Shown: positions 1 to 64,000 of the stretch, piece after piece | How the letters are laid out: each line of letters begins with the position of its first letter | Numbering within the stretch: the stretch's first letter is position 1 | NCBI GenBank assembly: GCA_963739435.1 | Contig: CAVUAN010000016.1 | Span: 129,309-193,308, forward strand | Direction: 5' to 3' | Origin: an uncultured Acidobacteriota bacterium | GTDB taxonomy: Bacteria > Acidobacteriota > Thermoanaerobaculia > UBA5066 > Gp7-AA6 | Length of the DNA: 64,000 nucleotides | Made by a program: the position numbers and the translations under genes | The notes under the pieces: generated by a model | What the model was told of the DNA's origin: nothing | The model's input: only the letters and a program-made list of their open reading frames with translations | The model's database searches: none

Positions 1-509
1 TAAGCGACGCCGAGTGAGAGGCCGAACTGCATCTTGTCGTTCTTGACGAATCCGTAGCGGTAATCAAGATACGGGAGGCTCGATTTCATCGTAGCCGAGA
101 CCGACGCGCCCGCTTTGTACGTCGTGTCGCCGAAGATGATGTCTCTCGAGATTGTCGCCATGCGCGACCTGGAGAAGCCGACGTAGCCGAAGTCGATAAA
201 ACTGCGACCCGCGAAGTTCCAGGAGCCCCAGCCGCTAAAGCCGGCCCTCGGGCTGGGCACCCGAAAGACGTCTTCGAGGCTGACACCGCCGCCGAGGGGT
301 CCCCCCTGGGTGATGTTCTCCTGGAAGGTAACGTTGGTGTTGAACCAGGCGTACATGCCGCCAAGCCGCAGCCGGAACGTGTCGGGCACGTCGCCAGGAA
401 ACTGCGCCTGCGCTGGCGCGGCCGCGAGCAGCAGTCCCGAGGCAGCCATCAACAAGAGCAGTCTCCTTATCGCGGACTCGAGCGTTTTGCCCTGACCTGT
501 ACGCGTCAT
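1..509 (-). CDS. Outer-membrane beta-barrel protein, 5' part only (gene continues beyond window start)
   Basis: Missing from the ORF track because it runs off the edge. My own minus-strand translation from ATG 509-507 gives MTRTGQGKTLESAIRRLLLLMAASGLLLAAAPAQAQFPGDVPDTFRLRLGGMYAWFNTNVTF...GYVGFSRSR... It has a signal peptide and beta-strand periodicity. GGAGGAG lies 5 nt upstream of the ATG. Clear paralog of 62180-63028. Confidence 0.7.
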   Translation of the reverse strand, partial: MTRTGQGKTLESAIRRLLLLMAASGLLLAAAPAQAQFPGDVPDTFRLRLGGMYAWFNTNVTFQENITQGGPLGGGVSLEDVFRVPSPRAGFSGWGSWNFAGRSFIDFGYVGFSRSRMATISRDIIFGDTTYKAGASVSATMKSSLPYLDYRYGFVKNDKMQFGLSLGVA

Positions 510-714
510 CGATGCTCCTCCTATCCCAGGAAACACGCGGAACCCGCTCGACGGATTGCAACGGCCCTGTGGTCCTGGACGCAGACTCTACAGCCTTCCG
601 CAGTCGCCTGGCCACTAGACTTTAGTCCAGGGCGACGGCTGCCTAATGATGTATTTGCATCAGGAAGCGTGTCGCGATTGCATCAAGGATGGCGAGCTGG
701 AAGGAGGATTCACG
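510..714. promoter_or_regulatory. Divergent intergenic control region (duplicated at 25676-25880)
   Basis: 205 nt between divergent genes, conserved in both repeat copies. Contains a direct repeat TTGCATCA at 655-662 and 678-685 (copy B: 25821-25828 and 25844-25851). SD GGAGGA at 703-708 and GGAGGAG (minus strand) at 515-521. No promoter consensus could be assigned. Confidence 0.3.
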
Positions 715-730
715 ATGAAGAAATTCCGGA

Positions 731-1285
731 TTGTTGATGGTGGTTTGTGTCGCAATCGCCCTGTTCGTGGCGCCCGTGGCCCTGTCCCAGGCCCCGCCGA
801 AAGGCGAGGCGGTGGTGTCTTCGGTAAGCGCTACCGCGACTGTGATGAGTATCAACCAGAAGACGCGCGAGCTCACGCTCAAAGCGGACGACGGGCAGAA
901 GTACAGCTTCGTCGCCGGCGACGCGGTCCAGAACCTCGGCCAGGTCAAGAAGGGTGACGTCGTCAAAGTCACTTACACAGAGGCCGTCGCCTACGAGATC
1001 AGGAAGGGCGGAAGCGCGGGCACCGGGGTGGCCGCGGGTGCCGCCGCTGCTCCGCTCGGCGCGAAGCCGGCGGGCGTCGTCGGGGCGCAGGTGACTGTGA
1101 CGGTCAAGGTCGCGGCCATCGACCCCAAGGTCCCCTCGATCACCTTTGCGTTGCCGTCGGGCGACACGCGGACGGTCAAGGTGAAGTACCCCGAGAAACT
1201 CCAGGGCGTGAACGTCGGCGACACGGTCGACATCACGTACACCGAGGCGCTCGCGCTCAAGGTCGAACCAAAGCCGAAGAAGTAG
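731..1285 (+). CDS. Secreted protein built from two tandem ~55-aa beta-rich repeats (unknown function), copy A
   Basis: 184-aa ORF with signal peptide ...VCVAIALFVAPVALSQA. Internal repeats end GDVVKVTYTEAVAYEI and GDTVDITYTEALALKV. The SD-served ATG at 715 is out of frame by one extra A (721-723) relative to copy B, so the start here (TTG 731 or ATG 737) is uncertain. Confidence 0.6.
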   Translation: MLMVVCVAIALFVAPVALSQAPPKGEAVVSSVSATATVMSINQKTRELTLKADDGQKYSFVAGDAVQNLGQVKKGDVVKVTYTEAVAYEIRKGGSAGTGVAAGAAAAPLGAKPAGVVGAQVTVTVKVAAIDPKVPSITFALPSGDTRTVKVKYPEKLQGVNVGDTVDITYTEALALKVEPKPKK

Positions 1286-1335
1286 GAGCTCCGGGCCCGG
1301 ACCTCGGCAACTGTCGACTCTGAAGGAGGAGTGAA

Positions 1336-1908
1336 GTGGAAAATGTCAGAGCGGCGGTAACCGACTGGGCTCAAGAAGTCAAGAAGAACGCCGGGTGGCT
1401 CGTGGCGCTCGGGGTGCTGACGGTGATTGCAGGCTTTCTGTCCATCGGGTCTCCCATTCTCGGTGGCGCCGCCGTCTCCGTCCTCATCGGAATCGCGATG
1501 GTGATCGGCGGCGTCGCGCGAACCGTCGGCGTCTTTCGCGCGGGGTCGTTCGGCCAGGGCGCCCTCGCGCTCATCGGCGGCATCTTCACGTTCGTCGCGG
1601 GCGTGGTTCTTGTGACAAGGCCAGAAGTCGGCATGGCGAGCCTGACCCTGCTGCTCGGGGCCTACCTGCTGGTGGATGGAGTCTCCGGCACGTTCCTCGC
1701 TTTCCACGTGCGGCCGGAGAAGGGATGGGGCTGGATGCTCTTGAGCGCCGCCCTGGGCGTGCTTCTGGGAATCCTGCTGCTCCGGGAGTGGCCGCTCTCC
1801 GGGCTGTGGGCCATCGGGACGCTCGTGGGGGTCAACCTCTTGTTTGCCGGGTTCTCCATCATCTCCGTCGGCTCGGCCGCACGGGGTTTGGCCAGGCGGG
1901 CTGCGTAG
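1336..1908 (+). CDS. hdeD: HdeD-family (DUF308) acid-resistance-type membrane protein, copy A
   Basis: 190 aa with six Gly-rich hydrophobic helices (GWLVALGVLTVIAGFLSIGSP..., LLVDGVSGTFLAF...), typical of HdeD/DUF308. GTG start with GAAGGAGGA at 1322-1330. Confidence 0.7.
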   Translation: MENVRAAVTDWAQEVKKNAGWLVALGVLTVIAGFLSIGSPILGGAAVSVLIGIAMVIGGVARTVGVFRAGSFGQGALALIGGIFTFVAGVVLVTRPEVGMASLTLLLGAYLLVDGVSGTFLAFHVRPEKGWGWMLLSAALGVLLGILLLREWPLSGLWAIGTLVGVNLLFAGFSIISVGSAARGLARRAA

Positions 1909-1969
1909 CGTTTTCTCGGTGCCATCGAGTCCCGGGGCGGCCCTGGGCCGGCCCGGGACGGAGTGATCC

Positions 1970-2398
1970 ATGGCGGCTTCATTCTTGGTCCTGTTCGACT
2001 TCGCTTACGCCATCGTCAGGCGTTTGATCCATGACGCGTATTACAGGGCCCTGGGCATCGTGCTCCTGATGATGCTCCTGGCCGGTACTCTCTTCTTCTG
2101 GCTGGCCGAGGGTCGACCGTTCCTCCAGGCGTTCGTGTTTTCGGCGGGGACGATGGCGATGAACACTCCGTACGGGCTCGGCGGGGCACCCACGACGGTC
2201 GCGGGCGTCGTCTTCTTCGTCTTCTACCTCTTCCTGAGCGTCGGACTCTTTCTCCTCTTCGTCATCGAGACGGGCAAAACAATGGTCCAGTCCTACGAGG
2301 AGTTCTCCACGAAGATGGCCGCGCGCAAGAAAACGCACGCGGAGCACAATGCGCGGGAGATCGCAGAGGAGCAGGCCGCGGCGAAGAGCCTCCCGTGA
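1970..2398 (+). CDS. Small membrane protein resembling a two-TM ion-channel pore module with a degenerate filter
   Basis: 142 aa: helix, pore-like segment and helix (AGTMAMNTPYGLGGAP where K+ channels have TxGYGD), followed by a charged C-terminal tail. Assignment is tentative. Confidence 0.4.
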   Translation: MAASFLVLFDFAYAIVRRLIHDAYYRALGIVLLMMLLAGTLFFWLAEGRPFLQAFVFSAGTMAMNTPYGLGGAPTTVAGVVFFVFYLFLSVGLFLLFVIETGKTMVQSYEEFSTKMAARKKTHAEHNAREIAEEQAAAKSLP

Positions 2399-2490
2399 GC
2401 GCCGGGCGAAATCGTTTGTCGGATTGTGTGTGGGTCGAGCTTAGGGCGGTCATCTCCTCAAAGAGCGTCACGCTGAAGAAGGAATAGGGC

Positions 2491-3204
2491 ATGAGTACGA
2501 AAGAGACGGAGAGCGCAAAGCGAGTCCTCGCGATCGACATCGGCGGGACGAACGTGAAGATCCTCGCGACGGGAGAGCGCGAGCCGCGGAAGTTTCCGTC
2601 CGGCAATGGGTTGACACCCGACCAGATGGTCGCCGGCGTCCGGAAACTGGCCGGAGACTGGAAGTACGACGTGGTCTCGATCGGATATCCGGGTCCCGTC
2701 CTAAGGGGCGGTCCGGCCGCCGAGCCCCACAACCTCGCTCCCGGCTGGGTCGGATTCGACTTCAAAGCCGCCTTCGGACACCCGGTCAGGGTGATCAACG
2801 ACGCGGCGATGCAGGCTCTCGGGAGCTACAAGGGCGGGACGATGCTCTTTCTGGGCCTCGGAACGGGCCTCGGCTCCGCTCTCATCGTGAGAGGACACAT
2901 CGTCCCGATGGAGCTCGGCCACCTCCCCTGGGGGAAAAGAACCTTCGAGGAGTGCCTGGGAGTCCGCGGGCTGGAGAAGCAGGGAAAGAAGGCGTGGCGG
3001 AAGAGCGTCTCGAGGGCCGTGGAACGTTTCACCTCCGCTCTGTTCCTGGACGACGTCGTCATCGGAGGAGGGAACGCGAAGAAGCTGAAGAAACTCCCTC
3101 CTGGCTGCCGGCTCGGCGACAACGCCAACGCTTTCGTGGGGGGCTTCAGCCTCTGGAGAGGAACCAGGAAAGGACGGCACTCGCGCCCCGATACCGGAAG
3201 CTGA
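2491..3204 (+). CDS. ROK-family sugar kinase (glucokinase / polyphosphate-glucokinase-like, short form)
   Basis: 237 aa with N-terminal ATPase motif [13 protein letters not shown], plus [10 protein letters not shown] and [10 protein letters not shown]. No CxCGxxGC zinc motif. First gene of the pentose-phosphate operon. Confidence 0.7.
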
Positions 3205-3256
3205 AGAAGAAAGCGCGTTAACAGGAAAACAAAGGGGGTCGGAAAGGGAGCACACC

Positions 3257-4273
3257 ATGCAACTGGGAATGATCGGGCTCGGACGGATGGGGGCGAACAT
3301 GGTTCGCCGGCTGATCGGCGGCGGCCACGACTGCGTCGTCTTCGACATGTCGCCCGAGGCCGTGGCAGGGCTCGTCAAGGAGAAGGCGGTCGGCGCCTCC
3401 TCTCTCGCCGACTTCGTGAAGAAGCTCGCCAAGCCCCGGGCCGTCTGGCTGATGGTCCCGGCGGCCGTCGTCGACAAGACGATCGCCGACCTCCTGCCGC
3501 TCCTCGAGAAGGGCGACATCCTGATCGACGGCGGCAACTCCTACTACGTCGACGACATCCGCCGTGCGAAGGAGCTCGCGGCGAAGGGCCTCCACTACGT
3601 CGACGTCGGCACGAGCGGCGGCGTCTGGGGCCTCGAGCGGGGCTACTGCATGATGATCGGCGGCGAGACGGATGTCGTGCAGCGTCTCGATCCGATCTTC
3701 AAGCGGCTCGCCCCGGGCCGGGGGGACGTCCCGCGGACGCCGGGACGCGACAAGGCGAAGGGGACGGCGGAGGAGGGCTACCTCCACTGCGGACCGAACG
3801 GCGCCGGCCACTTCGTCAAGATGGTCCACAACGGAATCGAGTACGGCATCATGGCGGCCTACGCCGAGGGGCTCGGCATCCTGCGCGCCGCGAACGTCGG
3901 AAAAGAGGCGCACGCAGTCGACGCGGAGACGACGCCGCTCCGTGATCCCGAGCACTACCAGTACGACCTGAACCTCCCCGACGTCGCCGAGGTCTGGCGG
4001 CGGGGAAGCGTCATCGCGTCGTGGCTTCTCGACCTCACCGCGGCGGCGCTGATCGAGGATCCCGCGCTCGCGAAGTTCGCGGGCCGCGTCTCCGACTCCG
4101 GCGAGGGGCGCTGGACGATCAAGGCCGCGATCGACGAGGCGGTTCCCGCTCCCGTCCTGACGACGGCGCTCTACGAGCGTTTCTCCTCTCGCGGCGAGGC
4201 GGATTTCCAGAACAAGCTCCTCTCGGCGATGCGCTTCGAGTTCGGCGGGCATCTGGAGAAGCCCTCGAATTGA
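3257..4273 (+). CDS. gnd: 6-phosphogluconate dehydrogenase, decarboxylating (short GntZ/YqeC-like form)
   Basis: 338 aa with [15 protein letters not shown] Rossmann motif, then [27 protein letters not shown] and [13 protein letters not shown]. Confidence 0.9.
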
Positions 4274-4283
4274 GGAGAACGAA

Positions 4284-5660
4284 ATGAGTTCACCCCAGTC
4301 GGACGCCCTCGTCTTCTTCGGAGCGACGGGCGATCTCGCCTACAAGATGATCTTTCCGTCGCTCCAGGCGATGCTGAAGCGCGGCCACCTCGACGTGCCG
4401 GTCATCGGGGTCGCAAACGCCGGCTGGAGCCTCGACCAGATGAGGGCGCGCGCGAAGGACAGCCTCGAGAAGCACGGCGGGCTCGACCCCGCCGCCTTCA
4501 CGAAGCTCTCCGGCCTCCTCCGGTACGTCGACGGCGACTACAACAACCCCGAAACGTTCGCAGCGATCAAGAAGCAGGTGGGCACCGCGAGTCGGCCGGC
4601 GCACTACCTCGCCATCCCCCCGGTCCTCTTCGGCAAGGTCGTCGAACAGCTCGGGACGTCGGGCCTCTCGAAGAACGCCCGCGTCATCATCGAGAAGCCG
4701 TTCGGAACGGACCTCGCCTCGGCGAGGGAGCTGAACCGGATCCTCTTCTCGGAGTTTCCGGAGTCGTCGATCTTCCGGATCGACCACTACCTCGGGAAGA
4801 AGCCGGTTCAGGCCGTCCTCGTCTTCCGGTTCGCGAACACATTCATGGAGCCGTTCTGGAATCGGAACTACGTCGAAAGCGTCCAGATCACGATGGCGGA
4901 GGATTTCGGCATCCAGGGGCGGGGCGCGTTCTACGACCAGACAGGGACGATCCGGGACGTCGTTCAGAACCATCTTTTCCAGCTTCTTTGCAACCTGACG
5001 ATGGAGCCTCCCGTCCGGACGGACAGCGAATCGATCCGGGACGAGAAGGTCAAGGTGCTGAAGGCCATCCCGGACCTTGTTCCGGCCGACCTCGTCCGCG
5101 GGCAGTTCACCGGCTTCAAGTCGGAGCCGGGCGTCTCAAGCGAGTCGAAAACCGAGACGTTCGCCGCGCTGAAGCTGGAGATCGACTCGTGGCGCTGGAA
5201 GGGCGTGCCCTTCTACATCCGCGCAGGAAAATCGCTCCCCGTCACCTGCACCGAAGTCCTCGCCCGGCTCAAGAAGCCGCCGACGGTCATCAAGGAGAGC
5301 CTGCTCCACCAGAACACCGTTCGATGCCGGATCAGCCCCGAACCGACCGTCGCCCTCGGCACGATGATCATGGGAGCGTCGGACGAGATGACCGGCGAGA
5401 CGGCGGAGCTGGTGGCGAGCCGCCACCCGGCAGCCGACGAGGCCGACGCCTACGAGCGCGTCCTGACCGATGCGATCGCGGGGGACGCGACGCTCTTCGC
5501 GCGCCAGGACTACGTCGAGGAGGCCTGGCGGATCGTCGATCCCGTCCTGAAGGCAGGGACGCCCGTCTTCGAGTACGCCCCCGGCTCGTGGGGGCCGGCG
5601 GAGGTCGAGGAGCGCCTCACGCCCCCCGGCGGCTGGAATGATCCGAAAGTGGACAGCTGA
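4284..5660 (+). CDS. zwf: Glucose-6-phosphate 1-dehydrogenase
   Basis: 458 aa with [31 protein letters not shown] and RIDHYLGK signature motifs. Confidence 0.92.
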
Positions 5661-5678
5661 GATCCGGGGAGATCAGCA

Positions 5679-6371
5679 ATGAACATCGAGATCCTCGCCG
5701 ACGCCGATGCCGTCGCCCGCCGGGCCGCGTCCTTGATCGCGGGAGAGGCTCGCGCCGCCGTTGCCGCACGGGGAAGGTTCGTCATGGCGGTGAGCGGCGG
5801 AAAGACGCCGTGGGTGATGCTTCGCGCACTCGCGGACGAAGAAGTCCCCTGGCCCTCGGTCCACGTCTTCCAGGTCGACGAGCGGATCGCGCCGGCTGGA
5901 GATCCGGACAGGAACCTGACGCACCTCCGCGAGAGCCTCCTCTCCCGTGCGCCGCTGCCGCCGTCCCAGATTTACGCGATGCCGGTGGAAGCGACCGATC
6001 TCGCCGCGGCCGCAATCGAGTACTCGAAAAGTCTCGAGAAGGTCGCGGCGGCGCCACCGGTCCTCGACCTTGCCCACCTTGGCCTCGGGCCGGATGGCCA
6101 CACGGCCTCCCTGGTGCCCGACGACCCGGTTCTCGGGGTCACCGGGTCCGACGTGGGCCTGACAGGCGTCTACATGGGCCGGCGCCGGATGACGCTCACC
6201 TATCCCGTCCTCGACCGCTCTCGAAAGGTCCTCTGGCTCGTCACCGGCAGCGAAAAGGTCCCCATGCTGAAGCGCCTTCTTGCCCACGACCTGACGATCC
6301 CAGCCGGGCGGGTACGACCGGACAACGCCCTCGTCCTCGCCGACCGCGCTGCGGCCGGAGACGCCGGATAG
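5679..6371 (+). CDS. pgl: 6-phosphogluconolactonase
   Basis: 230 aa with FVMAVSGGKTP, VHVFQVDERIAP and LGLGPDGHTASL motifs. Position between zwf and rpiB fits. Confidence 0.88.
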   Translation: MNIEILADADAVARRAASLIAGEARAAVAARGRFVMAVSGGKTPWVMLRALADEEVPWPSVHVFQVDERIAPAGDPDRNLTHLRESLLSRAPLPPSQIYAMPVEATDLAAAAIEYSKSLEKVAAAPPVLDLAHLGLGPDGHTASLVPDDPVLGVTGSDVGLTGVYMGRRRMTLTYPVLDRSRKVLWLVTGSEKVPMLKRLLAHDLTIPAGRVRPDNALVLADRAAAGDAG

Positions 6372-6394
6372 AGCGGACAAGAGGAGAAGCAGGC

Positions 6395-6844
6395 ATGCGC
6401 ATCGGTATAGCGACGGATCACGGAGGGTTCGGCCTGAAGGAAGAGCTTCTGGGCCGGCTCCGCGATGCAGGACACGAGGTCGTCGACTTCGGGGCGCACG
6501 GCTTTTCGCCCGCCGACGATTACCCAGACTATGTCGTGCCGCTCGCGCGCGCGGTCGTGGCGGGAACGGTGGAACGCGGCGTCGCGATCTGCGGAAGCGG
6601 CGTCGGGGCATCGGTGTGCGCCAACAAGGTCCACGGGATTCGCGCCGCCCTCGTCCACGACCATTTCTCGGCGAAGCAGGGAGTGGAAGACGACCACATG
6701 AACATCCTCTGCATGGGCGGGCGTACGGTCGGCCCCGAAGTCGCCTGGGACCTCGTCCAGACCTACCTCTCGGCCGCTTACAGCCAGGAAGAGCGCCACC
6801 GGCGCCGCCTCGGCAAGGTGGCTGCTCTCGAAGCGGGAACGTAA
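6395..6844 (+). CDS. rpiB: Ribose-5-phosphate isomerase B
   Basis: 149 aa starting from the internal ATG at 6395 of ORF 5810-6844: MRIGIATDHGGFGLKEEL...ICGSGVGASVCANKVHGIRAA. The longer ORF extension overlaps pgl and is Arg/Pro-rich junk. Confidence 0.9.
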   Translation: MRIGIATDHGGFGLKEELLGRLRDAGHEVVDFGAHGFSPADDYPDYVVPLARAVVAGTVERGVAICGSGVGASVCANKVHGIRAALVHDHFSAKQGVEDDHMNILCMGGRTVGPEVAWDLVQTYLSAAYSQEERHRRRLGKVAALEAGT

Positions 6845-6871
6845 CCGGAAGAACGCGGAAGGCAAGACGTC

Positions 6872-8929
6872 ATGAGCACTCCGAACCTCGAGCAACTGGC
6901 GATCAACACCATCCGGACCCTCTCGATCGACGCGGTCCAGAAGGCGAAGTCCGGCCATCCTGGAACGCCGATGGCCCTCGCGCCGCTCGTCTACACGATC
7001 TGGAACCGGGTGATGAGCTTCGACCCGGAAGACCCGATCTGGCCGAACCGCGACCGGTTCGTCCTGTCGAACGGGCACGCCTCGATGCTCCTCTGGTCGA
7101 TCCTCCACCTGACGGGGGTCAAGGCGGTGAACGCCGATTACGAGCGGCTCGGGCAGCTTTCCGTGACGCTCGACGACATCCGCCGATTCCGCCAGCTCGA
7201 CAGCAAGGCGCCGGGCCACCCCGAGTACCACTGGGTTTCCGGTGTCGAATGCACCACCGGCCCGCTCGGGCAAGGCGTCGCGACCAGCGTCGGGATGGCG
7301 ATCGGCCAGAAGTGGCTCGCCGCGCGCTACAACCGTCCCGGCTTTGACGTCTTCGACTACGGCATCTTCGCCGTCACCGGGGACGGCTGCATGATGGAGG
7401 GGATCGCGTCCGAAGCGGCCTCTCTCGCGGGCCACCTCGGCCTCGACAACCTCTGCTGGATCTACGACAACAACCACATCACGATCGAGGGGTCGACGCG
7501 AATCACCTTCACCGAGGACATCGCGGCGCGCTTTCTCGGCTATGGGTGGAACGTCCTCCGGGTGGGCGACGCGAACGACGTCGACCGGATCCAGGACGCG
7601 CTCGAGGTCTTCCGGAAGACGCCGGGGCGCCCGACGTTCCTGATCCTCGACAGCCACATCGGCTACGGCTCGCCCAACAAGCAAGACACCTCGGCAGCGC
7701 ACGGCGAACCGCTCGGCGACGACGAGGTCCGCCTGACGAAGAAAGCGTACGGATGGCCCGAGGACGCGCAGTTCCTCGTCCCCGACGGCGTCCGCGAGCA
7801 CTTCGCCGCCGGGATCGGCGCCCGCGGCGCCGAGGCCCGGAAGAAGTGGACGGCGATGTTCGCCGCTTACCGCGCCGAGTTTCCCGAACTCGCGGGCGAG
7901 ATCGGCCAGATGCAGGAACGCGAGCTTCCGGCCGGGTGGGACAAGGATCTTCCCGTTTTCGAGGCCGACCCGATGGGGCTCGCCGGCCGGGAAGCTTCCG
8001 GAAAGGTCCTCAACGTTCTCGCCCAGAGCATCCCGTGGTTCCTCGGCGGCTCCGCGGATCTCGGGCCGTCGAACAAGACGACGCTGACCTTCGCGGGGGC
8101 TGGGGACTTCCAGCCCGAAACCCCCGGGGGGAAGAATCTCCACTACGGCATCCGCGAGAACGCCATGGCGGCGACGGTCAACGGCCTCTCGCTCTCGAAG
8201 ATCCGGGCCTTCGGCGCTACCTTCTTCATCTTCAGCGACTACGCCCGCCCCGCCATCCGGCTCTCGGCCCTGATGGAAATCCCTTCCATCTTCATCTTCA
8301 CCCACGACGCCATGGGCGACGGCGAGGACGGCCCGACCCATCAGCCGGTCGAGCAACTGATCTCGCTGCGCGCCATCCCCGGCATGGTCGTGCTGCGGCC
8401 GGGGGACGCCAACGAGGTCGTCGAGGCGTATCGCACCGTCATGCCGCTTCGCCACCAGCCGGTCGTGATGGTTCTGTCGCGCCAGCCGCTCCCGACGCTC
8501 GACCGGAAGAAGTACGCCGCGGCGTCGGGTGTCGCCAGGGGCGCCTATGTCCTCGCCGACGCCCCCGGCGGAAGGCCGGAGGTGATCCTCATCGCGACGG
8601 GGAGTGAGTTGTCCCTCGCCGTCGACGCCCACGAGAAGCTCGTGGCGGAGGGGATCCGTTCCCGCGTCGTGTCGATGCCGTCGTGGGAGCTTTTCGATCA
8701 CCAGCCGAAGGAATACCAGGACGCCGTTCTGCCGCCCGCGGTGAAGGCTCGCGTCGCGGTCGAGCAGGCCTCGATGATCGGGTGGGATCGCTACGTCGGC
8801 TCCGAGGGGCGCGTCGTCGGAATGAAGACGTTCGGAGCGTCCGCGCCTCTGAAGGAGCTGCAGAAGCACTTCGGCTTCGAACCGGAAAAGATCGTTGCCA
8901 TCGCCAGGGAAACACTCGGCAGGAAATGA
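6872..8929 (+). CDS. tkt: Transketolase
   Basis: 685 aa with SGHPGTPMALAP, VLSNGHASMLLWS, GDGCMMEGI and THDAMGDGEDGPTHQPVEQL motifs. Confidence 0.95.
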   Translation: MSTPNLEQLAINTIRTLSIDAVQKAKSGHPGTPMALAPLVYTIWNRVMSFDPEDPIWPNRDRFVLSNGHASMLLWSILHLTGVKAVNADYERLGQLSVTLDDIRRFRQLDSKAPGHPEYHWVSGVECTTGPLGQGVATSVGMAIGQKWLAARYNRPGFDVFDYGIFAVTGDGCMMEGIASEAASLAGHLGLDNLCWIYDNNHITIEGSTRITFTEDIAARFLGYGWNVLRVGDANDVDRIQDALEVFRKTPGRPTFLILDSHIGYGSPNKQDTSAAHGEPLGDDEVRLTKKAYGWPEDAQFLVPDGVREHFAAGIGARGAEARKKWTAMFAAYRAEFPELAGEIGQMQERELPAGWDKDLPVFEADPMGLAGREASGKVLNVLAQSIPWFLGGSADLGPSNKTTLTFAGAGDFQPETPGGKNLHYGIRENAMAATVNGLSLSKIRAFGATFFIFSDYARPAIRLSALMEIPSIFIFTHDAMGDGEDGPTHQPVEQLISLRAIPGMVVLRPGDANEVVEAYRTVMPLRHQPVVMVLSRQPLPTLDRKKYAAASGVARGAYVLADAPGGRPEVILIATGSELSLAVDAHEKLVAEGIRSRVVSMPSWELFDHQPKEYQDAVLPPAVKARVAVEQASMIGWDRYVGSEGRVVGMKTFGASAPLKELQKHFGFEPEKIVAIARETLGRK

Positions 8930-9861
8930 CCATGTCCCTCGCGTCATTCTCACGCCTCCTCGACGATCCACGGGCGCGGGCGCTCGCATCCGGGGACACT
9001 TCGGCCGTCTTTCTCCCGAGCCGCGGGATGCTCGGAGCTTCTCTTCGCCACCGCGGGGTCGAGATTCTCCGGCGCGTCGAAGACCTCGAGGCCGCTGCGG
9101 CGAAAGGGTCGACGGCCGGGATCCCACTCCTCCACCCGTGGGCGAACCGGCTCGCGGGCCTCCGTTACTGCGCTGCGGGAAAGGAAACGATCCTCGACTC
9201 GGCGTCCTCTCTTCTCCACCTCGACGAGCACCGCCTGCCGATGCACGGGGTCCCGTGGTCCCGCCTGGCGTGGAGCGTGGCGGACGCGGCGCCCGAGAGC
9301 GTCTCGGCGACGCTCGACTGGTCCCACCCCGATCTCCTCGCCGTCTTCCCCTACACGCACGAGTTGAAGATGACGGCGACTCTCCGTCCCGGGGCGCTGA
9401 CGATCGAGACGACGCTCGTGGCCGGCAGCAGTCCTGTCCCCGTCAGCTTCGGCTTTCACCCTTACGTCGGCCTGCCGGACGTCCCGCGCAGCGAGTGGAA
9501 GCTGCGGCTCCCGGCCATGAGGCACCTCGTTCTGGACGAAAACGGCATCCCGACCGGAGAGGAAGTTCCGTTCCTAGCCGTCGACGCCCCGCTCAACGAC
9601 CGAGCCTACGACGACGGCTTCGCGCTTCTCGAGGCGTCCCCGTCGTTTTCCGTCGAGGGAGGCGGCCGCCGGGTGACGGCGGAGTTCGTTTCCGGATTCG
9701 GGTTCGCGCAGGTCTTTGCTCCCAGGGGGAAGGAGTTTGTCGCCTTCGAACCGATGACGGCGCCGGCCAACGCGCTCGTCAGCGGCCGCGGCCTCTCCGT
9801 CGTCGAGCCCGGAGGCGAGTGGCACACCGCGTTCCGGCTCCGGGTTGAGGAGCTCTCGTGA
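8926..9861 (+). CDS. Aldose 1-epimerase (galactose mutarotase-like) family protein
   Basis: ~311 aa. The ATG at 8926 overlaps the tkt stop (ATGA); the alternative ATG is at 8932. Motifs: LLHPWANRL, LPMHGV, FGFHPYV and AFEPMTAPANAL. Confidence 0.75.
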   Translation: MTMSLASFSRLLDDPRARALASGDTSAVFLPSRGMLGASLRHRGVEILRRVEDLEAAAAKGSTAGIPLLHPWANRLAGLRYCAAGKETILDSASSLLHLDEHRLPMHGVPWSRLAWSVADAAPESVSATLDWSHPDLLAVFPYTHELKMTATLRPGALTIETTLVAGSSPVPVSFGFHPYVGLPDVPRSEWKLRLPAMRHLVLDENGIPTGEEVPFLAVDAPLNDRAYDDGFALLEASPSFSVEGGGRRVTAEFVSGFGFAQVFAPRGKEFVAFEPMTAPANALVSGRGLSVVEPGGEWHTAFRLRVEELS

Positions 9862-9883
9862 CGACACCAGGAAGGAGACCTGA

Positions 9884-12609
<2,726 letters not shown>

Positions 12610-12610
12610 A

Positions 12611-14758
12611 ATGAGTTCCCTTGCACCGAACGTGCGCGGCGTCGACGCCCCGGGCCGACGCACGGTGTACAGCATGTGCGGCATGTGCGCGGTCCGTTGC
12701 CCGATGGAAGTGACGGTCGAGGACGGCCGGATAGCCTGGCTCCAGGGCAATCCGCGCGACGAGGCCATCGGCGCGAGCCTCTGCGCGAAGGGTTCAGCCG
12801 GGCTGTCCTTCGAGTTCGACGACCAGCGGCCCCAGACACCGCTCCTCCGGACCGGCCCGCGGGGCAGCGGCCAGTGGCGCCGGGCATCCTGGGACGAGGC
12901 CCTCGACACCATCGCCGGGAAGTTGAAGGAGACGATCGAGGCTTTCGGAGGGCGCGGCATCGTCCTGTCCGATCGCGGCGGCCCCTTCACCGACCTGACG
13001 AAGACCTTCGTGCAGGCGCTCGGCTCGCCGAACTATTTCAACCACGACGCCTCCTGCAACGGGAACGCTCACAATGCCGGCCGCTCGATCTACGGCTTCG
13101 GCACCACCGGGCTCGTCTTCGATCTCCCGAATACGAAGCACCTCGTGCTCTACGGCCGCAACATCGTCGAGTCGCTGATGGTCAAGGAGGCCAAAGCCTT
13201 CATGGCCGCCGTGGCGAAGGGGATGCGCGTTACCTACATCGACCCGCGCGCCACCGTCACGGCCTGCAAAGCCACCCGTTACTGGCAGGTGCGCCCGAAC
13301 AGCGACTATGCGTTGAACCTCGCGATCATCCACGAAGTCCTGAAGACGGAGGCGTACGACAAGGACTTCGTCGAGCGCTTCGTCACCGGAATGGAGTCCC
13401 TTCGCGCGGCGGTCAGGGACACGACGCCCGAATGGCAGGAGAGCCATACCGGCGTTCCCGCCGCCGAGCTCCGGGCCTTCGTGAAGGAGATCGCCGCCGA
13501 ACGACCGCGCGTGATCTTCCATCCGGGCTGGATGTCCGCGCGCCACAAGCAGTCCTTCTATGTCAGCCGCAGCGCTCTGATCCTGAATGCCCTGATGGGC
13601 AACATCGAGATTCCGGGTGGCTGCGTGATGGCCAAGCCGCCCGAGTTCTACGGCCGCAAGAGCCTGAAACCGCTGACGGCGCGCGTGCCCAGGGTCGCCG
13701 AGCCTCGCGTGGACGGCGCCGGCACCACCCGGCCGTCGTGGGACCCGGCGGTCGGCATGCTGCACCAGGCGTTCGCCGCGATGGAAACCTCGCAGCCCTA
13801 TGGCGTCGGCGCCTACTTCGCCTACCGCCACGATCCACTCACCGGGATGCCCGATGCCGAGGCGATCAAACGCGCGCTGGACAAGCTGAAGCTCCTCGTC
13901 TCGATCGACGTCCGCTACTCGGAGACGGGCTGGTACTCCGACGTCATCCTCCCGGAGTCGACCTACCTCGAACGTGCCAACGTCCTGGCCGGCTTGCCCG
14001 GCCCGGTCCCGGTGTTCTTCATGCGCGACCAGGCGATCGCGCCGCGCTTCGACAGCCGCCCTGCATGGTGGATCTTCCGCGAGATCCTGCGCCGCTTGGA
14101 CGTGAAGGAAGCTCTCGATTTCGAGACCATCGAGGAAATCTGGGACTACCAGCTCGAGGGCACGGGCGTCACCATCGCCGAGATTCGCGAGGCCGGGTTC
14201 GTCCGTCTTGCCGACACGCCGAAGCTGACGCCGCGCGACAAGCTCAGGTTCCCGACCCCCTCGGGCAAGATCGAGATCGAGAGCGATGTCCTGAAGAAGG
14301 CCGGGCTGGCCAGCCTGCCGCCTTACGAGCCGAAGGCGCCGCCGGCAGGCGACCAATTCACTCTGCTGTTCTCGAAGACCGCGACGCTGGCGCACGGCCA
14401 GTCCCTCAACAACCCGCTCCTCAACGAGATCGCGCCGGAACAGGTGCTCTGGATCCACCCCGACCGCGCCCGGCCGCTGGGGATCAGCGACGGGGACGAG
14501 GTCGAGATCAGCGGGGGTGGGTCCTACGTCGGAAGGATGAAGGCGAGGGTGACGCCCTGGATCCACCAGGAGGCGGTGTTCATGCTGCACGGCTACGGGG
14601 CCACCGTGCCGCTCGCCACGCGCGCACTCGGCGTCGGTGTTGCCGACCAGCGTCTGCAGCACGGCAAGCTCTACGACTTCGACCCGGCCGGAGGCGGCTG
14701 CGCCCTGACGGAGACCGTCGTTCGGGTCAGGCCCGCGGCGGCGGAGGTGAGGCCGTGA
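12611..14758 (+). CDS. Molybdopterin (Mo/W-bisPGD, DMSO-reductase superfamily) oxidoreductase catalytic subunit, cytoplasmic type
   Basis: 715 aa from ATG 12611. N-terminal [4Fe-4S] motif CGMCAVRCP-x27-CAKG (C-x2-C-x3-C-x27-C). No twin-arginine signal and no in-frame TGA. Psr/Phs-like overall pattern. Substrate unknown. Confidence 0.85.
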   Translation: MSSLAPNVRGVDAPGRRTVYSMCGMCAVRCPMEVTVEDGRIAWLQGNPRDEAIGASLCAKGSAGLSFEFDDQRPQTPLLRTGPRGSGQWRRASWDEALDTIAGKLKETIEAFGGRGIVLSDRGGPFTDLTKTFVQALGSPNYFNHDASCNGNAHNAGRSIYGFGTTGLVFDLPNTKHLVLYGRNIVESLMVKEAKAFMAAVAKGMRVTYIDPRATVTACKATRYWQVRPNSDYALNLAIIHEVLKTEAYDKDFVERFVTGMESLRAAVRDTTPEWQESHTGVPAAELRAFVKEIAAERPRVIFHPGWMSARHKQSFYVSRSALILNALMGNIEIPGGCVMAKPPEFYGRKSLKPLTARVPRVAEPRVDGAGTTRPSWDPAVGMLHQAFAAMETSQPYGVGAYFAYRHDPLTGMPDAEAIKRALDKLKLLVSIDVRYSETGWYSDVILPESTYLERANVLAGLPGPVPVFFMRDQAIAPRFDSRPAWWIFREILRRLDVKEALDFETIEEIWDYQLEGTGVTIAEIREAGFVRLADTPKLTPRDKLRFPTPSGKIEIESDVLKKAGLASLPPYEPKAPPAGDQFTLLFSKTATLAHGQSLNNPLLNEIAPEQVLWIHPDRARPLGISDGDEVEISGGGSYVGRMKARVTPWIHQEAVFMLHGYGATVPLATRALGVGVADQRLQHGKLYDFDPAGGGCALTETVVRVRPAAAEVRP

Positions 14759-15270
14759 GCACCTACATTCTGCGGCACGACGAGCCGAACTGCATCGGCT
14801 GCCACGCCTGCGAAGTGCACTGCAAGACCAACAAGGACCTCGGCCCCGGCCCGGCCCCGTGCAAGATCATCACCGTCGGTCCGGTCGACGTCGGCGGCCG
14901 GCCCCGCATGCGCTTCGCCTTCTTGCCCTGTTTCCATTGTGAGGATGCGTGGTGCATGAGGGCCTGCCCGACCGGGGCCATGCAGAAGCGTCAGAAGGAC
15001 GGCATCGTCTTCGTCCAGTCCGTCCTGTGCATCGGCTGCAAGAGCTGCATCGCCGCGTGCCCCTGGGGCACGCCGCAGTGGGATCCGGCCACGAAGAAGG
15101 TGGTCAAGTGCGATTACTGCATGGATCGCCTCGATGCGGGGCTGCAGCCGGCCTGCGTGACGAAGTGCGTGACCGGCTGCCTGTCCTTCGGCGTCGCGAA
15201 CGAGCTGCCGGACCCGCGTCGCGAGCGTTATGCCCGCCAGCTCCTCGCCGATCCCCTGGAAGGAGCCTGA
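14755..15270 (+). CDS. 4Fe-4S ferredoxin-type electron-transfer subunit (PsrB/DmsB-like, four cluster motifs)
   Basis: 171 aa with a GTG start overlapping the upstream stop (GTGA). Motifs: CIGCHACEVHC, CFHCEDAWCMRACP, CIGCKSCIAACP and CDYC...C...C. Confidence 0.85.
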   Translation: MSTYILRHDEPNCIGCHACEVHCKTNKDLGPGPAPCKIITVGPVDVGGRPRMRFAFLPCFHCEDAWCMRACPTGAMQKRQKDGIVFVQSVLCIGCKSCIAACPWGTPQWDPATKKVVKCDYCMDRLDAGLQPACVTKCVTGCLSFGVANELPDPRRERYARQLLADPLEGA

Positions 15271-15279
15271 GGAGGAGCC

Positions 15280-18264
15280 ATGAGCGAACTCCGAGCGCTG
15301 CCGGCCTGGCTCGACGCAGGCGCTGCCGCGCTGGCGGGCGCCGCGCCGCCGGCGCCGACCCTGGCCGGTGCGCTGCCGGGCCTCGACCGGGCCCATTCCC
15401 TGACGCCTCTTCAGCGGCTGCACCGCGTGCAGGAATCGGCCCTCACCGAGTGCGGCGGTGCCGGCGAGCCCGTCCATCTCGCCTGGCGCCAGTTCCTGCG
15501 CGGCCGCGGGCCTTCGGTGCTGGTGATCGACGCGACCCAACTCGACGTGCGGGCACGCGGCACGGCCGCCGTTCTCGACAGCGCTCCCTGGCTGGTGGCC
15601 GAGGGCGTGCTGATCGCCGCCGGCCTGCGCGACAGCCTCGAGGCCGAGCTGCGCCTGCCGGCCGAGCTGAATGGCCATGAAGCGGCCTTCCTGAATGCAG
15701 CCGACGCCGTCCGGTCGCTCGCTCAGGTCGCGATTCCCCGCCGCAAGGTCGAGGTGCTGCGCAACAGCCGGCCGAGCTGCTGGGGAGAGAGACAGACCAC
15801 CGACGGGTCGCGGCTGATCCACACCCCGGAAACCTGGTGCCGGATCGCCCTGTTGTTTGCCGGCGCTTCGGGCCTCGACGCGTCGCTGCTGACGCTGCGG
15901 CGCGGCATGGAGCAGCGCGGCCTGGTCGAGCTCGCGCATTCCGAGAACCTGCGAAGCCAGATCGACGGCTGGAGCGGCGGCGTCGAGGTGCAAGGACAGG
16001 AAGCCACGCTCGTCTTCGACGACGGCCTGGGCGGTTTCCTGCCGCTTTCCGCCTCGGATCTCGCCTCCGATCCTCTGTCTCTCGCGTCCGCGGGAATCGT
16101 CCCGGCGCCGTCCACCCTCATGGCTATGGCCGAGGGCGTCTGCGTGGTCAAGCAGACCGGGCGTGCGCTCTATCGCCACTGGCAGCTTGCACCAGAAGCG
16201 GCGCCGGTGCGCGGATTGCTGGCGCGCGCCGCGCGTCTCGTGACCGAGATCACTCTCGGTCGGGGCGAGGCCGCACATCTCGCCGCCCTGGACGAAGTGG
16301 CCCTCGAACTCTCCACACAGGGGCTGGCGGCCGCGTGGCCGCTCGGCAGCTCCCTGCGCCACTACCGCGAGCAGTGGGAGAGCCACGTCCGGCGGGAGTC
16401 CTGCCCGGAGGGGCTCTGCCTTTCGCCGCGGGCCGCGCCCTGCCACAACACCTGTCCGGCCAACATCGACATCCCGAGCTTCATCGCCCACCTGGGCCAC
16501 GGCGACTATCGCTCGACCATCGAGGTGATCCGCCGCGACAACCCGCTGCCGCTGACTTGCGGTCTCGTCTGCCCGGCGCCGTGCGAATCCGCCTGCGTGC
16601 GCGGCGGCAGCAACGGGGCCGTCTTCATCCGGCCGCTGAAGGCCAAGGCGGCCGAGCACTGCCTCGCCGAGGGCGGCTACCCGAAACCCGAGATCGCGCC
16701 CGATACCGGCAAGCGCATCGGCATCGTCGGGTCCGGCCCGGCCGGCCTCACGGCGGCCTATTACCTGCGCACCCGCGGTCATCAGGTCGAGATCTTCGAG
16801 GCGCAGGAGAAGGCCGGGGGCATGCTGCGCTACGGCATTCCGGCCTATCGTCTGCCGCCCGACATGCTGGACCAGGAGATCGACCAGATCCGCGTGCTGG
16901 GAATCCCGATCCATACCGGCGCCCCGGTCGGCAGCCTCGAGGCGTTCCGCAAGGGCTACGACGCCGTGTTCCTCGGGCTCGGCACCCAGAAGTCGCGCCT
17001 CATCCAGGTCGACGGCGTCCAGCAACCCTTCGTCCTCGGCGGCATCGACTTCCTGCGGAGGGTGCGAAGCGGCGAACAGGTTCGGGTTGGGCCGCGGGTC
17101 GCCGTCATCGGCGGCGGCGACGTTTCCATCGACGTCGCCTTGACGGCGTTGCGGCAGGGCGCGAAGCACGTCGACCTGACCTCCCTCGAGAAGCAGCGCG
17201 AGATGCCGGCCAGCCCCCACGAGATCGAGCTCGCGGTTGCCGAAGGAGTCGAGCTGCACGCGGGCTGGGGCCCGGTGCGCATCGAAGAGGATGGCGAGGT
17301 GACCTTCCAGTTCTGCGAGCGGGTCAAGGACGAGACCGGCAAGTTCGACCCGAAATTCGACGCCGCCCGACTGCTGAAGCTCGAAGCCGACCACGTCATC
17401 CTCGCCACGGGCCAGGGCACCGACCTGACGATTCTCGAAGGCAGCGGAGTCGAAAGTGCGCGCGGCTTCATCGTTGCGGACCCGAAGACCCTGATGACCA
17501 ACGTTCCGGGCGTGTTCGCCGGCGGAGACGGGCAGCAAGGCCCGCGCACGGCCGTGGAGGCGATCCGCGCCGGCAAGATCGCCGCGGCCGGCATCGACGC
17601 CTGGCTGCGCGGGGCGGCGATGGACGCCGCCACCGGCAAGCCGGTGCGCCGCGCGGAGGTCGCTCTCCTACCGGTGTTGGCGCACGATCGCACCCGCCTG
17701 CCCCGTGCCGTCATGCCCGAGAGGAGCGTCGAAGAGGTCCTCGGCGAGGGCAACTACGTCCGGATCGAGGAGGGCCTGACCGACGCGATGGCGCACGATG
17801 AGGCCCGCCGCTGCCTGCGCTGCGACATCTGCATCGGCTGCGGCCTGTGCATGGCCACGTGCAGCGAGATGGGGATCGAGGCCCTGCGCATGGCCGACAC
17901 GCCGGCCGGCCGCCTCGCCTACTTCGATTTCCTGCGCCCCGCGGAGCGGTGCATCGGCTGCGGCGCCTGCACGCAGGTCTGCCCGACGGGAGCGATCCGC
18001 ATCGAGGACCGAGACGGCGTGCGGCGCACGATCATCACGGGAACCGTCGTGCGAGAACAGCCGCTACTCTCCTGCAGCGACTGTGGTGCGCCGACGCAGA
18101 CGCCTGCGCACCGGGAGTTCGTCCGCCGCCGCCTGCCGGATCACATGGCGTTTCTCTTGCATCGCGAGCTCTGCCCGTCCTGCGCGCGCGCGCGGGGCGA
18201 TCGTCCCTCAGTGGAGTCAGCCACGTTGAGGCGGGCCACGTTAATAGCAGGAGATAACCAATGA
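15280..18264 (+). CDS. Large NAD(P)H-flavoprotein/Fe-S fusion (GltD-like core with C-terminal 2x[4Fe-4S]; YgfK-like architecture)
   Basis: 994 aa.
- Residues ~380-450: GltD-type Fe-S region (CHNTCPANIDIP...NPLPLTCGLVCPAPCESAC).
- FAD motif IGIVGSGPAGLTAAYYL and second dinucleotide motif VAVIGGGDVSIDVA.
- C-terminal CLRCDICIGCGLC and CIGCGACTQVCP, then a CxxC...CxxC ribbon.
- First ~375 aa carry no recognisable cofactor motif. Confidence 0.75.
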   Translation: MSELRALPAWLDAGAAALAGAAPPAPTLAGALPGLDRAHSLTPLQRLHRVQESALTECGGAGEPVHLAWRQFLRGRGPSVLVIDATQLDVRARGTAAVLDSAPWLVAEGVLIAAGLRDSLEAELRLPAELNGHEAAFLNAADAVRSLAQVAIPRRKVEVLRNSRPSCWGERQTTDGSRLIHTPETWCRIALLFAGASGLDASLLTLRRGMEQRGLVELAHSENLRSQIDGWSGGVEVQGQEATLVFDDGLGGFLPLSASDLASDPLSLASAGIVPAPSTLMAMAEGVCVVKQTGRALYRHWQLAPEAAPVRGLLARAARLVTEITLGRGEAAHLAALDEVALELSTQGLAAAWPLGSSLRHYREQWESHVRRESCPEGLCLSPRAAPCHNTCPANIDIPSFIAHLGHGDYRSTIEVIRRDNPLPLTCGLVCPAPCESACVRGGSNGAVFIRPLKAKAAEHCLAEGGYPKPEIAPDTGKRIGIVGSGPAGLTAAYYLRTRGHQVEIFEAQEKAGGMLRYGIPAYRLPPDMLDQEIDQIRVLGIPIHTGAPVGSLEAFRKGYDAVFLGLGTQKSRLIQVDGVQQPFVLGGIDFLRRVRSGEQVRVGPRVAVIGGGDVSIDVALTALRQGAKHVDLTSLEKQREMPASPHEIELAVAEGVELHAGWGPVRIEEDGEVTFQFCERVKDETGKFDPKFDAARLLKLEADHVILATGQGTDLTILEGSGVESARGFIVADPKTLMTNVPGVFAGGDGQQGPRTAVEAIRAGKIAAAGIDAWLRGAAMDAATGKPVRRAEVALLPVLAHDRTRLPRAVMPERSVEEVLGEGNYVRIEEGLTDAMAHDEARRCLRCDICIGCGLCMATCSEMGIEALRMADTPAGRLAYFDFLRPAERCIGCGACTQVCPTGAIRIEDRDGVRRTIITGTVVREQPLLSCSDCGAPTQTPAHREFVRRRLPDHMAFLLHRELCPSCARARGDRPSVESATLRRATLIAGDNQ

Positions 18265-18310
18265 AAGTCATCGTCGGCGACAGATTCTAAAGTCGGTAGA
18301 ATGCCGCCCG

Positions 18311-18786
18311 ATGAGCGCGTACGCCGCGGCGATGTGGGGCGGGCTTGCCGCGGCTTCGCTGCTGCTCGGCGCGGCGCTCGCCCTGCGGTGGTCGCTCTCG
18401 GAGCGGCTCGTTGGCGCCATCATGGGATTCGGGTCCGGCGCGCTCATCAGCAGCATCGCCTACGAGCTCGTGCCGGAATCGAAAGTCGCCGGCGGCGGGC
18501 GATGGATCGTCTTCGCCTTCGCCCTGGGCGCGCTGGTCTTCTTCGTCGCCGACTGGGCGATCGACCACAGCGGGGGCGCCGAGCCACGGGCGGGGGGTCG
18601 GGCACCGCGATCTTCCTCGGAACGCTGCTCGACGGCCGGTAAGCCAGGGCCTTCTCTGCGGGAGCTGTTCTGACGATGCTCTCCGACGTCATGATGCCGG
18701 AGGCGTTCGAGCACGGCGGCAAGCTCGTCGGACTGCTGGCCACGCTGGGCTTTCTGGCCGCGGCGATCCTGTCGGTGATGGAATAA
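18311..18786 (+). pseudogene. ZIP-family metal transporter remnant (frameshift, in-frame stop and internal deletion)
   Basis: The N-terminus (MSAYAAAMWGGLAAASLLLGAALA...FFVADWAIDH) shifts frame near the G-run at ~18575-18600 to ...GTAIFLGTLLDG. A TAA follows at 18640-18642. The same frame then continues AFSAGAVLTMLSDVMMPEAFEHGGKLVGLLATLGFLAAAILSVME. Roughly 100 central residues expected for this family are missing. Confidence 0.7.
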
Positions 18787-18825
18787 CGACCTGACGCACG
18801 TACCGCCATCCGTGGGGCTCGTGGG

Positions 18826-21021
18826 TTACTGCTGATGCGCCAGCATTTCGGCGAACCGGTCGCTCCCGGTGACGGGCAGAAGCTCGGTCAGCTCCTGGGC
18901 GTGTGCGAAATCCGCTTCGAAAAGTTCCCGCTTCATCTGGCCCACGAACGTCGGGTCCGCCGTCGCCACGTCGGTTTCGTCGTTCGTCCGTAGCGACAGC
19001 TTGTTGAAGTTGCAGGAGCCGAGGATGGCCCAGCCGTCGACGATCGCCGCCTTCGTGTGCATCATTCCCGGAAACGCGTAGACGCGTATTCCGTTCTGCA
19101 ACAGCCGGTTCGCCTTGACCTTGTTGTTGCTGTCCGATGTGTCCATGTCGGCCTGGGAGGGCATCACGACGCGCACGTCCACGCCGCGCCGCCGGGCCGC
19201 GATGAGGGCACGGATCACGGTGTCGTCGTAGATGTATGGGTTCGAGATCCACGCATACCGCCGGGAGCGGCCGAGCGCCTCGCACAGGTACCGAAGAACG
19301 ACCGGGTTGAGCGTCTTCGTGTAGATCGGGCGTATGTCGACGTAGTCCTCCCGCTCGGCCGGTCCTTCGTAAGCCTTGGGCTGGGCGAGGTAGGTGGCGG
19401 CGTAGGCCAGGTCTCCGAGGATGGACGCGTGGCTCCAGGCGAGCTCGAAGTCGCGTTCGAGCCAGCCGACGATCGGCCCCTCGAGCTCCGCCATCACGTC
19501 GTGCCACTCGTACCGGTACTCGAAGCCGGCGTTCATCCCCCCGACGTAGGCGTACTTTCGGTCGACGATGTACACCTTCGAATGGTCCCCCATCGTCACG
19601 GAGTTCAGGAAGTTGCGGACATGAACCCTCGAGCCGTCCCGTAGGTAGGGCTGGATGGCCCTTGGCGGCTTGAAGTCTTCGGGCTGCGGCGTCTGGGGAG
19701 ACACCATGCTCGCGTCGAGGGAGGTCACGCGGTCGATGACGACCCGGCTGTCAGGAATCTGCAGCGACCGCTGGCGCACCCTATCGGCAAGCTCCACGCC
19801 GAAGGAGTCGGTGTCCCAGATGCAGACCCGAAAGTGAAGGGACTGCTGGGCCTCGGCGATCCGGCGCTCGAGCAGGGGAAAAAAATTGGAACCGTCGACG
19901 ATGAGACGGATCGAGCCCCGGTAGCGCCGGGACCCCATCATCGAATCGAGCTTAGCCTCGAAGGCTGGCAGGTCCATCCCCGGCCCATCGGTCACGACGG
20001 GCGGGATTTCCGGGGCCGGCCATCTCCTCTTGCGCAGCATCACGCGGACGGTCTGCAGGCCGAAGTTGACGGCCCGGCCTACGAAGGAAACCGGGTTCTT
20101 GACGAACGCAAGGAGCTGGCCCTCGATGACGGCCGCCTCGACCATGCGCCAGGTCTTTCCCGAGGCGGCTGCCTCGCTCGCGACGTCGGCCGAGCCGGGC
20201 GACAGCGTGAAGGCCATGACGTTCTGATCGAGGTCGAAGACGAGGAAGGTCGGGGGCTTCCCCTCGCGCGCGTTGACGACGACGAACAAACCGTGGGAAT
20301 CGCCCTTTTCGCGCAGGGACTCCGCGATGACATCGAAGAGGATGCGGCCGAACTGCGTCAGGTCCATGCGGTGGCCGATGTGGACGTCCTTTGGCACCTC
20401 GGCGGCCGGAGCGATCTGCGCGCCGCCCGTAGCCTCGCGGTACGCTACGAATTCGCGGCTCCCGATGCCGACGAAGACTCCCTCGCCCGGGGCGCTGCCG
20501 GACAAGAGCTTTCCGGCCACTTTCGGGAGCAGGACCTGGAACTGCTCGGCCGAAACGACCGTCGCCTCGCGGACGGAAGCCTGCATCTGCTCGATTCCCT
20601 TGGGGACCTCCTCGACGAGCTCCAGTTGTGTCGTCCGAAATCTGACCTTCTGGCCCTCTTCGAGGACGTTGGCCTTCCAGCTGGCTTTGAAGACGGTCTT
20701 CTTGCCGTCTTCCGGAAAGAGCAGGATCAGGTGATTGTGGTAGACGAAGGCGCGCAGCGTGGGCCGGGGCGGCAGGGCCAGGAGCGCGCTCCGCGTGGCG
20801 GCGTCGCTGACGACGTGACTGCACCCGGCGGTGACGAAGATAGCGAGCAGGAGCCCGGCAGCACGCGCGGTTCTCTCGGTCTTCCGCCTCAAGTTTCGAC
20901 CTCCCGATCCACCCTGAGCCACAAGCGAAAGCCGAGCCCTTCGCAGCATCTGCGCGACGCCCGTCGGGACCCTTCGACGGGCTTCGGCCGTCTCATCCGA
21001 GACCACATTCTGCCATGGCAT
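18826..21021 (-). CDS. PLD-superfamily (two HKD motifs) lipoprotein with ~330-aa N-terminal domain of unknown function
   Basis: 731-aa ORF with lipobox ...LLLAIFVTAGCS. HKD motifs HSKVYIVDRKYAYVGGMN and HTKAAIVDGWAILGSCNFN. The start may be the internal Met at 20949 (MLRRARL...). Confidence 0.8.
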   Translation of the reverse strand: MPWQNVVSDETAEARRRVPTGVAQMLRRARLSLVAQGGSGGRNLRRKTERTARAAGLLLAIFVTAGCSHVVSDAATRSALLALPPRPTLRAFVYHNHLILLFPEDGKKTVFKASWKANVLEEGQKVRFRTTQLELVEEVPKGIEQMQASVREATVVSAEQFQVLLPKVAGKLLSGSAPGEGVFVGIGSREFVAYREATGGAQIAPAAEVPKDVHIGHRMDLTQFGRILFDVIAESLREKGDSHGLFVVVNAREGKPPTFLVFDLDQNVMAFTLSPGSADVASEAAASGKTWRMVEAAVIEGQLLAFVKNPVSFVGRAVNFGLQTVRVMLRKRRWPAPEIPPVVTDGPGMDLPAFEAKLDSMMGSRRYRGSIRLIVDGSNFFPLLERRIAEAQQSLHFRVCIWDTDSFGVELADRVRQRSLQIPDSRVVIDRVTSLDASMVSPQTPQPEDFKPPRAIQPYLRDGSRVHVRNFLNSVTMGDHSKVYIVDRKYAYVGGMNAGFEYRYEWHDVMAELEGPIVGWLERDFELAWSHASILGDLAYAATYLAQPKAYEGPAEREDYVDIRPIYTKTLNPVVLRYLCEALGRSRRYAWISNPYIYDDTVIRALIAARRRGVDVRVVMPSQADMDTSDSNNKVKANRLLQNGIRVYAFPGMMHTKAAIVDGWAILGSCNFNKLSLRTNDETDVATADPTFVGQMKRELFEADFAHAQELTELLPVTGSDRFAEMLAHQQ

Positions 21022-21073
21022 CTGCAGGTTCGCCGGGTCGCGCGCGTCACGGCCGGCTGATCGGCGCCCCTTC

Positions 21074-24000
21074 TCACTGCGAGGGGGGATCGATGACCTG
21101 GACGGGCAGCTTCACCGTCCTCGTCAGGATGTTGACCAGCCCCTGCCCGACATCCTTCGCAGGAGAGACGCGGACCTTCGGGTCGTCGAGGTTCCCCGTC
21201 ACCTTCACCGCGACCGAGAGGAAATTCCCCCCGAGAATCTTCCGGAGGACCGGGATCGCCTGGGTGATCTTGTCCATCGTTGAGAAAGGATGCGCGAGAA
21301 CCATGACATCCAGGGATTTGTCCAGGTAGTCAAGGGCCCCGCTTCCAACCATCGTGAACGACGGCGACTTCAGGTCAGCCTCGCGAATCGAAATCCCGCC
21401 ATTCTCTACCTGCCCTTCGACTGTGAATTCGTCGAACGGTATTGTCTCGCCGAGATGGTCCCGAGCCTTGCCCTTGAAGACCTCCGTCAGATTGACGGCC
21501 GCCAGAACCTTCGTCAGCACACTGGCCTTACCCATCCTTCCGTTCGAAGCCCGAAACGTGAGCGGGCCCTGTATCGCCCGGGGGAGCTCCGCCGCCTCCC
21601 CTTTCCCCTCGACCTGGAGGCTCGCTTCGTAAGGTCCCGTCATCCGGGCGTTCTCGAACCCGAGACAGGTCAGCGGGACATTGATGTCCGGGCCCATGGA
21701 AGCGACACGGGCCACACCGGACACTGCGCCGCCGGAGAGAAACCGAAGCTCGCCCGTCGTCGAGATGCCGCAGACTTCCGCCTTCCGAACCGTGGCAGTG
21801 ATCGACTCCTTCGCCAGCTCGATGTCGGCGAGAACCGGCCTCCATGCCAGATCTCGAAACGCGAAGGAGTCGATGGAGAGACGCAGGATGCCGCCAATCG
21901 GGAACGGGGGTGGCTCGCCCTTCTTCGTCCCTGCGGCCGCCTTTTTCGCCGAGTTCATCCGGTCGAGAACCTTCTCGACGCGCGCCCACGCGATCCCGCC
22001 CGTGGCGGCGTCCATATCGAGAACGATCCCCTCTTCCTGGAAGGTGACATCTCCCGTGAGCGAGAGATGCTGGTCGTCCAGAGCGAGGGAGGAGGAAGAC
22101 GCGGTGAGCCGGTTCCCCCCGGCTCGAACGTCGAGGGCCTCGATCGTGATTTCCCCGGCCGGAGTAGGAATCACGAGGTCCGCCGCCTTCAGCATTCCGC
22201 TCGCCGACGTCTTCCCGATGTGATCCCATGGCACGAGCGCATGGAATTCGCCCTCGATGCGGCCGTGCCTCCGGCTCTTTCTCGCGAACAGCTCCTCCAA
22301 GGTCGGGGAGGCCAGGCGGCCGTTGAAGCCGACTGCGAGCTCTTTCCTCCGAAGACCAAGAGAGATCGAGGCGTCGGAGAAGCTGTCGGCGATCGTGAGG
22401 CGGCGAACGTCCGTTCCCTCTCCGTCTTTGAGGACGTCGAGCTCCACGCGAGGGCCGTTCCGGAAGGTGAAGGTCCCGGCCAGGGTGAGCGTGTCTTCGG
22501 CGAGCCCGACGCGAACCTCTCGAAGGGTGATCGGCGCCGCCGGAAGGAATTCGGCGGGGAGCGACGCCTTCTCCCAGATCCAGCCGACGGCCTCCGGCCC
22601 CGTCACGCCATCCACCGCCGCTTCGGCCTTCCGAGGGCCCCGCCGGAGGCCGGCGAGGACGCCCGAGACCCGGAGGGCCGCGTCTCCCGTCCGCGCTTCG
22701 AGCCCCGTCACGCGGATCGTGTCCCCGTCAATCCGGAAACCTCCGGATTTCACCTCGAGCGTCTCGGGGAGGAATGACGTGGCGAGGACGAGATCCTTCA
22801 AGGACCCTGTCGCCTCGTATTGCCAGCCCGCCGGCCGTGAGATCGGCCCGGAAAGCTCGCTGACGGACAGCCCGATGGAGCCCCGCAGCCCGGTGACCTC
22901 CGTTTGAAGCGCCTCCATCCCCTTCCGGGAGGCCAGCCACGGGAACAACTCGTCCAGCGTCAGTTGGATCGTTCCGGAGACCTTTTCGAAGAGAGGAGCG
23001 TTTCCGAGTCGCACACGTGCCACCAGGCCGGAGAGCGTCGAGCCTCCGATGTTCCCGGAGAGCTCGCTCACCCCGACTCGATTTCCGTCGTAGAAGAAGG
23101 TCCCTTGCCGGATACGGATTGGCCAGGGAATCCCACGGTAGCGCCCGGAAAGTTGCATCTCGGACACGGACACTTTCGTCTCCAGCGCTCCCGCCCGGTC
23201 CCCGATCGTGATCCGGGCCGTCGCGATCCCGGCGAGGTCCTCCACGAGGGAAAGCTTCTCGTGGAAGGAGCGGCCACGCACCGCCCGGGAGAGGATTCCG
23301 GGGAGCTCCGCGAGATCCGTCCGCACCGTGGCCACGACCTGAAGGGTGTCGTCGTTCGCCCCGAGCCCGATCCGGACGCTTCCATCGGACACCCGCGATC
23401 TTCCGAGGCGTGCCGTAACGTGCACCGCTGAAAGGACTCCTTTTTCGACGGCGACCTCTCCCTGCGCCTCCCGGAGGTCGAGGCCCACGCTCCCGATGCG
23501 CACGTTTCCGTCGGCGAGAACCGCCTGGATCGACATCCGTTCGAAGATCCCCAGATCCCCCGGCGTCTTTCCTCCGGCGGCAAAGGAGAAAGAGGACAAC
23601 GTGCCGCCCTGGAAGATCGCGAAGATCGCAGCGATGGTGGGGTCGTCCCCGGCGAAGGAGAGAAGCCTCCCGCGCAGCGCTGTCACGTCGAGGCCGCTGC
23701 CGCGGGCGGTCACGTCGGCCCGCGGGCCCGCGCTGCTGACGGAGAGTGCGACCTCCGCGAGAAACCGGGGAGACTCCGTGGAAAGGCGCGAGAGAGTGAC
23801 CACCGTCTTCCCGGCCCCGGCCTCCAGCGCGCCTTCGACCCTCAGGCCGCCCACCTCGAGGACCTCCCGGTCGGTCCGCCGGAGGGAGAGGGACGAAGCG
23901 GAGACCCGCAGGTCCGCGTGGAGCGTGCGGGGGCCGGTCGGCGGGACCGTGACGCTCGCATCGAGGCCGCTCAGGACGGCGAGATTCATCCCGTTGCGGG

Positions 24001-24498
24001 AAGTCGCCAGCCGCCCTCCGCGGATCTCGACGGCCAGACCGGATGCCTCCGAGGCGAGAGATGCGAGGAACGGCGTGAGGCTCTGCAGCGGATCCGGACG
24101 AGAAGCCGGTTTCTGCTCCTTGACAGCCTCGAGAGCGTCGATCGTCAGGTCCGGTCCGTCCACCCGGACTGCCGAGAGCCGGAACCGGCCTCGAAGAAAC
24201 GAAAGGAGTGCGGGAGAGATACCCACGGACCGGACAGTGCCATGGACCTTTCTCGGGCCGGACAGCTCAATCTTGTGAATCACGAGCTTCGAGGTGCGGG
24301 AGGAGCGAGAGATCGATTCGTCCGACCTGTCACCTCGCCGCCGAGGGCCGAGGAGGCGGCGGACTCGATCCGCTTCCGGACCGGCGCCAGGTTGATCCAG
24401 CGGGGGGCGAGAACCAGGGCGAGGACGCCAAGGAGGCCGACGGCGCCCACGACGCTTGCGATCGTCGTTACGAACTTCCGGCGCCTCGTCATCGGCAT
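21074..24498 (-). pseudogene. AsmA-family / YhdP-like giant envelope protein, two frameshifts near the 5' end
   Basis: The N-terminal TM anchor ORF (24498-24280: MPMTRRRKFVTTIASVVGAVGLLGVLALVLAPRWINLAPVRKRIESAASSALGGEVT) continues as VGRIDLSLLPHLEARD in a second frame (~24328-24285). It then enters the 1069-aa ORF (VIHKIELSGPRKVHGT...). The C-terminus ...GNLDDPKVRVSPAKD is typical of AsmA-like proteins. Confidence 0.75.
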
Positions 24499-24520
24499 CG
24501 TCGTGGCGAGGCTCCTAGAG

Positions 24521-25675
24521 TCAGCCCGCCGCCGGCTCCCCCACGTCTCCGGAATCGATCCACGCGTCGAGAAGCGTGTGGGCCACGGCGAGAACGACGG
24601 GACCCACGAAGATCCCGATGAGACCGAACGATACGAGGCCGCCGATCACGCCCGCGAAGATCAGGAGGAGCGGGAGATCGGCGCCTTTCTTGATGAGAAT
24701 CGGCCGGATGACGTTGTCGAGCGTGATGAGCGGGATCGTCCAGACGAGAAGGAACGTCCCCCATCCCGCCTGGCCGCTTCCGTAGAGCCACAGGATCGCG
24801 GGCAGGAGGACAAGGATCGGGCCCACCTGCGCGATGCACAGGATGAGCGCGACGACCGTCAGCACACCGGCGAACGGGACGCCCGCGATCGCGAGGCCGA
24901 TGCCCCCGAGCACCGACTGGCCGACCGCGGTGAGGACGACGCCCAGAGCGACGCCGCGGATCGACTGACCCGCGAGGACGACCGCGTTGTCCCCGCGGTC
25001 CCCCGCCAGCCGCCGCGCGAAAAGTCGCAGCCGCTCCGCGGCCGAGTCGCCAAGCTGGTAGAGGACGGCGGCGATGATCACCGTCATGAGAAGGTGGAAG
25101 AAGAGCGCGCCGACGCTCCCGAGAGTGCCGACAAACCAGTCCAGAGCCCGACGCGCGTAGGGCGCAGCCTTCTCCGCGAGGTCGCGCACGGCCGCGCCCG
25201 CGTAGCCCCGCCACGCGGCGTCCGCGTGCTGACCGACGATGGGAATCTTCGCGACCCAGGAGGGAGGGGGCGGAATTTCGGCGGTCCTCAGCTGGTCGAC
25301 CTTCAAAGCGATCGCGTCCCGGCTCTCGAGCAGCGTTCTGAGCCCCGCGAGGAAGGGCACGACGACGACGAGGAGAAGCGCGAGCGTGAGGACGGCCGTC
25401 GCCAGACCCCTTCGTCCCCCGAAGAGCTTCTGGAGCTTGAGGAGCACGGGCCACGTCGCGACAACGATCGTCGTCGCCCAGACGAGCGCCGCCGCGAACG
25501 GCGCGAGGATCCAGAGCACGGCTGCGATTAGGCCGCAGATGATCAGGATCGCGAAGACGATCTGCGGAAGGTCTGGCCGGCGGTCGTTCATGGACGTTTC
25601 TTTCGCGCGAACAGGCGGTCGCTCCGGCGCAGGAGGCGAGGACTCGAGCGTTTTGCCCTGACCTGCATGCGTCAT
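24521..25675 (-). CDS. AI-2E family transporter (PerM/TqsA/UPF0118)
   Basis: Multi-TM protein with ...LITLDNVIRPILIKKGADLPLLLIFAGVIGGLVSFGLIGIFVGPVVLAV. ATG 25675 is preceded by GGAGGAG with a 5-nt spacer, both supplied by repeat copy B. The native start is probably ATG 25591 (MNDRRPDLPQIVFAILII). Confidence 0.8.
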   Translation of the reverse strand: MTHAGQGKTLESSPPAPERPPVRAKETSMNDRRPDLPQIVFAILIICGLIAAVLWILAPFAAALVWATTIVVATWPVLLKLQKLFGGRRGLATAVLTLALLLVVVVPFLAGLRTLLESRDAIALKVDQLRTAEIPPPPSWVAKIPIVGQHADAAWRGYAGAAVRDLAEKAAPYARRALDWFVGTLGSVGALFFHLLMTVIIAAVLYQLGDSAAERLRLFARRLAGDRGDNAVVLAGQSIRGVALGVVLTAVGQSVLGGIGLAIAGVPFAGVLTVVALILCIAQVGPILVLLPAILWLYGSGQAGWGTFLLVWTIPLITLDNVIRPILIKKGADLPLLLIFAGVIGGLVSFGLIGIFVGPVVLAVAHTLLDAWIDSGDVGEPAAG

Positions 25676-27057
25676 CGATGCTCCTCCTATCCCAGAAAAC
25701 ACGCGGAACCCGCTCGACGGATTGCAACGGCCCTGTGGTCCTGGACGCAGACTCTACTGCCTTCCGCAGTCGCCTGGCCACTAGACTTTGGTCCAGGGCG
25801 ATGGCTGCCTGATGGTGTATTTGCATCAGGAAGCGTGTCGCGATTGCATCAAGGATGGCGAGCTGGAAGGAGGATTCACGATGAAGAATTCCGGATTGTT
25901 GATGGTGGTCTGTGTCGCAATCGCCCTGTTGGTGGCGCCCATGGCTCTGTCCCAGGCCCCCCCGAAAGGCGAGGCGGTGGTGTCTTCGGTAAGTGCTACG
26001 GCGACGGTGACGAGTATCAACCAGAAGACGCGCGAGCTCACGCTCAAAGCGGACGACGGGCAGAAGTACAGCTTCGTCGCCGGCGAGGCGGTACAAAACC
26101 TCGGCCAGGTCAAGAAGGGTGACGTCGTCAAAGTCACTTACACAGAGGCCGTCGCCTACGAGATCAAGAAGGGCGGAAGCGCGGGCACCGGGGTGGCCGC
26201 GGGAGCGGCCGCTGCCCCGCTCGGCGCCAAGCCGGCGGGCGTCATCGGGGCGCAGGTTACCGTGACGGTCAAGGTCGCGGCCATCGACCCCAAGGTCCCC
26301 TCGATCACCTTTGCGTTGCCGTCGGGCGACACGCGGACGGTCAAGGTGAAGTACCCCGAGAAACTCCAGGGCGTGAACGTCGGCGACACGGTCGACATCA
26401 CGTACACCGAGGCGCTCGCGCTCAAGGTCGAACCAAAGCCGAAGAAGTAGGAGCTGCGGGCCCGGACCTCGGCAACAGTCGACTCTCAGGAGGAGTGAAA
26501 TGGAAAATGTCAGAGCGGCGGTAACCGACTGGGCTCAAGAAGTCAAGAAGAACGCCGGGTGGCTCGTGGCGCTCGGGGTGCTGACGGTGATTGCAGGCTT
26601 TCTGTCCATAGGCTCTCCCATTCTCGGTGGCGCCGCCGTCTCCGTTCTCATCGGAATCGCGATGGTGATCGGTGGCGTCGCGCGAACCGTCGGCGTCTTT
26701 CGCGCGGGGTCGTTCGGCCAGGGCGCCCTCGCGCTCATCGGCGGCATCTTCACGTTCGTCGCAGGCGTGGTTCTTGTGACAAGGCCAGAAGTCGGCATGG
26801 CGAGCCTGACCCTGCTGCTTGGAGCCTACCTGCTGGTGGACGGAATCTCCGGAACCTTCCTCGCCTTCCACGTGCGGCCGGAGAAGGGATGGGGCTCGAT
26901 GCTTTTCAGTGCCGCCCTGGGCGTACTTCTGGGAATCCTGCTGCTCCGGGAGTGGCCGCTCACCGGGCTGTGGGCCATCGGGACGCTCGTGGGGGTCAAC
27001 CTCTTGTTTGCCGGGTTCTCCATCATCTCGGTCGGCTCTGCGGCGCGGGGCCTGGCC
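25640..27057. repeat. Copy B of the ~1.4 kb diverged direct repeat (partner at 474-1893)
   Basis: Same order and orientation as copy A. Scattered substitutions plus a 1-nt difference in the A-run just after the first ATG. Confidence 0.85.
25881..26450 (+). CDS. Secreted two-repeat beta-rich protein (unknown function), copy B
   Basis: ATG 25881 lies 6 nt after GGAGGA: MKNSGLLMVVCVAIALLVAPMALSQAPPKGEA... Five substitutions relative to the mature copy A protein. The 220-aa track ORF starts further upstream, but that part lacks coding character. Confidence 0.7.
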   Translation: MKNSGLLMVVCVAIALLVAPMALSQAPPKGEAVVSSVSATATVTSINQKTRELTLKADDGQKYSFVAGEAVQNLGQVKKGDVVKVTYTEAVAYEIKKGGSAGTGVAAGAAAAPLGAKPAGVIGAQVTVTVKVAAIDPKVPSITFALPSGDTRTVKVKYPEKLQGVNVGDTVDITYTEALALKVEPKPKK

Positions 27058-27075
27058 GGACGAGTGACACGGTGA
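26500..27075 (+). CDS. hdeD: HdeD-family (DUF308) membrane protein, copy B
   Basis: 191 aa, near-identical to 1336-1908 until the last ~6 residues. ATG start after AGGAGGAG. Confidence 0.7.
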   Translation: MENVRAAVTDWAQEVKKNAGWLVALGVLTVIAGFLSIGSPILGGAAVSVLIGIAMVIGGVARTVGVFRAGSFGQGALALIGGIFTFVAGVVLVTRPEVGMASLTLLLGAYLLVDGISGTFLAFHVRPEKGWGSMLFSAALGVLLGILLLREWPLTGLWAIGTLVGVNLLFAGFSIISVGSAARGLAGRVTR

Positions 27076-27186
27076 GGCAGCTGCAGCCCATGGCGAAATA
27101 GCCCGCGCGGCGATGCGAAGTGACCCTTTCACCGCGGGGAATCGCTCCACGGTGGTCGTCACGGTACTCAATAGAAGGAGGAAGTC

Positions 27187-27681
27187 ATGAAAGAGCCCGA
27201 AAAGCCCGAAACGATGATTTGCTACGCCGGCGTCTACACCAATGTCGAGGACGCGAAAAGCGACTTCGGCGTGATCAAGGCCGCGCACAAGGAGAGCTGG
27301 ATCGGCACATACGACTCGGCTCTCTTCGAGAAGAACACCGAGGGCAAGGTCAAGGTGCTCGACACCGACGCCACGCAGCGCGGCACGGGCGCCAGGATCG
27401 GAGCGATCGCCGGTGCCGTGCTGGGGCTCATCTTCCCGCCGTCGATCCTGGTTTCCGCAGGTGTGGGCGCCGCGGCCGGCGCCACTCTCGGTAACTTGAC
27501 GAAGGGCTTCAGCAAGGGCGACATCAAGGATGTCGCGGAGAACCTCAGGCCTGGAGAAGCGGGCATCCTCCTCGTCGCCAACGCAACCATTGACGTCGGT
27601 GCCCAGAAGCTGATGAAGAAAGCCAAGAAGGTGGCGACGCAGCGGATCGAAGCGCTCAAGTCCGAACTTGCCAACGCCTAG
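27187..27681 (+). CDS. DUF1269-type small membrane/stress protein
   Basis: 164 aa. N-terminal soluble domain (YAGVYTNVEDAKSDFGVIKAAH...), Gly-zipper hydrophobic segment (GARIGAIAGAVLGLIFPPSILVSAGVGAAAGATLG) and a C-terminal domain. SD AAGGAGGAAG lies upstream. Confidence 0.55.
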   Translation: MKEPEKPETMICYAGVYTNVEDAKSDFGVIKAAHKESWIGTYDSALFEKNTEGKVKVLDTDATQRGTGARIGAIAGAVLGLIFPPSILVSAGVGAAAGATLGNLTKGFSKGDIKDVAENLRPGEAGILLVANATIDVGAQKLMKKAKKVATQRIEALKSELANA

Positions 27682-27714
27682 ACACTCGTCCGCGCAGAGC
27701 GCGGTTCGGATGCG

Positions 27715-27740
27715 GAAGGCCGCCCGGCCGGGCGGCCTTC
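27715..27740 (+). terminator. GC-rich perfect hairpin downstream of the DUF1269 gene
   Basis: gaaggccgccc-ggcc-gggcggccttc: an 11-bp perfect stem with a 4-nt loop, 34 nt after the stop at 27681. No U-tract follows. Confidence 0.55.
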
Positions 27741-27786
27741 TGGCGATCCGCGTGTCTCGACGGCTGGGAAGCTACGAAGTGATCCC

Positions 27787-29292
27787 GTGACGTCTCGCGA
27801 TCGGGCTTCGGAAGACCGAGGGAAAACCTCTTCTCGCGCTCTCGGAGGCGGCGAGAGCACCAGCCTCGGCAAGGCGCTCCGCCTCCAGCTGGAGCAACAT
27901 CCGGGTCAGTCGGGCGTGCGCCTTCTGGGCAACGGACGGGATGCCTTCGGGGGACGTGCCCAGCTGGCTCGCCTGAGCGAGCGCAGCATCGACCTGCAGT
28001 ACTACATGTTCCATCAGGACACCGTGGGCAGGCTCCTGATCCGGGAGCTCCTGGCCGCGGCCGACCGGGGCGTGCGGGTGCGCCTGTTGATCGACGACAT
28101 GTACGGCGGCGAGGGCGACGACGTCTGGTCCGCGCTCGATGCGCATCCGGCCGTCGAAGTGCGGCTGTTCAATCCCTTCAAACGCGGGTATTCGAAGAAG
28201 CTCCAGTTTCTGACCCGGCTAACAACGGTGAATCACCGCATGCACAGCAAGACCTTCACCGTGGACAACCAGGTCTCGATCGTCGGAGGCCGCAACATCG
28301 GCGACGAATATTTCGACGCGGACCCGAATCTCGCCTTCACCGATCTCGACGTGATGGCGATCGGCCCGGTCGTGCGGGAGGTGTCCGAAGAGTTCGATCA
28401 GTACTGGAACAGCGAGCATGCCCGTCCGATGGACGAGCTGCGGCCGACCGTGCCCCCCGGCGCTGTGGACGGGCTGCGCCACGAACTGGCCGAGTTTTTT
28501 CGGCAGCAACGGACGTCGGTCTATGTGGACGCCCTGGAGCACTCCGCGCTGGCCGAATCGCTAAGGGCAAGAACGGTCGAGTTCGGCTTCGGGCAGGCCA
28601 GGGTCATTCACGACTCCCCCGAGAAGCTGGCCCGCGGCGGCGCCTGGAAAGGAGAGCTGCTGATGTCGCAGCTGGCGCCATACATCCTGCAGGCGACCGA
28701 AGAGTTCACCCTTGTGTCGCCCTACTTCGTGCCCGGGAAGCGGGCCGCCGATGCCCTGTGCGAGCTCAGCCGCAAGGGAGTGCGCGTGCGCGTCCTGACC
28801 AACTCGCTGGCCTCCAATGACGTCGCCGCGGTGCACACGGGGTACGTGCGGCACCGCAAGCAGCTGCTGCGCGCCGGCGTGCGGCTGTATGAGCTGAACG
28901 AGCAGATCCGGAAGGCGGAGGGCGCCCGGTTCACCTGGCTTCCCGGCCTCAGTAAATCCAGCCTGCATGCCAAGACCATGGCGATCGACCGCAAGGCGAT
29001 GTTCGTCGGATCGTTCAACTTCGACCAGAGGTCCCTGTACATCAACAATGAGATCGGGATCCTTTTCCACGAGCCGGCCCTGGCCGCCGCCGCGGTGAAA
29101 CACTTCGACGAGCGTATCGAGCAGGCGGCATTCCTGGTGGAGCTTTACCGGGGGCGAGGGCGCGCGTCGCTGAGGTGGACCGGGGTCGATGACGGAAAGA
29201 AGGTCGTCTTTGACTCCGAACCGTACGCGAGCGTCTGGCAGAAACTGAGCGTGAACCTGATGCGGGTGCTGCCGATCGACTCCATGTTGTAG
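27787..29292 (+). CDS. PLD-superfamily protein with two HKD motifs (cardiolipin-synthase/phospholipase-D-like)
   Basis: 501 aa with HSKTFTVDNQVSIVGGRNIGDEYF and LHAKTMAIDRKAMFVGSFNFDQRS. GTG 27787 is the first start after an in-frame TAG at 27679. No signal peptide or lipobox is visible. Confidence 0.8.
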   Translation: MTSRDRASEDRGKTSSRALGGGESTSLGKALRLQLEQHPGQSGVRLLGNGRDAFGGRAQLARLSERSIDLQYYMFHQDTVGRLLIRELLAAADRGVRVRLLIDDMYGGEGDDVWSALDAHPAVEVRLFNPFKRGYSKKLQFLTRLTTVNHRMHSKTFTVDNQVSIVGGRNIGDEYFDADPNLAFTDLDVMAIGPVVREVSEEFDQYWNSEHARPMDELRPTVPPGAVDGLRHELAEFFRQQRTSVYVDALEHSALAESLRARTVEFGFGQARVIHDSPEKLARGGAWKGELLMSQLAPYILQATEEFTLVSPYFVPGKRAADALCELSRKGVRVRVLTNSLASNDVAAVHTGYVRHRKQLLRAGVRLYELNEQIRKAEGARFTWLPGLSKSSLHAKTMAIDRKAMFVGSFNFDQRSLYINNEIGILFHEPALAAAAVKHFDERIEQAAFLVELYRGRGRASLRWTGVDDGKKVVFDSEPYASVWQKLSVNLMRVLPIDSML

Positions 29293-29385
29293 CCGAAGGC
29301 GATGGGCCGCGGCGCGAGGCCCGGCGCGGACTGCCAACGGCCCCGTCAGCGGGCACGACCGGCGCGCCCCGCAGGAGGCAGAGTC

Positions 29386-30351
29386 GTGAGAGTCACTTGT
29401 TTCGCTCTCGAGCCCGGTGGCAGTATGAGGCCGGAAGCCGAGGCCACGGCGTTGGCCGGATGGCGAGCCGGCGCGGGACCTTACTGGATCGACATCGGCG
29501 GCGGCCGGCCGGAGGACCTGACGGCCTGGCTGGCCGGGCTCGGCCTGGACCCAGGGCTGCTCGATCTCTTGCGGATCGGGGAGGAGGAAACGAGGATCCT
29601 CCCGCTGGCCGAGTCCGTGTTCGTCGCCTATCCCGTCATGCCGGAAGCAGAAACCGGGAAGCCCGCTCAGTTCCGCTGCCTCTGTCTCGAGCGGCTCGTG
29701 ATCACGATGCATGAGCAGCCCGACGAACCTCCGGTGCCCGACGAGAGCCCGCTGACGAAGCTCAAGCTCCCGGACGGGACGACCGCGGGAGTCGTCTGCG
29801 CCATCACTTTGTTCCATTCCGGGCGGCTGCGAAGCCGCGTCGTGAAGCTCCGGAGGGAAGGCGACACGACCGAAGAAAGAATGGACCTGGATCCGGATGC
29901 GGGCTGCCTGGCGGAAATCCTGTCGTTGAAGCGTCGGGTGCTGGCGCTCGGCGGCGTCCTGGACGAGGAGCTCGCGGTGTTCGAAGTCCTGAAGGCCATC
30001 AACAAACCCGCGCTGCCGTTGCTCCGCCTCGCGGAACCATTCCAGATCGTCATCGAGACCGCCCGGGCGACCGATCGCGACATCGACCGGCTCGATCGTC
30101 GCGTGAGCGATCTCCAGCAGCGGTACGAGTCGGCCCAGCAGGACAGGTTGAACCGCCGTCTCGCCCTGCTCACCGTTCTGTCGGCCATCTTCATGCCCCT
30201 GACATTGATCACAGGGATCTACGGCATGAATTTCGACGTCATGCCCGAGCTTCACTATCACTACAGCTATCCCGTCGTCCTCGCGGGAATGGCGTTGATC
30301 GGAGGCGGGCTCTACTGGTACTTTCGGGCGCGGTGGGGGTCGAAGTGGTGA
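29386..30351 (+). CDS. corA: CorA-family divalent-cation (Mg2+/Co2+) channel
   Basis: C-terminal ...LTVLSAIFMPLTLITGIYGMNFDVMPEL carries the GMN motif, followed by a second TM helix. Start set at GTG 29386, 7 nt after AGGAGG; the track ORF starts at 29302. Confidence 0.75.
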   Translation: MRVTCFALEPGGSMRPEAEATALAGWRAGAGPYWIDIGGGRPEDLTAWLAGLGLDPGLLDLLRIGEEETRILPLAESVFVAYPVMPEAETGKPAQFRCLCLERLVITMHEQPDEPPVPDESPLTKLKLPDGTTAGVVCAITLFHSGRLRSRVVKLRREGDTTEERMDLDPDAGCLAEILSLKRRVLALGGVLDEELAVFEVLKAINKPALPLLRLAEPFQIVIETARATDRDIDRLDRRVSDLQQRYESAQQDRLNRRLALLTVLSAIFMPLTLITGIYGMNFDVMPELHYHYSYPVVLAGMALIGGGLYWYFRARWGSKW

Positions 30352-30423
30352 AGCCGGCGAGGTTGCTCAGGAGTCGAAAGACCTCGTGTTAGCTTGAGTG
30401 AGAAGAAAGGCGGAGAAAGTGCC

Positions 30424-30813
30424 ATGAAGCAAAGATTTCTGAGTGCAGCGATTCTGCTTCTCGCGGCGATTCTGACAAGTTGCGCATCGTCCTCGCCGCC
30501 GGCTCAGCCGGCGACCAGCCTCCAGAGCATCGTCGGCACGTGGGAGGGTACCATTACGAGCACCCAGGGAGAATCCGTTTTCAAGGCGACGCTCGTGATC
30601 CGCGAAGACGGCACGTACGACAGCACGGTGCCTTCGATCAAGGGATCGCCCTTTCACGGGACCATCGTCATACAGGATGGAAAGTTCCGGTGGTCGGAAC
30701 CGACGACCGGAGCCAAGGGCGACTTGGTGTTGCACGAGGGTGACGGGAAGCGAGTGCTGACCCGGACGGGTCAAGGCTTCGATTCAACGGGGGAATACAA
30801 GCCGGCCAAGTAG
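30424..30813 (+). CDS. Small lipoprotein, unknown function
   Basis: MKQRFLSAAILLLAAILTSCASS lipobox, followed by a beta-rich ~105-aa domain. Confidence 0.55.
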   Translation: MKQRFLSAAILLLAAILTSCASSSPPAQPATSLQSIVGTWEGTITSTQGESVFKATLVIREDGTYDSTVPSIKGSPFHGTIVIQDGKFRWSEPTTGAKGDLVLHEGDGKRVLTRTGQGFDSTGEYKPAK

Positions 30814-30816
30814 CAT

Positions 30817-30832
30817 GACTGCGGCCGCAGTC
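30817..30832. terminator. 16-nt perfect palindrome between convergent genes
   Basis: gactgcggccgcagtc sits between the stops at 30813 (+) and 30837 (-). The stem is short, so function as a bidirectional terminator is only plausible. Confidence 0.3.
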
Positions 30833-30836
30833 CGGT

Positions 30837-32066
30837 CTACCGCCCTGCGGAGCCGAGCTCCGGAGCGCCCGGGCCGAGGGCGGCGACCTTCGCGGAGTAA
30901 GCCTCGATGCCGGGCTTCGCCGTCAGACCGTGGGCGAAGATGCTCAACAGGACTGTCGCCATGACGGTCAGGCGAATTGTCGATTCGCCGGGAAGATGCG
31001 CCTGCCGCTCCAGGAACACGAGCCCGAGAACAATCGAGGCCAGTCCCCGCGGGCCGAACCACCCCATGAAGAGGACGGTCGCCTTCGACAGACGGGTCCC
31101 GATCAGAGCGAGCGCCACAGGCAGCATCCTCACGACCGTCAGGCTCAGGACGGCGTAAGCCACGATCGCCAGGGAGAAACCCTGCCAGGCGCGCGCCACC
31201 AGGATGCCGAAGAGGAAGAAGACCGAGAGATTGAGCAACTGCCCCCACTGCTCGGTGAACTCGACGCTCTCCTCGCCGGCTTTCGGGAAGCCCGGCTGGA
31301 CCGCCAGCCCCGCTACGAAGGCCGCGATGAACATGCTCGCGCCGGCGGCTTCCGAAGCCACGGCGCACAAGAGCGGGAGCGCGACGACGCCGACCTGGCG
31401 GAAGGAGTGCGCGATCCAGCCCTTGCGCACCGACAGGCCCAGGAGCCACCCTCCCGCCAGGCCGATCGAGAGCCCGATCGCCGCGCCGAAACCCAGCTGG
31501 TCCAGCATGAAGCGCAAGAGGCGGGTCGTGCTTCCGTGGCCGCCGGGATCGGCCATGGCAAGAAAGAACAGTAGAAAGGGCACGGAAAGGCCATCGTTCA
31601 ACCCGGCTTCGACGTTCAAGGCCTGGCGGACCACCATGGGCACGCGCGGGCTCGAGACGATGACCTGCCCGAGGCCGGCGTCGGTCGGGGCGAGGATGGC
31701 GGCCAGGATCACGGCCTCCCAGATTGAAAGCTGGCGAAAGAGGGCCAGGGCCGCCAGGCCCCCGAGCAGGATCGTCAGCAGCATTCCGGTGGAAAGAAGC
31801 CGCACGGGCAGGCTGCGAATGTTCTTCAAGACCTTCAAGTCCGTGCGGCTCGCGTCGGTGAAGAGGAGCAGCACGAGGCCGGCCTCGGCGATCCTCAAAA
31901 GGGCCTCGAGGCCTCCCTGCCGCTCGCCCAGTTCCGTCAGGACGGGCAGCACGCACATTCCGGCGACGGTGAAAATGATCGGCGCCGTGAAGACCGTCTT
32001 CTCGAGACGGCCAGAGGCGAGGCTGTAGACGAAGACCAGACCCAGGAGGACTGCCAGCAACGTCAT
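30837..32066 (-). CDS. Cation:proton antiporter (CPA1, Na+/H+ exchanger family)
   Basis: ~409 aa from the internal ATG at 32066 (MTLLAVLLGLVFVYSLASG...), with AILAPTDAGL and NVEAGLNDGLSVPF motifs. The ATG overlaps the upstream stop (ATGA). The longer track ORF extension is Arg/Pro-rich junk. Confidence 0.8.
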   Translation of the reverse strand: MTLLAVLLGLVFVYSLASGRLEKTVFTAPIIFTVAGMCVLPVLTELGERQGGLEALLRIAEAGLVLLLFTDASRTDLKVLKNIRSLPVRLLSTGMLLTILLGGLAALALFRQLSIWEAVILAAILAPTDAGLGQVIVSSPRVPMVVRQALNVEAGLNDGLSVPFLLFFLAMADPGGHGSTTRLLRFMLDQLGFGAAIGLSIGLAGGWLLGLSVRKGWIAHSFRQVGVVALPLLCAVASEAAGASMFIAAFVAGLAVQPGFPKAGEESVEFTEQWGQLLNLSVFFLFGILVARAWQGFSLAIVAYAVLSLTVVRMLPVALALIGTRLSKATVLFMGWFGPRGLASIVLGLVFLERQAHLPGESTIRLTVMATVLLSIFAHGLTAKPGIEAYSAKVAALGPGAPELGSAGR

Positions 32067-33370
32067 GGCCTGATAGGTTTCTGCGGCTCGGCGAGGAGCC
32101 GGTCGCGGACGAGGCTGGCGTGGTGCCTCAGGGCGTAGAGCTCGCGGGCGCGGGAAGCCGCGACGCGGGTTCGCCCGATCGCCCCGTCCAGACGCTCGAG
32201 ATCCGCCGAGATCTCCGCCGCCGGGTCCCCGGCAGCGATGCGTGCATCGATTCTCCGCAGCTCGGTGTACAGGGCGTTGACGCGGCGCTCGAAGGCGAAG
32301 TGGATCACCAGGGGAAGGATGCGCAGGAGCGGGTACAGGAGGCCCAGGAGCGGCACGAGGACGAACAGGAGGCGGGAGACGAAGACGCCGAGCCAAAACG
32401 GAAGGTTCCTCTGGAAAAAGCTCCCGCCCGACTTGTAGAAGTTGCGAGCCTCTCTCGACAGCGGGACGTCCCCCGGCTCGGCGGCCGGAAACTGGCCGGG
32501 CCTGTTGAGCATGGAGGCGCCGGAGTGAATCTCCGCGGCGGCCTGGAGCAGAAGGTACTGCACGGCGGGGTGCAGGTCGCTGCGCACGAGGAGACTGGCC
32601 TTAGGCGCGAGGACCGTCACATCTTCAGACGGACGGTCTCTCTCGAGGCTCGCGACGCCCTGGGGAAGAGTGACCTTGTTCAGGAACGGGAAGAGAGCGA
32701 CGAACGCGTCCGCGCGCCGGAAGGGCATGAGCCTCACGCCCTCGTCGGCTAGGAGCTTTTTCACCACGGGGTCTTCGGCGGCAGTAAGGATGCTCGCGCA
32801 GTCGATCTCGCGCTTGACGAGCGCCTCACTCCCGGCTGCGGGCGCGAGCGGGACGACCGTGACCTCCTTCTCGAGCCCGGTTGCGCGCAGCAACTCGGGC
32901 ATGACGCCCGCGCCCGGGTCAATCGAGAGGCGCTTGCCCCTCAGGTCTCCGAACTGGGCCTGATCCGGGAGGCCCCGACAAAAGATCCAGATCGGGTCGT
33001 ACGCGGTCGTGCCGAGCGACTCGATCTGTGGCGAGGCTTCTTCGGTCGTCAGGCCGCCCGCGACGAAGCCGACGGAGACGCCGGACGAGGCATCCTTCAA
33101 GCGCGCCAGATTCTCGAGGTTGCCGTGCGACGGCTTGAGCTCCATGCGGATCCCATCGCGGGCGAGAGCAGCGCGATACCTCTCGCCGAACGCCGAATAG
33201 GCGCTGCCTTCCGGGCCGGTCGTCATGACGATGGTCCTCGGCGGCAGCCCGCGGCTGACGACGAGAATCAGCGCGACGAGGCTGGCGACAGCAACGCCGA
33301 GGGCGACGCTCAGGACGAGGGCTGGCCGGCGCCGCATCAACTCTCTCACCCGCACCTCCGAATGTCGCAC
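32063..33370 (-). CDS. TAXI-family TRAP-type solute-binding-like protein with C-terminal membrane segment
   Basis: 435 aa. N-terminal anchor, then IVMTTGPEGSAYSAFGERY...GNLENLARL...VGFVAGG. Hydrophobic helices near residues 330-370. Confidence 0.55.
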   Translation of the reverse strand: MRHSEVRVRELMRRRPALVLSVALGVAVASLVALILVVSRGLPPRTIVMTTGPEGSAYSAFGERYRAALARDGIRMELKPSHGNLENLARLKDASSGVSVGFVAGGLTTEEASPQIESLGTTAYDPIWIFCRGLPDQAQFGDLRGKRLSIDPGAGVMPELLRATGLEKEVTVVPLAPAAGSEALVKREIDCASILTAAEDPVVKKLLADEGVRLMPFRRADAFVALFPFLNKVTLPQGVASLERDRPSEDVTVLAPKASLLVRSDLHPAVQYLLLQAAAEIHSGASMLNRPGQFPAAEPGDVPLSREARNFYKSGGSFFQRNLPFWLGVFVSRLLFVLVPLLGLLYPLLRILPLVIHFAFERRVNALYTELRRIDARIAAGDPAAEISADLERLDGAIGRTRVAASRARELYALRHHASLVRDRLLAEPQKPIRP

Positions 33371-33446
33371 CTCCGCCGCGCTACATTAGCGTCGGCCTGC
33401 CTGATGAGCCCAATGTTATCGTCGGACGTCTTTGAAGGAGGCTCCC

Positions 33447-34361
33447 ATGAGCATGAAGGGAATCATCCAGAGGTCCCGCGCCTTCTCCAAGCCCTTCCGC
33501 GTCACCGACGGAAAGGGCTTTCGCCTGAAGGACGTCAATCCCGCCGACACCCTCGACCTCGGCTCCGAGGACAAGCCGCGGGCCAAGGAGGCCCTGGCCA
33601 GCGGCGTCCAGGCCCTCTCCGAGCTCCAGAACATGCTCTACGCGCAGGACACCTGGGCCGTCCTGCTCATCTTCCAAGCCATGGACGCCGCCGGCAAAGA
33701 CGGGACGATCAAGCACGTCATGTCCGGCGTCAACCCGCAGGGCTGCGAGGTGTCCTCCTTCAAGTCTCCGTCGTCTGAAGATCTCGACCACGACTACCTC
33801 TGGCGCTGCCTGAAGCGCATGCCGGAGCGCGGGCGCATCGGCATCTTCAACCGCAGCTACTACGAGGAGACGCTGGCCGTGCGCGTGCACCCCGAATTCC
33901 TCGAAAAGCAGAAGCTCCCGCCAGGCCTCACGAAGGGGAGCATCTGGAAGAAGCGCTTTCAGGACATCCGCTCCGTCGAGAGATATCTGACGCGCAACGG
34001 CGTCGTCATCCGCAAGTTCTTCCTCCACGTGTCCAAGAAAGAGCAGAAGCGGCGCTTCCTGGAGCGCCTGGAGAACCCCGAGAAGAACTGGAAGTTCTCC
34101 GGCAACGACGCCAAGGAGCGCCAGTGGTGGAACGAATACCAGGATGCCTACGAGGACACGATCCGCAACACGGCCACGAAGGGGGCGCCGTGGTACGTCG
34201 TTCCTGCCGACAACAAGTGGTTCACCCGAGTCGTCGTGGCGGCCGCCGTCGTGGACGCCCTGGGCTCGCTGGGTCTCAAGTATCCCAAAGTCGACAAGGA
34301 AAGATTGAAGGAGCTCGCCGCGGCGAGGAAGGCACTGCTGGGCGACAAGCCGGAAGCGTGA
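33447..34361 (+). CDS. ppk2: Polyphosphate kinase 2 (PPK2) family protein, single-domain
   Basis: ATG 33447 follows GAAGGAGG. Motifs: LLIFQAMDAAGKDGTIKHV (Walker A-like), FNRSYYEE and WYVVPADNKW. Confidence 0.8.
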   Translation: MSMKGIIQRSRAFSKPFRVTDGKGFRLKDVNPADTLDLGSEDKPRAKEALASGVQALSELQNMLYAQDTWAVLLIFQAMDAAGKDGTIKHVMSGVNPQGCEVSSFKSPSSEDLDHDYLWRCLKRMPERGRIGIFNRSYYEETLAVRVHPEFLEKQKLPPGLTKGSIWKKRFQDIRSVERYLTRNGVVIRKFFLHVSKKEQKRRFLERLENPEKNWKFSGNDAKERQWWNEYQDAYEDTIRNTATKGAPWYVVPADNKWFTRVVVAAAVVDALGSLGLKYPKVDKERLKELAAARKALLGDKPEA

Positions 34362-34371
34362 GGGCGCCGAA

Positions 34372-36017
34372 ATGAGCGTGGGCTGGCTCGCCGGTTATCG
34401 GAAGGCCTGGCTGAGACCCGACGTCATCGCCGGCCTGACCGCCGCAGCGGTCGTCATCCCCAAGGCCATGGCCTATGCCACCATCGCCGGGCTGCCCGTC
34501 GAGATCGGCCTCTACACGGCGTTTCTGCCCATGCTCGTCTACGCCGTGCTCGGCACGTCGCGCGTTCTGAGCGTCAGCACCACGACCACGATCGCGATCC
34601 TGACCGGAGCCAACCTCGCCGGGGCCGTCCCGGCCGGCGATTCCGCCGCGCTGCTACGCGCCTCGGCCACCCTGACGCTGATCGTCGGAGCGATCCTGGT
34701 AGCGGCCTGGGTTCTGCGGCTCGGGTTCGTCGCCAACTTCATCTCCGAGCCGGTCCTGGTTGGATTCAAAGCCGGGATCGGGGTCGTCATCGTCCTCGAC
34801 CAGATCCCGAAGCTGCTCGGCTTCCACATCCCGAGGGGTTCCTTTCTCAAGAATCTGGCCGCGACCGTCGGGCATCTCCCCCAGACGCGGCCGCGACCCT
34901 CGCCGTGGCGGTCGCCATGATCGCGATCCTCGTCGGCCTCGAGCATTTCTTCCCGCGGTTGCCGGCGCCGCTCGTGGCCGTCGCGGCCGGCATCGCCGGC
35001 GCCCGCCTGCTCGGGCTGAAGGCACTGGGCGTCGAGCTGGTGGGCCACATTCCAACGGGCTTCCCCTCGCTCACTCTCCCGGATTTTTCGCTCACGGACG
35101 CTCTCTGGTCCGGAGCCGTGGGCATCGCCCTGATGAGCTTCACCGAGACAGTTGCCGCCGGCCGCGCCTTCGCCCGAGACGACGACCAGCCCCCCCGGGC
35201 CAACCGGGAGCTTTTCGCGACCGGGCTCGGAAACGCAGCAAGTGCCTTCCTGGGAGCCATGCCCTCGGGCGGCGGCACGTCCCAGACGGCGGTCAACCGC
35301 CATGCGGGCGCTCACACGCAGCTCGCCGAGGTCGTGACGGCAGCCGCCACGCTCGCGACGATGTTTCTGCTGGCTCCCCTGATCGGCTCGATGCCTCAGG
35401 CGACGCTGGCCGCCGTGGTCGTCGTCTACTCGATCGGCCTGATCAAGCCGGCGGAGTTTCGCGCGATCCTCCGGGTCCGGCGCACGGAGTTCCTCTGGGC
35501 GCTCGCTGCCCTTGCAGGCGTCATGCTCTTCGGAACGCTCAAGGGGATCCTCGTCGCGATCGTCCTGTCGCTCGTCGCGCTGGCCTACCAGGTGGCGGAC
35601 CCGCCCGTGCACGTCCTGGGGCGCAAGCCGGGCACGAACGTCTTCCGGCCGCGCTCGAAGGAGCATCCGGAAGACGAGTCCTTCCCGGGCTGCCTGCTCC
35701 TGCGGCTCGAGGGCCGGGTCTTCTTCGCCAACGCCGAGCGCATCGGAGAGAAGATTCGCGCGCTCATCGCCGAGGCGAAGCCAGGAGTTGTGGTCCTCGA
35801 CCTCGGCGCCGTCTTCGACTTCGAGTACACGGCCCTCAAGATGCTGACCGAGGGCGAGAAAAGGAGTCGGGAGCAAGGCATCGAGCTGTGGCTCGCGCGC
35901 CTGAACCCGGAGGTCCTGGAAATGGTCCAGCGGTCTCCGCTCGGCCAGACCCTGGGCCGCGACCGGATGTTCTTCAACCTCGAGATGGCCGTCGAGCGGT
36001 ATCGAGCCCGAGGTTGA
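34372..36017 (+). pseudogene. SulP-family anion permease with C-terminal STAS domain, one frameshift
   Basis: ORF 34372-34920 is real up to ...LAATVGHLPQT. ORF 34905-36017 continues the protein (...ATLAVAVAMIAILVGLEHFFPRLPAPLV...). The STAS end reads LLLRLEGRVFFANAE...VVVLDLGAVFDFEYTALKML. The shift lies at the CCCCC run ~34876-34890. Confidence 0.8.
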
Positions 36018-36091
36018 GGTCCCCGCGCAGAGTCTCGGCTTGCGAGGAGCGGTTTTGGCGATATAGTCACGACGTCGAATAAGGAGAAGCC

Positions 36092-37387
36092 ATGGAGCCC
36101 AATTCTTCTCGACCCCGACGCTCGATTCCGCCGTTCCGTGGGCTCGTAGCGCTCGTCTGTTCGGCGCTTCTCGCCTACGGCGACGCCGCCTTCTTCGCGC
36201 AGGCGGCTGCCCAGGAAGCGCCGGCCGAAGCGCCGGCCGAGAAGATTCCGCCGGACCAGCTCGATTCGCTGGTGGCCCCGATCGCCCTCTATCCCGATCC
36301 GCTCCTGGCGCAGACGCTCGCCGCGTCCACCTACCCGCTCGAGCTCATCCAGCTTCAGCAGTGGCTGGCGAAAAACCCGACCTTGAAGGACAAGGCGCTG
36401 GCCGACGCGGTGGCCAAGCAGCCCTGGGACCCGTCCATCCAGTCGATGGCGGCGGTTCCCGAGCTGGTCAAGCGGCTCGCCGATGACATCCAGTGGACGA
36501 CGCAGCTCGGCGACGCCTTCCTGGACCAGCAGAGCGACGTCATGGAGGCTGTCCAGCGGATGCGCAAGAAAGCCGACGAAAAAGGCGCGTTGAAGTCCAA
36601 CGAGCAGCAGACGGTCGAGACGAAGACCGTCGAGAGCAAGACCGTCATCGTCGTCCAGCCCACGAACCCCGAAGTCATCTACGTCCCTTCCTACAATCCG
36701 ACTGTCGTCTACCCTCCCCCGGTCTACCCGTACCCGCCGGTCTACTACCCGCCTTACTACGCGGGCGCCGCGCTGGTCTCCTTCGGCGTCGGCATGGCGA
36801 TGGGCGCGGCCATCTGGGGCGGATCCTGCTGCGGCTGCGGCTGGGGCGGGGGCGGGAACAACACGATCAATATCAACAACAACAACAACTTCAACAAGAA
36901 CACGAACGTCAACCGTGGCCAGGGCGGCGGCAACCGCGGCCAGGGCGGTAGCGGCAACTGGTCACACAACTCCCAGCATCGCGGCGGCGCCCCTTACTCG
37001 AACAAAGCGACGGCCAGCAAGTACGGCGGGTCGACCCAGGGAGGGCGTGGGTCAGGCGGCGGAGCGAGCGCCACGAACCGTGGCGGCGGAGCCGGAGCCG
37101 GCGCATCGAGCCGCGGCGGAGCCGGAGCGGGTCCCAGCGCGGGCGCATCCAGCCGCGGCGGCGGAGCCGGGTCGGGCGCATCGAGCCGCGGCGGCGGAGC
37201 GAGCCCCAGCGCGAGCTCATCGAGCCGCGGAGGCGGCGGCGGGGGCTCCTCGGCCATGGGGGGCGGCTCGGGCGGCTTCAGCGGCAGCAGCGCAAGATCG
37301 AGCAGCTCCCGAGGCTCCTCGAGCATGAGCGGGGGCGGGGGCTCGAGGGGCGGCGGCGGGGGCCGCGGCGGCGGAGGTCGGAGATGA
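36092..37387 (+). CDS. DUF3300-family secreted protein with Asn-run and Gly/Ser/Arg low-complexity tail (paralog 1)
   Basis: 431 aa with signal-like N-terminus. Motifs: LDSLVAPIALYPDPLLAQTLAASTYP, WDPSIQ, LGDAFLDQQSDVMEAVQRMR, YYPPYY, GSCCGCGWGGGG and TININNNNN. Tail ends ...SSARSSSSRGSSSMSGGGGSRGGGGGRGGGGRR. Confidence 0.75.
   Translation: MEPNSSRPRRSIPPFRGLVALVCSALLAYGDAAFFAQAAAQEAPAEAPAEKIPPDQLDSLVAPIALYPDPLLAQTLAASTYPLELIQLQQWLAKNPTLKDKALADAVAKQPWDPSIQSMAAVPELVKRLADDIQWTTQLGDAFLDQQSDVMEAVQRMRKKADEKGALKSNEQQTVETKTVESKTVIVVQPTNPEVIYVPSYNPTVVYPPPVYPYPPVYYPPYYAGAALVSFGVGMAMGAAIWGGSCCGCGWGGGGNNTININNNNNFNKNTNVNRGQGGGNRGQGGSGNWSHNSQHRGGAPYSNKATASKYGGSTQGGRGSGGGASATNRGGGAGAGASSRGGAGAGPSAGASSRGGGAGSGASSRGGGASPSASSSSRGGGGGGSSAMGGGSGGFSGSSARSSSSRGSSSMSGGGGSRGGGGGRGGGGRR
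37100..37243 (+). repeat. Imperfect 33-42 nt tandem repeats inside the DUF3300 tail (coding for GASSRGGGAG units)
   Basis: ggcgcatcgagccgcggcgg(c)ggagc... recurs four times head-to-tail. Confidence 0.6.
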
Positions 37388-38367
37388 GCACCATGAAGCA
37401 CCGGCTTGGTACGGGTATCGTTTGCGCCCTCCTCTTGGCGCCCGCGCTCGAAGCAACGGCGCAGGAAGCCAAGAAGTCTGCGACCCCGAAAGCAGCGCCG
37501 CAGCAGACCTTCGACACGCCGAAGGCGGCTGCCGACGCGCTGGTCGCAGCGGCCGCGAGCTACGACCTGCCCGCCTTGAAGAAGATCCTCGGGCCGGACG
37601 GCGAGGCCCTCGTCGTCACGAAGGACCCGGTTCAGGACAAGAATCAGCTCGCGGCATTCGCGGCCACGGCAAAAGAAAAGAGCGAAATCGTCCCCGAGCC
37701 GAAGAACCCGAACCGAGCGATCCTCACAATCGGAGACCAGGACTGGCCGATGCCGATCCCTATCGTCAAGAAGGACGGCAAGTGGGTTTTCGATTCGAAG
37801 GCCGGGCGGAAGGAAGTGCTCTACCGCCGCATCGGGGGCAACGAGCTCGATGCCATCGAGGCCTGCCACAACTACGTCGAGGCGCAGCAGGAGTACGCGG
37901 CCGAGAAGCACGACGGCTCGAAGCTCAACCAGTACGCCCAGAAGGTCATCAGCACTGAAGGCAAGCAGGACGGCCTCGTGTGGCGCAACGCCGATGGGAC
38001 CTTCGGAGGACCGCTGAGTGAAGGGCTCGGCGAGGCGATCGCCCAGGGCTATTCAAAAAAGGCTGATCCGTTCCACGGCTACTATTTCAAGATCTTGAAG
38101 GGCCAGGGCCCGGCGGCGCCGCTCGGAAAGATCGACTTCGTCGTGGAGGGGGTCATGATCGGCGGCTTCGCGCTCGTCGCGGCGCCGTCCGACTACCGGG
38201 TGACCGGCGTGATGACCTTCATCGTCAGTCACAACGGCATCGTCTACCAGAAGGACCTCGGGCCAACGACTCTCGAGGCGTTCAAGAAGATGGAGCTCTA
38301 CAACCCCGACAAGACGTGGCACCCGGTGGACGCGACGTCCACGCGCGAAGCGGCTGCCACCCAGTAG
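37384..38367 (+). CDS. DUF2950-family secreted protein (paralog 1)
   Basis: 327 aa with a signal peptide. Motifs: TFDTPKAAADAL, DWPMPIPIV, RRIGGNELDAI, YVEAQQEYAAE and GYYFKIL. The start overlaps the upstream stop (ATGA). Confidence 0.75.
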   Translation: MSTMKHRLGTGIVCALLLAPALEATAQEAKKSATPKAAPQQTFDTPKAAADALVAAAASYDLPALKKILGPDGEALVVTKDPVQDKNQLAAFAATAKEKSEIVPEPKNPNRAILTIGDQDWPMPIPIVKKDGKWVFDSKAGRKEVLYRRIGGNELDAIEACHNYVEAQQEYAAEKHDGSKLNQYAQKVISTEGKQDGLVWRNADGTFGGPLSEGLGEAIAQGYSKKADPFHGYYFKILKGQGPAAPLGKIDFVVEGVMIGGFALVAAPSDYRVTGVMTFIVSHNGIVYQKDLGPTTLEAFKKMELYNPDKTWHPVDATSTREAAATQ

Positions 38368-38394
38368 GGGGCAGGCGGTGCCCGGAGATCGCCC

Positions 38395-39480
38395 ATGAGC
38401 CGTGTTCTCGCAGAGCTCCGCGAGAACCGCATGTACTGGCTTCTGGTGTTCGTGCCGGCCGTCCTGATTGCGGAGCATCTGCGCCCCGAAGCCCACACGG
38501 CCCTCTTTCTGGTGTCGGTGGCCGCCATCGTTCCGCTCGCCGCGCTGCTGAGCCGCGCAACGGAAAGCGTGGCCGCGAAGACCGGGGACGCCGTCGGCGG
38601 CCTCTTGAACGCCACGCTCGGCAACCTGACCGAGCTCGTCATCGCGATCACGGCTCTGCGCGCCGGGATGCTCGACCTCGTGAAAGCGTCCATAACCGGA
38701 GCCATCGTGACCAACAGCCTGTTCATGCTGGGCGGCGCGTTCCTGCTCGGCGGCCTGAAGTACCACAAGCAGGAATTCAACCCGGCCAACGCGCGCACCC
38801 AGGCCGGGATGCTGCTGCTGGCAACAGTCGCCCTCGTCGTCCCGTCCGCGGTTGCTCACGTGGATAGGCTGAACGTCGCCTCCGTGATGCGCCCGCTCTC
38901 CGTCGGACTGTCCTGCATCCTCCTCGTGACCTACGGGCTCAGCCTGCTCTTCTCGCTCAAGACCCATCGCGACATCTTCAAGAGCGTCGGCGGTGAAGAG
39001 CACGGGGAAACACCCTGGCCCCTTCCCATGGCCCTCGGTGCGCTCGCGATCGCGACGCTTTTCATCGCCCTCGTCAGCGAGATCTTCGTGGAATCGGTGC
39101 AGCAGGCAGCCGTCACCCTCGGGATGTCGAAGGCGTTCGTCGGGTTCATCGTGGTGTCGCTGGTCGGCGCAGCAGCCGAGATGACCACCGCTTTCTCGGC
39201 GGCCCGCAAGAACCGTGTCGATCTCGCCGTCGGGGTCGCGATGGGCAGCTCCGCGCAGATCGCCCTCTTCGTGGCCCCGGTTCTCCTGATCCTGAGCTAC
39301 TTCGTGTCGCCGGCGCCCATGGACCTGAACTTCGGAGGGGGCCAGGTGCTGCTCGTTCTTCTCACGACCCTGACTGTCTCGTTCGTGGTCTCGAACGGGC
39401 GCTCCGCCTGGTACTCCGGCGTCGAGCTTCTCGCCGTGTATGCCATCTTCGCCGTCACGGCTTACCTGATTCCGAGCTAG
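38395..39480 (+). CDS. Ca2+/H+ antiporter (CaCA/CAX, ChaA-like)
   Basis: 361 aa, ~10-11 TM, with two alpha-repeat motifs: ATLGNLTELVIAITAL and SLVGAAAEMTTAFSAA. Confidence 0.8.
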   Translation: MSRVLAELRENRMYWLLVFVPAVLIAEHLRPEAHTALFLVSVAAIVPLAALLSRATESVAAKTGDAVGGLLNATLGNLTELVIAITALRAGMLDLVKASITGAIVTNSLFMLGGAFLLGGLKYHKQEFNPANARTQAGMLLLATVALVVPSAVAHVDRLNVASVMRPLSVGLSCILLVTYGLSLLFSLKTHRDIFKSVGGEEHGETPWPLPMALGALAIATLFIALVSEIFVESVQQAAVTLGMSKAFVGFIVVSLVGAAAEMTTAFSAARKNRVDLAVGVAMGSSAQIALFVAPVLLILSYFVSPAPMDLNFGGGQVLLVLLTTLTVSFVVSNGRSAWYSGVELLAVYAIFAVTAYLIPS

Positions 39481-39504
39481 GATCCACCCCGGAGGAAGCG
39501 ACCC

Positions 39505-40719
39505 ATGCTCCAGACGCTTCGTGCGGAATTGGCGGGAACGCGAGGTGCGGTCCTCGTCGCGACGCTCAGCGCCCTGCTGGCTGCCCCGGCCGGCACGATT
39601 CTGGCCGCGCAGGAGGCGCAAGCGGCTGCGGCGCCAGAGGAGTCGGTCAAGCTCTCGAATGACCAGCTCGACGCCCTGGTCGCCCCCATCGCCCTCTATC
39701 CCGACCCGCTGCTCGCGCAGTGCCTGGTCGCTTCGACGTACCCGATCGACATCGTCGAGGCGCAGCAGTGGTTGCCGAAGAACGCCAGCCTCAAAGGAGA
39801 CGCGCTGGTCGAAGCGGCGCAGAAGGAAGACTGGGACCCGAGCGTCCAGGCTCTGGTTTCGATTCCGGACGCGCTGAAGGTCCTCTCCGAGAACATCGCA
39901 TGGACCACGGATCTTGGCGATGCGTTCCTGGCTCAGCAGAGCGAGGTCATGGACGCGGTCCAGCGCCTGCGTGCCAAAGCCAAGGACTCGGGCAAGCTCA
40001 CGTCCACCGATCAGCAGAAGGTCGAAACGAAAACGGAGGAATCGAAGACCGTCATCGAGATCCAGCCCGCGAGCACCGAGGTCGTCTACGTTCCCTCGTA
40101 CAGCCCGTCCGTCATCTGGGGAGTGGGGTACTACCCCTACCCCCCGCTCTACTACCCGCCCTACTACGGGGGCGCGTGGCTCGGCTTCGGCGTCGGGATC
40201 GCCATCGGTATCGGGATTTCCGGAGGATGGGGCTGGGGCTGCGGATGGCACGGGGGCGGAAACACGATCAACATCAACAACAACAACAACTACATCAACC
40301 ACAACAACGTGAGGAACAACTCGAACCGGAGCGGCAACAGCAACTGGCAGCACAACGCGCAGCAGCGCGGCGGCGCCCCCTACAAGGACAAGGCCACGGC
40401 CAGCAAGTACGGCGGCGGGGCCCGCGGCGACTCTCCGCAGGCCCGTCAGTCCCAGGCGCAGGGCCGCCAGTCGGGAGGCTTCGATCGGGGCGGAGCGAGC
40501 GCGGGCAGCATGGACCGGGGCGGATCCAGCGGCGCATACCGTGGCGGCAGCTCGAGCAGCTATGCTGGCAGCCGCGACGTACCGTCCAGCAGCCGGGGCA
40601 GCGGCGCCTTCGGAGGGTCGATGAGCGGAAGCAGCGCCAGGTCCTCGAGCTCGCGCGGCTCCTCGAGCATGGGCGGCATGCGCGGCGGCGGCGGCGGGCG
40701 CGGCGGCGGGCGGCGGTAG
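39505..40719 (+). CDS. DUF3300-family secreted protein (paralog 2)
   Basis: 404 aa, sharing motifs with 36092-37387: LDALVAPIALYPDPLLAQCLVASTYP, WDPSVQ, YYPPYY, GWGWGCGWHGGG, TININNNNN and SSARSSSSRGSSSMGGMRGGGGGRGGGRR. Confidence 0.75.
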   Translation: MLQTLRAELAGTRGAVLVATLSALLAAPAGTILAAQEAQAAAAPEESVKLSNDQLDALVAPIALYPDPLLAQCLVASTYPIDIVEAQQWLPKNASLKGDALVEAAQKEDWDPSVQALVSIPDALKVLSENIAWTTDLGDAFLAQQSEVMDAVQRLRAKAKDSGKLTSTDQQKVETKTEESKTVIEIQPASTEVVYVPSYSPSVIWGVGYYPYPPLYYPPYYGGAWLGFGVGIAIGIGISGGWGWGCGWHGGGNTININNNNNYINHNNVRNNSNRSGNSNWQHNAQQRGGAPYKDKATASKYGGGARGDSPQARQSQAQGRQSGGFDRGGASAGSMDRGGSSGAYRGGSSSSYAGSRDVPSSSRGSGAFGGSMSGSSARSSSSRGSSSMGGMRGGGGGRGGGRR

Positions 40720-40734
40720 GCCCAAGGAGCAAAC

Positions 40735-41694
40735 ATGCGCAAGCTGAAACTTCACTCTCTCCTGTCGCTGACGAGCCTCGCGGCCCTTCTTGCTGCTGCC
40801 GGCTGGCTCCAGCCCCTCGTCCTCGGCGCGCAGAATGCGCCAGCCCCCGCCCAGCTCACGTTCGACACGCCGAAACACGCGGCCGAGGCCCTTCTTAAGG
40901 CGGCGGAGGCCGCCGACGTTCCGGCGCTCCTCAAGATCTTCGGGCCCGACGGCAAGGACATCGTCTCCTCGGGCGACCCCGTCAGGGACAAGAACGACTT
41001 CAAGCGGTTCGCCAGCAAGGCGCGCGAGAAAATGGAAATCACATTCGATCCCGCCGACCCCAAGCGGGCGATCCTCAATGCCGGCAACGACGACTGGCCG
41101 ATGCCCGTTCCGATCGTCGAGAAGCAGGGCAAGTGGCGCTTCGACGCGAAGGAAGGCAAGAGGGAGATCCTGGCCCGGCGCATCGGGGGTAACGAGCTCA
41201 ATACGATTTCACTGCTCCGCGGCTACGTCGAGGCCCAGAAGGAATACGCCGCGGAGCTGCACGACGGAAGCAAAATGCGCCAGTACGCGCAGACGGCGAT
41301 CAGCAGCCCCGGCAAGCAGAACGGCCTGTCGTGGCGGGACGCGGACGGGAAACCGGCCGGGCCGATGGGCGACGTGGTGGCAAAGGCCATCGCGGCGGGC
41401 TACACGAAGAGAGCGGAGCCCTACAACGGCTATCACTTCCGGACCCTCACGGCCCAGGGCTCGGCGGCGCGGCTGGGCGCCCGCAACTACATCTTCAACG
41501 GCATGATGATCGGCGGCTTCGCCGCGATCGCCTGGCCCGCGACCTACGGGGTCACCGGGGTCCAGACCTTCATGGTGAACAACGACGGCCTGGTGTACCA
41601 GAAGGACCTCGGCCCGGACACGGCGAAGATCGCGCCGGCGATCAAGAAGTTCGACCCGGACAAGACCTGGACCGTCACCAAAGACGAAGAGTAG
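40735..41694 (+). CDS. DUF2950-family secreted protein (paralog 2)
   Basis: 319 aa with a signal peptide. Motifs: TFDTPKHAAEAL, DWPMPVPIV, RRIGGNELNTI, YVEAQKEYAAE and GYHFRTL. Confidence 0.75.
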   Translation: MRKLKLHSLLSLTSLAALLAAAGWLQPLVLGAQNAPAPAQLTFDTPKHAAEALLKAAEAADVPALLKIFGPDGKDIVSSGDPVRDKNDFKRFASKAREKMEITFDPADPKRAILNAGNDDWPMPVPIVEKQGKWRFDAKEGKREILARRIGGNELNTISLLRGYVEAQKEYAAELHDGSKMRQYAQTAISSPGKQNGLSWRDADGKPAGPMGDVVAKAIAAGYTKRAEPYNGYHFRTLTAQGSAARLGARNYIFNGMMIGGFAAIAWPATYGVTGVQTFMVNNDGLVYQKDLGPDTAKIAPAIKKFDPDKTWTVTKDEE

Positions 41695-41717
41695 GCCGGG
41701 CGGGAAGGAGCCTTCAC

Positions 41718-42417
41718 ATGCGGAACACCGGGCTGATCGTTCTGGTGGCGCTAGTCTTCGCCGGCGGTGCTCAGGGCCAGCAGCCTTCAGCTCAGCACCC
41801 CGTCGGAAAGCAGACCCAGGCCGAGGAGCCGCTCGACATCTACCAGATCGACCTCAATCCGACGGGGACCGGATTCGCCCTCACCAAGCCCGTTCTGGAA
41901 GGGAACGTCTACGTGTTCAAAGTCTGGCCGGACCGGGCGACCATCCGCCTTCCCGTGTCGAGGGTCAAGAAGATGGTCCGGCGAATGAAGGAAATTGAAG
42001 ACGAGGTGATCTACAGGATCGACCTCGTTCCAACCGGCCAGATGATCGCCCGCGACCACCCGACAAAGCAGGGAACGACATATGTGTTCCACGCCTGGCG
42101 CGGGGGCACGTTCATGAGCGTGCGCCAGACGGACGTGCAGAAGATCACACGCGTTGCGGGGCTCGAGGCCTTCAAGGTCCACCTGCAACAGATTGGCGCC
42201 AAGCCCACCGGCAACCTGCCGATGGAGGGAGGCGACCCGGCGACTACGATTCCGGTCGCCCCGTCCTCCGGCGCCCAGGGCTCGAGCTCGGGTCAGGGTC
42301 TGACTGCCAGGCAATTGGATCTACCAGGGGGTTCCAGGAGTGACGGATGCCTGGGCGCCGCCGTCTGCCGTCATCGACTCGCCCGGCGGCGTGCCGAGGG
42401 CTCAGCCTCACTCCTGA
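41718..42417 (+). pseudogene. Secreted protein with two ~60-aa repeats (unknown function), one frameshift near the 3' end
   Basis: ATG 41718 follows GGAAGGAG: MRNTGLIVLVALVFAGGAQG... Repeats are YQIDLNPTGTGFALTKPVLEGNVYVFKVWPDRATIRLPVSRVKKM and YRIDLVPTGQMIARDHPTKQGTTYVFHAWRGGTFMSVRQTDVQKI. After ...SSGQGL (~42302) the sensible reading (LPGNWIYQGVPGVTDAWAPPSAVIDSPGGVPRAQPHS, stop at 42415-42417) is in another frame. Confidence 0.55.
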
Positions 42418-42430
42418 GAGGGCCGCCCGA

Positions 42431-43672
42431 CTACGGGTTCTGCCTCCCAGGTCGAAAGAGAAGCTGTACTTCGCCGAAAAGACGACGCGGAAGTCGTTCA
42501 CACCGAAACCGTCGGAGAAGTTCTGCCTGCGGCCCCACTGGAGCTCGAGGCCCGTCATCACGTTCTTCACGGGATAGAAGAGCAGGTTGGCCAGAGCGTA
42601 CTGCCCGCTCTTGAAGGCCGAAGGCAGCTGCCCGTCGCTGTTGGTGATGTCGAGGCGCGAATAGCCGACCGCGCTCGAGAACTTCTCGCTCCACTTGAAG
42701 TCGTAGAACGCGACCATGCCGAAGACCGGCAGAGCTTCGCCGACGACCGGCCGGCCCGGATCGCCGAAGTTCTCCCGGGCCCCGACGTCTGCCGGCGCGT
42801 CTCTCATGTAGGTCTCGATAGCCTTCCCGTACGAGGCCTCGAGCTTCAACTTGCCCGTCTTCGTGAGGTTGAGGACCGAGCTCAGGTTCAGGCCCCAGCC
42901 GATCGTGTGCCCCGACAGGTCGTACTGGTCCTTGAGCGTGTCCGTCCAGCCGACGTAGCGAACGATTCCGGCGAGCTGGACGTGCCCCCACGACTCCCCG
43001 TAGCGGAACTGAGCCGTGAAGTCCGGGTAGGGGAAATGGCCCTGGATGTTCTGCAGCTCGATCCGGCCCTTGAACTCGCCGCTGTCGCCGCTGCGCTCCC
43101 GGCCGCTCCAGCGCGAAGACGAGACGCGTGTCGCCCTGGATCGGTGTCCAGCGGATCTGGATGTTGCGGTAGATAGACCATCCCGTTCGGCCCCCAGAAC
43201 TCCAGGGAATCCGGGAAGACGTCCCCGTCCATGAAGACGCTGTTGGTCTGGCCGGCCAGGAACTGTCCGAGCTCGCCCCACGCCCGGCGCAGGTGAAACG
43301 TCGTCTCGCCCGCGTCGGCGCCGACCCCCAGGAGGTCGAACTCGAATTCCGTCTTGAGCTCACCGAGACTCGTCGGCAGCCAGGAGCGAACGCCGAAGCG
43401 GCTCGGCCGCACGCTCGCCCAGAGGTTACCGTTCTGCTCCGAACTCGTTCGGAAAGGACGGGAGCTTCGACGGACGCTCGACGTCGTACCAGTCCGGATT
43501 CGTCTGGTTGATGTCGTAGATCGTGTTGACGCTGGCGAAGCCGTAGATCTGCATGCGGAGCCCGGACTTCGGCTCGGGGTTTGCCGGGGGCTCGGCCGCT
43601 GTTTGCGCCAGGAAACACGCCGCCCGGAGCGTCCACAGCAGAACCGCGGCGATCGGAAGCGCCGCGGCTCGC

Positions 43673-43686
<14 letters not shown>
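42431..43686 (-). pseudogene. Porin-like outer-membrane beta-barrel (paralog of 53222-54488), three to four frameshifts
   Basis: Pieces in three frames, colinear with the paralog:
- [20 protein letters not shown]...[14 protein letters not shown]...PSFPNEFG
- (~43438) [54 protein letters not shown]...WGPNGMV
- (~43174) [25 protein letters not shown]
- (~43095) [24 protein letters not shown]...FSAKYSFSFDLGG. Confidence 0.75.
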
Positions 43687-46367
<2,681 letters not shown>

Positions 46368-46380
46368 GCGACCTCCCGGA

Positions 46381-47043
46381 CTATTTGACGAACCCGGTCA
46401 GCACTGCGATCGGGAAGGAGATGTTGCCGGCCACGATCAGGACCGCGAAGATCCAGGCCGCGGCGTGGGCGATGCGCATGTAGCGCGGATGCGAGACGCC
46501 GAGCGTCTGGCACATGCTCCAGACGCCATGCTGCAGATGGAAACCCAGAGCCACCATCGCGAAGATGTAGAAGAGCGAAACCGGCACGCTCTGGAAGCCC
46601 ACGACGAAGTTGCGGTAGATGTCGCCCTCGACGAAGTGCGGGTGAACCGTGCCGGTCGTGAAGTGGAGGATGTGATAGATCACGAAGAGCAGCAGGATGA
46701 CGCCTCCCCACCGCATCGTGCGTGAGGCGTAGGTGGACTCCTTCCATGCCTGCTCGCGATAGCCGAGGGGTCTTGCGCGGCGGCTCTCGAGCGTCAGGGA
46801 CGTCGCCGACCAGATGTGCAGCGACACGGCCGTCAGCATCACGGCGCGGACGACCCAGAGCCCGGCTCCGTGGAGGAGCGACCGCAGCAGCACGCCGTAG
46901 TGGTTGAGCGCCTCGGGCCCGAGATAGACCTGCAGGTTGCCGAGCATGTGGCCGAGGACGAAGCCGAAGAGGATCAGGCCCGTGACCGCCATGATCACCT
47001 TGCGCCCGATCGAAGAGCCGATAAACCCTGGCGCCTGACTCAT
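46381..47043 (-). CDS. sdhC: Succinate dehydrogenase / fumarate reductase cytochrome b subunit (b558 family, five TM)
   Basis: 220 aa: ...[31 protein letters not shown]... with conserved His residues in the helices. Located immediately upstream of sdhA. Confidence 0.8.
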
Positions 47044-47101
47044 CTGCTCTCCTTCCTCCTGCGCTCCCCTGCCATCACCCGCAGGTCTGTTGCCGTCGTC
47101 C

Positions 47102-48188
47102 TCAGTACTGGTCGAAATAGCGCTGAATCTGCTTGAGGTCCTTCGTCTGGGTCAGCGCCAGCCGCAGGAGGACCCGCGACTTCTGCGGGTTCAGATCGAG
47201 CGACGCGACGAATCCCATCTTGTCGTCGTCCACCTCCACGTTGCGGCCCACGTTCCCCGTCGTGACCCGCGAGGAGCGCACGCAGATGATGCCCTTCTTC
47301 GCCTGCGCAGCGAGGGCTTTCAACGCGACGTCCGTCATGTTGCCGTTGCCGACGCCCGCGATCACGATGCCCTTCGCTCCGGCCGCGGCCGCGGCGTCGA
47401 TCAGGGCCCCGTCCATGTTCTCGTAGGCCATGATGATGTCCACGCGCGGCAGGCACGATGACTTTATCGAGCGAGAACTCGGAGTCCATCGTGTGCTTCC
47501 CTACCGGACCGCGGAACCACTCGGCGTCTCCGTAGGCGACGACCCCGACGAGGCCCCGCAGGGGCGACATGAACGTCTGCACGGCCGTGGTGCTCGTCTT
47601 CGTCAGCGAAGACGCCCCGTGGATCCAATCGTTGATGACGACCAGCACGCCGCGGCCGGCCGCGTCCTTGTTGGCCGCCACCGCCACCGCGTTGTAGAAG
47701 TTGAGGGGGCCGTCGGCCGAGAGGGCCGTCGAGGGGCGCATCGACGCGGTCAGGACGACCGGCTTCCGCGACTTGACGACGAGGTTCAGGAAGTAGGCGG
47801 TCTCCTCGATCGTGTCCGTGCCGTGCGTGATGACGACGCCGTCCACGTCTTTCATCGCGGTCAGCTCGTTGATGCGGCGCGCGAGCTTCAGCCACACCTC
47901 GTCGTTCATGTCCTGCGACCCGATGTTCGAGATCTGCTCGCCCCTGAGGTTGGCGAGCTTCTTGGCCTGCGGCACGGCCGCGAGGAGCTGGTCGACGCCG
48001 ACCTGGCCGGAGGTGTACCCGGCCTGGACGTCGCTCGCGGCGGCGCCGGCAATGGTGCCGCCCGTGGCCAGCACGACGACGTTCGGGAGAGGCCCCTTGG
48101 GAGCCGAGCCCGTCTGCGCGATGCCCGGGGTCGCTGCCACGAGAACGAGAGCCGTGAAGACCAGGGAGAGCCCGATGCGCTTCGACAT
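47102..48188 (-). pseudogene. ansB: Periplasmic type II L-asparaginase, one frameshift
   Basis: Signal peptide MSKRIGLSLVFTALVLVAATPGIAQ. Motifs VVVLATGGTIAG and ITHGTDTIEETAYFL. Shift at ~47453 between ...FSLDKVIV and LPRVDIIMAYENMDG...GIVIAGVGNGN...LNPQKSRVLLRLAL. Confidence 0.85.
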
Positions 48189-48197
48189 AAATGCCTC

Positions 48198-49876
48198 CTA
48201 GCTTGTCAAGAGAACGATGACTGGTCCCCACGCGGTCAGCAGGATGTTGCCGACGGCGTAGGGCACGGTGTAACCGAGCACGGGAAGCTTGCTCTGGGCT
48301 TCGTCCTGGATGGACCGGAGCGCGGCCGTGACCGTCCCGGCGCCGCTGCAGGCGCCAAACAGGATGACGGGATTCATCTTCAGGACCTTGCTGGCCGAAG
48401 AAAAGCGCGACGATGTGGGGCGTGACGGCGACCACGAGGCCGACGAAGAGCAGGCTCGGCCCCGTGCGGCGGAGGCCGTCGACGAATCCCGGGCCCGCGC
48501 CGAGGCCGACGACGCCGATGAAGACCGCGAGGCCGATCGTGTCGAAGACCCAGAGGGCCGCCTCGGGAATCCGGCCGAACGTGGGCCGCACCGAGCGGAG
48601 CCAGCCGAAGACGAGCCCCATGATGAGCGCGCCGCCGCTGGCGGTCAGGGAGAGCGGCATGCCGCCCACCTTGACCGAAAGGAGCCCGACGAGCCCGCCC
48701 ACGACGATGCCGAGGCCCACGAAGACGACGTCGGTGGCGCTCGACGGCCGCTCGACGTACCCCAGCGCCTTGCCGGCGCGCTCGACGTCGCGGGCGGCGC
48801 CGGCGAGCGTCATCAGGTCGCCCCGGTTGATGACAGTCGAGGGCACGAACGGGATCTCCTCGCCGCCGCGGACGAGCTTCGAGAGCGCGACGCCGCGCCC
48901 GTGCTTCTCGGCGATCTCGGCGAGCGTCCGCTCCGCCACAGTCTTGTTCGTCACGACCACGTCGAGGACGGCGGCCGGAAACTCCAGCAGCGTCCGGTCC
49001 TCGATCTCGACGCCGATCGGGATCCCGCCCGAGAGAACCCTCCGGCGGGCCGCGATCGCGACGGCGTCGCCGCGGCGCAGCATCGTCGTCGGGCGCCGCC
49101 TCGAGGATCTCTCCCCCGCGGTGAATCTGCTCGACGAAGACCCGCTCGGGAGCAAAGGACTTCTCGAGATCGGCGACACTCCGGTCCGCCCACGCCGCGT
49201 CGTCGATCCGGTAGGCGCGCAGGTCCCATTCCCGGTATGCCGACGGCGCGCCCGGTCCGAGCTCCTTCCCGCCGGTGATCTCCGCCTCGAGCTTGCGGCT
49301 CTCGGCCTTCAGGTCCACCTTGAGGAGCTTTGGCGCGAGGCTCGAGAGGAACCACACGACGAATCCCGTGCCGACGAGGTAGGACACGGCGTAGGCCACC
49401 GGGATGTTGTTCTGGAGCCGGGTCTTTTCTTCCTCGGGCAGATTGAGGCGCTTGATCGTGTCGCCCGCCGTGCCGATGACCGTCGATTCCGTGAAGGCTC
49501 CGGCCATCAGGCCCGCCGCGGTCCCGCAGTCGTAGTGGAAGATCTTCGCGGCCGCGACCGTGGTGACGAGGCTCGTCACACAGAGAACGACCGTCAGCGC
49601 CACCTGCGGCAGCGCGTTCTTACCGAGCCCCCGGATGAACTGGGGGCCGACCTTGTACCCGGTCGCGAAGAGAAAGAGGTCGAAGAAGACGATCTTGACG
49701 ACCGGGTCGATGGGAATGTTGAGCTGTCCGATGAGGACGCCGGCCAGCAGCGTCCCGACGACGTTTCCGAGCTGGAAGGTCCCGAGCCGAACGCGCCCGA
49801 GCACGAACCCCACTGCGAGCGTCAGGAAGATGGCGAGCTCGGGATTGTGGCGAAGAGCATCCGTCACGTATTTCAT
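48198..49876 (-). pseudogene. AAE-family transporter (AspT/SucE/YidE/YbjL type, two TrkA-C-like domains), two frameshifts
   Basis: - MKYVTDALRHNPELAIFLTLAVGFVLGRVRLG...RGGEILEAA
- Shift ~49095 to PTTMLRRGDAVAIAARRRVL...RGDLMTLAGAARDVERAG...PHIVALFFG
- Shift ~48393 to SKVLKMNPVILFGACSGAGTVTAALRSIQDEAQSKLPVLGYTVPYAVGNILLTAWGPVIVLLTS
The stop overlaps the ansB SD. Confidence 0.8.
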
Positions 49877-49890
49877 GCAACCCCCCTACC

Positions 49891-51806
49891 TCAGCGCGCC
49901 ACCAGGAGGAGCCACGGCGTTCCCACGAGAAGCAGAACCAGAATATTGAAGGCCGTCGTGATCGTTCCGAGCCGGTAGAGCTCGCCCTGCGTCAGGTATC
50001 CGCTCCCGACGACGAGCACGTTCGCGCTCGAGGCCTGGGGCGTGATGGTCGACAAGTAGCTCGTCGAAAAGAGCAGGGCGAAACCGAGCACCGGCAGCGG
50101 AACGCCGAGCTGGGCGCCGACGCCGAGGAAGACGCCGAACAGGGCGAGGACGTGCGCCGTCTGGCTGACGAAGAGGTAGTGGAGCAGGACGTACGCCACG
50201 ACGAGGATGGCGTACGCCGCCACCCACGGGAGGCCGCCCAGGGACGCGCCGAGCCGCTGGCCGAGATAGCCCATGAAGCCGAGCGTATTCAACTGGCCGC
50301 TCAGGGTGTAGAGGATTGCGAACCATATGAAGGTCGCCAGCACGTCGCCCTGCTGTCCGATGTCCTTCAAGGTCAGGACGCCCGAGGCGAGGAGCACTCC
50401 GAGCCCCAGGAACGCCACCGCCGTCAAGTCGAGCTTCAGCGTCCCGGCGAGCCCCCACAGCACGACCATGACCACGAACGTGACGGCGACGATCTTCTCC
50501 TGGAGGCTCAGGGGACCCATCCTGGCGAGCGCCTTGCGCGCGGCGGCAGGCGCCTCGGGCGTGGCCTTCACCTCCGGCGGGAAGACCTTGTAGATCAAAA
50601 GCGGCAACAGAGCGAGCGAGAGCAGCGTCGGCACCAGCGAGGCGAGCATCCACGAGCCGAAGGAGATCTGAAAACCCATCGACTTTCCGATCTCGGCCCC
50701 GAGAGGGTTGCCCGCCATCGCGGTCAGCCAGAGCGCCGAGGACAGGGAAAGCGTCGCCATGCCGCAAAACATGAGGTAGGCCCCCATCTTCTTGCGCGTC
50801 GCCTCATCGGGCTTCGAGCCGCCCCCTTCCGCCAGAGACAAGACGAGCGGGTAGAGAACGCCCGAGCGAGCCGTGTCGCTCGGGAACGCGGGCGCGATCA
50901 CGGCGTCCAGAAGAAAAATGCTGTAGCCCAGACCCAGAGTCGAGCGCCCGAAGAGCTTGACCACCAGGTGGCCGAGGCGTTCTCCGAGACCGCACTTCAC
51001 GATAGCCCGAGCGACCAGGAAGGCGACGACGATCAACAGGATCGTTCCGTTCGCAAACCCCGCGTACGCCTTGGCGGGAGTCAGGACGCCGGAGAGAACC
51101 GAGATGCCAACGGCGAGAACCGACGCGGTCAGGATGGGAAAGGCGCCCATGATGACCGAGCCGATCGTCGCGGCAAAGATCGCAAAGAGATGCCAGGCCG
51201 GGGCGGTGAGCCCTTCGGGAACCGGCCAGAACCAGATGCCGACGCCGAGCGCGACGACGCCGAGGCGCGCGAGAAGGGTCTTCGTGCCGGGACTCATCGT
51301 CGAGGTCCCGGACCGGCGCGTGCGCCCCTCGATGCTCACGGCGCGCAGGTTGATCTCGCCGCTCTCCTCGTCCACGACGTACTGCCACGCGAAGGAAAAC
51401 GTGCCGTGCAGCCCCGCAAAGCGCCCGGTGCCGCCCGTGATCGTGGCGGTAGCCTTGCGGCCGGTTCCGATCGGCTCCGCCTTCATGGTGCAGAAGACCT
51501 TGTCACCGCGCTCGTCGGTCAAGACGGCACGGCCGGTGAGCAAATCCCCGCCGTCGTCGAAGCCGATCACCTCGGAGAGGAAGCCGCGCCCGAGCCCCTC
51601 GCCGCTCGTGATCGTCAGGGGTCCCGTCAGGTGAACGATCGAGGCGGGGCGGTCGCCCTCCGTCGGAAGAAGAACCCTCTGGCCCGAGAGCGTCCACGCC
51701 GCCATGAACGGGCGCCAGGCGTCGGGCGCCGGCTGCCCCGGCGCCGCGGGGACGAGCCCCAGCAGCGCCGAGGAGACGAGCGCAGCGCGAATTGGCGCCC
51801 GAAGGC

Positions 51807-51810
<4 letters not shown>
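49891..51810 (-). CDS. DASS-family (SLC13/CitT-like) di/tricarboxylate transporter, read in-frame with a 171-aa N-terminal signal-peptide/beta-domain segment
   Basis: 639-aa ORF. From Met172 (ATG 51297) the sequence is typical DASS: ...WFWPVPEGLTAPAWHLFAIFAATIGSVI..., SDTARSG and TPQASSAN hairpin motifs. Residues 1-171 form a signal peptide plus a beta-rich domain containing ITGGTGRFAGLHG. ATG 51810 overlaps the aspA stop (ATGA). Confidence 0.8.
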
Positions 51811-53221
<1,411 letters not shown>

Positions 53222-53225
<4 letters not shown>

Positions 53226-54488
53226 TGTCCACCTCCCAATTGGAACGAAAAGTTGTACTTGGCCGAGAATTGAACGCGGTAGTCGTCTACAGCGAAACCG
53301 TCGGAGAAGTTCTGCCTCCGGCCCCACTGGAACTCGAGGCCGGTCATGACGTTCTTGACCGGGTAGTAGAGAAGGTTCGTGCTGGCATACTGGCCGTTCT
53401 TGAAGGCCACAGGAGTCTGGCCGTCGCTGTTGGTGATATCGAGCCGCGAGTAGCCGATCGCGCTCGAGAACTTCTCGCTCCAGTTGAAGTCGTAGTACGC
53501 GACCATACCGAAGATCGGCAGCGCCTTGCCGACGACTGGCTGACGCGGATGGCCCGGATTCCTCTGGGTGCCGACGTCGACAGGCGCATCGTTCATGTAG
53601 TTCTCGATGCCGTCGCCATACGTGGCCTCGAGCCGCACATTACCCGTCTTGCCGACCTTGATCACGGAGCTCGCGTTGAAACCCCAGCCGATCGCGTGCC
53701 CCGAAAGGTTGAACTGGTCCTCGAGCGTGTCGGTCCAGCCGATGTAGCGCACAATCCCGGCGAGCTGGACGTGCCCCCAGCAGTCCCGCCCGTAGCGGTA
53801 CGACGCCGTGAGGTCCGGATACGGGAAGTGGCCCTTGATGTTCTGCAGCTCGATGCGGTCGGAGTACTTCCCGCTGTCGCCGCTGGCGCCCGGCCGCTCC
53901 AGGGCGATCATGAGGCGGTGTTCCCCATCGAAGGGAGTCCAGCGCAGCTGGACGTTGCGGAAGAAGACCATCCCGTTGGGGCCCCAGTACTCGTTCGTGT
54001 TCGGGAAGACGTCTCCGTCCATGAAGACGCTGTTCGTCTGGCCGGCGAGGAACTGTCCGAGCGAGCCCCAGGCCTGTCGCAGGCGGATCGTCGTCTGTCC
54101 GGCGTCCACCGCCGACGCCGAAGAGATCGAACTCGAACTCCGTCTTGACCTCTCCGAGGCTCGTCGGGAGCCAGCCCCGCACGCCGAAGCGGGTCTGGCG
54201 CACGCTGAACCAGGTGTTCCCGTTGTCGCCGAACTCGTTCGGAAAGGACGGCAGCTTCGTGGGGCGCTCGACGTCGAACCAGTCCGGATTCACCTGCTTG
54301 AAGTCGTAGATCGCGTCGACCATGGCGAAGCCGTAGATCTGCATCCGCGGCCCCGCCTTCTCCGGAGCGGCCGCCGGGTCGGAGGCGCCGGCCTGCGCGC
54401 GGCCGGTCGAGGCCAGCGCGAAGAACAGGACGAGACCGACGGCTATGGCGACATCGATTCCTCCTGAAGACCTTTTTGTACTGTTCAT
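53222..54488 (-). pseudogene. Porin-like outer-membrane beta-barrel (paralog of 42431-43686), one frameshift
   Basis: MNSTKRSSGGIDVAIAVGLVLFFALASTGRAQA...MQIYGFAMVDAIYD...EFEFDLFGVG, then a shift at ~54110 to VDAGQTTIRLRQAWGSLGQ...FSAKYNFSFQLGGGQ. Confidence 0.8.
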
Positions 54489-54621
54489 GGCAACTCCTCC
54501 TCGCGGACCGTTAGCCGAAACGTCTGGATTCTGATTCCTTAGGGCGGCCAGCCGCCTGATCCGTTTACATCTCCTGCCCGATGGCCGGATTTCGCCAATT
54601 GCGACTACGTCTCAAGGCTCT

Positions 54622-55272
54622 TCAGAAGTCGAGGCTGATCGAAAAAACAGTCGTCGGGTCCGTCCACCCGGCATTGAAGATGTACAGGGTGAACTTCCAG
54701 TTCTTGACCGTCCCGCCGACCAGGAATCCCCGCTGAATGTCGAGAGGAGTCTGGTAGGCCCTCGTCCGCTGGGACACCAGCCCCGCCCGGAGCCAGTCGA
54801 AGGGGGCGTAGGTCAATTCGTTCCAGCTGTAGAAATAGTTGTCGGCGCTGTTTCCCGTGTCGAAGAGGTACTCGCCCTCGCTGTATAGCTCGAGCTTCTT
54901 GTAGTCGAGCGTGAGGTGGTAGCCCGGAGCCACCCCGTTGGTCTTGCCGAAGACGCCGCCGACCATCGGCGTCAGCTCGAGAGTCAGGGTCTTGCCGAAC
55001 TGGAACGTCGCCCCGAACCAGAGGGACGCCGTGTGGGGAGCCTCGTAGTTGTAGCGGCCTTCCAGATGCAGCCAGCCGCGGTCCGCCGTGAGCGTCGGCT
55101 GGACGTAGTCGCTCTCGTGCGGCACGAAGTACGCGTACGCCGACCCGGAGAACTCCCACTTCGCAGCTTCCGGCTCGGCGGGCGCCGGGCTCCCGGTCCC
55201 CTGTTGCGCGGCTGCCGAAGCCGCCAGCAGAAGGATCAGCGCGCCGGAAATGCTGCGCCCGAGCCCTCTCAT
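54622..55272 (-). CDS. Small outer-membrane beta-barrel protein, unknown function
   Basis: 216 aa from the internal ATG at 55272: MRGLGRSISGALILLLAASAAAQQ, followed by alternating aromatic beta-strand pattern, ending ...TVFSISLDF. The ATG overlaps the upstream stop (ATGA). Confidence 0.6.
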   Translation of the reverse strand: MRGLGRSISGALILLLAASAAAQQGTGSPAPAEPEAAKWEFSGSAYAYFVPHESDYVQPTLTADRGWLHLEGRYNYEAPHTASLWFGATFQFGKTLTLELTPMVGGVFGKTNGVAPGYHLTLDYKKLELYSEGEYLFDTGNSADNYFYSWNELTYAPFDWLRAGLVSQRTRAYQTPLDIQRGFLVGGTVKNWKFTLYIFNAGWTDPTTVFSISLDF

Positions 55273-55931
55273 CCTCCGAGCGCGATCGTCAGGGAGACCA
55301 GCACCACTCCGATTAAAGCCATCGCCAGACCGAGCACGACGGGGCGCAGTCCGCTGTGGCGCCCCAGCAGGTAGCCGCTCGCAAAAAGCATCCCCACGGC
55401 GATGAAGTTCGACATCCGAGTCGCCCGCGCCGCGTCGGCCAGAAAGAGAAACGGCAGGACCACCGGAAACGTCGAGAGGAACACGATGAGGAACACGGCG
55501 ACGGCCCCGCGGAGGTCCCGTCGGGTCAGCGGCGGCCGGGCCGGCAGCTTCAGGGTCGCCAGCCGCTCGCGCATCAGGTCGAGGTCGGCGGGGCGGAGGA
55601 CCGAGGCCAGGATGGGAGGAAGGGCGTCCGCGATAAGGCCGCGGGCGTGCTCGTCCTCCCCCGGCTGTTGAACGGCCTTCAAGATGACGAGGCCGCGCCC
55701 CCGCGCGAGCAGGCCTCCGAGCAGGTACATCACGGCGTCCACGATCCCCCAGGCGGCGTTGCACCCGATCGCGCCGATCAACATCGTGCGGACTTCCTGA
55801 CGGCCGGCGGTGGCGACCGAGAGTGAGCCCGTGAACGTCAGGACCATGATCAGGCCGAAGACGATCTCGGAAAAGCGCTCCAGGGGGTCGAGGACGTGGC
55901 CGCTTCCCTGCTGCTCGACTGGCATGACCAT
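55269..55931 (-). CDS. VIT1/CCC1-family (vacuolar-iron-transporter-like) membrane protein
   Basis: 220 aa with five hydrophobic helices. N-terminal LDPLERFSEIVFGLIMVLTFTGSL and a central soluble loop. Family call rests on overall pattern only. Confidence 0.5.
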   Translation of the reverse strand: MVMPVEQQGSGHVLDPLERFSEIVFGLIMVLTFTGSLSVATAGRQEVRTMLIGAIGCNAAWGIVDAVMYLLGGLLARGRGLVILKAVQQPGEDEHARGLIADALPPILASVLRPADLDLMRERLATLKLPARPPLTRRDLRGAVAVFLIVFLSTFPVVLPFLFLADAARATRMSNFIAVGMLFASGYLLGRHSGLRPVVLGLAMALIGVVLVSLTIALGG

Positions 55932-55950
55932 CGGATTCTAGACCACCGAG

Positions 55951-56997
55951 TCAGTAGCCTTCACCCTCCGCGGCCGCCGCGGCCTTCCCCCGGTGCATGC
56001 GGTGGACGATGACGATGTAGAGCACCGCGAGCGGGAGGCCCACCGAGAACCAGCCGAGGGCCGTCTTCAAGCCCCCGGGGTCCCCCGCTGCATTGGCGGC
56101 CGTCAGGGAGAGAGCCTCGCCGCCGATCGACCGCAGCATCGTCGGAAAGACGCACGCCGCTGTGGCCGTCGAGAGGCCTGCCAGGAAGGCGCAGGACGCC
56201 AGGAACGGCGCGAGGTCCTTGCCTCGCGCGTACCCGGCGAAGACGGACACAAGGCCAGCCACCGCAACCAACGCCAGAATCCAGGCGAGCGGACGCGAGG
56301 CGAGCGAGGAGAGGAACCCCGGGTTGACCCGCACGGTCGCGAAAGTCACAACCGGCCAGAGCACGGCGACCGCGATGAAGGCGATGCGGCTGGCCCGGCG
56401 GCTGCGCTCCCGGACGGGACCGTCCGTCCTCCAGACGAGGAACGCCCCGCCGTGGCCGACGAGCGCGGCGAGCGCGAAGACGCCAACGAGAATCGTGTAC
56501 CAATCGAGGATCCCGACCGGATCCCGCGCCGAGAAGTCCGTGAAGAGCGGCAGTTCGAACCAGCCCTCGGCCGACAGCGGCACACCGCGCAACAGGTTGC
56601 CGAGCGCGGCGCCAAAGAACACGGGCAGAAGAACGCTGGCAAACCCGAAGAACACGTCCCACGAGCCGCGCCACACCCGGTCGTTCACGTGGCTGCGGAA
56701 CTCGATCGAGATGCCGCGCAGGATGAGGCACCAGAGCACGAGAAAGATGGCGAAGTAGAACCCGGAGATCCCGGAGGCGAGGACCTTCGGGAACCCGACG
56801 AAGAGCGCGCCGCCCGCGGCGAGCAGCCACACCTCGTTGCCGTCCCAGAACGGGCCGATGGCTGCCAGGACCTGGCGCCGCTCGGCATCCGACCGCGCGA
56901 CGAAGAGGTGAAGCGTGCCGGCGCCGAAGTCGTAGCCGTCGAAGACGACGTAGGCCGTGAGCATCAGGACTGCGATCGCGTACCAGACGTCAGGCAT
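55951..56997 (-). CDS. cydB: Cytochrome bd ubiquinol oxidase subunit II
   Basis: 348 aa: ...AYVVFDGYDFGAGTLHLF...IGPFWDGNEVWLLAAGGALF... The start overlaps the cydA end by 8 nt. Confidence 0.9.
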   Translation of the reverse strand: MPDVWYAIAVLMLTAYVVFDGYDFGAGTLHLFVARSDAERRQVLAAIGPFWDGNEVWLLAAGGALFVGFPKVLASGISGFYFAIFLVLWCLILRGISIEFRSHVNDRVWRGSWDVFFGFASVLLPVFFGAALGNLLRGVPLSAEGWFELPLFTDFSARDPVGILDWYTILVGVFALAALVGHGGAFLVWRTDGPVRERSRRASRIAFIAVAVLWPVVTFATVRVNPGFLSSLASRPLAWILALVAVAGLVSVFAGYARGKDLAPFLASCAFLAGLSTATAACVFPTMLRSIGGEALSLTAANAAGDPGGLKTALGWFSVGLPLAVLYIVIVHRMHRGKAAAAAEGEGY

Positions 56998-58325
56998 GCG
57001 CCACGCCCTCCCCCGGTCCGTGGCCGATCTCGCGGGCCATGAGGAACCCGAAGAGCACCGAGAGGACCGTGTAGAGGCCGCAGAAGCCGATGAGCGTGAA
57101 GAGCACCGTGCCCGAGTGCACAGTCGGGCTGGAGCCCTGCGCCGTCCGGAAGAGCCCGTAGACGAGCCACGGCTGCCGGCCGAGCTCCGCCGTCATCCAG
57201 CCCGCGGTCACCGCGATGTAGGGGAATGGGAACGAGAGCATGAGGACCCAGAGCATGGGCCAGGTCCTTTCGAGCCTTCCCGTCCACAGGAGCACCGCAG
57301 CCAGCCCCATGATGCCGATCAGGATCGTCCCCAGCCCCGCCATGATGTGGAAGGCGTAGTACAGGAGCTCGATCGTTGTCCGGCCAGTCCTTCTGAGGGA
57401 ACTCGTCGAGCCCCCGGACGTCGCTGTAGAAGTGGCCGTAGGCCAGGAACGAAAGCATGTCCGGCACGGCGATCGGGTTCTCGAGCCGGCGCTCCCGGAC
57501 GTTCGGCTGTCCGATGAGGTTGAGGGAAGCTCGCGAGCCGCTCTCGAAGCGCCCCTCCATCGCGGCCAGGGCGACGGGCTGGTGCTGCGCCACGAGCTTG
57601 GCCTGGCGATCCCCCGTCGGAAAGGCCACCAACACGCTCGACACGAGACCTGCCGTCACTCCCAGCCGGAGGAACAATCTTGCCGGCGCAACGTGCTTGC
57701 CCTGCAGGAGGTAGAACGAGCCGAGGGCCGCCACGACGAAGGAGGCCGTGACGACGGTCGATACCATGTTGTGGGCGTACTGCGCGACAGCCCAGGGGTT
57801 CAGCAGGAATCCCCAGAAGTCCGCAAGCACGAGATCCCCGTTGGGCCCGATCGCGTGGCCGGCCGGGTGCTGCATGAAGGCGTTGGTCGCGGTGATGAAG
57901 TAGCCCGAGAGCCAGCTTCCCGCAAAGAGAGCCGTTGCGGCCAGGAAGTGACCGACCCGCGAGAGGCGCTTCTCGCCCCACACGAGCAGCGACAGGAAGC
58001 TCGACTCGAGGAAGAACGCGAAGAGCCCCTCCATCGCGAGGGTGTGGCCGACGACATTGCCCGCGTAGCGGGAGAACCGCGCCCAGTTGGCTCCGAACTG
58101 GAACTCCATCGGGATCCCGGTCACGACACCCACGGCGAAGTTGATGCCGAAGATCCGGATCCAGAAACGCGCCGCGTCGTTCCATCTCTCGCCGCCCCGG
58201 CGCAGGCCGAGAGCCTTCATCACAAAGATGAGGAAGGCGAGGCCCATCGTCAGGACCGGGAAGAGGTAGTGGTAAACGATCGTGAAGGCGAACTGCAGCC
58301 GATGGAGAAAGACCGGATCTCCCAT
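56990..58325 (-). pseudogene. cydA: Cytochrome bd ubiquinol oxidase subunit I, one frameshift
   Basis: MGDPVFLHRLQFAFTIVYHYLFPVLTMGLAF...GIPMEFQFGANWARFS...EGLFAFFLESSFL...FPQKDWPDN, then a shift at ~57375 to IELLYYAFHIMAGLGTILIG...GWMTAELGRQPWLVYGLFRT... Confidence 0.85.
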
Positions 58326-58384
58326 CAGTTCCCTCCCACCCGGGTCACAGGCCGGATTCTAAGGTCTCCAGATCGAGTGCTGCT

Positions 58385-58807
58385 TCAGATATCGAGCAAA
58401 TCGAGGAACGCCCGTGGAGTCAGGATGCGGACGCCTTCATGCTCTGCCAGGACAAGCAGCTGACTGTCCCCCGTTACTACGAAAGCAGCGTTTCCTTCGA
58501 TCGCCGCTGCGATGTACTTGTCGTCGTCAGGATCCTCGCACAAGCCGGGCAACACCAGCTCTCCAGCGACGAGGTCCGCTAGCAGGAGGATGTCTTCGAA
58601 CCATAGCTCGGGACGCAAGTCTCCGCGGATCAGTTTTCGCACTTTGGGGTAGGTGAGAGCGCGCAGAACCTCTTCCACGATGGAAGGCGATAGAACGATC
58701 TCGAAGACAGCCTTTCGAAGAAAGCTCTCGACGATGCGGCCGGGCGTACCGCCGGAATGGAGCGCGGCGCTGACGTAGACGTTGGCGTCGAGAACGGCGC
58801 GGCGCAC
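58385..58807 (-). CDS. PIN-domain toxin (type II TA, VapC-like)
   Basis: 140 aa: AVLDANVYVSAAL...DDDKYIAAAIEGNAAFVVTGDSQLL, carrying the acidic PIN residues. Lies 3 nt downstream of the antitoxin gene. Confidence 0.75.
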   Translation of the reverse strand: MRRAVLDANVYVSAALHSGGTPGRIVESFLRKAVFEIVLSPSIVEEVLRALTYPKVRKLIRGDLRPELWFEDILLLADLVAGELVLPGLCEDPDDDKYIAAAIEGNAAFVVTGDSQLLVLAEHEGVRILTPRAFLDLLDI

Positions 58808-58810
58808 GGA

Positions 58811-59110
58811 TCAGCCGGCCTGGCGCCGCGGCCTCCGAATCCGTTTACGCGCCCAGCGCTGTGCCTCGAGCGCGAGATCCATAGCCTTCTGGTCGGTCAG
58901 GCGGCTACCCTTCTGGTCTTCGAGAAAGTCGAGCGCCTGCCGCCGCGCGAAGCGGCGCATCTGCTCCAGCCGCCCGACCGGCACCAGTGCAGCCAGGGCC
59001 TTGCCTTTTCGCTCAATGATGAACTCGTCGTTTCGGAGAGCGATGCGGTTGAGCATGTCGCCGATTCGCTGCCGCACGTCGATTGTGGAAACCTTTGCCC
59101 TCATCACCAT
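58811..59110 (-). CDS. Phd/YefM-type antitoxin
   Basis: 99 aa: VSTIDVRQRIGDMLNRIALRNDEFIIERKGKALAALVPVGRLEQM, followed by a basic C-terminal tail. Confidence 0.65.
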   Translation of the reverse strand: MVMRAKVSTIDVRQRIGDMLNRIALRNDEFIIERKGKALAALVPVGRLEQMRRFARRQALDFLEDQKGSRLTDQKAMDLALEAQRWARKRIRRPRRQAG

Positions 59111-59158
59111 GCCCTCGCAACCATTCTAGTTGCACCGGATACGAAAGTCCAACGGCTC

Positions 59159-60427
59159 TCAGAGCTGGAACTGCAGGCGGAGCTGGTAGAACCTGGTCCG
59201 GCCCTCGAGGCCTGATTTGTCGAGGCGCCCGTAGCCGTAGTTGAACTCGAGGCGCCACTGGCTTGTCGGATACCAGGAGAGGGCGGCACTGATTCGGTCG
59301 AATTTGCCGCCCTCAATCGTGCCGCTCGTCAGATCGATGTTCGAGTAACGGGCGGACAGCTCCCAGGCGCCGAGGCCGCCATGCTTGAACGAGAAGGGCC
59401 TGGCGGGGCTGATCATCCCGAATGTGCCGGACGCGTGGCTGTACGGGCGAGTCTCGCCCGTGAGGGCCCAGGACGCCATCGCGTAGTAGCCGCCGAAATG
59501 GGGATTGCCCGTCTGAGGGGAAGAGACGTTGGTCGTCGTGTACTCGCCGGAGACCGTGACCGGGCCTTGGACTGCGGCAAGCTCCGCGGCGATCGATGTC
59601 GCGTGGTTTGCCGCGAAGGAGCCGGTGTCGACGAAGTCCGGAGCCTCGTAGACTTCCGGAACGCTCTTCGACTTGAAGCTCCCGTTCTGCGCCCCCCTGT
59701 AGACGGCCGATAGTCCCAGGTGGAGAAGCCTGCGCCCCCCATCCGACTCGACCGGAAGGCCGCTCACCCGGCCGGCGAAAAGGTTGCCGCTCTGGCTGAA
59801 CGTCTGCCCGTCGCTCAGCCAGTTGTTGAACCACCCCGCCGACCACGTCATGCGCCCGGCGGCGATCGAGTTCCAGAACCGAACGCCCGCGATGTGCGAC
59901 TCGACGAAGGTGGTGGCGGTCGTCATCACGGAGTGTTCCATGAACGGGATGTCCCGGGCGTTCTCGATCATCTCCAGGCCGACGCCCTCTTTCTGCTTGC
60001 CGATCGTCACCTTCGCGAGCTCGCCCAGAGGTATCGACACGTTGAGGTTGACGAGAGTCCAGCCCTGCGTGTCGGTCGGGTCGAGGCCCTTGTAGTTGGC
60101 CGAGACCTCGTAGTCCCACGGATGCGAGAACTTGATCTGCCCTGTCAGCGCCAGATCGTCGAGTCGGAACAGCCCCTCCGAGGACAGTTGGCCAACCTGC
60201 TGCTTGCTCGCCGCATCCTGCGAATAAAAAGCGCCGTCCTCGAGAGCCGCGAAGCCGAGTCGCACCGAAATCCAGGAGGTTTCGAGCTCGTTCCAGGGAT
60301 GGCGCGCCGCGGTGAGTGTCGGGGGAGGCGCCTCCTGAGCGAAGCCGCCGACGGACAGGCCAAACCCGAGCGCGAGGGCGGGAAAGATGCCCTTCAGAAC
60401 TGGCCGATTTTCGAAACCGCTGCGCAC
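59159..60427 (-). CDS. Phosphate-selective porin O/P (OprO/OprP) family
   Basis: 422 aa with a signal peptide, ending ...FYQLRLQFQL. Carries WxxR/K-rich barrel motifs typical of the porin O_P family. Confidence 0.7.
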   Translation of the reverse strand: MRSGFENRPVLKGIFPALALGFGLSVGGFAQEAPPPTLTAARHPWNELETSWISVRLGFAALEDGAFYSQDAASKQQVGQLSSEGLFRLDDLALTGQIKFSHPWDYEVSANYKGLDPTDTQGWTLVNLNVSIPLGELAKVTIGKQKEGVGLEMIENARDIPFMEHSVMTTATTFVESHIAGVRFWNSIAAGRMTWSAGWFNNWLSDGQTFSQSGNLFAGRVSGLPVESDGGRRLLHLGLSAVYRGAQNGSFKSKSVPEVYEAPDFVDTGSFAANHATSIAAELAAVQGPVTVSGEYTTTNVSSPQTGNPHFGGYYAMASWALTGETRPYSHASGTFGMISPARPFSFKHGGLGAWELSARYSNIDLTSGTIEGGKFDRISAALSWYPTSQWRLEFNYGYGRLDKSGLEGRTRFYQLRLQFQL

Positions 60428-60437
60428 GATAGAGAAG

Positions 60438-60463
60438 GCGGGCGGCCCTTGCGAGCCGCCCGC
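60438..60463 (-). terminator. Hairpin 13 nt downstream of the arylsulfatase stop
   Basis: gcgggcggc-ccttgcga-gccgcccgc: a 9-bp stem. On the minus strand it is followed by CTTCTCT. Confidence 0.45.
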
Positions 60464-60475
60464 TGAGAAGTTTGC

Positions 60476-62104
<1,629 letters not shown>

Positions 62105-62179
62105 CTGTCCCCCTTTCCGCGAAAGAAAACTGGACGATTCGGAAATGACCCGGTTGCGCGCTCGAGAACGAAAACTGCG

Positions 62180-63028
62180 CTAGAACGCCAACGCGAGATA
62201 GGCCATCGGCCCGCTGTACTTGAAACCTAATTTGGCCTGCTGGGCCACGTTGCGCGTCAGGTTGAAGTTGTCGTAGTAGTAGGTCACGCCCAGCCCCACG
62301 TTCTTCGTGAAGAAGTAGTTGAGCCCGGCGACCACCTCGACCTGGTCGGCGCTGTAGTCGGAGACCGTGACCTTTGGAAGGCCTCGCGCGCTGACCTTGA
62401 GGGTGAGCTGAGGCATCAGAGCCACCTCGACGTAGGCGCCCAATGACGGAAGGGGCACGAGGACGTTCTTCTGCTCGTGCTGCTCTCCCACTCCGGCAAG
62501 AGTGGCCTGCAGGTCAACCGAATAGTACCCGCCGATGACACCGAGCATCAGGCCGAGATCGACCGTCGAGGAATGGACGAAGGAGTAACCGTAGTAGAGG
62601 TCGGCGATGTGGGCCTTGTTGTGGATGTCGACGCTCGCGTTGATCGGGAACGTGTGGTCCCCCCACTCGATTTCCCTGGTGATCGTGTGCGTCGCGTTCC
62701 GGCTCCACCCCCGGTAACCGAACACCAGACGGCCGTGCGGCCCGAAGGCCCAGGACCCGTCGAGCAGTATCGTCGTCTGGTTGCCGAGTCCCAGCTCTTT
62801 TTCGAGGCTGATGTCGGTCCCCTCGCCGCCGTCCTTGGGACCGAGGCTGACCGTGGTAGTGAACTTCTGAAAGAAGCCGCCGAGGTTCAACCGGAAGCGC
62901 TCGTCGAGTATGCCCGGATCCGATTGAGCAACAGCCACGCCAGCGACCAGGAAAAGACCGACCGCAGAAATAGGCCGAATCCACGAAGGTATCCCCACCT
63001 TGACCCTCCTCTTGATGTCAGGGCGCAC
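62180..63028 (-). CDS. Outer-membrane beta-barrel protein (paralog of the truncated gene at 1-509)
   Basis: 282 aa with a signal peptide ...VAGVAVAQS. FRLNLGGFF, GYRGWSR, and a C-terminal ...YLALAF. Confidence 0.65.
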   Translation of the reverse strand: MRPDIKRRVKVGIPSWIRPISAVGLFLVAGVAVAQSDPGILDERFRLNLGGFFQKFTTTVSLGPKDGGEGTDISLEKELGLGNQTTILLDGSWAFGPHGRLVFGYRGWSRNATHTITREIEWGDHTFPINASVDIHNKAHIADLYYGYSFVHSSTVDLGLMLGVIGGYYSVDLQATLAGVGEQHEQKNVLVPLPSLGAYVEVALMPQLTLKVSARGLPKVTVSDYSADQVEVVAGLNYFFTKNVGLGVTYYYDNFNLTRNVAQQAKLGFKYSGPMAYLALAF

Positions 63029-63066
63029 CCATGTCGGGGCGCCACCTTTTCAGACCGGCCAGCCTA

Positions 63067-63600
63067 TCACCCGGAGATTCCCGTCTGGCCTTCGCCTTTC
63101 CGGAAGAAGAGGGCGAAGAGCTTCTTTCCTCCGAGCATCCGATCGACCTCACCGAAGGCGAAGAACGGGATGAAGGCGACGAACATGACCAGGGTCTTCC
63201 CCAGAATCTCGTAGAGACCCTGGCCCAGGAGGTCCTCGATCCCCCCCGCGAGACCCTTCCCGTGCACGAGCCCCTCGATGACGTGCTCGAGAATTCCGAA
63301 AATCCCCACTAGGACGCCGTAGAGGATGGACAGGCGCAGCACAGAGAGAGCCAGCGTTTTGCCGGTCGTCTTCTTGCCGATCCCGATCGCCTTGCCTATC
63401 AGGATGACCTTGGCGATCACGAGCGCCTCGACGAGCGCAAAACCGTAGCGAAAGGTGCTGACGCCCAGCTCGCGCGAGATGAGTCTGCGGTAGGTCGCGA
63501 ACGCAACGAAGAATGCCGCGAGGTAGGCCGTAATGATCAGCAACAGCCGGCCCTCTTCGGCCGCCTTCTCCTTGAGCTCTGCCTTCCTGTCGGTGGTCAC
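63067..63600 (-). CDS. Integral membrane protein, unknown function
   Basis: 177 aa with four predicted helices and a charged N-terminus (MTTDRKAELKEKAAEEGR). Confidence 0.45.
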   Translation of the reverse strand: MTTDRKAELKEKAAEEGRLLLIITAYLAAFFVAFATYRRLISRELGVSTFRYGFALVEALVIAKVILIGKAIGIGKKTTGKTLALSVLRLSILYGVLVGIFGILEHVIEGLVHGKGLAGGIEDLLGQGLYEILGKTLVMFVAFIPFFAFGEVDRMLGGKKLFALFFRKGEGQTGISG

Positions 63601-63631
63601 GTCCCCACCTCCTTCTGAGCCCGGTCTCGGC

Positions 63632-64000
63632 TCATTCGAAGAGCGTCCCCTTGATGATCTTGGGCAGAACGGGCGTCAGCTGAACCTGGATGTTCCAGCG
63701 CTGACCCACGGGGGTCGGCTGCGTCACCATGTACTGGGCCGCGAGCGAAATCTTCACGGGGAGCCGTCCGAACTTGACGACCTTGCCCGCCCCGAGGCCG
63801 ATCGGAACGGTCCAGCGGTTGTTGTTGGGCGCCTCCCAATTGGCGGTGATGTTGCCCGAGTAGCCGACGTTCCAGCCGCCGTCGAAGAAGAGGCTCGCGA
63901 TCGGCTGGATGTTCATCTGGTTCGTGTTCGGTCGGCTCGGGTCGCCGGCATACGACCACCACTGCTGGGGAAACACGCCGACGATGTACTTCTTGGTCAG
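63632..64000 (-). CDS. Outer-membrane transport barrel (MetA/phenol-degradation-pathway-like), 3' part only
   Basis: The C-terminal ~120 aa are visible (...IASLFFDGGWNVGYSGNITANWEAPNNNRWTVPIGLGAGKVVKFGRLPVKISLAAQYMV...KGTLFE). The reading frame stays open to the window end. Confidence 0.55.
   Translation of the reverse strand: MTKKYIVGVFPQQWWSYAGDPSRPNTNQMNIQPIASLFFDGGWNVGYSGNITANWEAPNNNRWTVPIGLGAGKVVKFGRLPVKISLAAQYMVTQPTPVGQRWNIQVQLTPVLPKIIKGTLFE

Follow-up and report, generated by a model that had tools for sequence, protein, structure and literature searches.

The window analysed here, a 64,000-nt stretch of DNA from an uncultured Acidobacteriota bacterium, carries on its forward strand three tightly packed genes (A, B and C, together called the triad) that close a glk-gnd-zwf-pgl-tkt-epimerase-GH63 string, an oxidative pentose-phosphate operon. 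The upstream block of sugar and NADPH genes (2488..8929) comprises, according to Pfam, a ROK kinase (2488-3204), a 6-phosphogluconate dehydrogenase (3089-4273), a glucose-6-phosphate dehydrogenase (G6PD, 4161-5660), a 6-phosphogluconolactonase (5661-6371) and a transketolase (6872-8929), all on the forward strand and given as stop-to-stop spans with each start lying somewhat inside. Frame and GC3 analysis placed an aldose 1-epimerase (mutarotase; 8932..9861, forward strand; Aldose_epim, E = 1e-18) between the transketolase and a GH63/MGH1-like glycoside hydrolase gene (9872..12609, forward strand; MGH1-like_GH and Glyco_hydro_63), which ends 1 nt before A. This hydrolase has about 900 aa in relatives; the window copy is interrupted by at least four frame changes, and tblastn of the intact copies from two related loci (L019 and L082) runs through frames 2, 3, 1, 3 and 1, so the window gene is likely a recent pseudogene or a carrier of assembly errors.

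Gene A (12611..14758, forward strand) encodes a 715-aa protein that is, judged by Pfam, NCBIfam and PDB matches, a PsrA/PhsA-like catalytic Mo/W-bisPGD subunit. It starts with ATG at 12611, with GGGAAGGAG 5' of it, ends with TGA at 14756-14758, and has a reading frame free of internal stops, which bears out the earlier statement that an in-frame TGA is absent. Its Pfam content is Molybdop_Fe4S4, Molybdopterin and Molydop_binding, and the FS0 motif C-x2-C-x3-C-x27-C is present as first described, with C23 as the first cysteine and CGMCAVRC followed by 27 residues and the last cysteine. The lack of a twin-arginine leader likewise holds, as only 22 residues precede the first cysteine and no h-region is found; this short N-terminus is common to about 120 homologues, and leaders of the RRxFL type, 40-60 residues long, occur on more distant Tat-bearing relatives. 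A 'GRR' in A was considered as a cryptic Tat motif and rejected, because it lies five residues before the cysteine motif and the hydrophobic stretch is missing. The cysteine that the initial annotation had singled out as a candidate Mo ligand, Cys149 (NHDASC149NGNAH), aligns with Cys173 of PsrA, is conserved across the triad family and its sister clade, and is the predicted ligand.

The best PDB match of A is PsrA from Thermus thermophilus (2vpw, E = 2e-102, full-length alignment), followed by acetylene hydratase (E = 1.5e-50). PhsA is the top NCBIfam model at 488 bits, below its 694-bit equivalog cut-off (NF012032). Assignment as an assimilatory nitrate reductase was rejected (NasC/NasA models at 151 bits against a cut-off of 1100, and 69 against 1000), as was formate dehydrogenase (Fdh-alpha model at 190 bits against 666) and arsenate reductase (ArrA model at 133 bits only); DMSO/TMAO and tetrathionate reductases were likewise rejected on NCBIfam scores, with the Dms and Ttr models far under. 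A thus lies outside the clades of known function represented by the PhsA, Nas, Fdh, Dms, Arr and Ttr models, all of which score below cut-off. An exact-sequence search of the contig index returned no identical copy of the window A protein.

Gene B (14755..15270, forward strand) begins with a GTG at 14755 within the GTGA at 14755-14758 that it shares with the TGA stop of A, so the overlap noted earlier is real. By its Fer4_11 match (E = 6e-25) and its cysteine groups, the 171-aa product is a predicted PsrB/DmsB-type electron-transfer subunit; its 18 cysteines form four CxxC...C...C groups, in agreement with a four-cluster [4Fe-4S] ferredoxin. The top NCBIfam models are DmsB (130 bits), NrfC (108 bits) and TtrB, the first two under their cut-offs. 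A gap of 9 nt containing GGAGGAG separates B from gene C, which begins with ATG at 15280.

Gene C (15280..18264, forward strand) encodes a 994-aa protein which Pfam, NCBIfam and PDB matches predict to be an NAD(P)H-oxidising iron-sulfur flavoprotein. It occupies the position of the membrane anchor in Psr/Phs operons, as the initial annotation had pointed out, and does so in all of the best 80 of 428 related loci. That annotation described C as GltD-like with extra Fe-S motifs; this part stands (Fer4_20, Pyr_redox_2 and a C-terminal 2x[4Fe-4S] domain), but the account was incomplete, given that a NuoF/HydB-like domain is also present. PRK12771 scores 498 bits on C, and the YgfK (282 bits), AegA and GltD models all stay under their cut-offs. 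Its alignments indicate that C combines NuoF-like, GltD-like and ferredoxin parts in one fusion protein, whose nearest counterparts among Bfu-type enzymes are the subunits NfnA/StnA and NfnB/HydB.

Residues ~30-380 (15367..16419) form the putative relic NuoF/HydB-like domain, detected by phmmer against the PDB and by NCBIfam nuoF_fam. HydB (8a6t_B) matches residues 203-380 at E = 8.5e-14 and NfnB/StnB (9bov_B, 8oh5_B) match at about 1e-10, with weaker matches of residues 30-127 to NuoF/HydB/NfnB proteins, so that similarity can be recognised across the FMN, SLBB and helical domains; nuoF_fam gives 34.5 bits on residues 209-370, far under its 559-bit cut-off. The domain retains the GGAGxP..W loop and has lost all four N3-cluster cysteines, ESCGKCxPCREG aligning with QLAPEAAPVRGL, as well as the acidic FMN/NADH-site motif, ADEGDPGAF aligning with ATQLDVRAR. 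Its mean column conservation is 0.84, versus 0.85 for the FAD domain. In Allochromatium warmingii, C has 727 aa and is truncated in this domain.

The GltD/NfnA-like module at residues ~375-790 (16402..17649), with 2x[4Fe-4S] and FAD and NAD(P)H folds, is supported by Pfam (Fer4_20, E = 4e-20; Pyr_redox_2, E = 7e-27), NCBIfam and motif alignment. NfnA/StnA match this middle part at E = 1e-86 to 1e-90 (NfnA 9n5u_A, E = 2e-90), and the Rossmann motifs for FAD (GSGPAG) and NAD(P)H (GGGDVSID) are present, the cysteines and GxGxxG motifs being invariant in the family. The Y-R-R that follows the second strand of the GltD NADPH fold provides the 2'-phosphate contacts. In C it is replaced by S-L-E-K-Q-R (family consensus S-L-E/D-K-R-R), and S-L-(E/D) stands in its place in 114 of 118 family members, with K-R-R three residues on; because of this replacement, the module may prefer either NADPH or NADH. 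The C-terminal part, at residues ~840-968 (17797..18183; Fer4_7, Fer4_9 and Fer4_21), is a 2x[4Fe-4S] ferredoxin domain whose cysteines (C845...C861 and C891...C901) are invariant or nearly so, with a conserved CxxC...CxxC pair near the end (C932, C935, C965 and C968). An AF2 model built on a 59-sequence alignment reached a pLDDT of 59.6 with the Fe-S regions unmodelled (single-sequence model, pLDDT 36), and its top Foldseek matches, NfnA of NfnABC (9bov_A, 9n5u_A) and StnA (8oh5_C), mostly reflect the GltD-like domain and do not bear separately on the NuoF-like fold.

A search of 185,579 species genomes yielded 428 related stretches, of which the best 80, from about ten phyla, were examined as loci. 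The A-B-C order is kept in all of these 80 loci, each with enough DNA, the triad proteins are 72-92% identical among them, and the GC content of the triad is higher than that of its flanks. The breadth of phyla, the high identity and the GC difference together point to horizontal spread of the triad among about ten bacterial phyla. No close homologue of A was found on PLSDB plasmids, where enterobacterial phsA reaches about 32% identity only. The scan for membrane anchors took in, for each of the 80 loci, the two called ORFs closest to the triad on either side and, for two fully annotated loci (L081 and L082), every called gene up to 10 kb away; no NrfD/PhsC-type or cytochrome-b-type anchor appeared among the most frequent neighbour families listed for the best 80 of 428 loci or in the 10-kb surroundings of L081 and L082, nor was a Tat signal or an adjacent membrane subunit seen in homologous loci among the genes scanned. 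Soil-dwelling Actinomycetota, Acidobacteriota and Chloroflexota account for many of the hosts, and two are Chromatiaceae isolates. The triad family thus extends to at least several hundred species, including common soil, wetland and wastewater lineages.

Carbohydrate genes accompany the triad well beyond the window. Among the best 80 of 428 loci, 58 have a gene for GH63, glucose dehydrogenase, lactonase or G6PD, or several of these, near the triad, a GH63 homologue occurs in 34, and an archaeal-type glucose dehydrogenase of 62-87% identity in 46-48. Pairwise distances of A and of this dehydrogenase are correlated (r = 0.88). The fullest context reads A-B-C-GH63-lactonase-GDH-MIP-GlgX, the MIP channel thus standing among sugar genes. 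In the Betaproteobacterial loci the sugar genes are missing, and a TtrSR-like sensor is found together with a TauE permease instead.

Sulfur-related neighbours occur in a minority of triad loci. A DUF8269+TauE permease lies upstream of A in eight Rhodocyclaceae-type loci and in Desulfocapsa (sister clade), a divergent two-component system with best matches to TtrS/TtrR in 10-13 of the best 80 of 428 loci, and a SulP permease 3' of the triad in Thiorhodococcus. The idea that TauE neighbours are widespread across phyla was rejected, as among the 80 loci they are confined to the Rhodocyclaceae type, with G6PD or ion channels elsewhere. MIP channels were found in 11 and SBF/ACR3-like carriers in two of the same 80 loci.

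In a search of 1.8 billion proteins, the nearest clade to A was that of the PhsAB-like enzymes of sulfur-disproportionating Desulfobacterota/Thermodesulfobacteria, present in Desulfolithobacter dissulfuricans, Desulfocapsa sulfexigens and Dissulfurimicrobium hydrothermale and discussed for Dissulfuribacter thermophilus. In both groups the catalytic subunit (~705 aa in the PhsAB-like enzymes) is Tat-less and shares the FS0 motif and the Cys ligand, the A and B genes overlap and a membrane subunit is absent; the B subunits of the Desulfocapsa and Dissulfurimicrobium loci are 52-56% identical to B, and the Desulfocapsa locus, like the Rhodocyclaceae triad loci, has its TauE-type permease 5'. However, the PhsAB-like clade lacks C, whereas the triad always includes this third, fused subunit with its predicted NAD(P)H oxidation and forms, in other phyla and among sugar genes, a very tight clade of its own (at least 72% identity). 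With A at 47-50% identity, the triad is a sister clade of the PhsAB-like enzymes and not a member. Anchor-less cytoplasmic PhsAB enzymes are known from the sulfur-disproportionation literature, according to which no functional analysis of PhsAB exists (PMC9751629; PMC13490349), and PhsAB-like proteins rise during thiosulfate disproportionation in Dissulfuribacter thermophilus (PMC13490349). What is new in the triad is the predicted fused NAD(P)H input subunit, as the cytoplasmic location is already known from PhsAB.

Other known systems share parts of this design. PsrABC (Thermus thermophilus 2vpw, Wolinella) and PhsABC (Salmonella) have the MopB catalytic subunit, the Cys ligand, the four-cluster B subunit and the A-B order in common with the triad, but they are Tat-exported, face the periplasm and are driven by quinol through an NrfD- or cytochrome-b-type anchor, whereas the triad has neither Tat leader nor anchor and NAD(P)H is its predicted donor. 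In NfnABC/StnABC and HydABC, the GltD-like N-terminal part of NfnA/StnA resembles the middle of C and the NuoF-like NfnB/StnB/HydB its N-terminus; in C, by contrast, a single chain carries both modules, the NuoF-like part is devoid of cluster and nucleotide motifs, a NuoE-like subunit is absent, and the partner is a MopB enzyme and not a cofactor-less NuoG-like domain. The layout of E. coli AegA, in which a GltD-like domain comes after a DmsB-like one with four clusters, is reproduced by B and the middle of C, although AegA, YgfT and YgfK are not paired with a PsrA-like subunit and their models score far under the cut-offs on the triad. NasC/NasA and NAD-dependent formate dehydrogenase show the same general design of a cytoplasmic MopB enzyme linked to pyridine nucleotides by a flavoprotein, but belong to other MopB clades and use other flavoprotein modules. 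Npsr of Thermotoga maritima and archaeal NSR would share the proposed job, soluble NAD(P)H-driven polysulfide/thiosulfate reduction, and are not homologous, each consisting of one flavoprotein disulfide reductase that has neither molybdenum nor Fe-S chains; the T. maritima enzyme serves as a fermentative electron sink on carbohydrate (PMC9431562). Our literature search brought up no account of a PsrA/PhsA enzyme that is linked to NAD(P)H by a GltD-like subunit, and a survey of the MopB superfamily does not mention such a clade (PMC10100899).

The soluble NAD(P)H-linked molybdoenzyme proposed in the initial annotation is supported by these results, with A outside the known clades, export signal and anchor missing and the triad conserved. 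Going further, we infer from the sequences that the three proteins would form a complex, and we give about even chances that it is a soluble cytoplasmic NAD(P)H:sulfur-compound reductase that serves sugar oxidation as an electron sink. In the GltD/NfnA-like module of C, the FAD would oxidise NAD(P)H; the pair of GltD-type [4Fe-4S] clusters and then the C-terminal 2x[4Fe-4S] domain would carry the electrons to the four clusters of B and on to the FS0 cluster of A, and the acceptor would be reduced at the Cys149-ligated Mo/W-bisPGD centre. This acceptor would most likely be an inorganic sulfur compound, with thiosulfate or polysulfide/sulfane sulfur favoured and tetrathionate possible, because PsrA and PhsA are the closest characterised homologues, the nearest clade is PhsAB-like, and TauE, TtrSR-like and SulP neighbours occur in some loci. 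The NAD(P)H would stem from neighbouring sugar dehydrogenases, G6PD and 6-phosphogluconate dehydrogenase in the window and the archaeal-type glucose 1-dehydrogenase in most other hosts, and be re-oxidised in a non-respiratory manner without the quinone pool; the link to sugars is drawn from the 58 of 80 loci with sugar genes, the distance correlation and the window operon. Gene context thus favours both a sulfur compound and a connection with glucose oxidation.

Several observations run the other way. For thiosulfate reduction, PMC13490349 quotes an E0' of about -402 mV; electrons from NAD(P)H would thus have to move slightly uphill and low product levels would be needed, which speaks against sulfur reduction. 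The soil Actinomycetota, Acidobacteriota and Chloroflexota hosts are not known for sulfur reduction, and the MIP channels and SBF/ACR3-like carriers near the triad would also fit metalloid substrates. The broken GH63 gene of the window weighs against a sugar sink, and the linkage to sugar genes could mean co-regulation in a stress or osmotic island instead of electron coupling. A sulfur reductase, moreover, leaves the conservation of the relic NuoF-like domain unaccounted for.

The same NAD(P)H-driven complex could instead reduce a Se, As, Sb or Te oxyanion as a mobile detoxification reductase by analogy with SrrA/ArrA, which we consider rather unlikely. The PsrA/PhsA/SrrA and Arr/Arx lineages are indeed neighbours with a Cys ligand (PMC10100899), the YgfK model that matches C under its cut-off is named 'putative selenate reductase subunit', a MIP channel lies directly 3' in Bacteroidales loci in addition to the two loci with SBF/ACR3-like carriers, and the tight conservation, together with the GC skew of the island, is reminiscent of how resistance genes spread. 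However, the neighbour genes scanned included none of the ars, ter or selenium type, MIP stands among sugar genes in the fullest context, the clade nearest to the triad is that of sulfur disproportionators, the ArrA score of A is low, and PLSDB plasmids lack a close homologue. Electrons could also flow in the reverse direction, in which A would oxidise a low-potential donor, e.g., sulfite (as SoeAB), and C would reduce NAD(P)+. The sulfite/sulfate potential lies well under that of NAD(P)+, which counts for this alternative. GltD/NfnA-type modules are reversible, a permease of the TauE/SafE 'sulfite exporter' family adjoins the triad in some loci, and sulfite is oxidised by the cytoplasm-facing SoeA (as cited in PMC9324843). 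We nevertheless regard the reverse direction as improbable, since A groups with PsrA/PhsA and not with SoeA/bSreA in NCBIfam and PDB matches that included no SoeA model or sequence, the linked dehydrogenases, which make NAD(P)H and whose products lactonases draw off, fit an NAD(P)H consumer better, and most hosts are heterotrophs.

The domain make-up of C raises the question of flavin-based bifurcation or confurcation, in which the NuoF-like and GltD-like fusion would work as in NfnABC/Stn and couple NAD(P)H and a second, higher-potential partner, or ferredoxin, to the thiosulfate couple. Both halves of C are structurally nearest to the A and B subunits of the bifurcating NfnABC/Stn/HydABC, the NuoF-like domain is strongly constrained, and the potential of the thiosulfate couple is lower than that of NAD(P)H; the loss of the N3 cysteines and acidic FMN/NADH motif, the absence of a linked NuoE-like subunit and of an evident second nucleotide site, and the truncated 727-aa C of A. 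warmingii nonetheless make this mechanism highly improbable. We give hardly any credence to a Mo enzyme acting on an organic compound tied to the sugar genes, such as an organosulfur or sugar-derived molecule. Carbohydrate enzymes are the most widespread neighbours and organic-substrate MopB enzymes exist (e.g., acetylene hydratase, the second PDB match, and transhydroxylases), but A is far closer to PsrA than to acetylene hydratase, genes of dehydratase, aldolase or sulfo-sugar pathways are not linked to the triad, and the Betaproteobacterial loci are entirely without sugar genes.

If the triad is indeed a sulfur reductase, surveys restricted to dsr or to membrane-bound psr/phs would overlook part of the potential for sulfide formation and for cryptic cycling of sulfur. 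Cytoplasmic PhsAB-type enzymes puzzle the sulfur-disproportionation field, being abundant in proteomes but lacking an assigned electron donor, and the triad would be a natural version with built-in pyridine-nucleotide input, open to a direct assay with NAD(P)H and sulfur acceptors. It can further be speculated, with considerable doubt, that the triad, the GH63/GH15 glycosidase, the archaeal-type glucose dehydrogenase and the lactonase make up a self-contained mobile 'sugar-to-sulfur' redox cassette. Heterotrophs could then dump the electrons of stored or imported glucose on cytoplasmic thiosulfate, polysulfide or sulfane sulfur, and Acidobacteriota, Chloroflexota, Actinomycetota, Bacteroidota and purple sulfur bacteria would form sulfide without a respiratory chain, a hidden route of sulfidogenesis overlooked by dsr/psr/phs marker surveys. 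In that case the triad would also supply the enzyme long sought for the reduction of sulfur with glycogen in Chromatiaceae, as well as the kind of electron input still missing from the picture of cytoplasmic PhsAB enzymes. C itself would illustrate a redox 'construction kit' in which a gutted NuoF domain is re-used by fusion with a GltD module. Allochromatium warmingii DSM 173 and Thiorhodococcus mannitoliphagus DSM 18266 are cultured hosts of the triad and usable for genetics.

On the plus strand, the three-gene triad comprises a predicted catalytic Mo/W-bisPGD subunit (A, ATG 12611 to TGA 14756-14758, 715 aa), which is preceded by the Shine-Dalgarno-like GGGAAGGAG, a ferredoxin subunit (B, GTG 14755 to 15270, 171 aa) that starts within a GTGA overlap with A, and a flavoprotein (C, ATG 15280 to 18264, 994 aa) that follows a 9-nt spacer containing GGAGGAG. 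The sequence thus bears out the gene positions, overlap and gap reported in the initial annotation. Subunit A carries the Molybdop_Fe4S4, Molybdopterin and Molydop_binding domains (Pfam) and the C-x2-C-x3-C-x27-C cluster motif, and its reading frame has no internal stop and hence no in-frame TGA. Only 22 residues lie ahead of its first Cys, a short N-terminus that is kept in about 120 homologues, whereas distant Tat-bearing relatives have leaders of 40-60 residues with RRxFL and a hydrophobic stretch; the earlier claim that A has no twin-arginine leader therefore holds. The top curated model for A is the thiosulfate reductase PhsA (488 bits, below its cut-off of 694), with far lower scores for the Fdh, DmsA, NasC, ArrA, TtrA, NapA and NarG models. 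Its best solved relative, aligned end to end, is the polysulfide reductase PsrA of Thermus thermophilus (2vpw, E = 2e-102), in which Cys149 of A falls on Cys173, which we take to be the Mo ligand. With four Cys groups, 18 Cys in total and a Fer4_11 match, B is the four-cluster ferredoxin that it had been called.

Judged from its sequence, subunit C is a three-part fusion of a NuoF-like relic, a GltD/NfnA-like module and a ferredoxin part, and the GltD-like protein with extra Fe-S motifs seen at first reading is recovered in its Fer4_20, Pyr_redox_2 and C-terminal two-cluster ferredoxin domains (Pfam). Residues ~30-380 resemble NuoF/HydB/NfnB (HydB 8a6t_B, E = 8.5e-14), but the four N3-cluster cysteines and the acidic FMN/NADH-site motif have been lost and the GGAGxP..W loop alone is kept. 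Mean column conservation across the family is nevertheless 0.84 in this domain vs 0.85 in the FAD domain, so selection acts to keep the relic for some function. Residues ~375-790 are closest to the GltD-like part of the NfnA/StnA subunits of Bfu-type transhydrogenases (E = 1e-86 to 1e-90), a likeness with which Foldseek on an AlphaFold model of C (pLDDT 59.6) agrees, and residues ~840-910 hold two more predicted [4Fe-4S] clusters, followed by a conserved CxxC...CxxC pair. In the alignments of C, Y-R-R is present in all NADPH-binding relatives and is replaced by S-L-(E/D) and then K-R-R in 114 of the 118 family members; we write NAD(P)H throughout, as the sequence does not tell NADH from NADPH. 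In the window this site of C is at residues 636-639 (17185-17196), and the copy there has Q in place of the first R of the family K-R-R. The domain order of E. coli AegA is matched by B together with the middle of C, at sub-threshold scores. Two variants of C were also seen. In Allochromatium warmingii DSM 173 (L078:10672-12855) it is just 727 aa long and most of the NuoF-like N-domain is absent, a natural truncation that could show whether this domain is needed. In a metagenomic gene call of 1707 aa (P0274), a C-like protein is combined with a seven-bladed lactonase domain; probably two genes were called as one across a frameshift, although the sugar and redox modules could be genuinely fused.

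The next full-length relative of A (P0122, 704 aa, without a leader) belongs to a clade from sulfur-disproportionating or related Desulfobacterota and Thermodesulfobacteria, with members in Desulfocapsa sulfexigens, Dissulfurimicrobium hydrothermale, Desulfurivibrio, Thiovibrio, Thermodesulfatator and Desulfolithobacter dissulfuricans, whose protein (BCO08636.1, annotated as 'thiosulfate reductase') shares 47% identity with A. In Desulfocapsa and Dissulfurimicrobium the A gene is followed, after a 4-nt overlap, by a 150-aa four-cluster subunit with 52-56% identity to B, but unlike the triad these loci have no C-like gene, and they have no membrane subunit either. The enzyme of this clade is the 'PhsAB lacking subunit C' of Hashimoto et al. 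(2022). In a 2026 proteomic study of Dissulfuribacter thermophilus a cytoplasmic PhsAB-like enzyme was named and found among the most increased proteins in thiosulfate disproportionation, its electron source being a guess (PMC13490349). We place that enzyme in the same clade on the statement that D. thermophilus proteins are >60% identical to those of D. dissulfuricans (PMC13490349). Cytoplasmic PhsAB-like and NAD(P)H-linked MopB enzymes are already known in outline, so the triad does not open a new category. Its novelty lies in a combination of three things: an enzyme of the PsrA/PhsA lineage in which a relic-NuoF/GltD/ferredoxin fusion takes the place of the anchor, a very tight and widely transferred clade, and repeated association with genes for glucose oxidation. 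The literature searches yielded no description of a PsrA/PhsA-type enzyme coupled to a subunit of the GltD/NuoF type, and curated models and sources name the family no further than 'molybdopterin-dependent oxidoreductase' or 'FAD-dependent oxidoreductase'.

With one genome scanned for each of 185,579 species, 428 related stretches emerged, and the best 80 of them have 72-92% identity to A. By their record titles these come from Acidobacteriota (the closest), Chloroflexota, Actinomycetota (many of them Solirubrobacterales), Bacteroidota and Ignavibacteria, Gemmatimonadota, Planctomycetota, Dormibacterota, Alpha-, Beta- and Gammaproteobacteria and Desulfosarcina, and two Chromatiaceae isolates have the triad. 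Co-occurrence of the three genes proved general, with the same order in every one of the 80 best loci with enough DNA; across these, identity is 63-95% for B and 70-93% for the flavin module of C, and the distances of A and C are correlated (r = 0.94). The family forms an island: when 1.8 billion representatives were searched exhaustively, its members stood at 72% identity or more, and the full-length relative next in line at 48%. The G+C content of the triad exceeds that of its flanks by 3-17 percentage points in nearly all of the 80 loci (examples are L045, L010, L006 and L022), as in a Desulfosarcina contig (0.647 vs 0.474), Ignavibacteria (0.66 vs 0.57) and low-GC Bacteroidales (0.52 vs 0.45). 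Together with inter-phylum identities near 80%, this pattern indicates that the triad spread horizontally from a source of high GC and has since partly ameliorated; a search of the PLSDB plasmids gave no close copy.

All ORFs of the 80 loci were clustered, and the two nearest genes on each side were scanned against Pfam. Sugar-oxidation genes are the dominant partners, with at least one within 8 kb of the triad in 58 of the 80 loci. An MDR-type dehydrogenase with the archaeal glucose dehydrogenase C-terminal domain (GDH; Glu_dehyd_C, E = 5e-62; 62-87% identity) occurs in 46-48, a GH63/MGH1-like glycosidase of ~900 aa in 34, an SMP-30-type gluconolactonase in at least 20 and a seven-bladed lactonase in 10-16. 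G6PD stands immediately upstream of the triad in Thiorhodococcus and a Pirellulaceae genome, and GH15/trehalase-like enzymes and GlgX are occasional neighbours. Gene orders are permuted, for example GH63-GDH-A-B-C in one Ignavibacteria genome, A-B-C-GH63-lactonase-GDH-MIP-GlgX in one gammaproteobacterial genome and A-B-C-GDH-lactonase in Solirubrobacterales. GDH and A distances are correlated (r = 0.88), as co-inheritance would predict, but a phylogeny shared by the hosts would produce this correlation too. In the window a ROK kinase, 6-phosphogluconate dehydrogenase, G6PD, 6-phosphogluconolactonase, transketolase, aldose 1-epimerase and GH63 precede A-B-C on the same strand, with 1 nt between the GH63 stop and the start of A. 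This GH63/MGH1-like gene (9872-12609, +) is broken into at least five frame segments (2, 3, 1, 3, 1) with 59-76% identity to intact homologues; as transketolase, A and C nearby are intact, it looks like a recent pseudogene rather than a random assembly error, though indel errors are possible.

Sugar genes are absent from the remaining 22 loci, most of which are betaproteobacterial. In eight of them a DUF8269+TauE-type permease lies just upstream of A, a protein type likewise found upstream of the PhsAB-like genes of Desulfocapsa, and a divergent two-component system, with TtrS (a tetrathionate sensor model; 317 bits, below cut-off) and FixJ/TtrR as its best models, is present in 10-13. A SulP permease follows the triad in Thiorhodococcus. 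The listed neighbour families of the 80 loci include no NrfD- or PhsC-type anchor, in keeping with the missing membrane subunit remarked on at the outset.

At the level of sequence the triad has a site for NAD(P)H/FAD, a chain of up to nine [4Fe-4S] clusters distributed among the three subunits and a Cys-ligated bis-PGD site, with neither export signal nor anchor. A, B and C would form one soluble complex, with NAD(P)H as the electron donor and the Mo/W site as the end of the chain. The soluble NAD(P)H-linked molybdoenzyme of the initial annotation is supported by the absence of Tat leader and anchor, the NAD(P)H/FAD site and the conserved triad, and we regard such a reductase as highly probable. 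The homology pattern, the proteomic behaviour of the sister clade and the TauE, TtrSR-like and SulP neighbours point to thiosulfate or polysulfide/sulfane sulfur as the most likely acceptor, tetrathionate being possible. Sugar dehydrogenases that produce NAD(P)H are linked to the triad again and again, and lactonases pull on their products; this suggests a cytoplasmic electron sink by which NAD(P)H would be re-oxidised independently of the quinone pool while glucose or glycogen is used. As precedent, the NAD(P)H polysulfide/thiosulfate reductase of Thermotoga maritima, an unrelated protein, serves carbohydrate fermentation (PMC9431562). Taken jointly, soluble reductase, sulfur substrate and sugar-linked sink role are about evenly balanced between right and wrong.

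The proposal has weak points. Sulfur-related neighbours occur in a minority of loci only, many triad hosts are, to our knowledge, not known sulfur reducers, thiosulfate is slightly uphill as an acceptor for electrons from NAD(P)H, and the relic NuoF-like domain is without an assigned role. Of the other readings, reduction of a metalloid (Se, As, Sb or Te) is unlikely, and it is rather improbable that the triad runs in reverse as an NAD(P)+-reducing sulfite-type dehydrogenase. That the triad is a bifurcating enzyme we consider quite improbable, and we would hardly expect it to act on an organic substrate.

Further genes were noted around the triad and elsewhere in the window. A gene of ~350 aa lies directly downstream of C in Thiorhodococcus (L074:13589-14635, +) and a deltaproteobacterial MAG (L017:13579-14640, +); it has no tblastn relation to glucose dehydrogenase, and the L074 copy has no Pfam match. 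In the window, short ORFs of 113-120 aa just 3' of C (18301-18673, +) match no family and lack homologues in the related loci, and no convincing terminator was found after C. In unrelated hosts, HdeD-like membrane proteins (DUF308) and PLD-like proteins turn up repeatedly close to the triad (window 1324-1908, +, 18826-21021, -, and 27682-29292, +; L082:6447-7904, 8306-8806 and 9368-9940; L081:2990-3535); in the gammaproteobacterial MAG L082 DUF308 is immediately upstream of A, and a DUF1269 gene is upstream too. In some loci ion channels, an Na+/H+ exchanger or a universal stress protein adjoin the triad, and together with the DUF308/PLD-like neighbours they hint at a stress or osmotic island. 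Elsewhere in the window (36083-40719, +), DUF3300 paralogues (36083-37387 and 39481-40719) stand either side of an Na+/Ca2+ exchanger family gene (38368-39480). A DASS-family Na+:sulfate symporter whose N-terminus is extended by ~220 aa (49891-51951, -), an OprO/P-type anion porin (59159-60475, -) and a sulfatase (60476-62179, -), an enzyme type that is also found near the triad in L082, are possibly linked to sulfur supply.

Follow-up and report, generated by a model that had tools for sequence, protein, structure and literature searches.

In 2015, Seshadri et al. described the DUF3300 and DUF2950 protein families as 'universally co-localized', the DUF3300 gene coming first; both proteins carry signal peptides, no function was assigned, and both families were induced in microoxic root nodules (PMC4653623). 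One DUF3300 protein, E. coli YacH (b0117), is Cpx-regulated, and its deletion alters protamine survival (PMC9600279). YacH shares with the proteins analyzed here a signal peptide, a helical domain (APVALYPD..., LGDAFLAQPQDVMDSVQRLR), a Pro/Tyr stretch, a hydrophobic segment of small residues, NINIDVNNFNR and W-x-HN...PY motifs and a basic tail. However, at 617 aa it carries a Gln/Arg-rich repeat tail instead of a Gly/Ser/Arg one and an Asp/His-rich stretch in place of a Trp/Cys motif, and its gene sits between lpd and acnB with no adjacent DUF2950, which counts against the functional reading proposed below. A purely functional analogy can be drawn with CpxP, Spy, ZraP and CnrX, periplasmic accessory proteins from envelope-stress and metal-response systems. 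Small, exported and either helical or alpha+beta, these have genes next to those for two-component systems or metal exporters and modulate sensing or buffer the periplasm; they lack a partner bearing a long low-complexity tail and show no sequence or fold similarity to our proteins (CnrX gave a Foldseek E of about 5 with a low-confidence model).

The locus studied here lies in a 64-kb stretch of an Acidobacteriota-type genome (the window) and, unlike the published pair, comprises two diverged pairs in one putative operon. These are two paralogous copies of the widespread DUF3300-DUF2950 pair (A1-B1 and A2-B2), packed together with a CAX-type antiporter and a small exported protein, D (Table 1). 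The coordinates of the five genes from A1 to B2 and the ATGA overlap at the A1/B1 junction are exactly as an earlier note on this DNA had them, and its family assignments were upheld by a Pfam profile search that matched all four proteins (PF11737 twice, PF11453 twice). A protein 100% identical to A1 (P0121) is present in a public collection.

Table 1. Features of the locus, in window coordinates.
Feature	Position	Strand	Details
PPK2 (polyphosphate kinase 2), context gene opening the same-strand run	33432..34361	+	clusters with PPK2 of 13 related loci
SulP/STAS anion transporter, frameshift-split	34372..36017	+	two overlapping ORFs, 34372-34920 and 34905-36017
Sigma-70-like promoter match TTGCGA-16-TATAGT	36040..36067	+	within 74-nt gap upstream of A1; weak evidence
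A1 (DUF3300, type 1)	36092..37387	+	431 aa; PF11737, 236 bits, E 5e-70
A1 acidic helical domain, about aa 55-165	36254..36586	+	conserved in alignment; AF2 helices 54-163
A1 glycine-zipper hydrophobic segment aa 224-242 and GGSCCGCGW motif aa 243-251	36761..36844	+	Kyte-Doolittle mean 1.6 over 19 aa
A1 low-complexity tail aa 258-431	36863..37384	+	disordered in AF2 model
B1 (DUF2950, type 1)	37384..38367	+	327 aa; PF11453, 358 bits, E 3e-107; signal-peptide-like N-terminus
CAX-type cation/proton antiporter (CaCA superfamily)	38395..39480	+	361 aa; two Na_Ca_ex matches (Pfam)
A2 (DUF3300, type 2)	39505..40719	+	404 aa; PF11737, 252 bits, E 6e-75
A2 hydrophobic segment aa 223-241	40171-40227	+	
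A2 tail aa 254-404	40264-40716	+	
B2 (DUF2950, type 2)	40735..41694	+	319 aa; PF11453, 350 bits, E 8e-105
D, exported two-repeat protein, small lineage-restricted family	41718..42417	+	one-base frameshift near 42307-42311

Successive gaps from A1 through B1, CAX, A2 and B2 to D measure -4, 27, 24, 15 and 23 nt; internal terminators would not fit such tight packing, and intergenic gaps of 15-27 nt imply co-transcription. The run from A1 to D is probably a single transcription unit. Shine-Dalgarno-like sequences precede all five ORFs from A1 to B2, whose GC3 is 0.85-0.90, and the promoter match upstream of A1 is the sole one between 33 and 43 kb (0.4 expected). The unit may also reach upstream to PPK2 and SulP, which are 10 nt apart; syntenic counterparts of this PPK2 carry PF03976 (Pfam), and intact SulP counterparts are 569-572 aa with Sulfate_transp and STAS domains. 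At the other end, D does follow the pairs and does contain two internal repeats (38% identity, E 1e-10), but its supposed end is reached only through the one-base frameshift, which the earlier note had silently bridged: D homologues end ...PGNWIYQGVPGVTDAWAPPSAV..., and in the window that end is found in the following frame, starting at about 42310 and stopping at 42417. D has 167 homologues and no Pfam match; it accompanies the neighbouring SulP gene rather than the pairs.

A1 and A2 are 39% identical by BLASTP and 56% in a MAFFT alignment, B1 and B2 are 56% identical, and all motifs previously quoted for the large and small members appear in the paralogue alignments. The families had been called often adjacent, and our survey of 81 genome and 80 metagenome loci agrees with PMC4653623: almost every complete locus has DUF3300 immediately upstream of DUF2950. 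That pairing was published in 2015; a split into subtypes and a subtype-specific linkage are added here. A neighbour-joining tree puts pair 2, together with its orthologues from two loci (L003, L006), outside all pair-1-like sequences, which come from five phylum-level groups, a placement in keeping with the old duplication proposed earlier. B2 falls within the deepest clade of the DUF2950 tree, with the type-specific residues present. By these sequence comparisons, pair 1 belongs to the common subtype (type 1) and pair 2 to a deep-branching one (type 2), which rules out a local duplication as the source of the two pairs. Type-2 orthologues of A2 occur in L003, L006 and L087-L097, and a type-2 DUF2950 is always preceded by a type-2 DUF3300 in the survey. 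Because multi-copy arrays of the pair are common in the family, the presence of two copies in the window is not special. The type-2 loci probably derive from one lineage and are therefore not independent.

The two subtypes differ in the company they keep. A CAX gene adjoins the type-2 pair in 7 of 12 usable loci (the window, L003, L088, L095, L096, L097 and, as a deleted relic only, L091), as against 4 of 150 type-1 loci (Fisher p 5e-7), or 4 of 81 when type-1 loci are confined to genomes (p 2e-5). A gene for a VIT1-like Fe/Mn exporter also usually adjoins type-2 pairs (PF01988 at 31.9 bits in L095, cut-off 28.1; 27.0-27.6 bits, below that cut-off, in two others), and Na_H_Exchanger and Bestrophin-like genes are found beside them as well. 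At least four gene orders occur, including CAX-A-B-VIT, A-B-VIT-CAX and A-B-CAX-VIT, so the CAX linkage has outlived rearrangement. The antiporter described as bracketed does lie between the two pairs, but it goes with the downstream type-2 pair as part of a recurrent CAX-DUF3300-DUF2950(-VIT1) cassette.

Its identification as a cation antiporter was confirmed: like other members of the CAX family (TIGR00378 'cax'), it has two Na_Ca_ex repeats, matches the family model over its full length above the equivalog cut-off (304 bits, NCBIfam cut-off 211) and carries a GNxxE-type alpha-1 motif, here GNLTEL. The alpha-2 motif, however, reads GAAAEM instead of the usual GNAAEH, a variant common to CAX proteins near DUF3300-DUF2950 pairs in two phyla. 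This same subtype (GNLTEL/GAAAEM, 61-63% identical) lies 1-9 kb from the type-1 pair at 5 of 20 loci in Verrucomicrobia. For most type-1 pairs, the neighbourhood lacks a CAX gene. Characterised CAX Ca2+/H+ antiporters include YfkE of B. subtilis and Vcx1 of yeast.

Could the arrangement lack functional meaning, with pairs and antiporter adjacent as a product of past insertions and of synteny that decays slowly within one lineage? The block fills a variable slot in a conserved backbone (PPK2-SulP-D ... DcaP-sdhBAC) that in relatives is empty or holds one pair, and the type-2 loci are closely related (CAX genes 75-83% identical). We nevertheless consider this very unlikely, given a linkage kept through at least four gene orders, a CAX relic that persists beside the pair in L091, the same CAX subtype near type-1 pairs in another phylum, and gaps short enough to imply co-transcription.

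Gene context, which supports the divalent-cation connection suggested earlier, is also the basis on which we tentatively propose that DUF3300-DUF2950 acts in the envelope as an accessory module, serving cation/proton homeostasis under stress. Both proteins would be exported via Sec, DUF2950 as a soluble periplasmic alpha+beta protein that docks onto the acidic helical head of DUF3300, itself borne on a Pro/Tyr-rich stalk. The glycine-zipper segment would anchor DUF3300 at the membrane, with the long acid-poor Arg/Gly/Ser/Asn tail attached. Jointly, the two would aid cation/proton exchange across the inner membrane, either buffering or sensing exported divalent cations or adapting the envelope to them, and would belong to an ion- and energy-stress gene set with PPK2, SulP, Na+/H+ exchangers, MscS and NarL-type two-component systems.

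DUF3300 keeps one fixed layout across phyla, a signal peptide followed by the acidic helical domain, the Pro/Tyr stalk, the glycine-zipper segment, the Trp/Cys motif, the Asn run and the tail. About 80 loci from several phyla share the hydrophobic segment and a W-G-x-x-C-[GD]-W motif. In A1, the exported part (aa 42-225) has a pI of 4.5 and no Cys or His, and the tail (36% G, 21% S, 10% A, 9% N, 9% R; 18 K+R, no D/E; pI 12.0) holds the Asn run TININNNNNFN, a GNWSHNSQHRGGAPYSNKATASKYGG motif, Gly/Ser/Ala/Arg repeats and the end GGGRGGGGRR. An RGG/Asn-rich tail had been thought unusual; it is not peculiar to the window genes but a conserved family-wide feature, acid-poor, made of Gly/Ser/Arg and ending GGGGGRRR in nearly all phyla.

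Should the glycine-zipper segment cross the membrane, the tail may be cytoplasmic and not secreted. DUF3300 could then be a single-pass inner-membrane protein with a periplasmic head and a polycationic cytoplasmic tail that binds a polyanion (polyphosphate, RNA or acidic lipid), coupling a periplasmic DUF2950 signal to cytoplasmic stores of polyphosphate-bound cations near PPK2 and cation exporters. The conserved hydrophobic segment of 19-21 residues (Kyte-Doolittle 1.2-2.0), with Tyr-rich sequence on one side and Trp-rich sequence on the other, the AF2 helix predicted at 227-238 and a tail with 15-39 K+R as against 0-12 D+E and the GGGGGRRR end, which fits the positive-inside rule, all suit such a topology; PPK2 lies within 10 kb of the pair in 13 of 81 loci, these 13 coming from three phyla, and directly adjoins it in several. 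We still regard it as distinctly unlikely: the segment is Gly/Ala-rich, with an unfavourable hand-summed biological hydrophobicity (about +2.5 kcal/mol in A1 and +3.7 in A2), is weakly hydrophobic in some Verrucomicrobia (0.6-0.8) and in YacH, and in E. coli and S. meliloti precedes stretches rich in Asp and His. The DUF3300 tail resembles no known polyphosphate-binding domain.

A fully exported DUF3300, its Asn/Gly/Ser-rich region forming a matrix- or amyloid-like polymer in the periplasm or at the surface with DUF2950 as chaperone or nucleator, seems to us highly improbable. The tail does have a low-complexity composition, and the Asn run, with its alternating Ile/Val (NININNNNNFN), looks amyloid-prone, as does the glycine-zipper segment; YacH, with its weaker hydrophobic segment, was predicted to be extracellular (PMC9600279), and in Caballeronia glycine-zipper proteins and RT0821/Lpp0805 family surface proteins are encoded downstream. 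However, no curli- or Fap-type secretion or assembly genes recurred among the neighbours surveyed, the repeat structure of known functional amyloids is absent, and strictly conserved motifs (GNWQHNSQHRGGAPY, GGGGGRRR) suggest recognition, not bulk polymer.

For DUF2950, the AF2 model of B1 (pLDDT 72.9) has an alpha+beta fold with only weak NTF2-like Foldseek matches, and the invariant charged or aromatic residues E144, R148, R149, E154, Q168 and Y171 lie on one long predicted helix. No Ca2+- or metal-binding motif that is evidently shared by the whole family emerged; type 1 has Cys161 and His231, which are not kept in distant members. Sequence and profile searches found no PDB relatives of either family, and Foldseek with the predicted models gave no match at E <= 1e-3.

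In an unbiased ranking across 81 loci, the commonest neighbours are HisKA_3 kinases (37) and REC/LuxR regulators (37), followed by AI-2E (15), PPK2 (13), SulP (10), CAX (10) and VIT1-like genes (8). In several phyla the genes near type-1 pairs include NarL-type two-component systems, PPK2 and SulP transporters; among cultured Proteobacteria, a Caballeronia locus has ppk2-SulP-pta-ackA beside the pair. Plain synteny among Thermoanaerobaculia-like genomes accounts for part of the PPK2/SulP/DcaP signal. The pair might be a general envelope part of a regulon for low-oxygen or energy-limitation (dormancy-type) stress, switched on by NarL/LuxR-type two-component systems, its proximity to CAX and VIT1 reflecting co-regulation with no direct cation role, a possibility we take seriously but judge rather unlikely. 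The set of HisKA_3 kinase, LuxR-type regulator and single REC protein (37 of 81 loci, a figure that overstates specificity because such genes are abundant in these phyla) lies directly upstream in at least 12 loci and recurs in S. meliloti pSymA, where the kinase, two regulators and MscS are near the pair. The gene content reported for the Burkholderia lxa low-oxygen locus and for the mycobacterial DosR regulon (PMC3721108) is matched by neighbours that include ackA, pta, phosphoketolase, PPK2, SulP, USP and ornithine decarboxylase, and the nodule induction of both families (PMC4653623) points the same way. By contrast, the 64-kb window contains no such two-component system, and of the hypothetical genes co-regulated with lxa, BCAM1480 is DUF1488 and BCAM1481/1482 are unannotated, so none of these three was identifiable as DUF3300 or DUF2950. 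Nor does co-regulation explain why one subtype keeps CAX and VIT1 adjacent through rearrangements.

Where the 2015 analysis (PMC4653623) found no informative neighbours, we found CAX and VIT1 beside one subtype and NarL-type two-component systems, PPK2 and SulP beside the common one. That one subtype regularly sits next to calcium/proton and iron/manganese exporter genes provides a first testable link to ion handling for this uncharacterised module.

Two DUF3300-DUF2950 gene pairs (A1-B1, pair 1; A2-B2, pair 2), a Ca2+/H+ antiporter-type gene (CAX) between them and D, which encodes an exported two-repeat protein, make up a run of six same-strand ORFs in the window. The block was recovered as the earlier note had described it from sequence, with the coordinates of A1, B1, CAX, A2 and B2 reproduced and every motif that it quoted present in A1/A2 and B1/B2. 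All four pair proteins score far above the Pfam gathering scores: A1 and A2 reach 236 and 252 bits against PF11737 (DUF3300; cut-off 25), covering model positions 2/3-220/227, and B1 and B2 reach 358 and 350 bits over the full length of PF11453 (DUF2950; cut-off 20.2). The middle gene carries two Na_Ca_ex repeats (Pfam) and matches the TIGR00378 'cax' equivalog of NCBIfam at 304.2 bits (cut-off 211.15). The finding is thus real and correctly identified, and its family assignments are unambiguous. An ATGA overlap joins A1 to B1, the remaining intergenic gaps are 27, 24, 15 and 23 nt, Shine-Dalgarno-like sequences precede all the starts, and the genes have a GC3 of 0.83-0.90. A single promoter-like match sits in the 74-nt gap preceding A1, and the block itself contains no plus-strand terminator-like site. 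Rfam gave no riboswitch or other RNA at gathering score for the window and six cassette loci.

Coordinates of the block, its surroundings and features of related loci (L numbers)
Feature	Position	Strand	Description
A1	window 36092-37387	+	431 aa, DUF3300
B1	window 37384-38367	+	327 aa, DUF2950
CAX	window 38395-39480	+	361 aa; alpha-2 GAAAEM
A2	window 39505-40719	+	404 aa, DUF3300
B2	window 40735-41694	+	319 aa, DUF2950
D	window, start 41718	+	sixth ORF of the run
SulP	window 34372-36017		broken into two overlapping frames
DcaP-like porin	window 42244-43686	-	runs through three frames
sdhA stretch	window, about 44000-46400	-	apparently mixes frames (ORF calls alone)
VIT1-like gene	window 55272-55937	-	13.6 kb downstream of B2
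CAX relic	L091:3478-3653		internally deleted, directly upstream of A2
Sortase and small LPXTG-anchor protein genes	L096:7911-9553		right after CAX-A2-B2
Tandem D-family genes (n=2)	L083/L084 10001-11682		after SulP; no DUF3300-DUF2950 pair at this site
Glycine-zipper protein to RT0821/Lpp0805 surface-protein genes	L167:8887-10918		Caballeronia plasmid; directly after the pair
E. coli K-12 yacH	L082:2408-4261	-	DUF3300

In both window pairs, and in nearly all complete related loci, a DUF3300 gene directly precedes the DUF2950 gene in the same orientation. This pairing is in itself already in the literature: Seshadri et al. (2015, PMC4653623) called the two families 'universally co-localized', with DUF3300 upstream, and reported that both have signal peptides and are induced in transcriptomes of nodules; neighbouring genes gave no functional hint in that study. 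The module is widespread. Relatives of B1 number more than 8,000 among 90%-identity clusters and 5,848 clusters at 50% identity (878 of them at E <= 1e-30), and a genome scan returned 80 loci, chiefly from MAGs labelled Acidobacteriota and Verrucomicrobiae, with delta proteobacterium, Polyangiaceae, Gammaproteobacteria and Gemmatimonadaceae as minority labels. The pair is present in Acidobacteriota, Verrucomicrobiota, Myxococcota-type MAGs and Gemmatimonadota, as well as in Alpha-, Beta- and Gammaproteobacteria, rhizobial symbiosis plasmids included; DUF2950 occurs on 178 plasmid records, mostly of Sinorhizobium, Rhizobium, Paraburkholderia, Caballeronia and Cupriavidus. Among named relatives, those closest to the window proteins come from Thermoanaerobaculia and Acidobacteriota MAGs. 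Since two or three complete pairs lie within 10 kb in 7 of 81 genome loci, several MAGs carry pairs at separate loci and metagenome contigs hold tandem arrays too, neighbouring double copies are a common habit of the family.

The two window pairs belong to different subtypes. B1 and B2 are 56% identical; for A1 and A2 the identity is 39% by BLASTP and 56% by global alignment. When 89 DUF2950 sequences were placed in a neighbour-joining tree, the deepest clade (type 2) consisted of B2 and the second copies from two related loci (L003, L006), and it fell outside all B1-like (type 1) sequences of five phylum-level groups. This deep branching supports the old duplication that had been proposed, or an old acquisition, and rules out that a tandem duplication arose here recently. 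In the related loci surveyed, type-2 DUF2950 is always preceded by type-2 DUF3300, so the pair diverged as one unit. Residues also separate the subtypes: Cys161 and His231 of B1, 99% conserved in 156 type-1 DUF2950 sequences, give way to Leu and Asn in type 2, and His296 of DUF3300 to Gln. We considered Cys161/His231 as a family-wide metal or catalytic dyad and rejected it; among 119 DUF2950 representatives of 38-60% identity, conservation of the two residues drops to 61% and 69%, and each varies independently of the other.

We used a type-2 alignment to scan metagenome contigs and classified the flanks. CAX adjoins the type-2 pair in 7 of 12 loci with usable flanks (the window and a relic in L091 included) and stands beside type-1 pairs in only 4 of 150 (Fisher p 5e-7), or 4 of 81 when genome loci only are counted (p 2e-5). 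The antiporter thus goes with the type-2 pair, and CAX/VIT1 linkage is subtype-specific. The linkage has outlasted at least four gene orders. The loci read CAX-A2-B2 (window), A2-B2-CAX-VIT (L003, where VIT is a VIT1-like gene), A2-B2-VIT-CAX (L088), CAX-A2-B2-VIT (L095, L097) and VIT(-)...CAX-A2-B2 (L096), beside A2-B2-VIT in L006; in the L091 relic residues 4-37 and 336-360 alone are recognisable. Type-2 loci are probably one lineage and hence not independent of each other; we give smaller weight to the reading that this synteny is meaningless. The VIT1-like gene encodes a membrane protein. Against PF01988 (VIT1; cut-off 28.1) the L095 gene scores 31.9 bits, and those of L096 (27.6) and the window (27.0) fall just below, with the C-terminal half alone aligning; matches to TIGR00267 are weak. 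Na+/H+ exchanger and Bestrophin-like genes likewise flank type-2 pairs. One cassette (L096) is followed by a sortase gene in a genome that looks Gram-negative-type.

Cassette CAX genes are mutually 75-83% identical and share 61-63% identity with the CAX genes of five Verrucomicrobia loci, which are 1-9 kb away from type-1 pairs; together they are one CAX subtype, with alpha-1 reading GNLTEL throughout, and this subtype thus recurs in a second phylum. The signature expected of CAX proteins is a GNxxE motif in both alpha-repeats. The window protein keeps it in alpha-1 (GNLTEL) and departs from it in alpha-2, where Asn gives way to Ala and the acidic residue is retained. The same GAAAEM in place of GNAAEH is found in L036, L062, L073, L075, L088, L096 and L097, with GAAAEI in L095; among CAX genes near DUF3300-DUF2950 pairs, the canonical motif (GNAAEL/GNAAEH) was found in L040 only. 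Given this unusual alpha-2 motif, GAAAEM-type CAX may have a different ion specificity, and the window antiporter, filed as CAX on its HMM match, is a predicted Ca2+/H+ exchanger of uncertain substrate.

Around the block, Thermoanaerobaculia-type relatives have the backbone PPK2-(AI-2E)-SulP-D ... DcaP-sdhBAC, in which the slot after D is empty or holds one A-B pair; in the window, A1-B1-CAX-A2-B2 stands between SulP and D. D is thus a companion of SulP rather than of the pairs. It does contain two internal repeats, as had been noted (repeat alignment E 1e-10), and a stop does exist at 42417, the end assigned to it, but that stop belongs to the next frame: the conserved C-terminus (GNWIYQGVPGVTDAWAPPSAV...) matches homologues solely past a one-base frameshift near 42307-42311 and is read in the next frame (42290-42417). 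SulP, the DcaP-like porin and apparently sdhA are frameshifted as well; as the nearest relatives are long-read MAGs, assembly indels are a likely cause, probably more so than pseudogenes. The contig with tandem D-family genes also has a type-2 pair about 20 kb off, beside a Na+/H+ exchanger (L092).

An unbiased clustering of all ORFs from the 81 genome loci, with Pfam annotation of the clusters, gave the recurrent neighbours. HisKA_3 histidine kinases and REC/LuxR-type regulators each recur in 37 of the 81 loci, at least 12 of which have kinase/regulator genes directly before the pair. AI-2E transporters (15 loci), PPK2 (13), SulP, DcaP-like porins and CAX (10 each), Lnb_N and Phenol_MetA_deg (9 each), and VIT1-like and Asp-Al_Ex proteins (8 each) follow, with ackA, pta, phosphoketolase and MscS as further recurrent neighbours. 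Annotated genomes of cultured Proteobacteria repeat the pattern: in Caballeronia the pair precedes a glycine-zipper protein and ppk2-SulP-pta-ackA; on S. meliloti pSymA a kinase and two regulators diverge from the pair, with HlyD and MscS genes after it; Eleftheria has ackA-pta upstream; and Paraburkholderia has USP and an ornithine decarboxylase/PotE pair nearby. On a Caballeronia plasmid (L167) the pair is directly followed by a glycine-zipper protein, with homologues in L028 and L096, then two hypotheticals and an RT0821/Lpp0805 family surface protein. These neighbours overlap the gene content reported in PMC3721108 for lxa, a low-oxygen locus of Burkholderia, and for the DosR regulon of mycobacteria and, with the frequent kinases and regulators, suggest that the pair might be a general stress-regulon envelope component without a direct cation role. 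We regard that reading as possible but doubtful; no direct evidence places the pair in either regulon, and membership in lxa was rejected, as the co-regulated hypothetical BCAM1480 is DUF1488, BCAM1481/1482 are listed as hypothetical proteins, and no gene of that regulon could be identified as DUF3300 or DUF2950.

DUF3300 has a layout that is constant across phyla, Proteobacteria included. The N-terminus is signal-peptide-like, with a hydrophobic stretch and then Ala-x-Ala-like sites, conserved in the alignment. It precedes an acidic helical domain, also conserved, which has a pI of 4.3-4.5, no His and one Cys at most. After this come a linker of Lys/Glu/Thr, a stretch rich in Pro and Tyr (YPYPPVYYPPYY) and a glycine-zipper hydrophobic segment of 19-21 residues. 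There follow a Trp/Gly/Cys motif, W-G-x-x-C-[GD]-W (GCGW in A2 and CCGCGW in A1), a run of Asn with alternating Ile/Val, the motif GNWQHN..HRGGAPY...KYGG and a tail of 150-260 Gly, Ser, Ala, Asn and Arg residues that ends GGGGGRRR almost everywhere; the A1 tail has 18 K+R and no D/E. We infer that both DUF3300 and DUF2950 are exported, and A and B may form a physical complex. The hydrophobic segment is a putative inner-membrane span: its length, aromatic flanks and the basic tail favour this, whereas its Gly/Ala-rich composition, weak hydrophobicity in some lineages and the acidic stretches after it in E. coli and S. meliloti speak against it. We give smaller weight to a transmembrane polyanion tether and to a matrix or amyloid-like polymer; a curli/Fap-type amyloid does not fit, as the recurrent neighbours include no secretion or nucleator genes and the protein has a single Asn run where such amyloids have imperfect Gln/Asn/Gly repeats.

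Other assignments for DUF3300 were also set aside. A C-terminal sorting signal of PEP-CTERM, LPXTG or GlyGly-CTERM type does not fit, as the sole hydrophobic segment lies 160-260 residues upstream of GGGGGRRR, and no Pfam match was seen. The segment matches DUF3300 alone at Pfam E <= 10 and has no lipobox, which argues against the Gly-zipper/Rick_17kDa_Anti lipoprotein families. For A1, AF2 gave a poor model (pLDDT 45.5) with Foldseek matches to generic helical bundles, which were disregarded. A public kinase-DUF3300 fusion (P0225, 491 aa, HATPase_c + DUF3300) joins a GyrB N-terminus to DUF3300 on a 1.6-kb contig and is probably an assembly chimera. E. coli YacH follows the same overall plan as the window DUF3300 proteins, but where these have the Trp/Cys motif it carries 22 residues rich in Asp and His (DDDDHDHHHHDNDDYHHHDGGH), which look like a metal-binding insertion, and it has Gln/Arg-rich repeats in place of the Gly/Ser/Ala/Asn/Arg tail. 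YacH is Cpx-responsive, and its deletion raised survival on protamine (PMC9600279); it is also Rob-responsive. In the literature searched, YacH has regulon and screen mentions alone, with no mechanism; the families are seldom mentioned, and a function is assigned to neither.

DUF2950 is predicted to be an alpha+beta protein in an AF2 model of moderate quality (pLDDT 72.9) with a long central helix (residues 138-173), on and around which the family-wide invariant residues gather (D137, E144, R148, R149, E154, Q168, Y171, W200, Y233, Q241, F279). Searched with Foldseek against the PDB, its N-terminal lobe best matched 3gwr_B (E 0.05, probability 0.94, TM 0.39 on target); many weaker matches were NTF2, ketosteroid isomerase and SnoaL proteins, none at E <= 1e-3. 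Neither family has a solved structure, and sequence and profile searches for PDB relatives returned nothing below E 0.3.

We tentatively favour a reading in which the pair would be an accessory of the envelope that serves cation/proton homeostasis during ion or energy stress. It is improbable that DUF3300 is a membrane-anchored scaffold whose conserved, acid-free Arg/Gly/Ser tail binds polyphosphate and, with a periplasmic DUF2950 partner, couples polyphosphate-bound stores of divalent cations to dedicated exporters (GAAAEM-type CAX and a VIT1-like protein) and to PPK2; if true, such a scaffold would be a bacterial counterpart of acidocalcisome polyphosphate/cation handling, used under low-oxygen or energy stress. 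The window pairs are in themselves no surprise and offer a moderate lead into a large uncharacterised family. For this large 'conserved hypothetical' module they provide a concrete hypothesis, together with handles in the type-2 CAX/VIT1-like link and the family-wide association with PPK2, SulP and NarL-type regulators. Even if the link were merely co-regulation, thousands of genes would still be better annotated.
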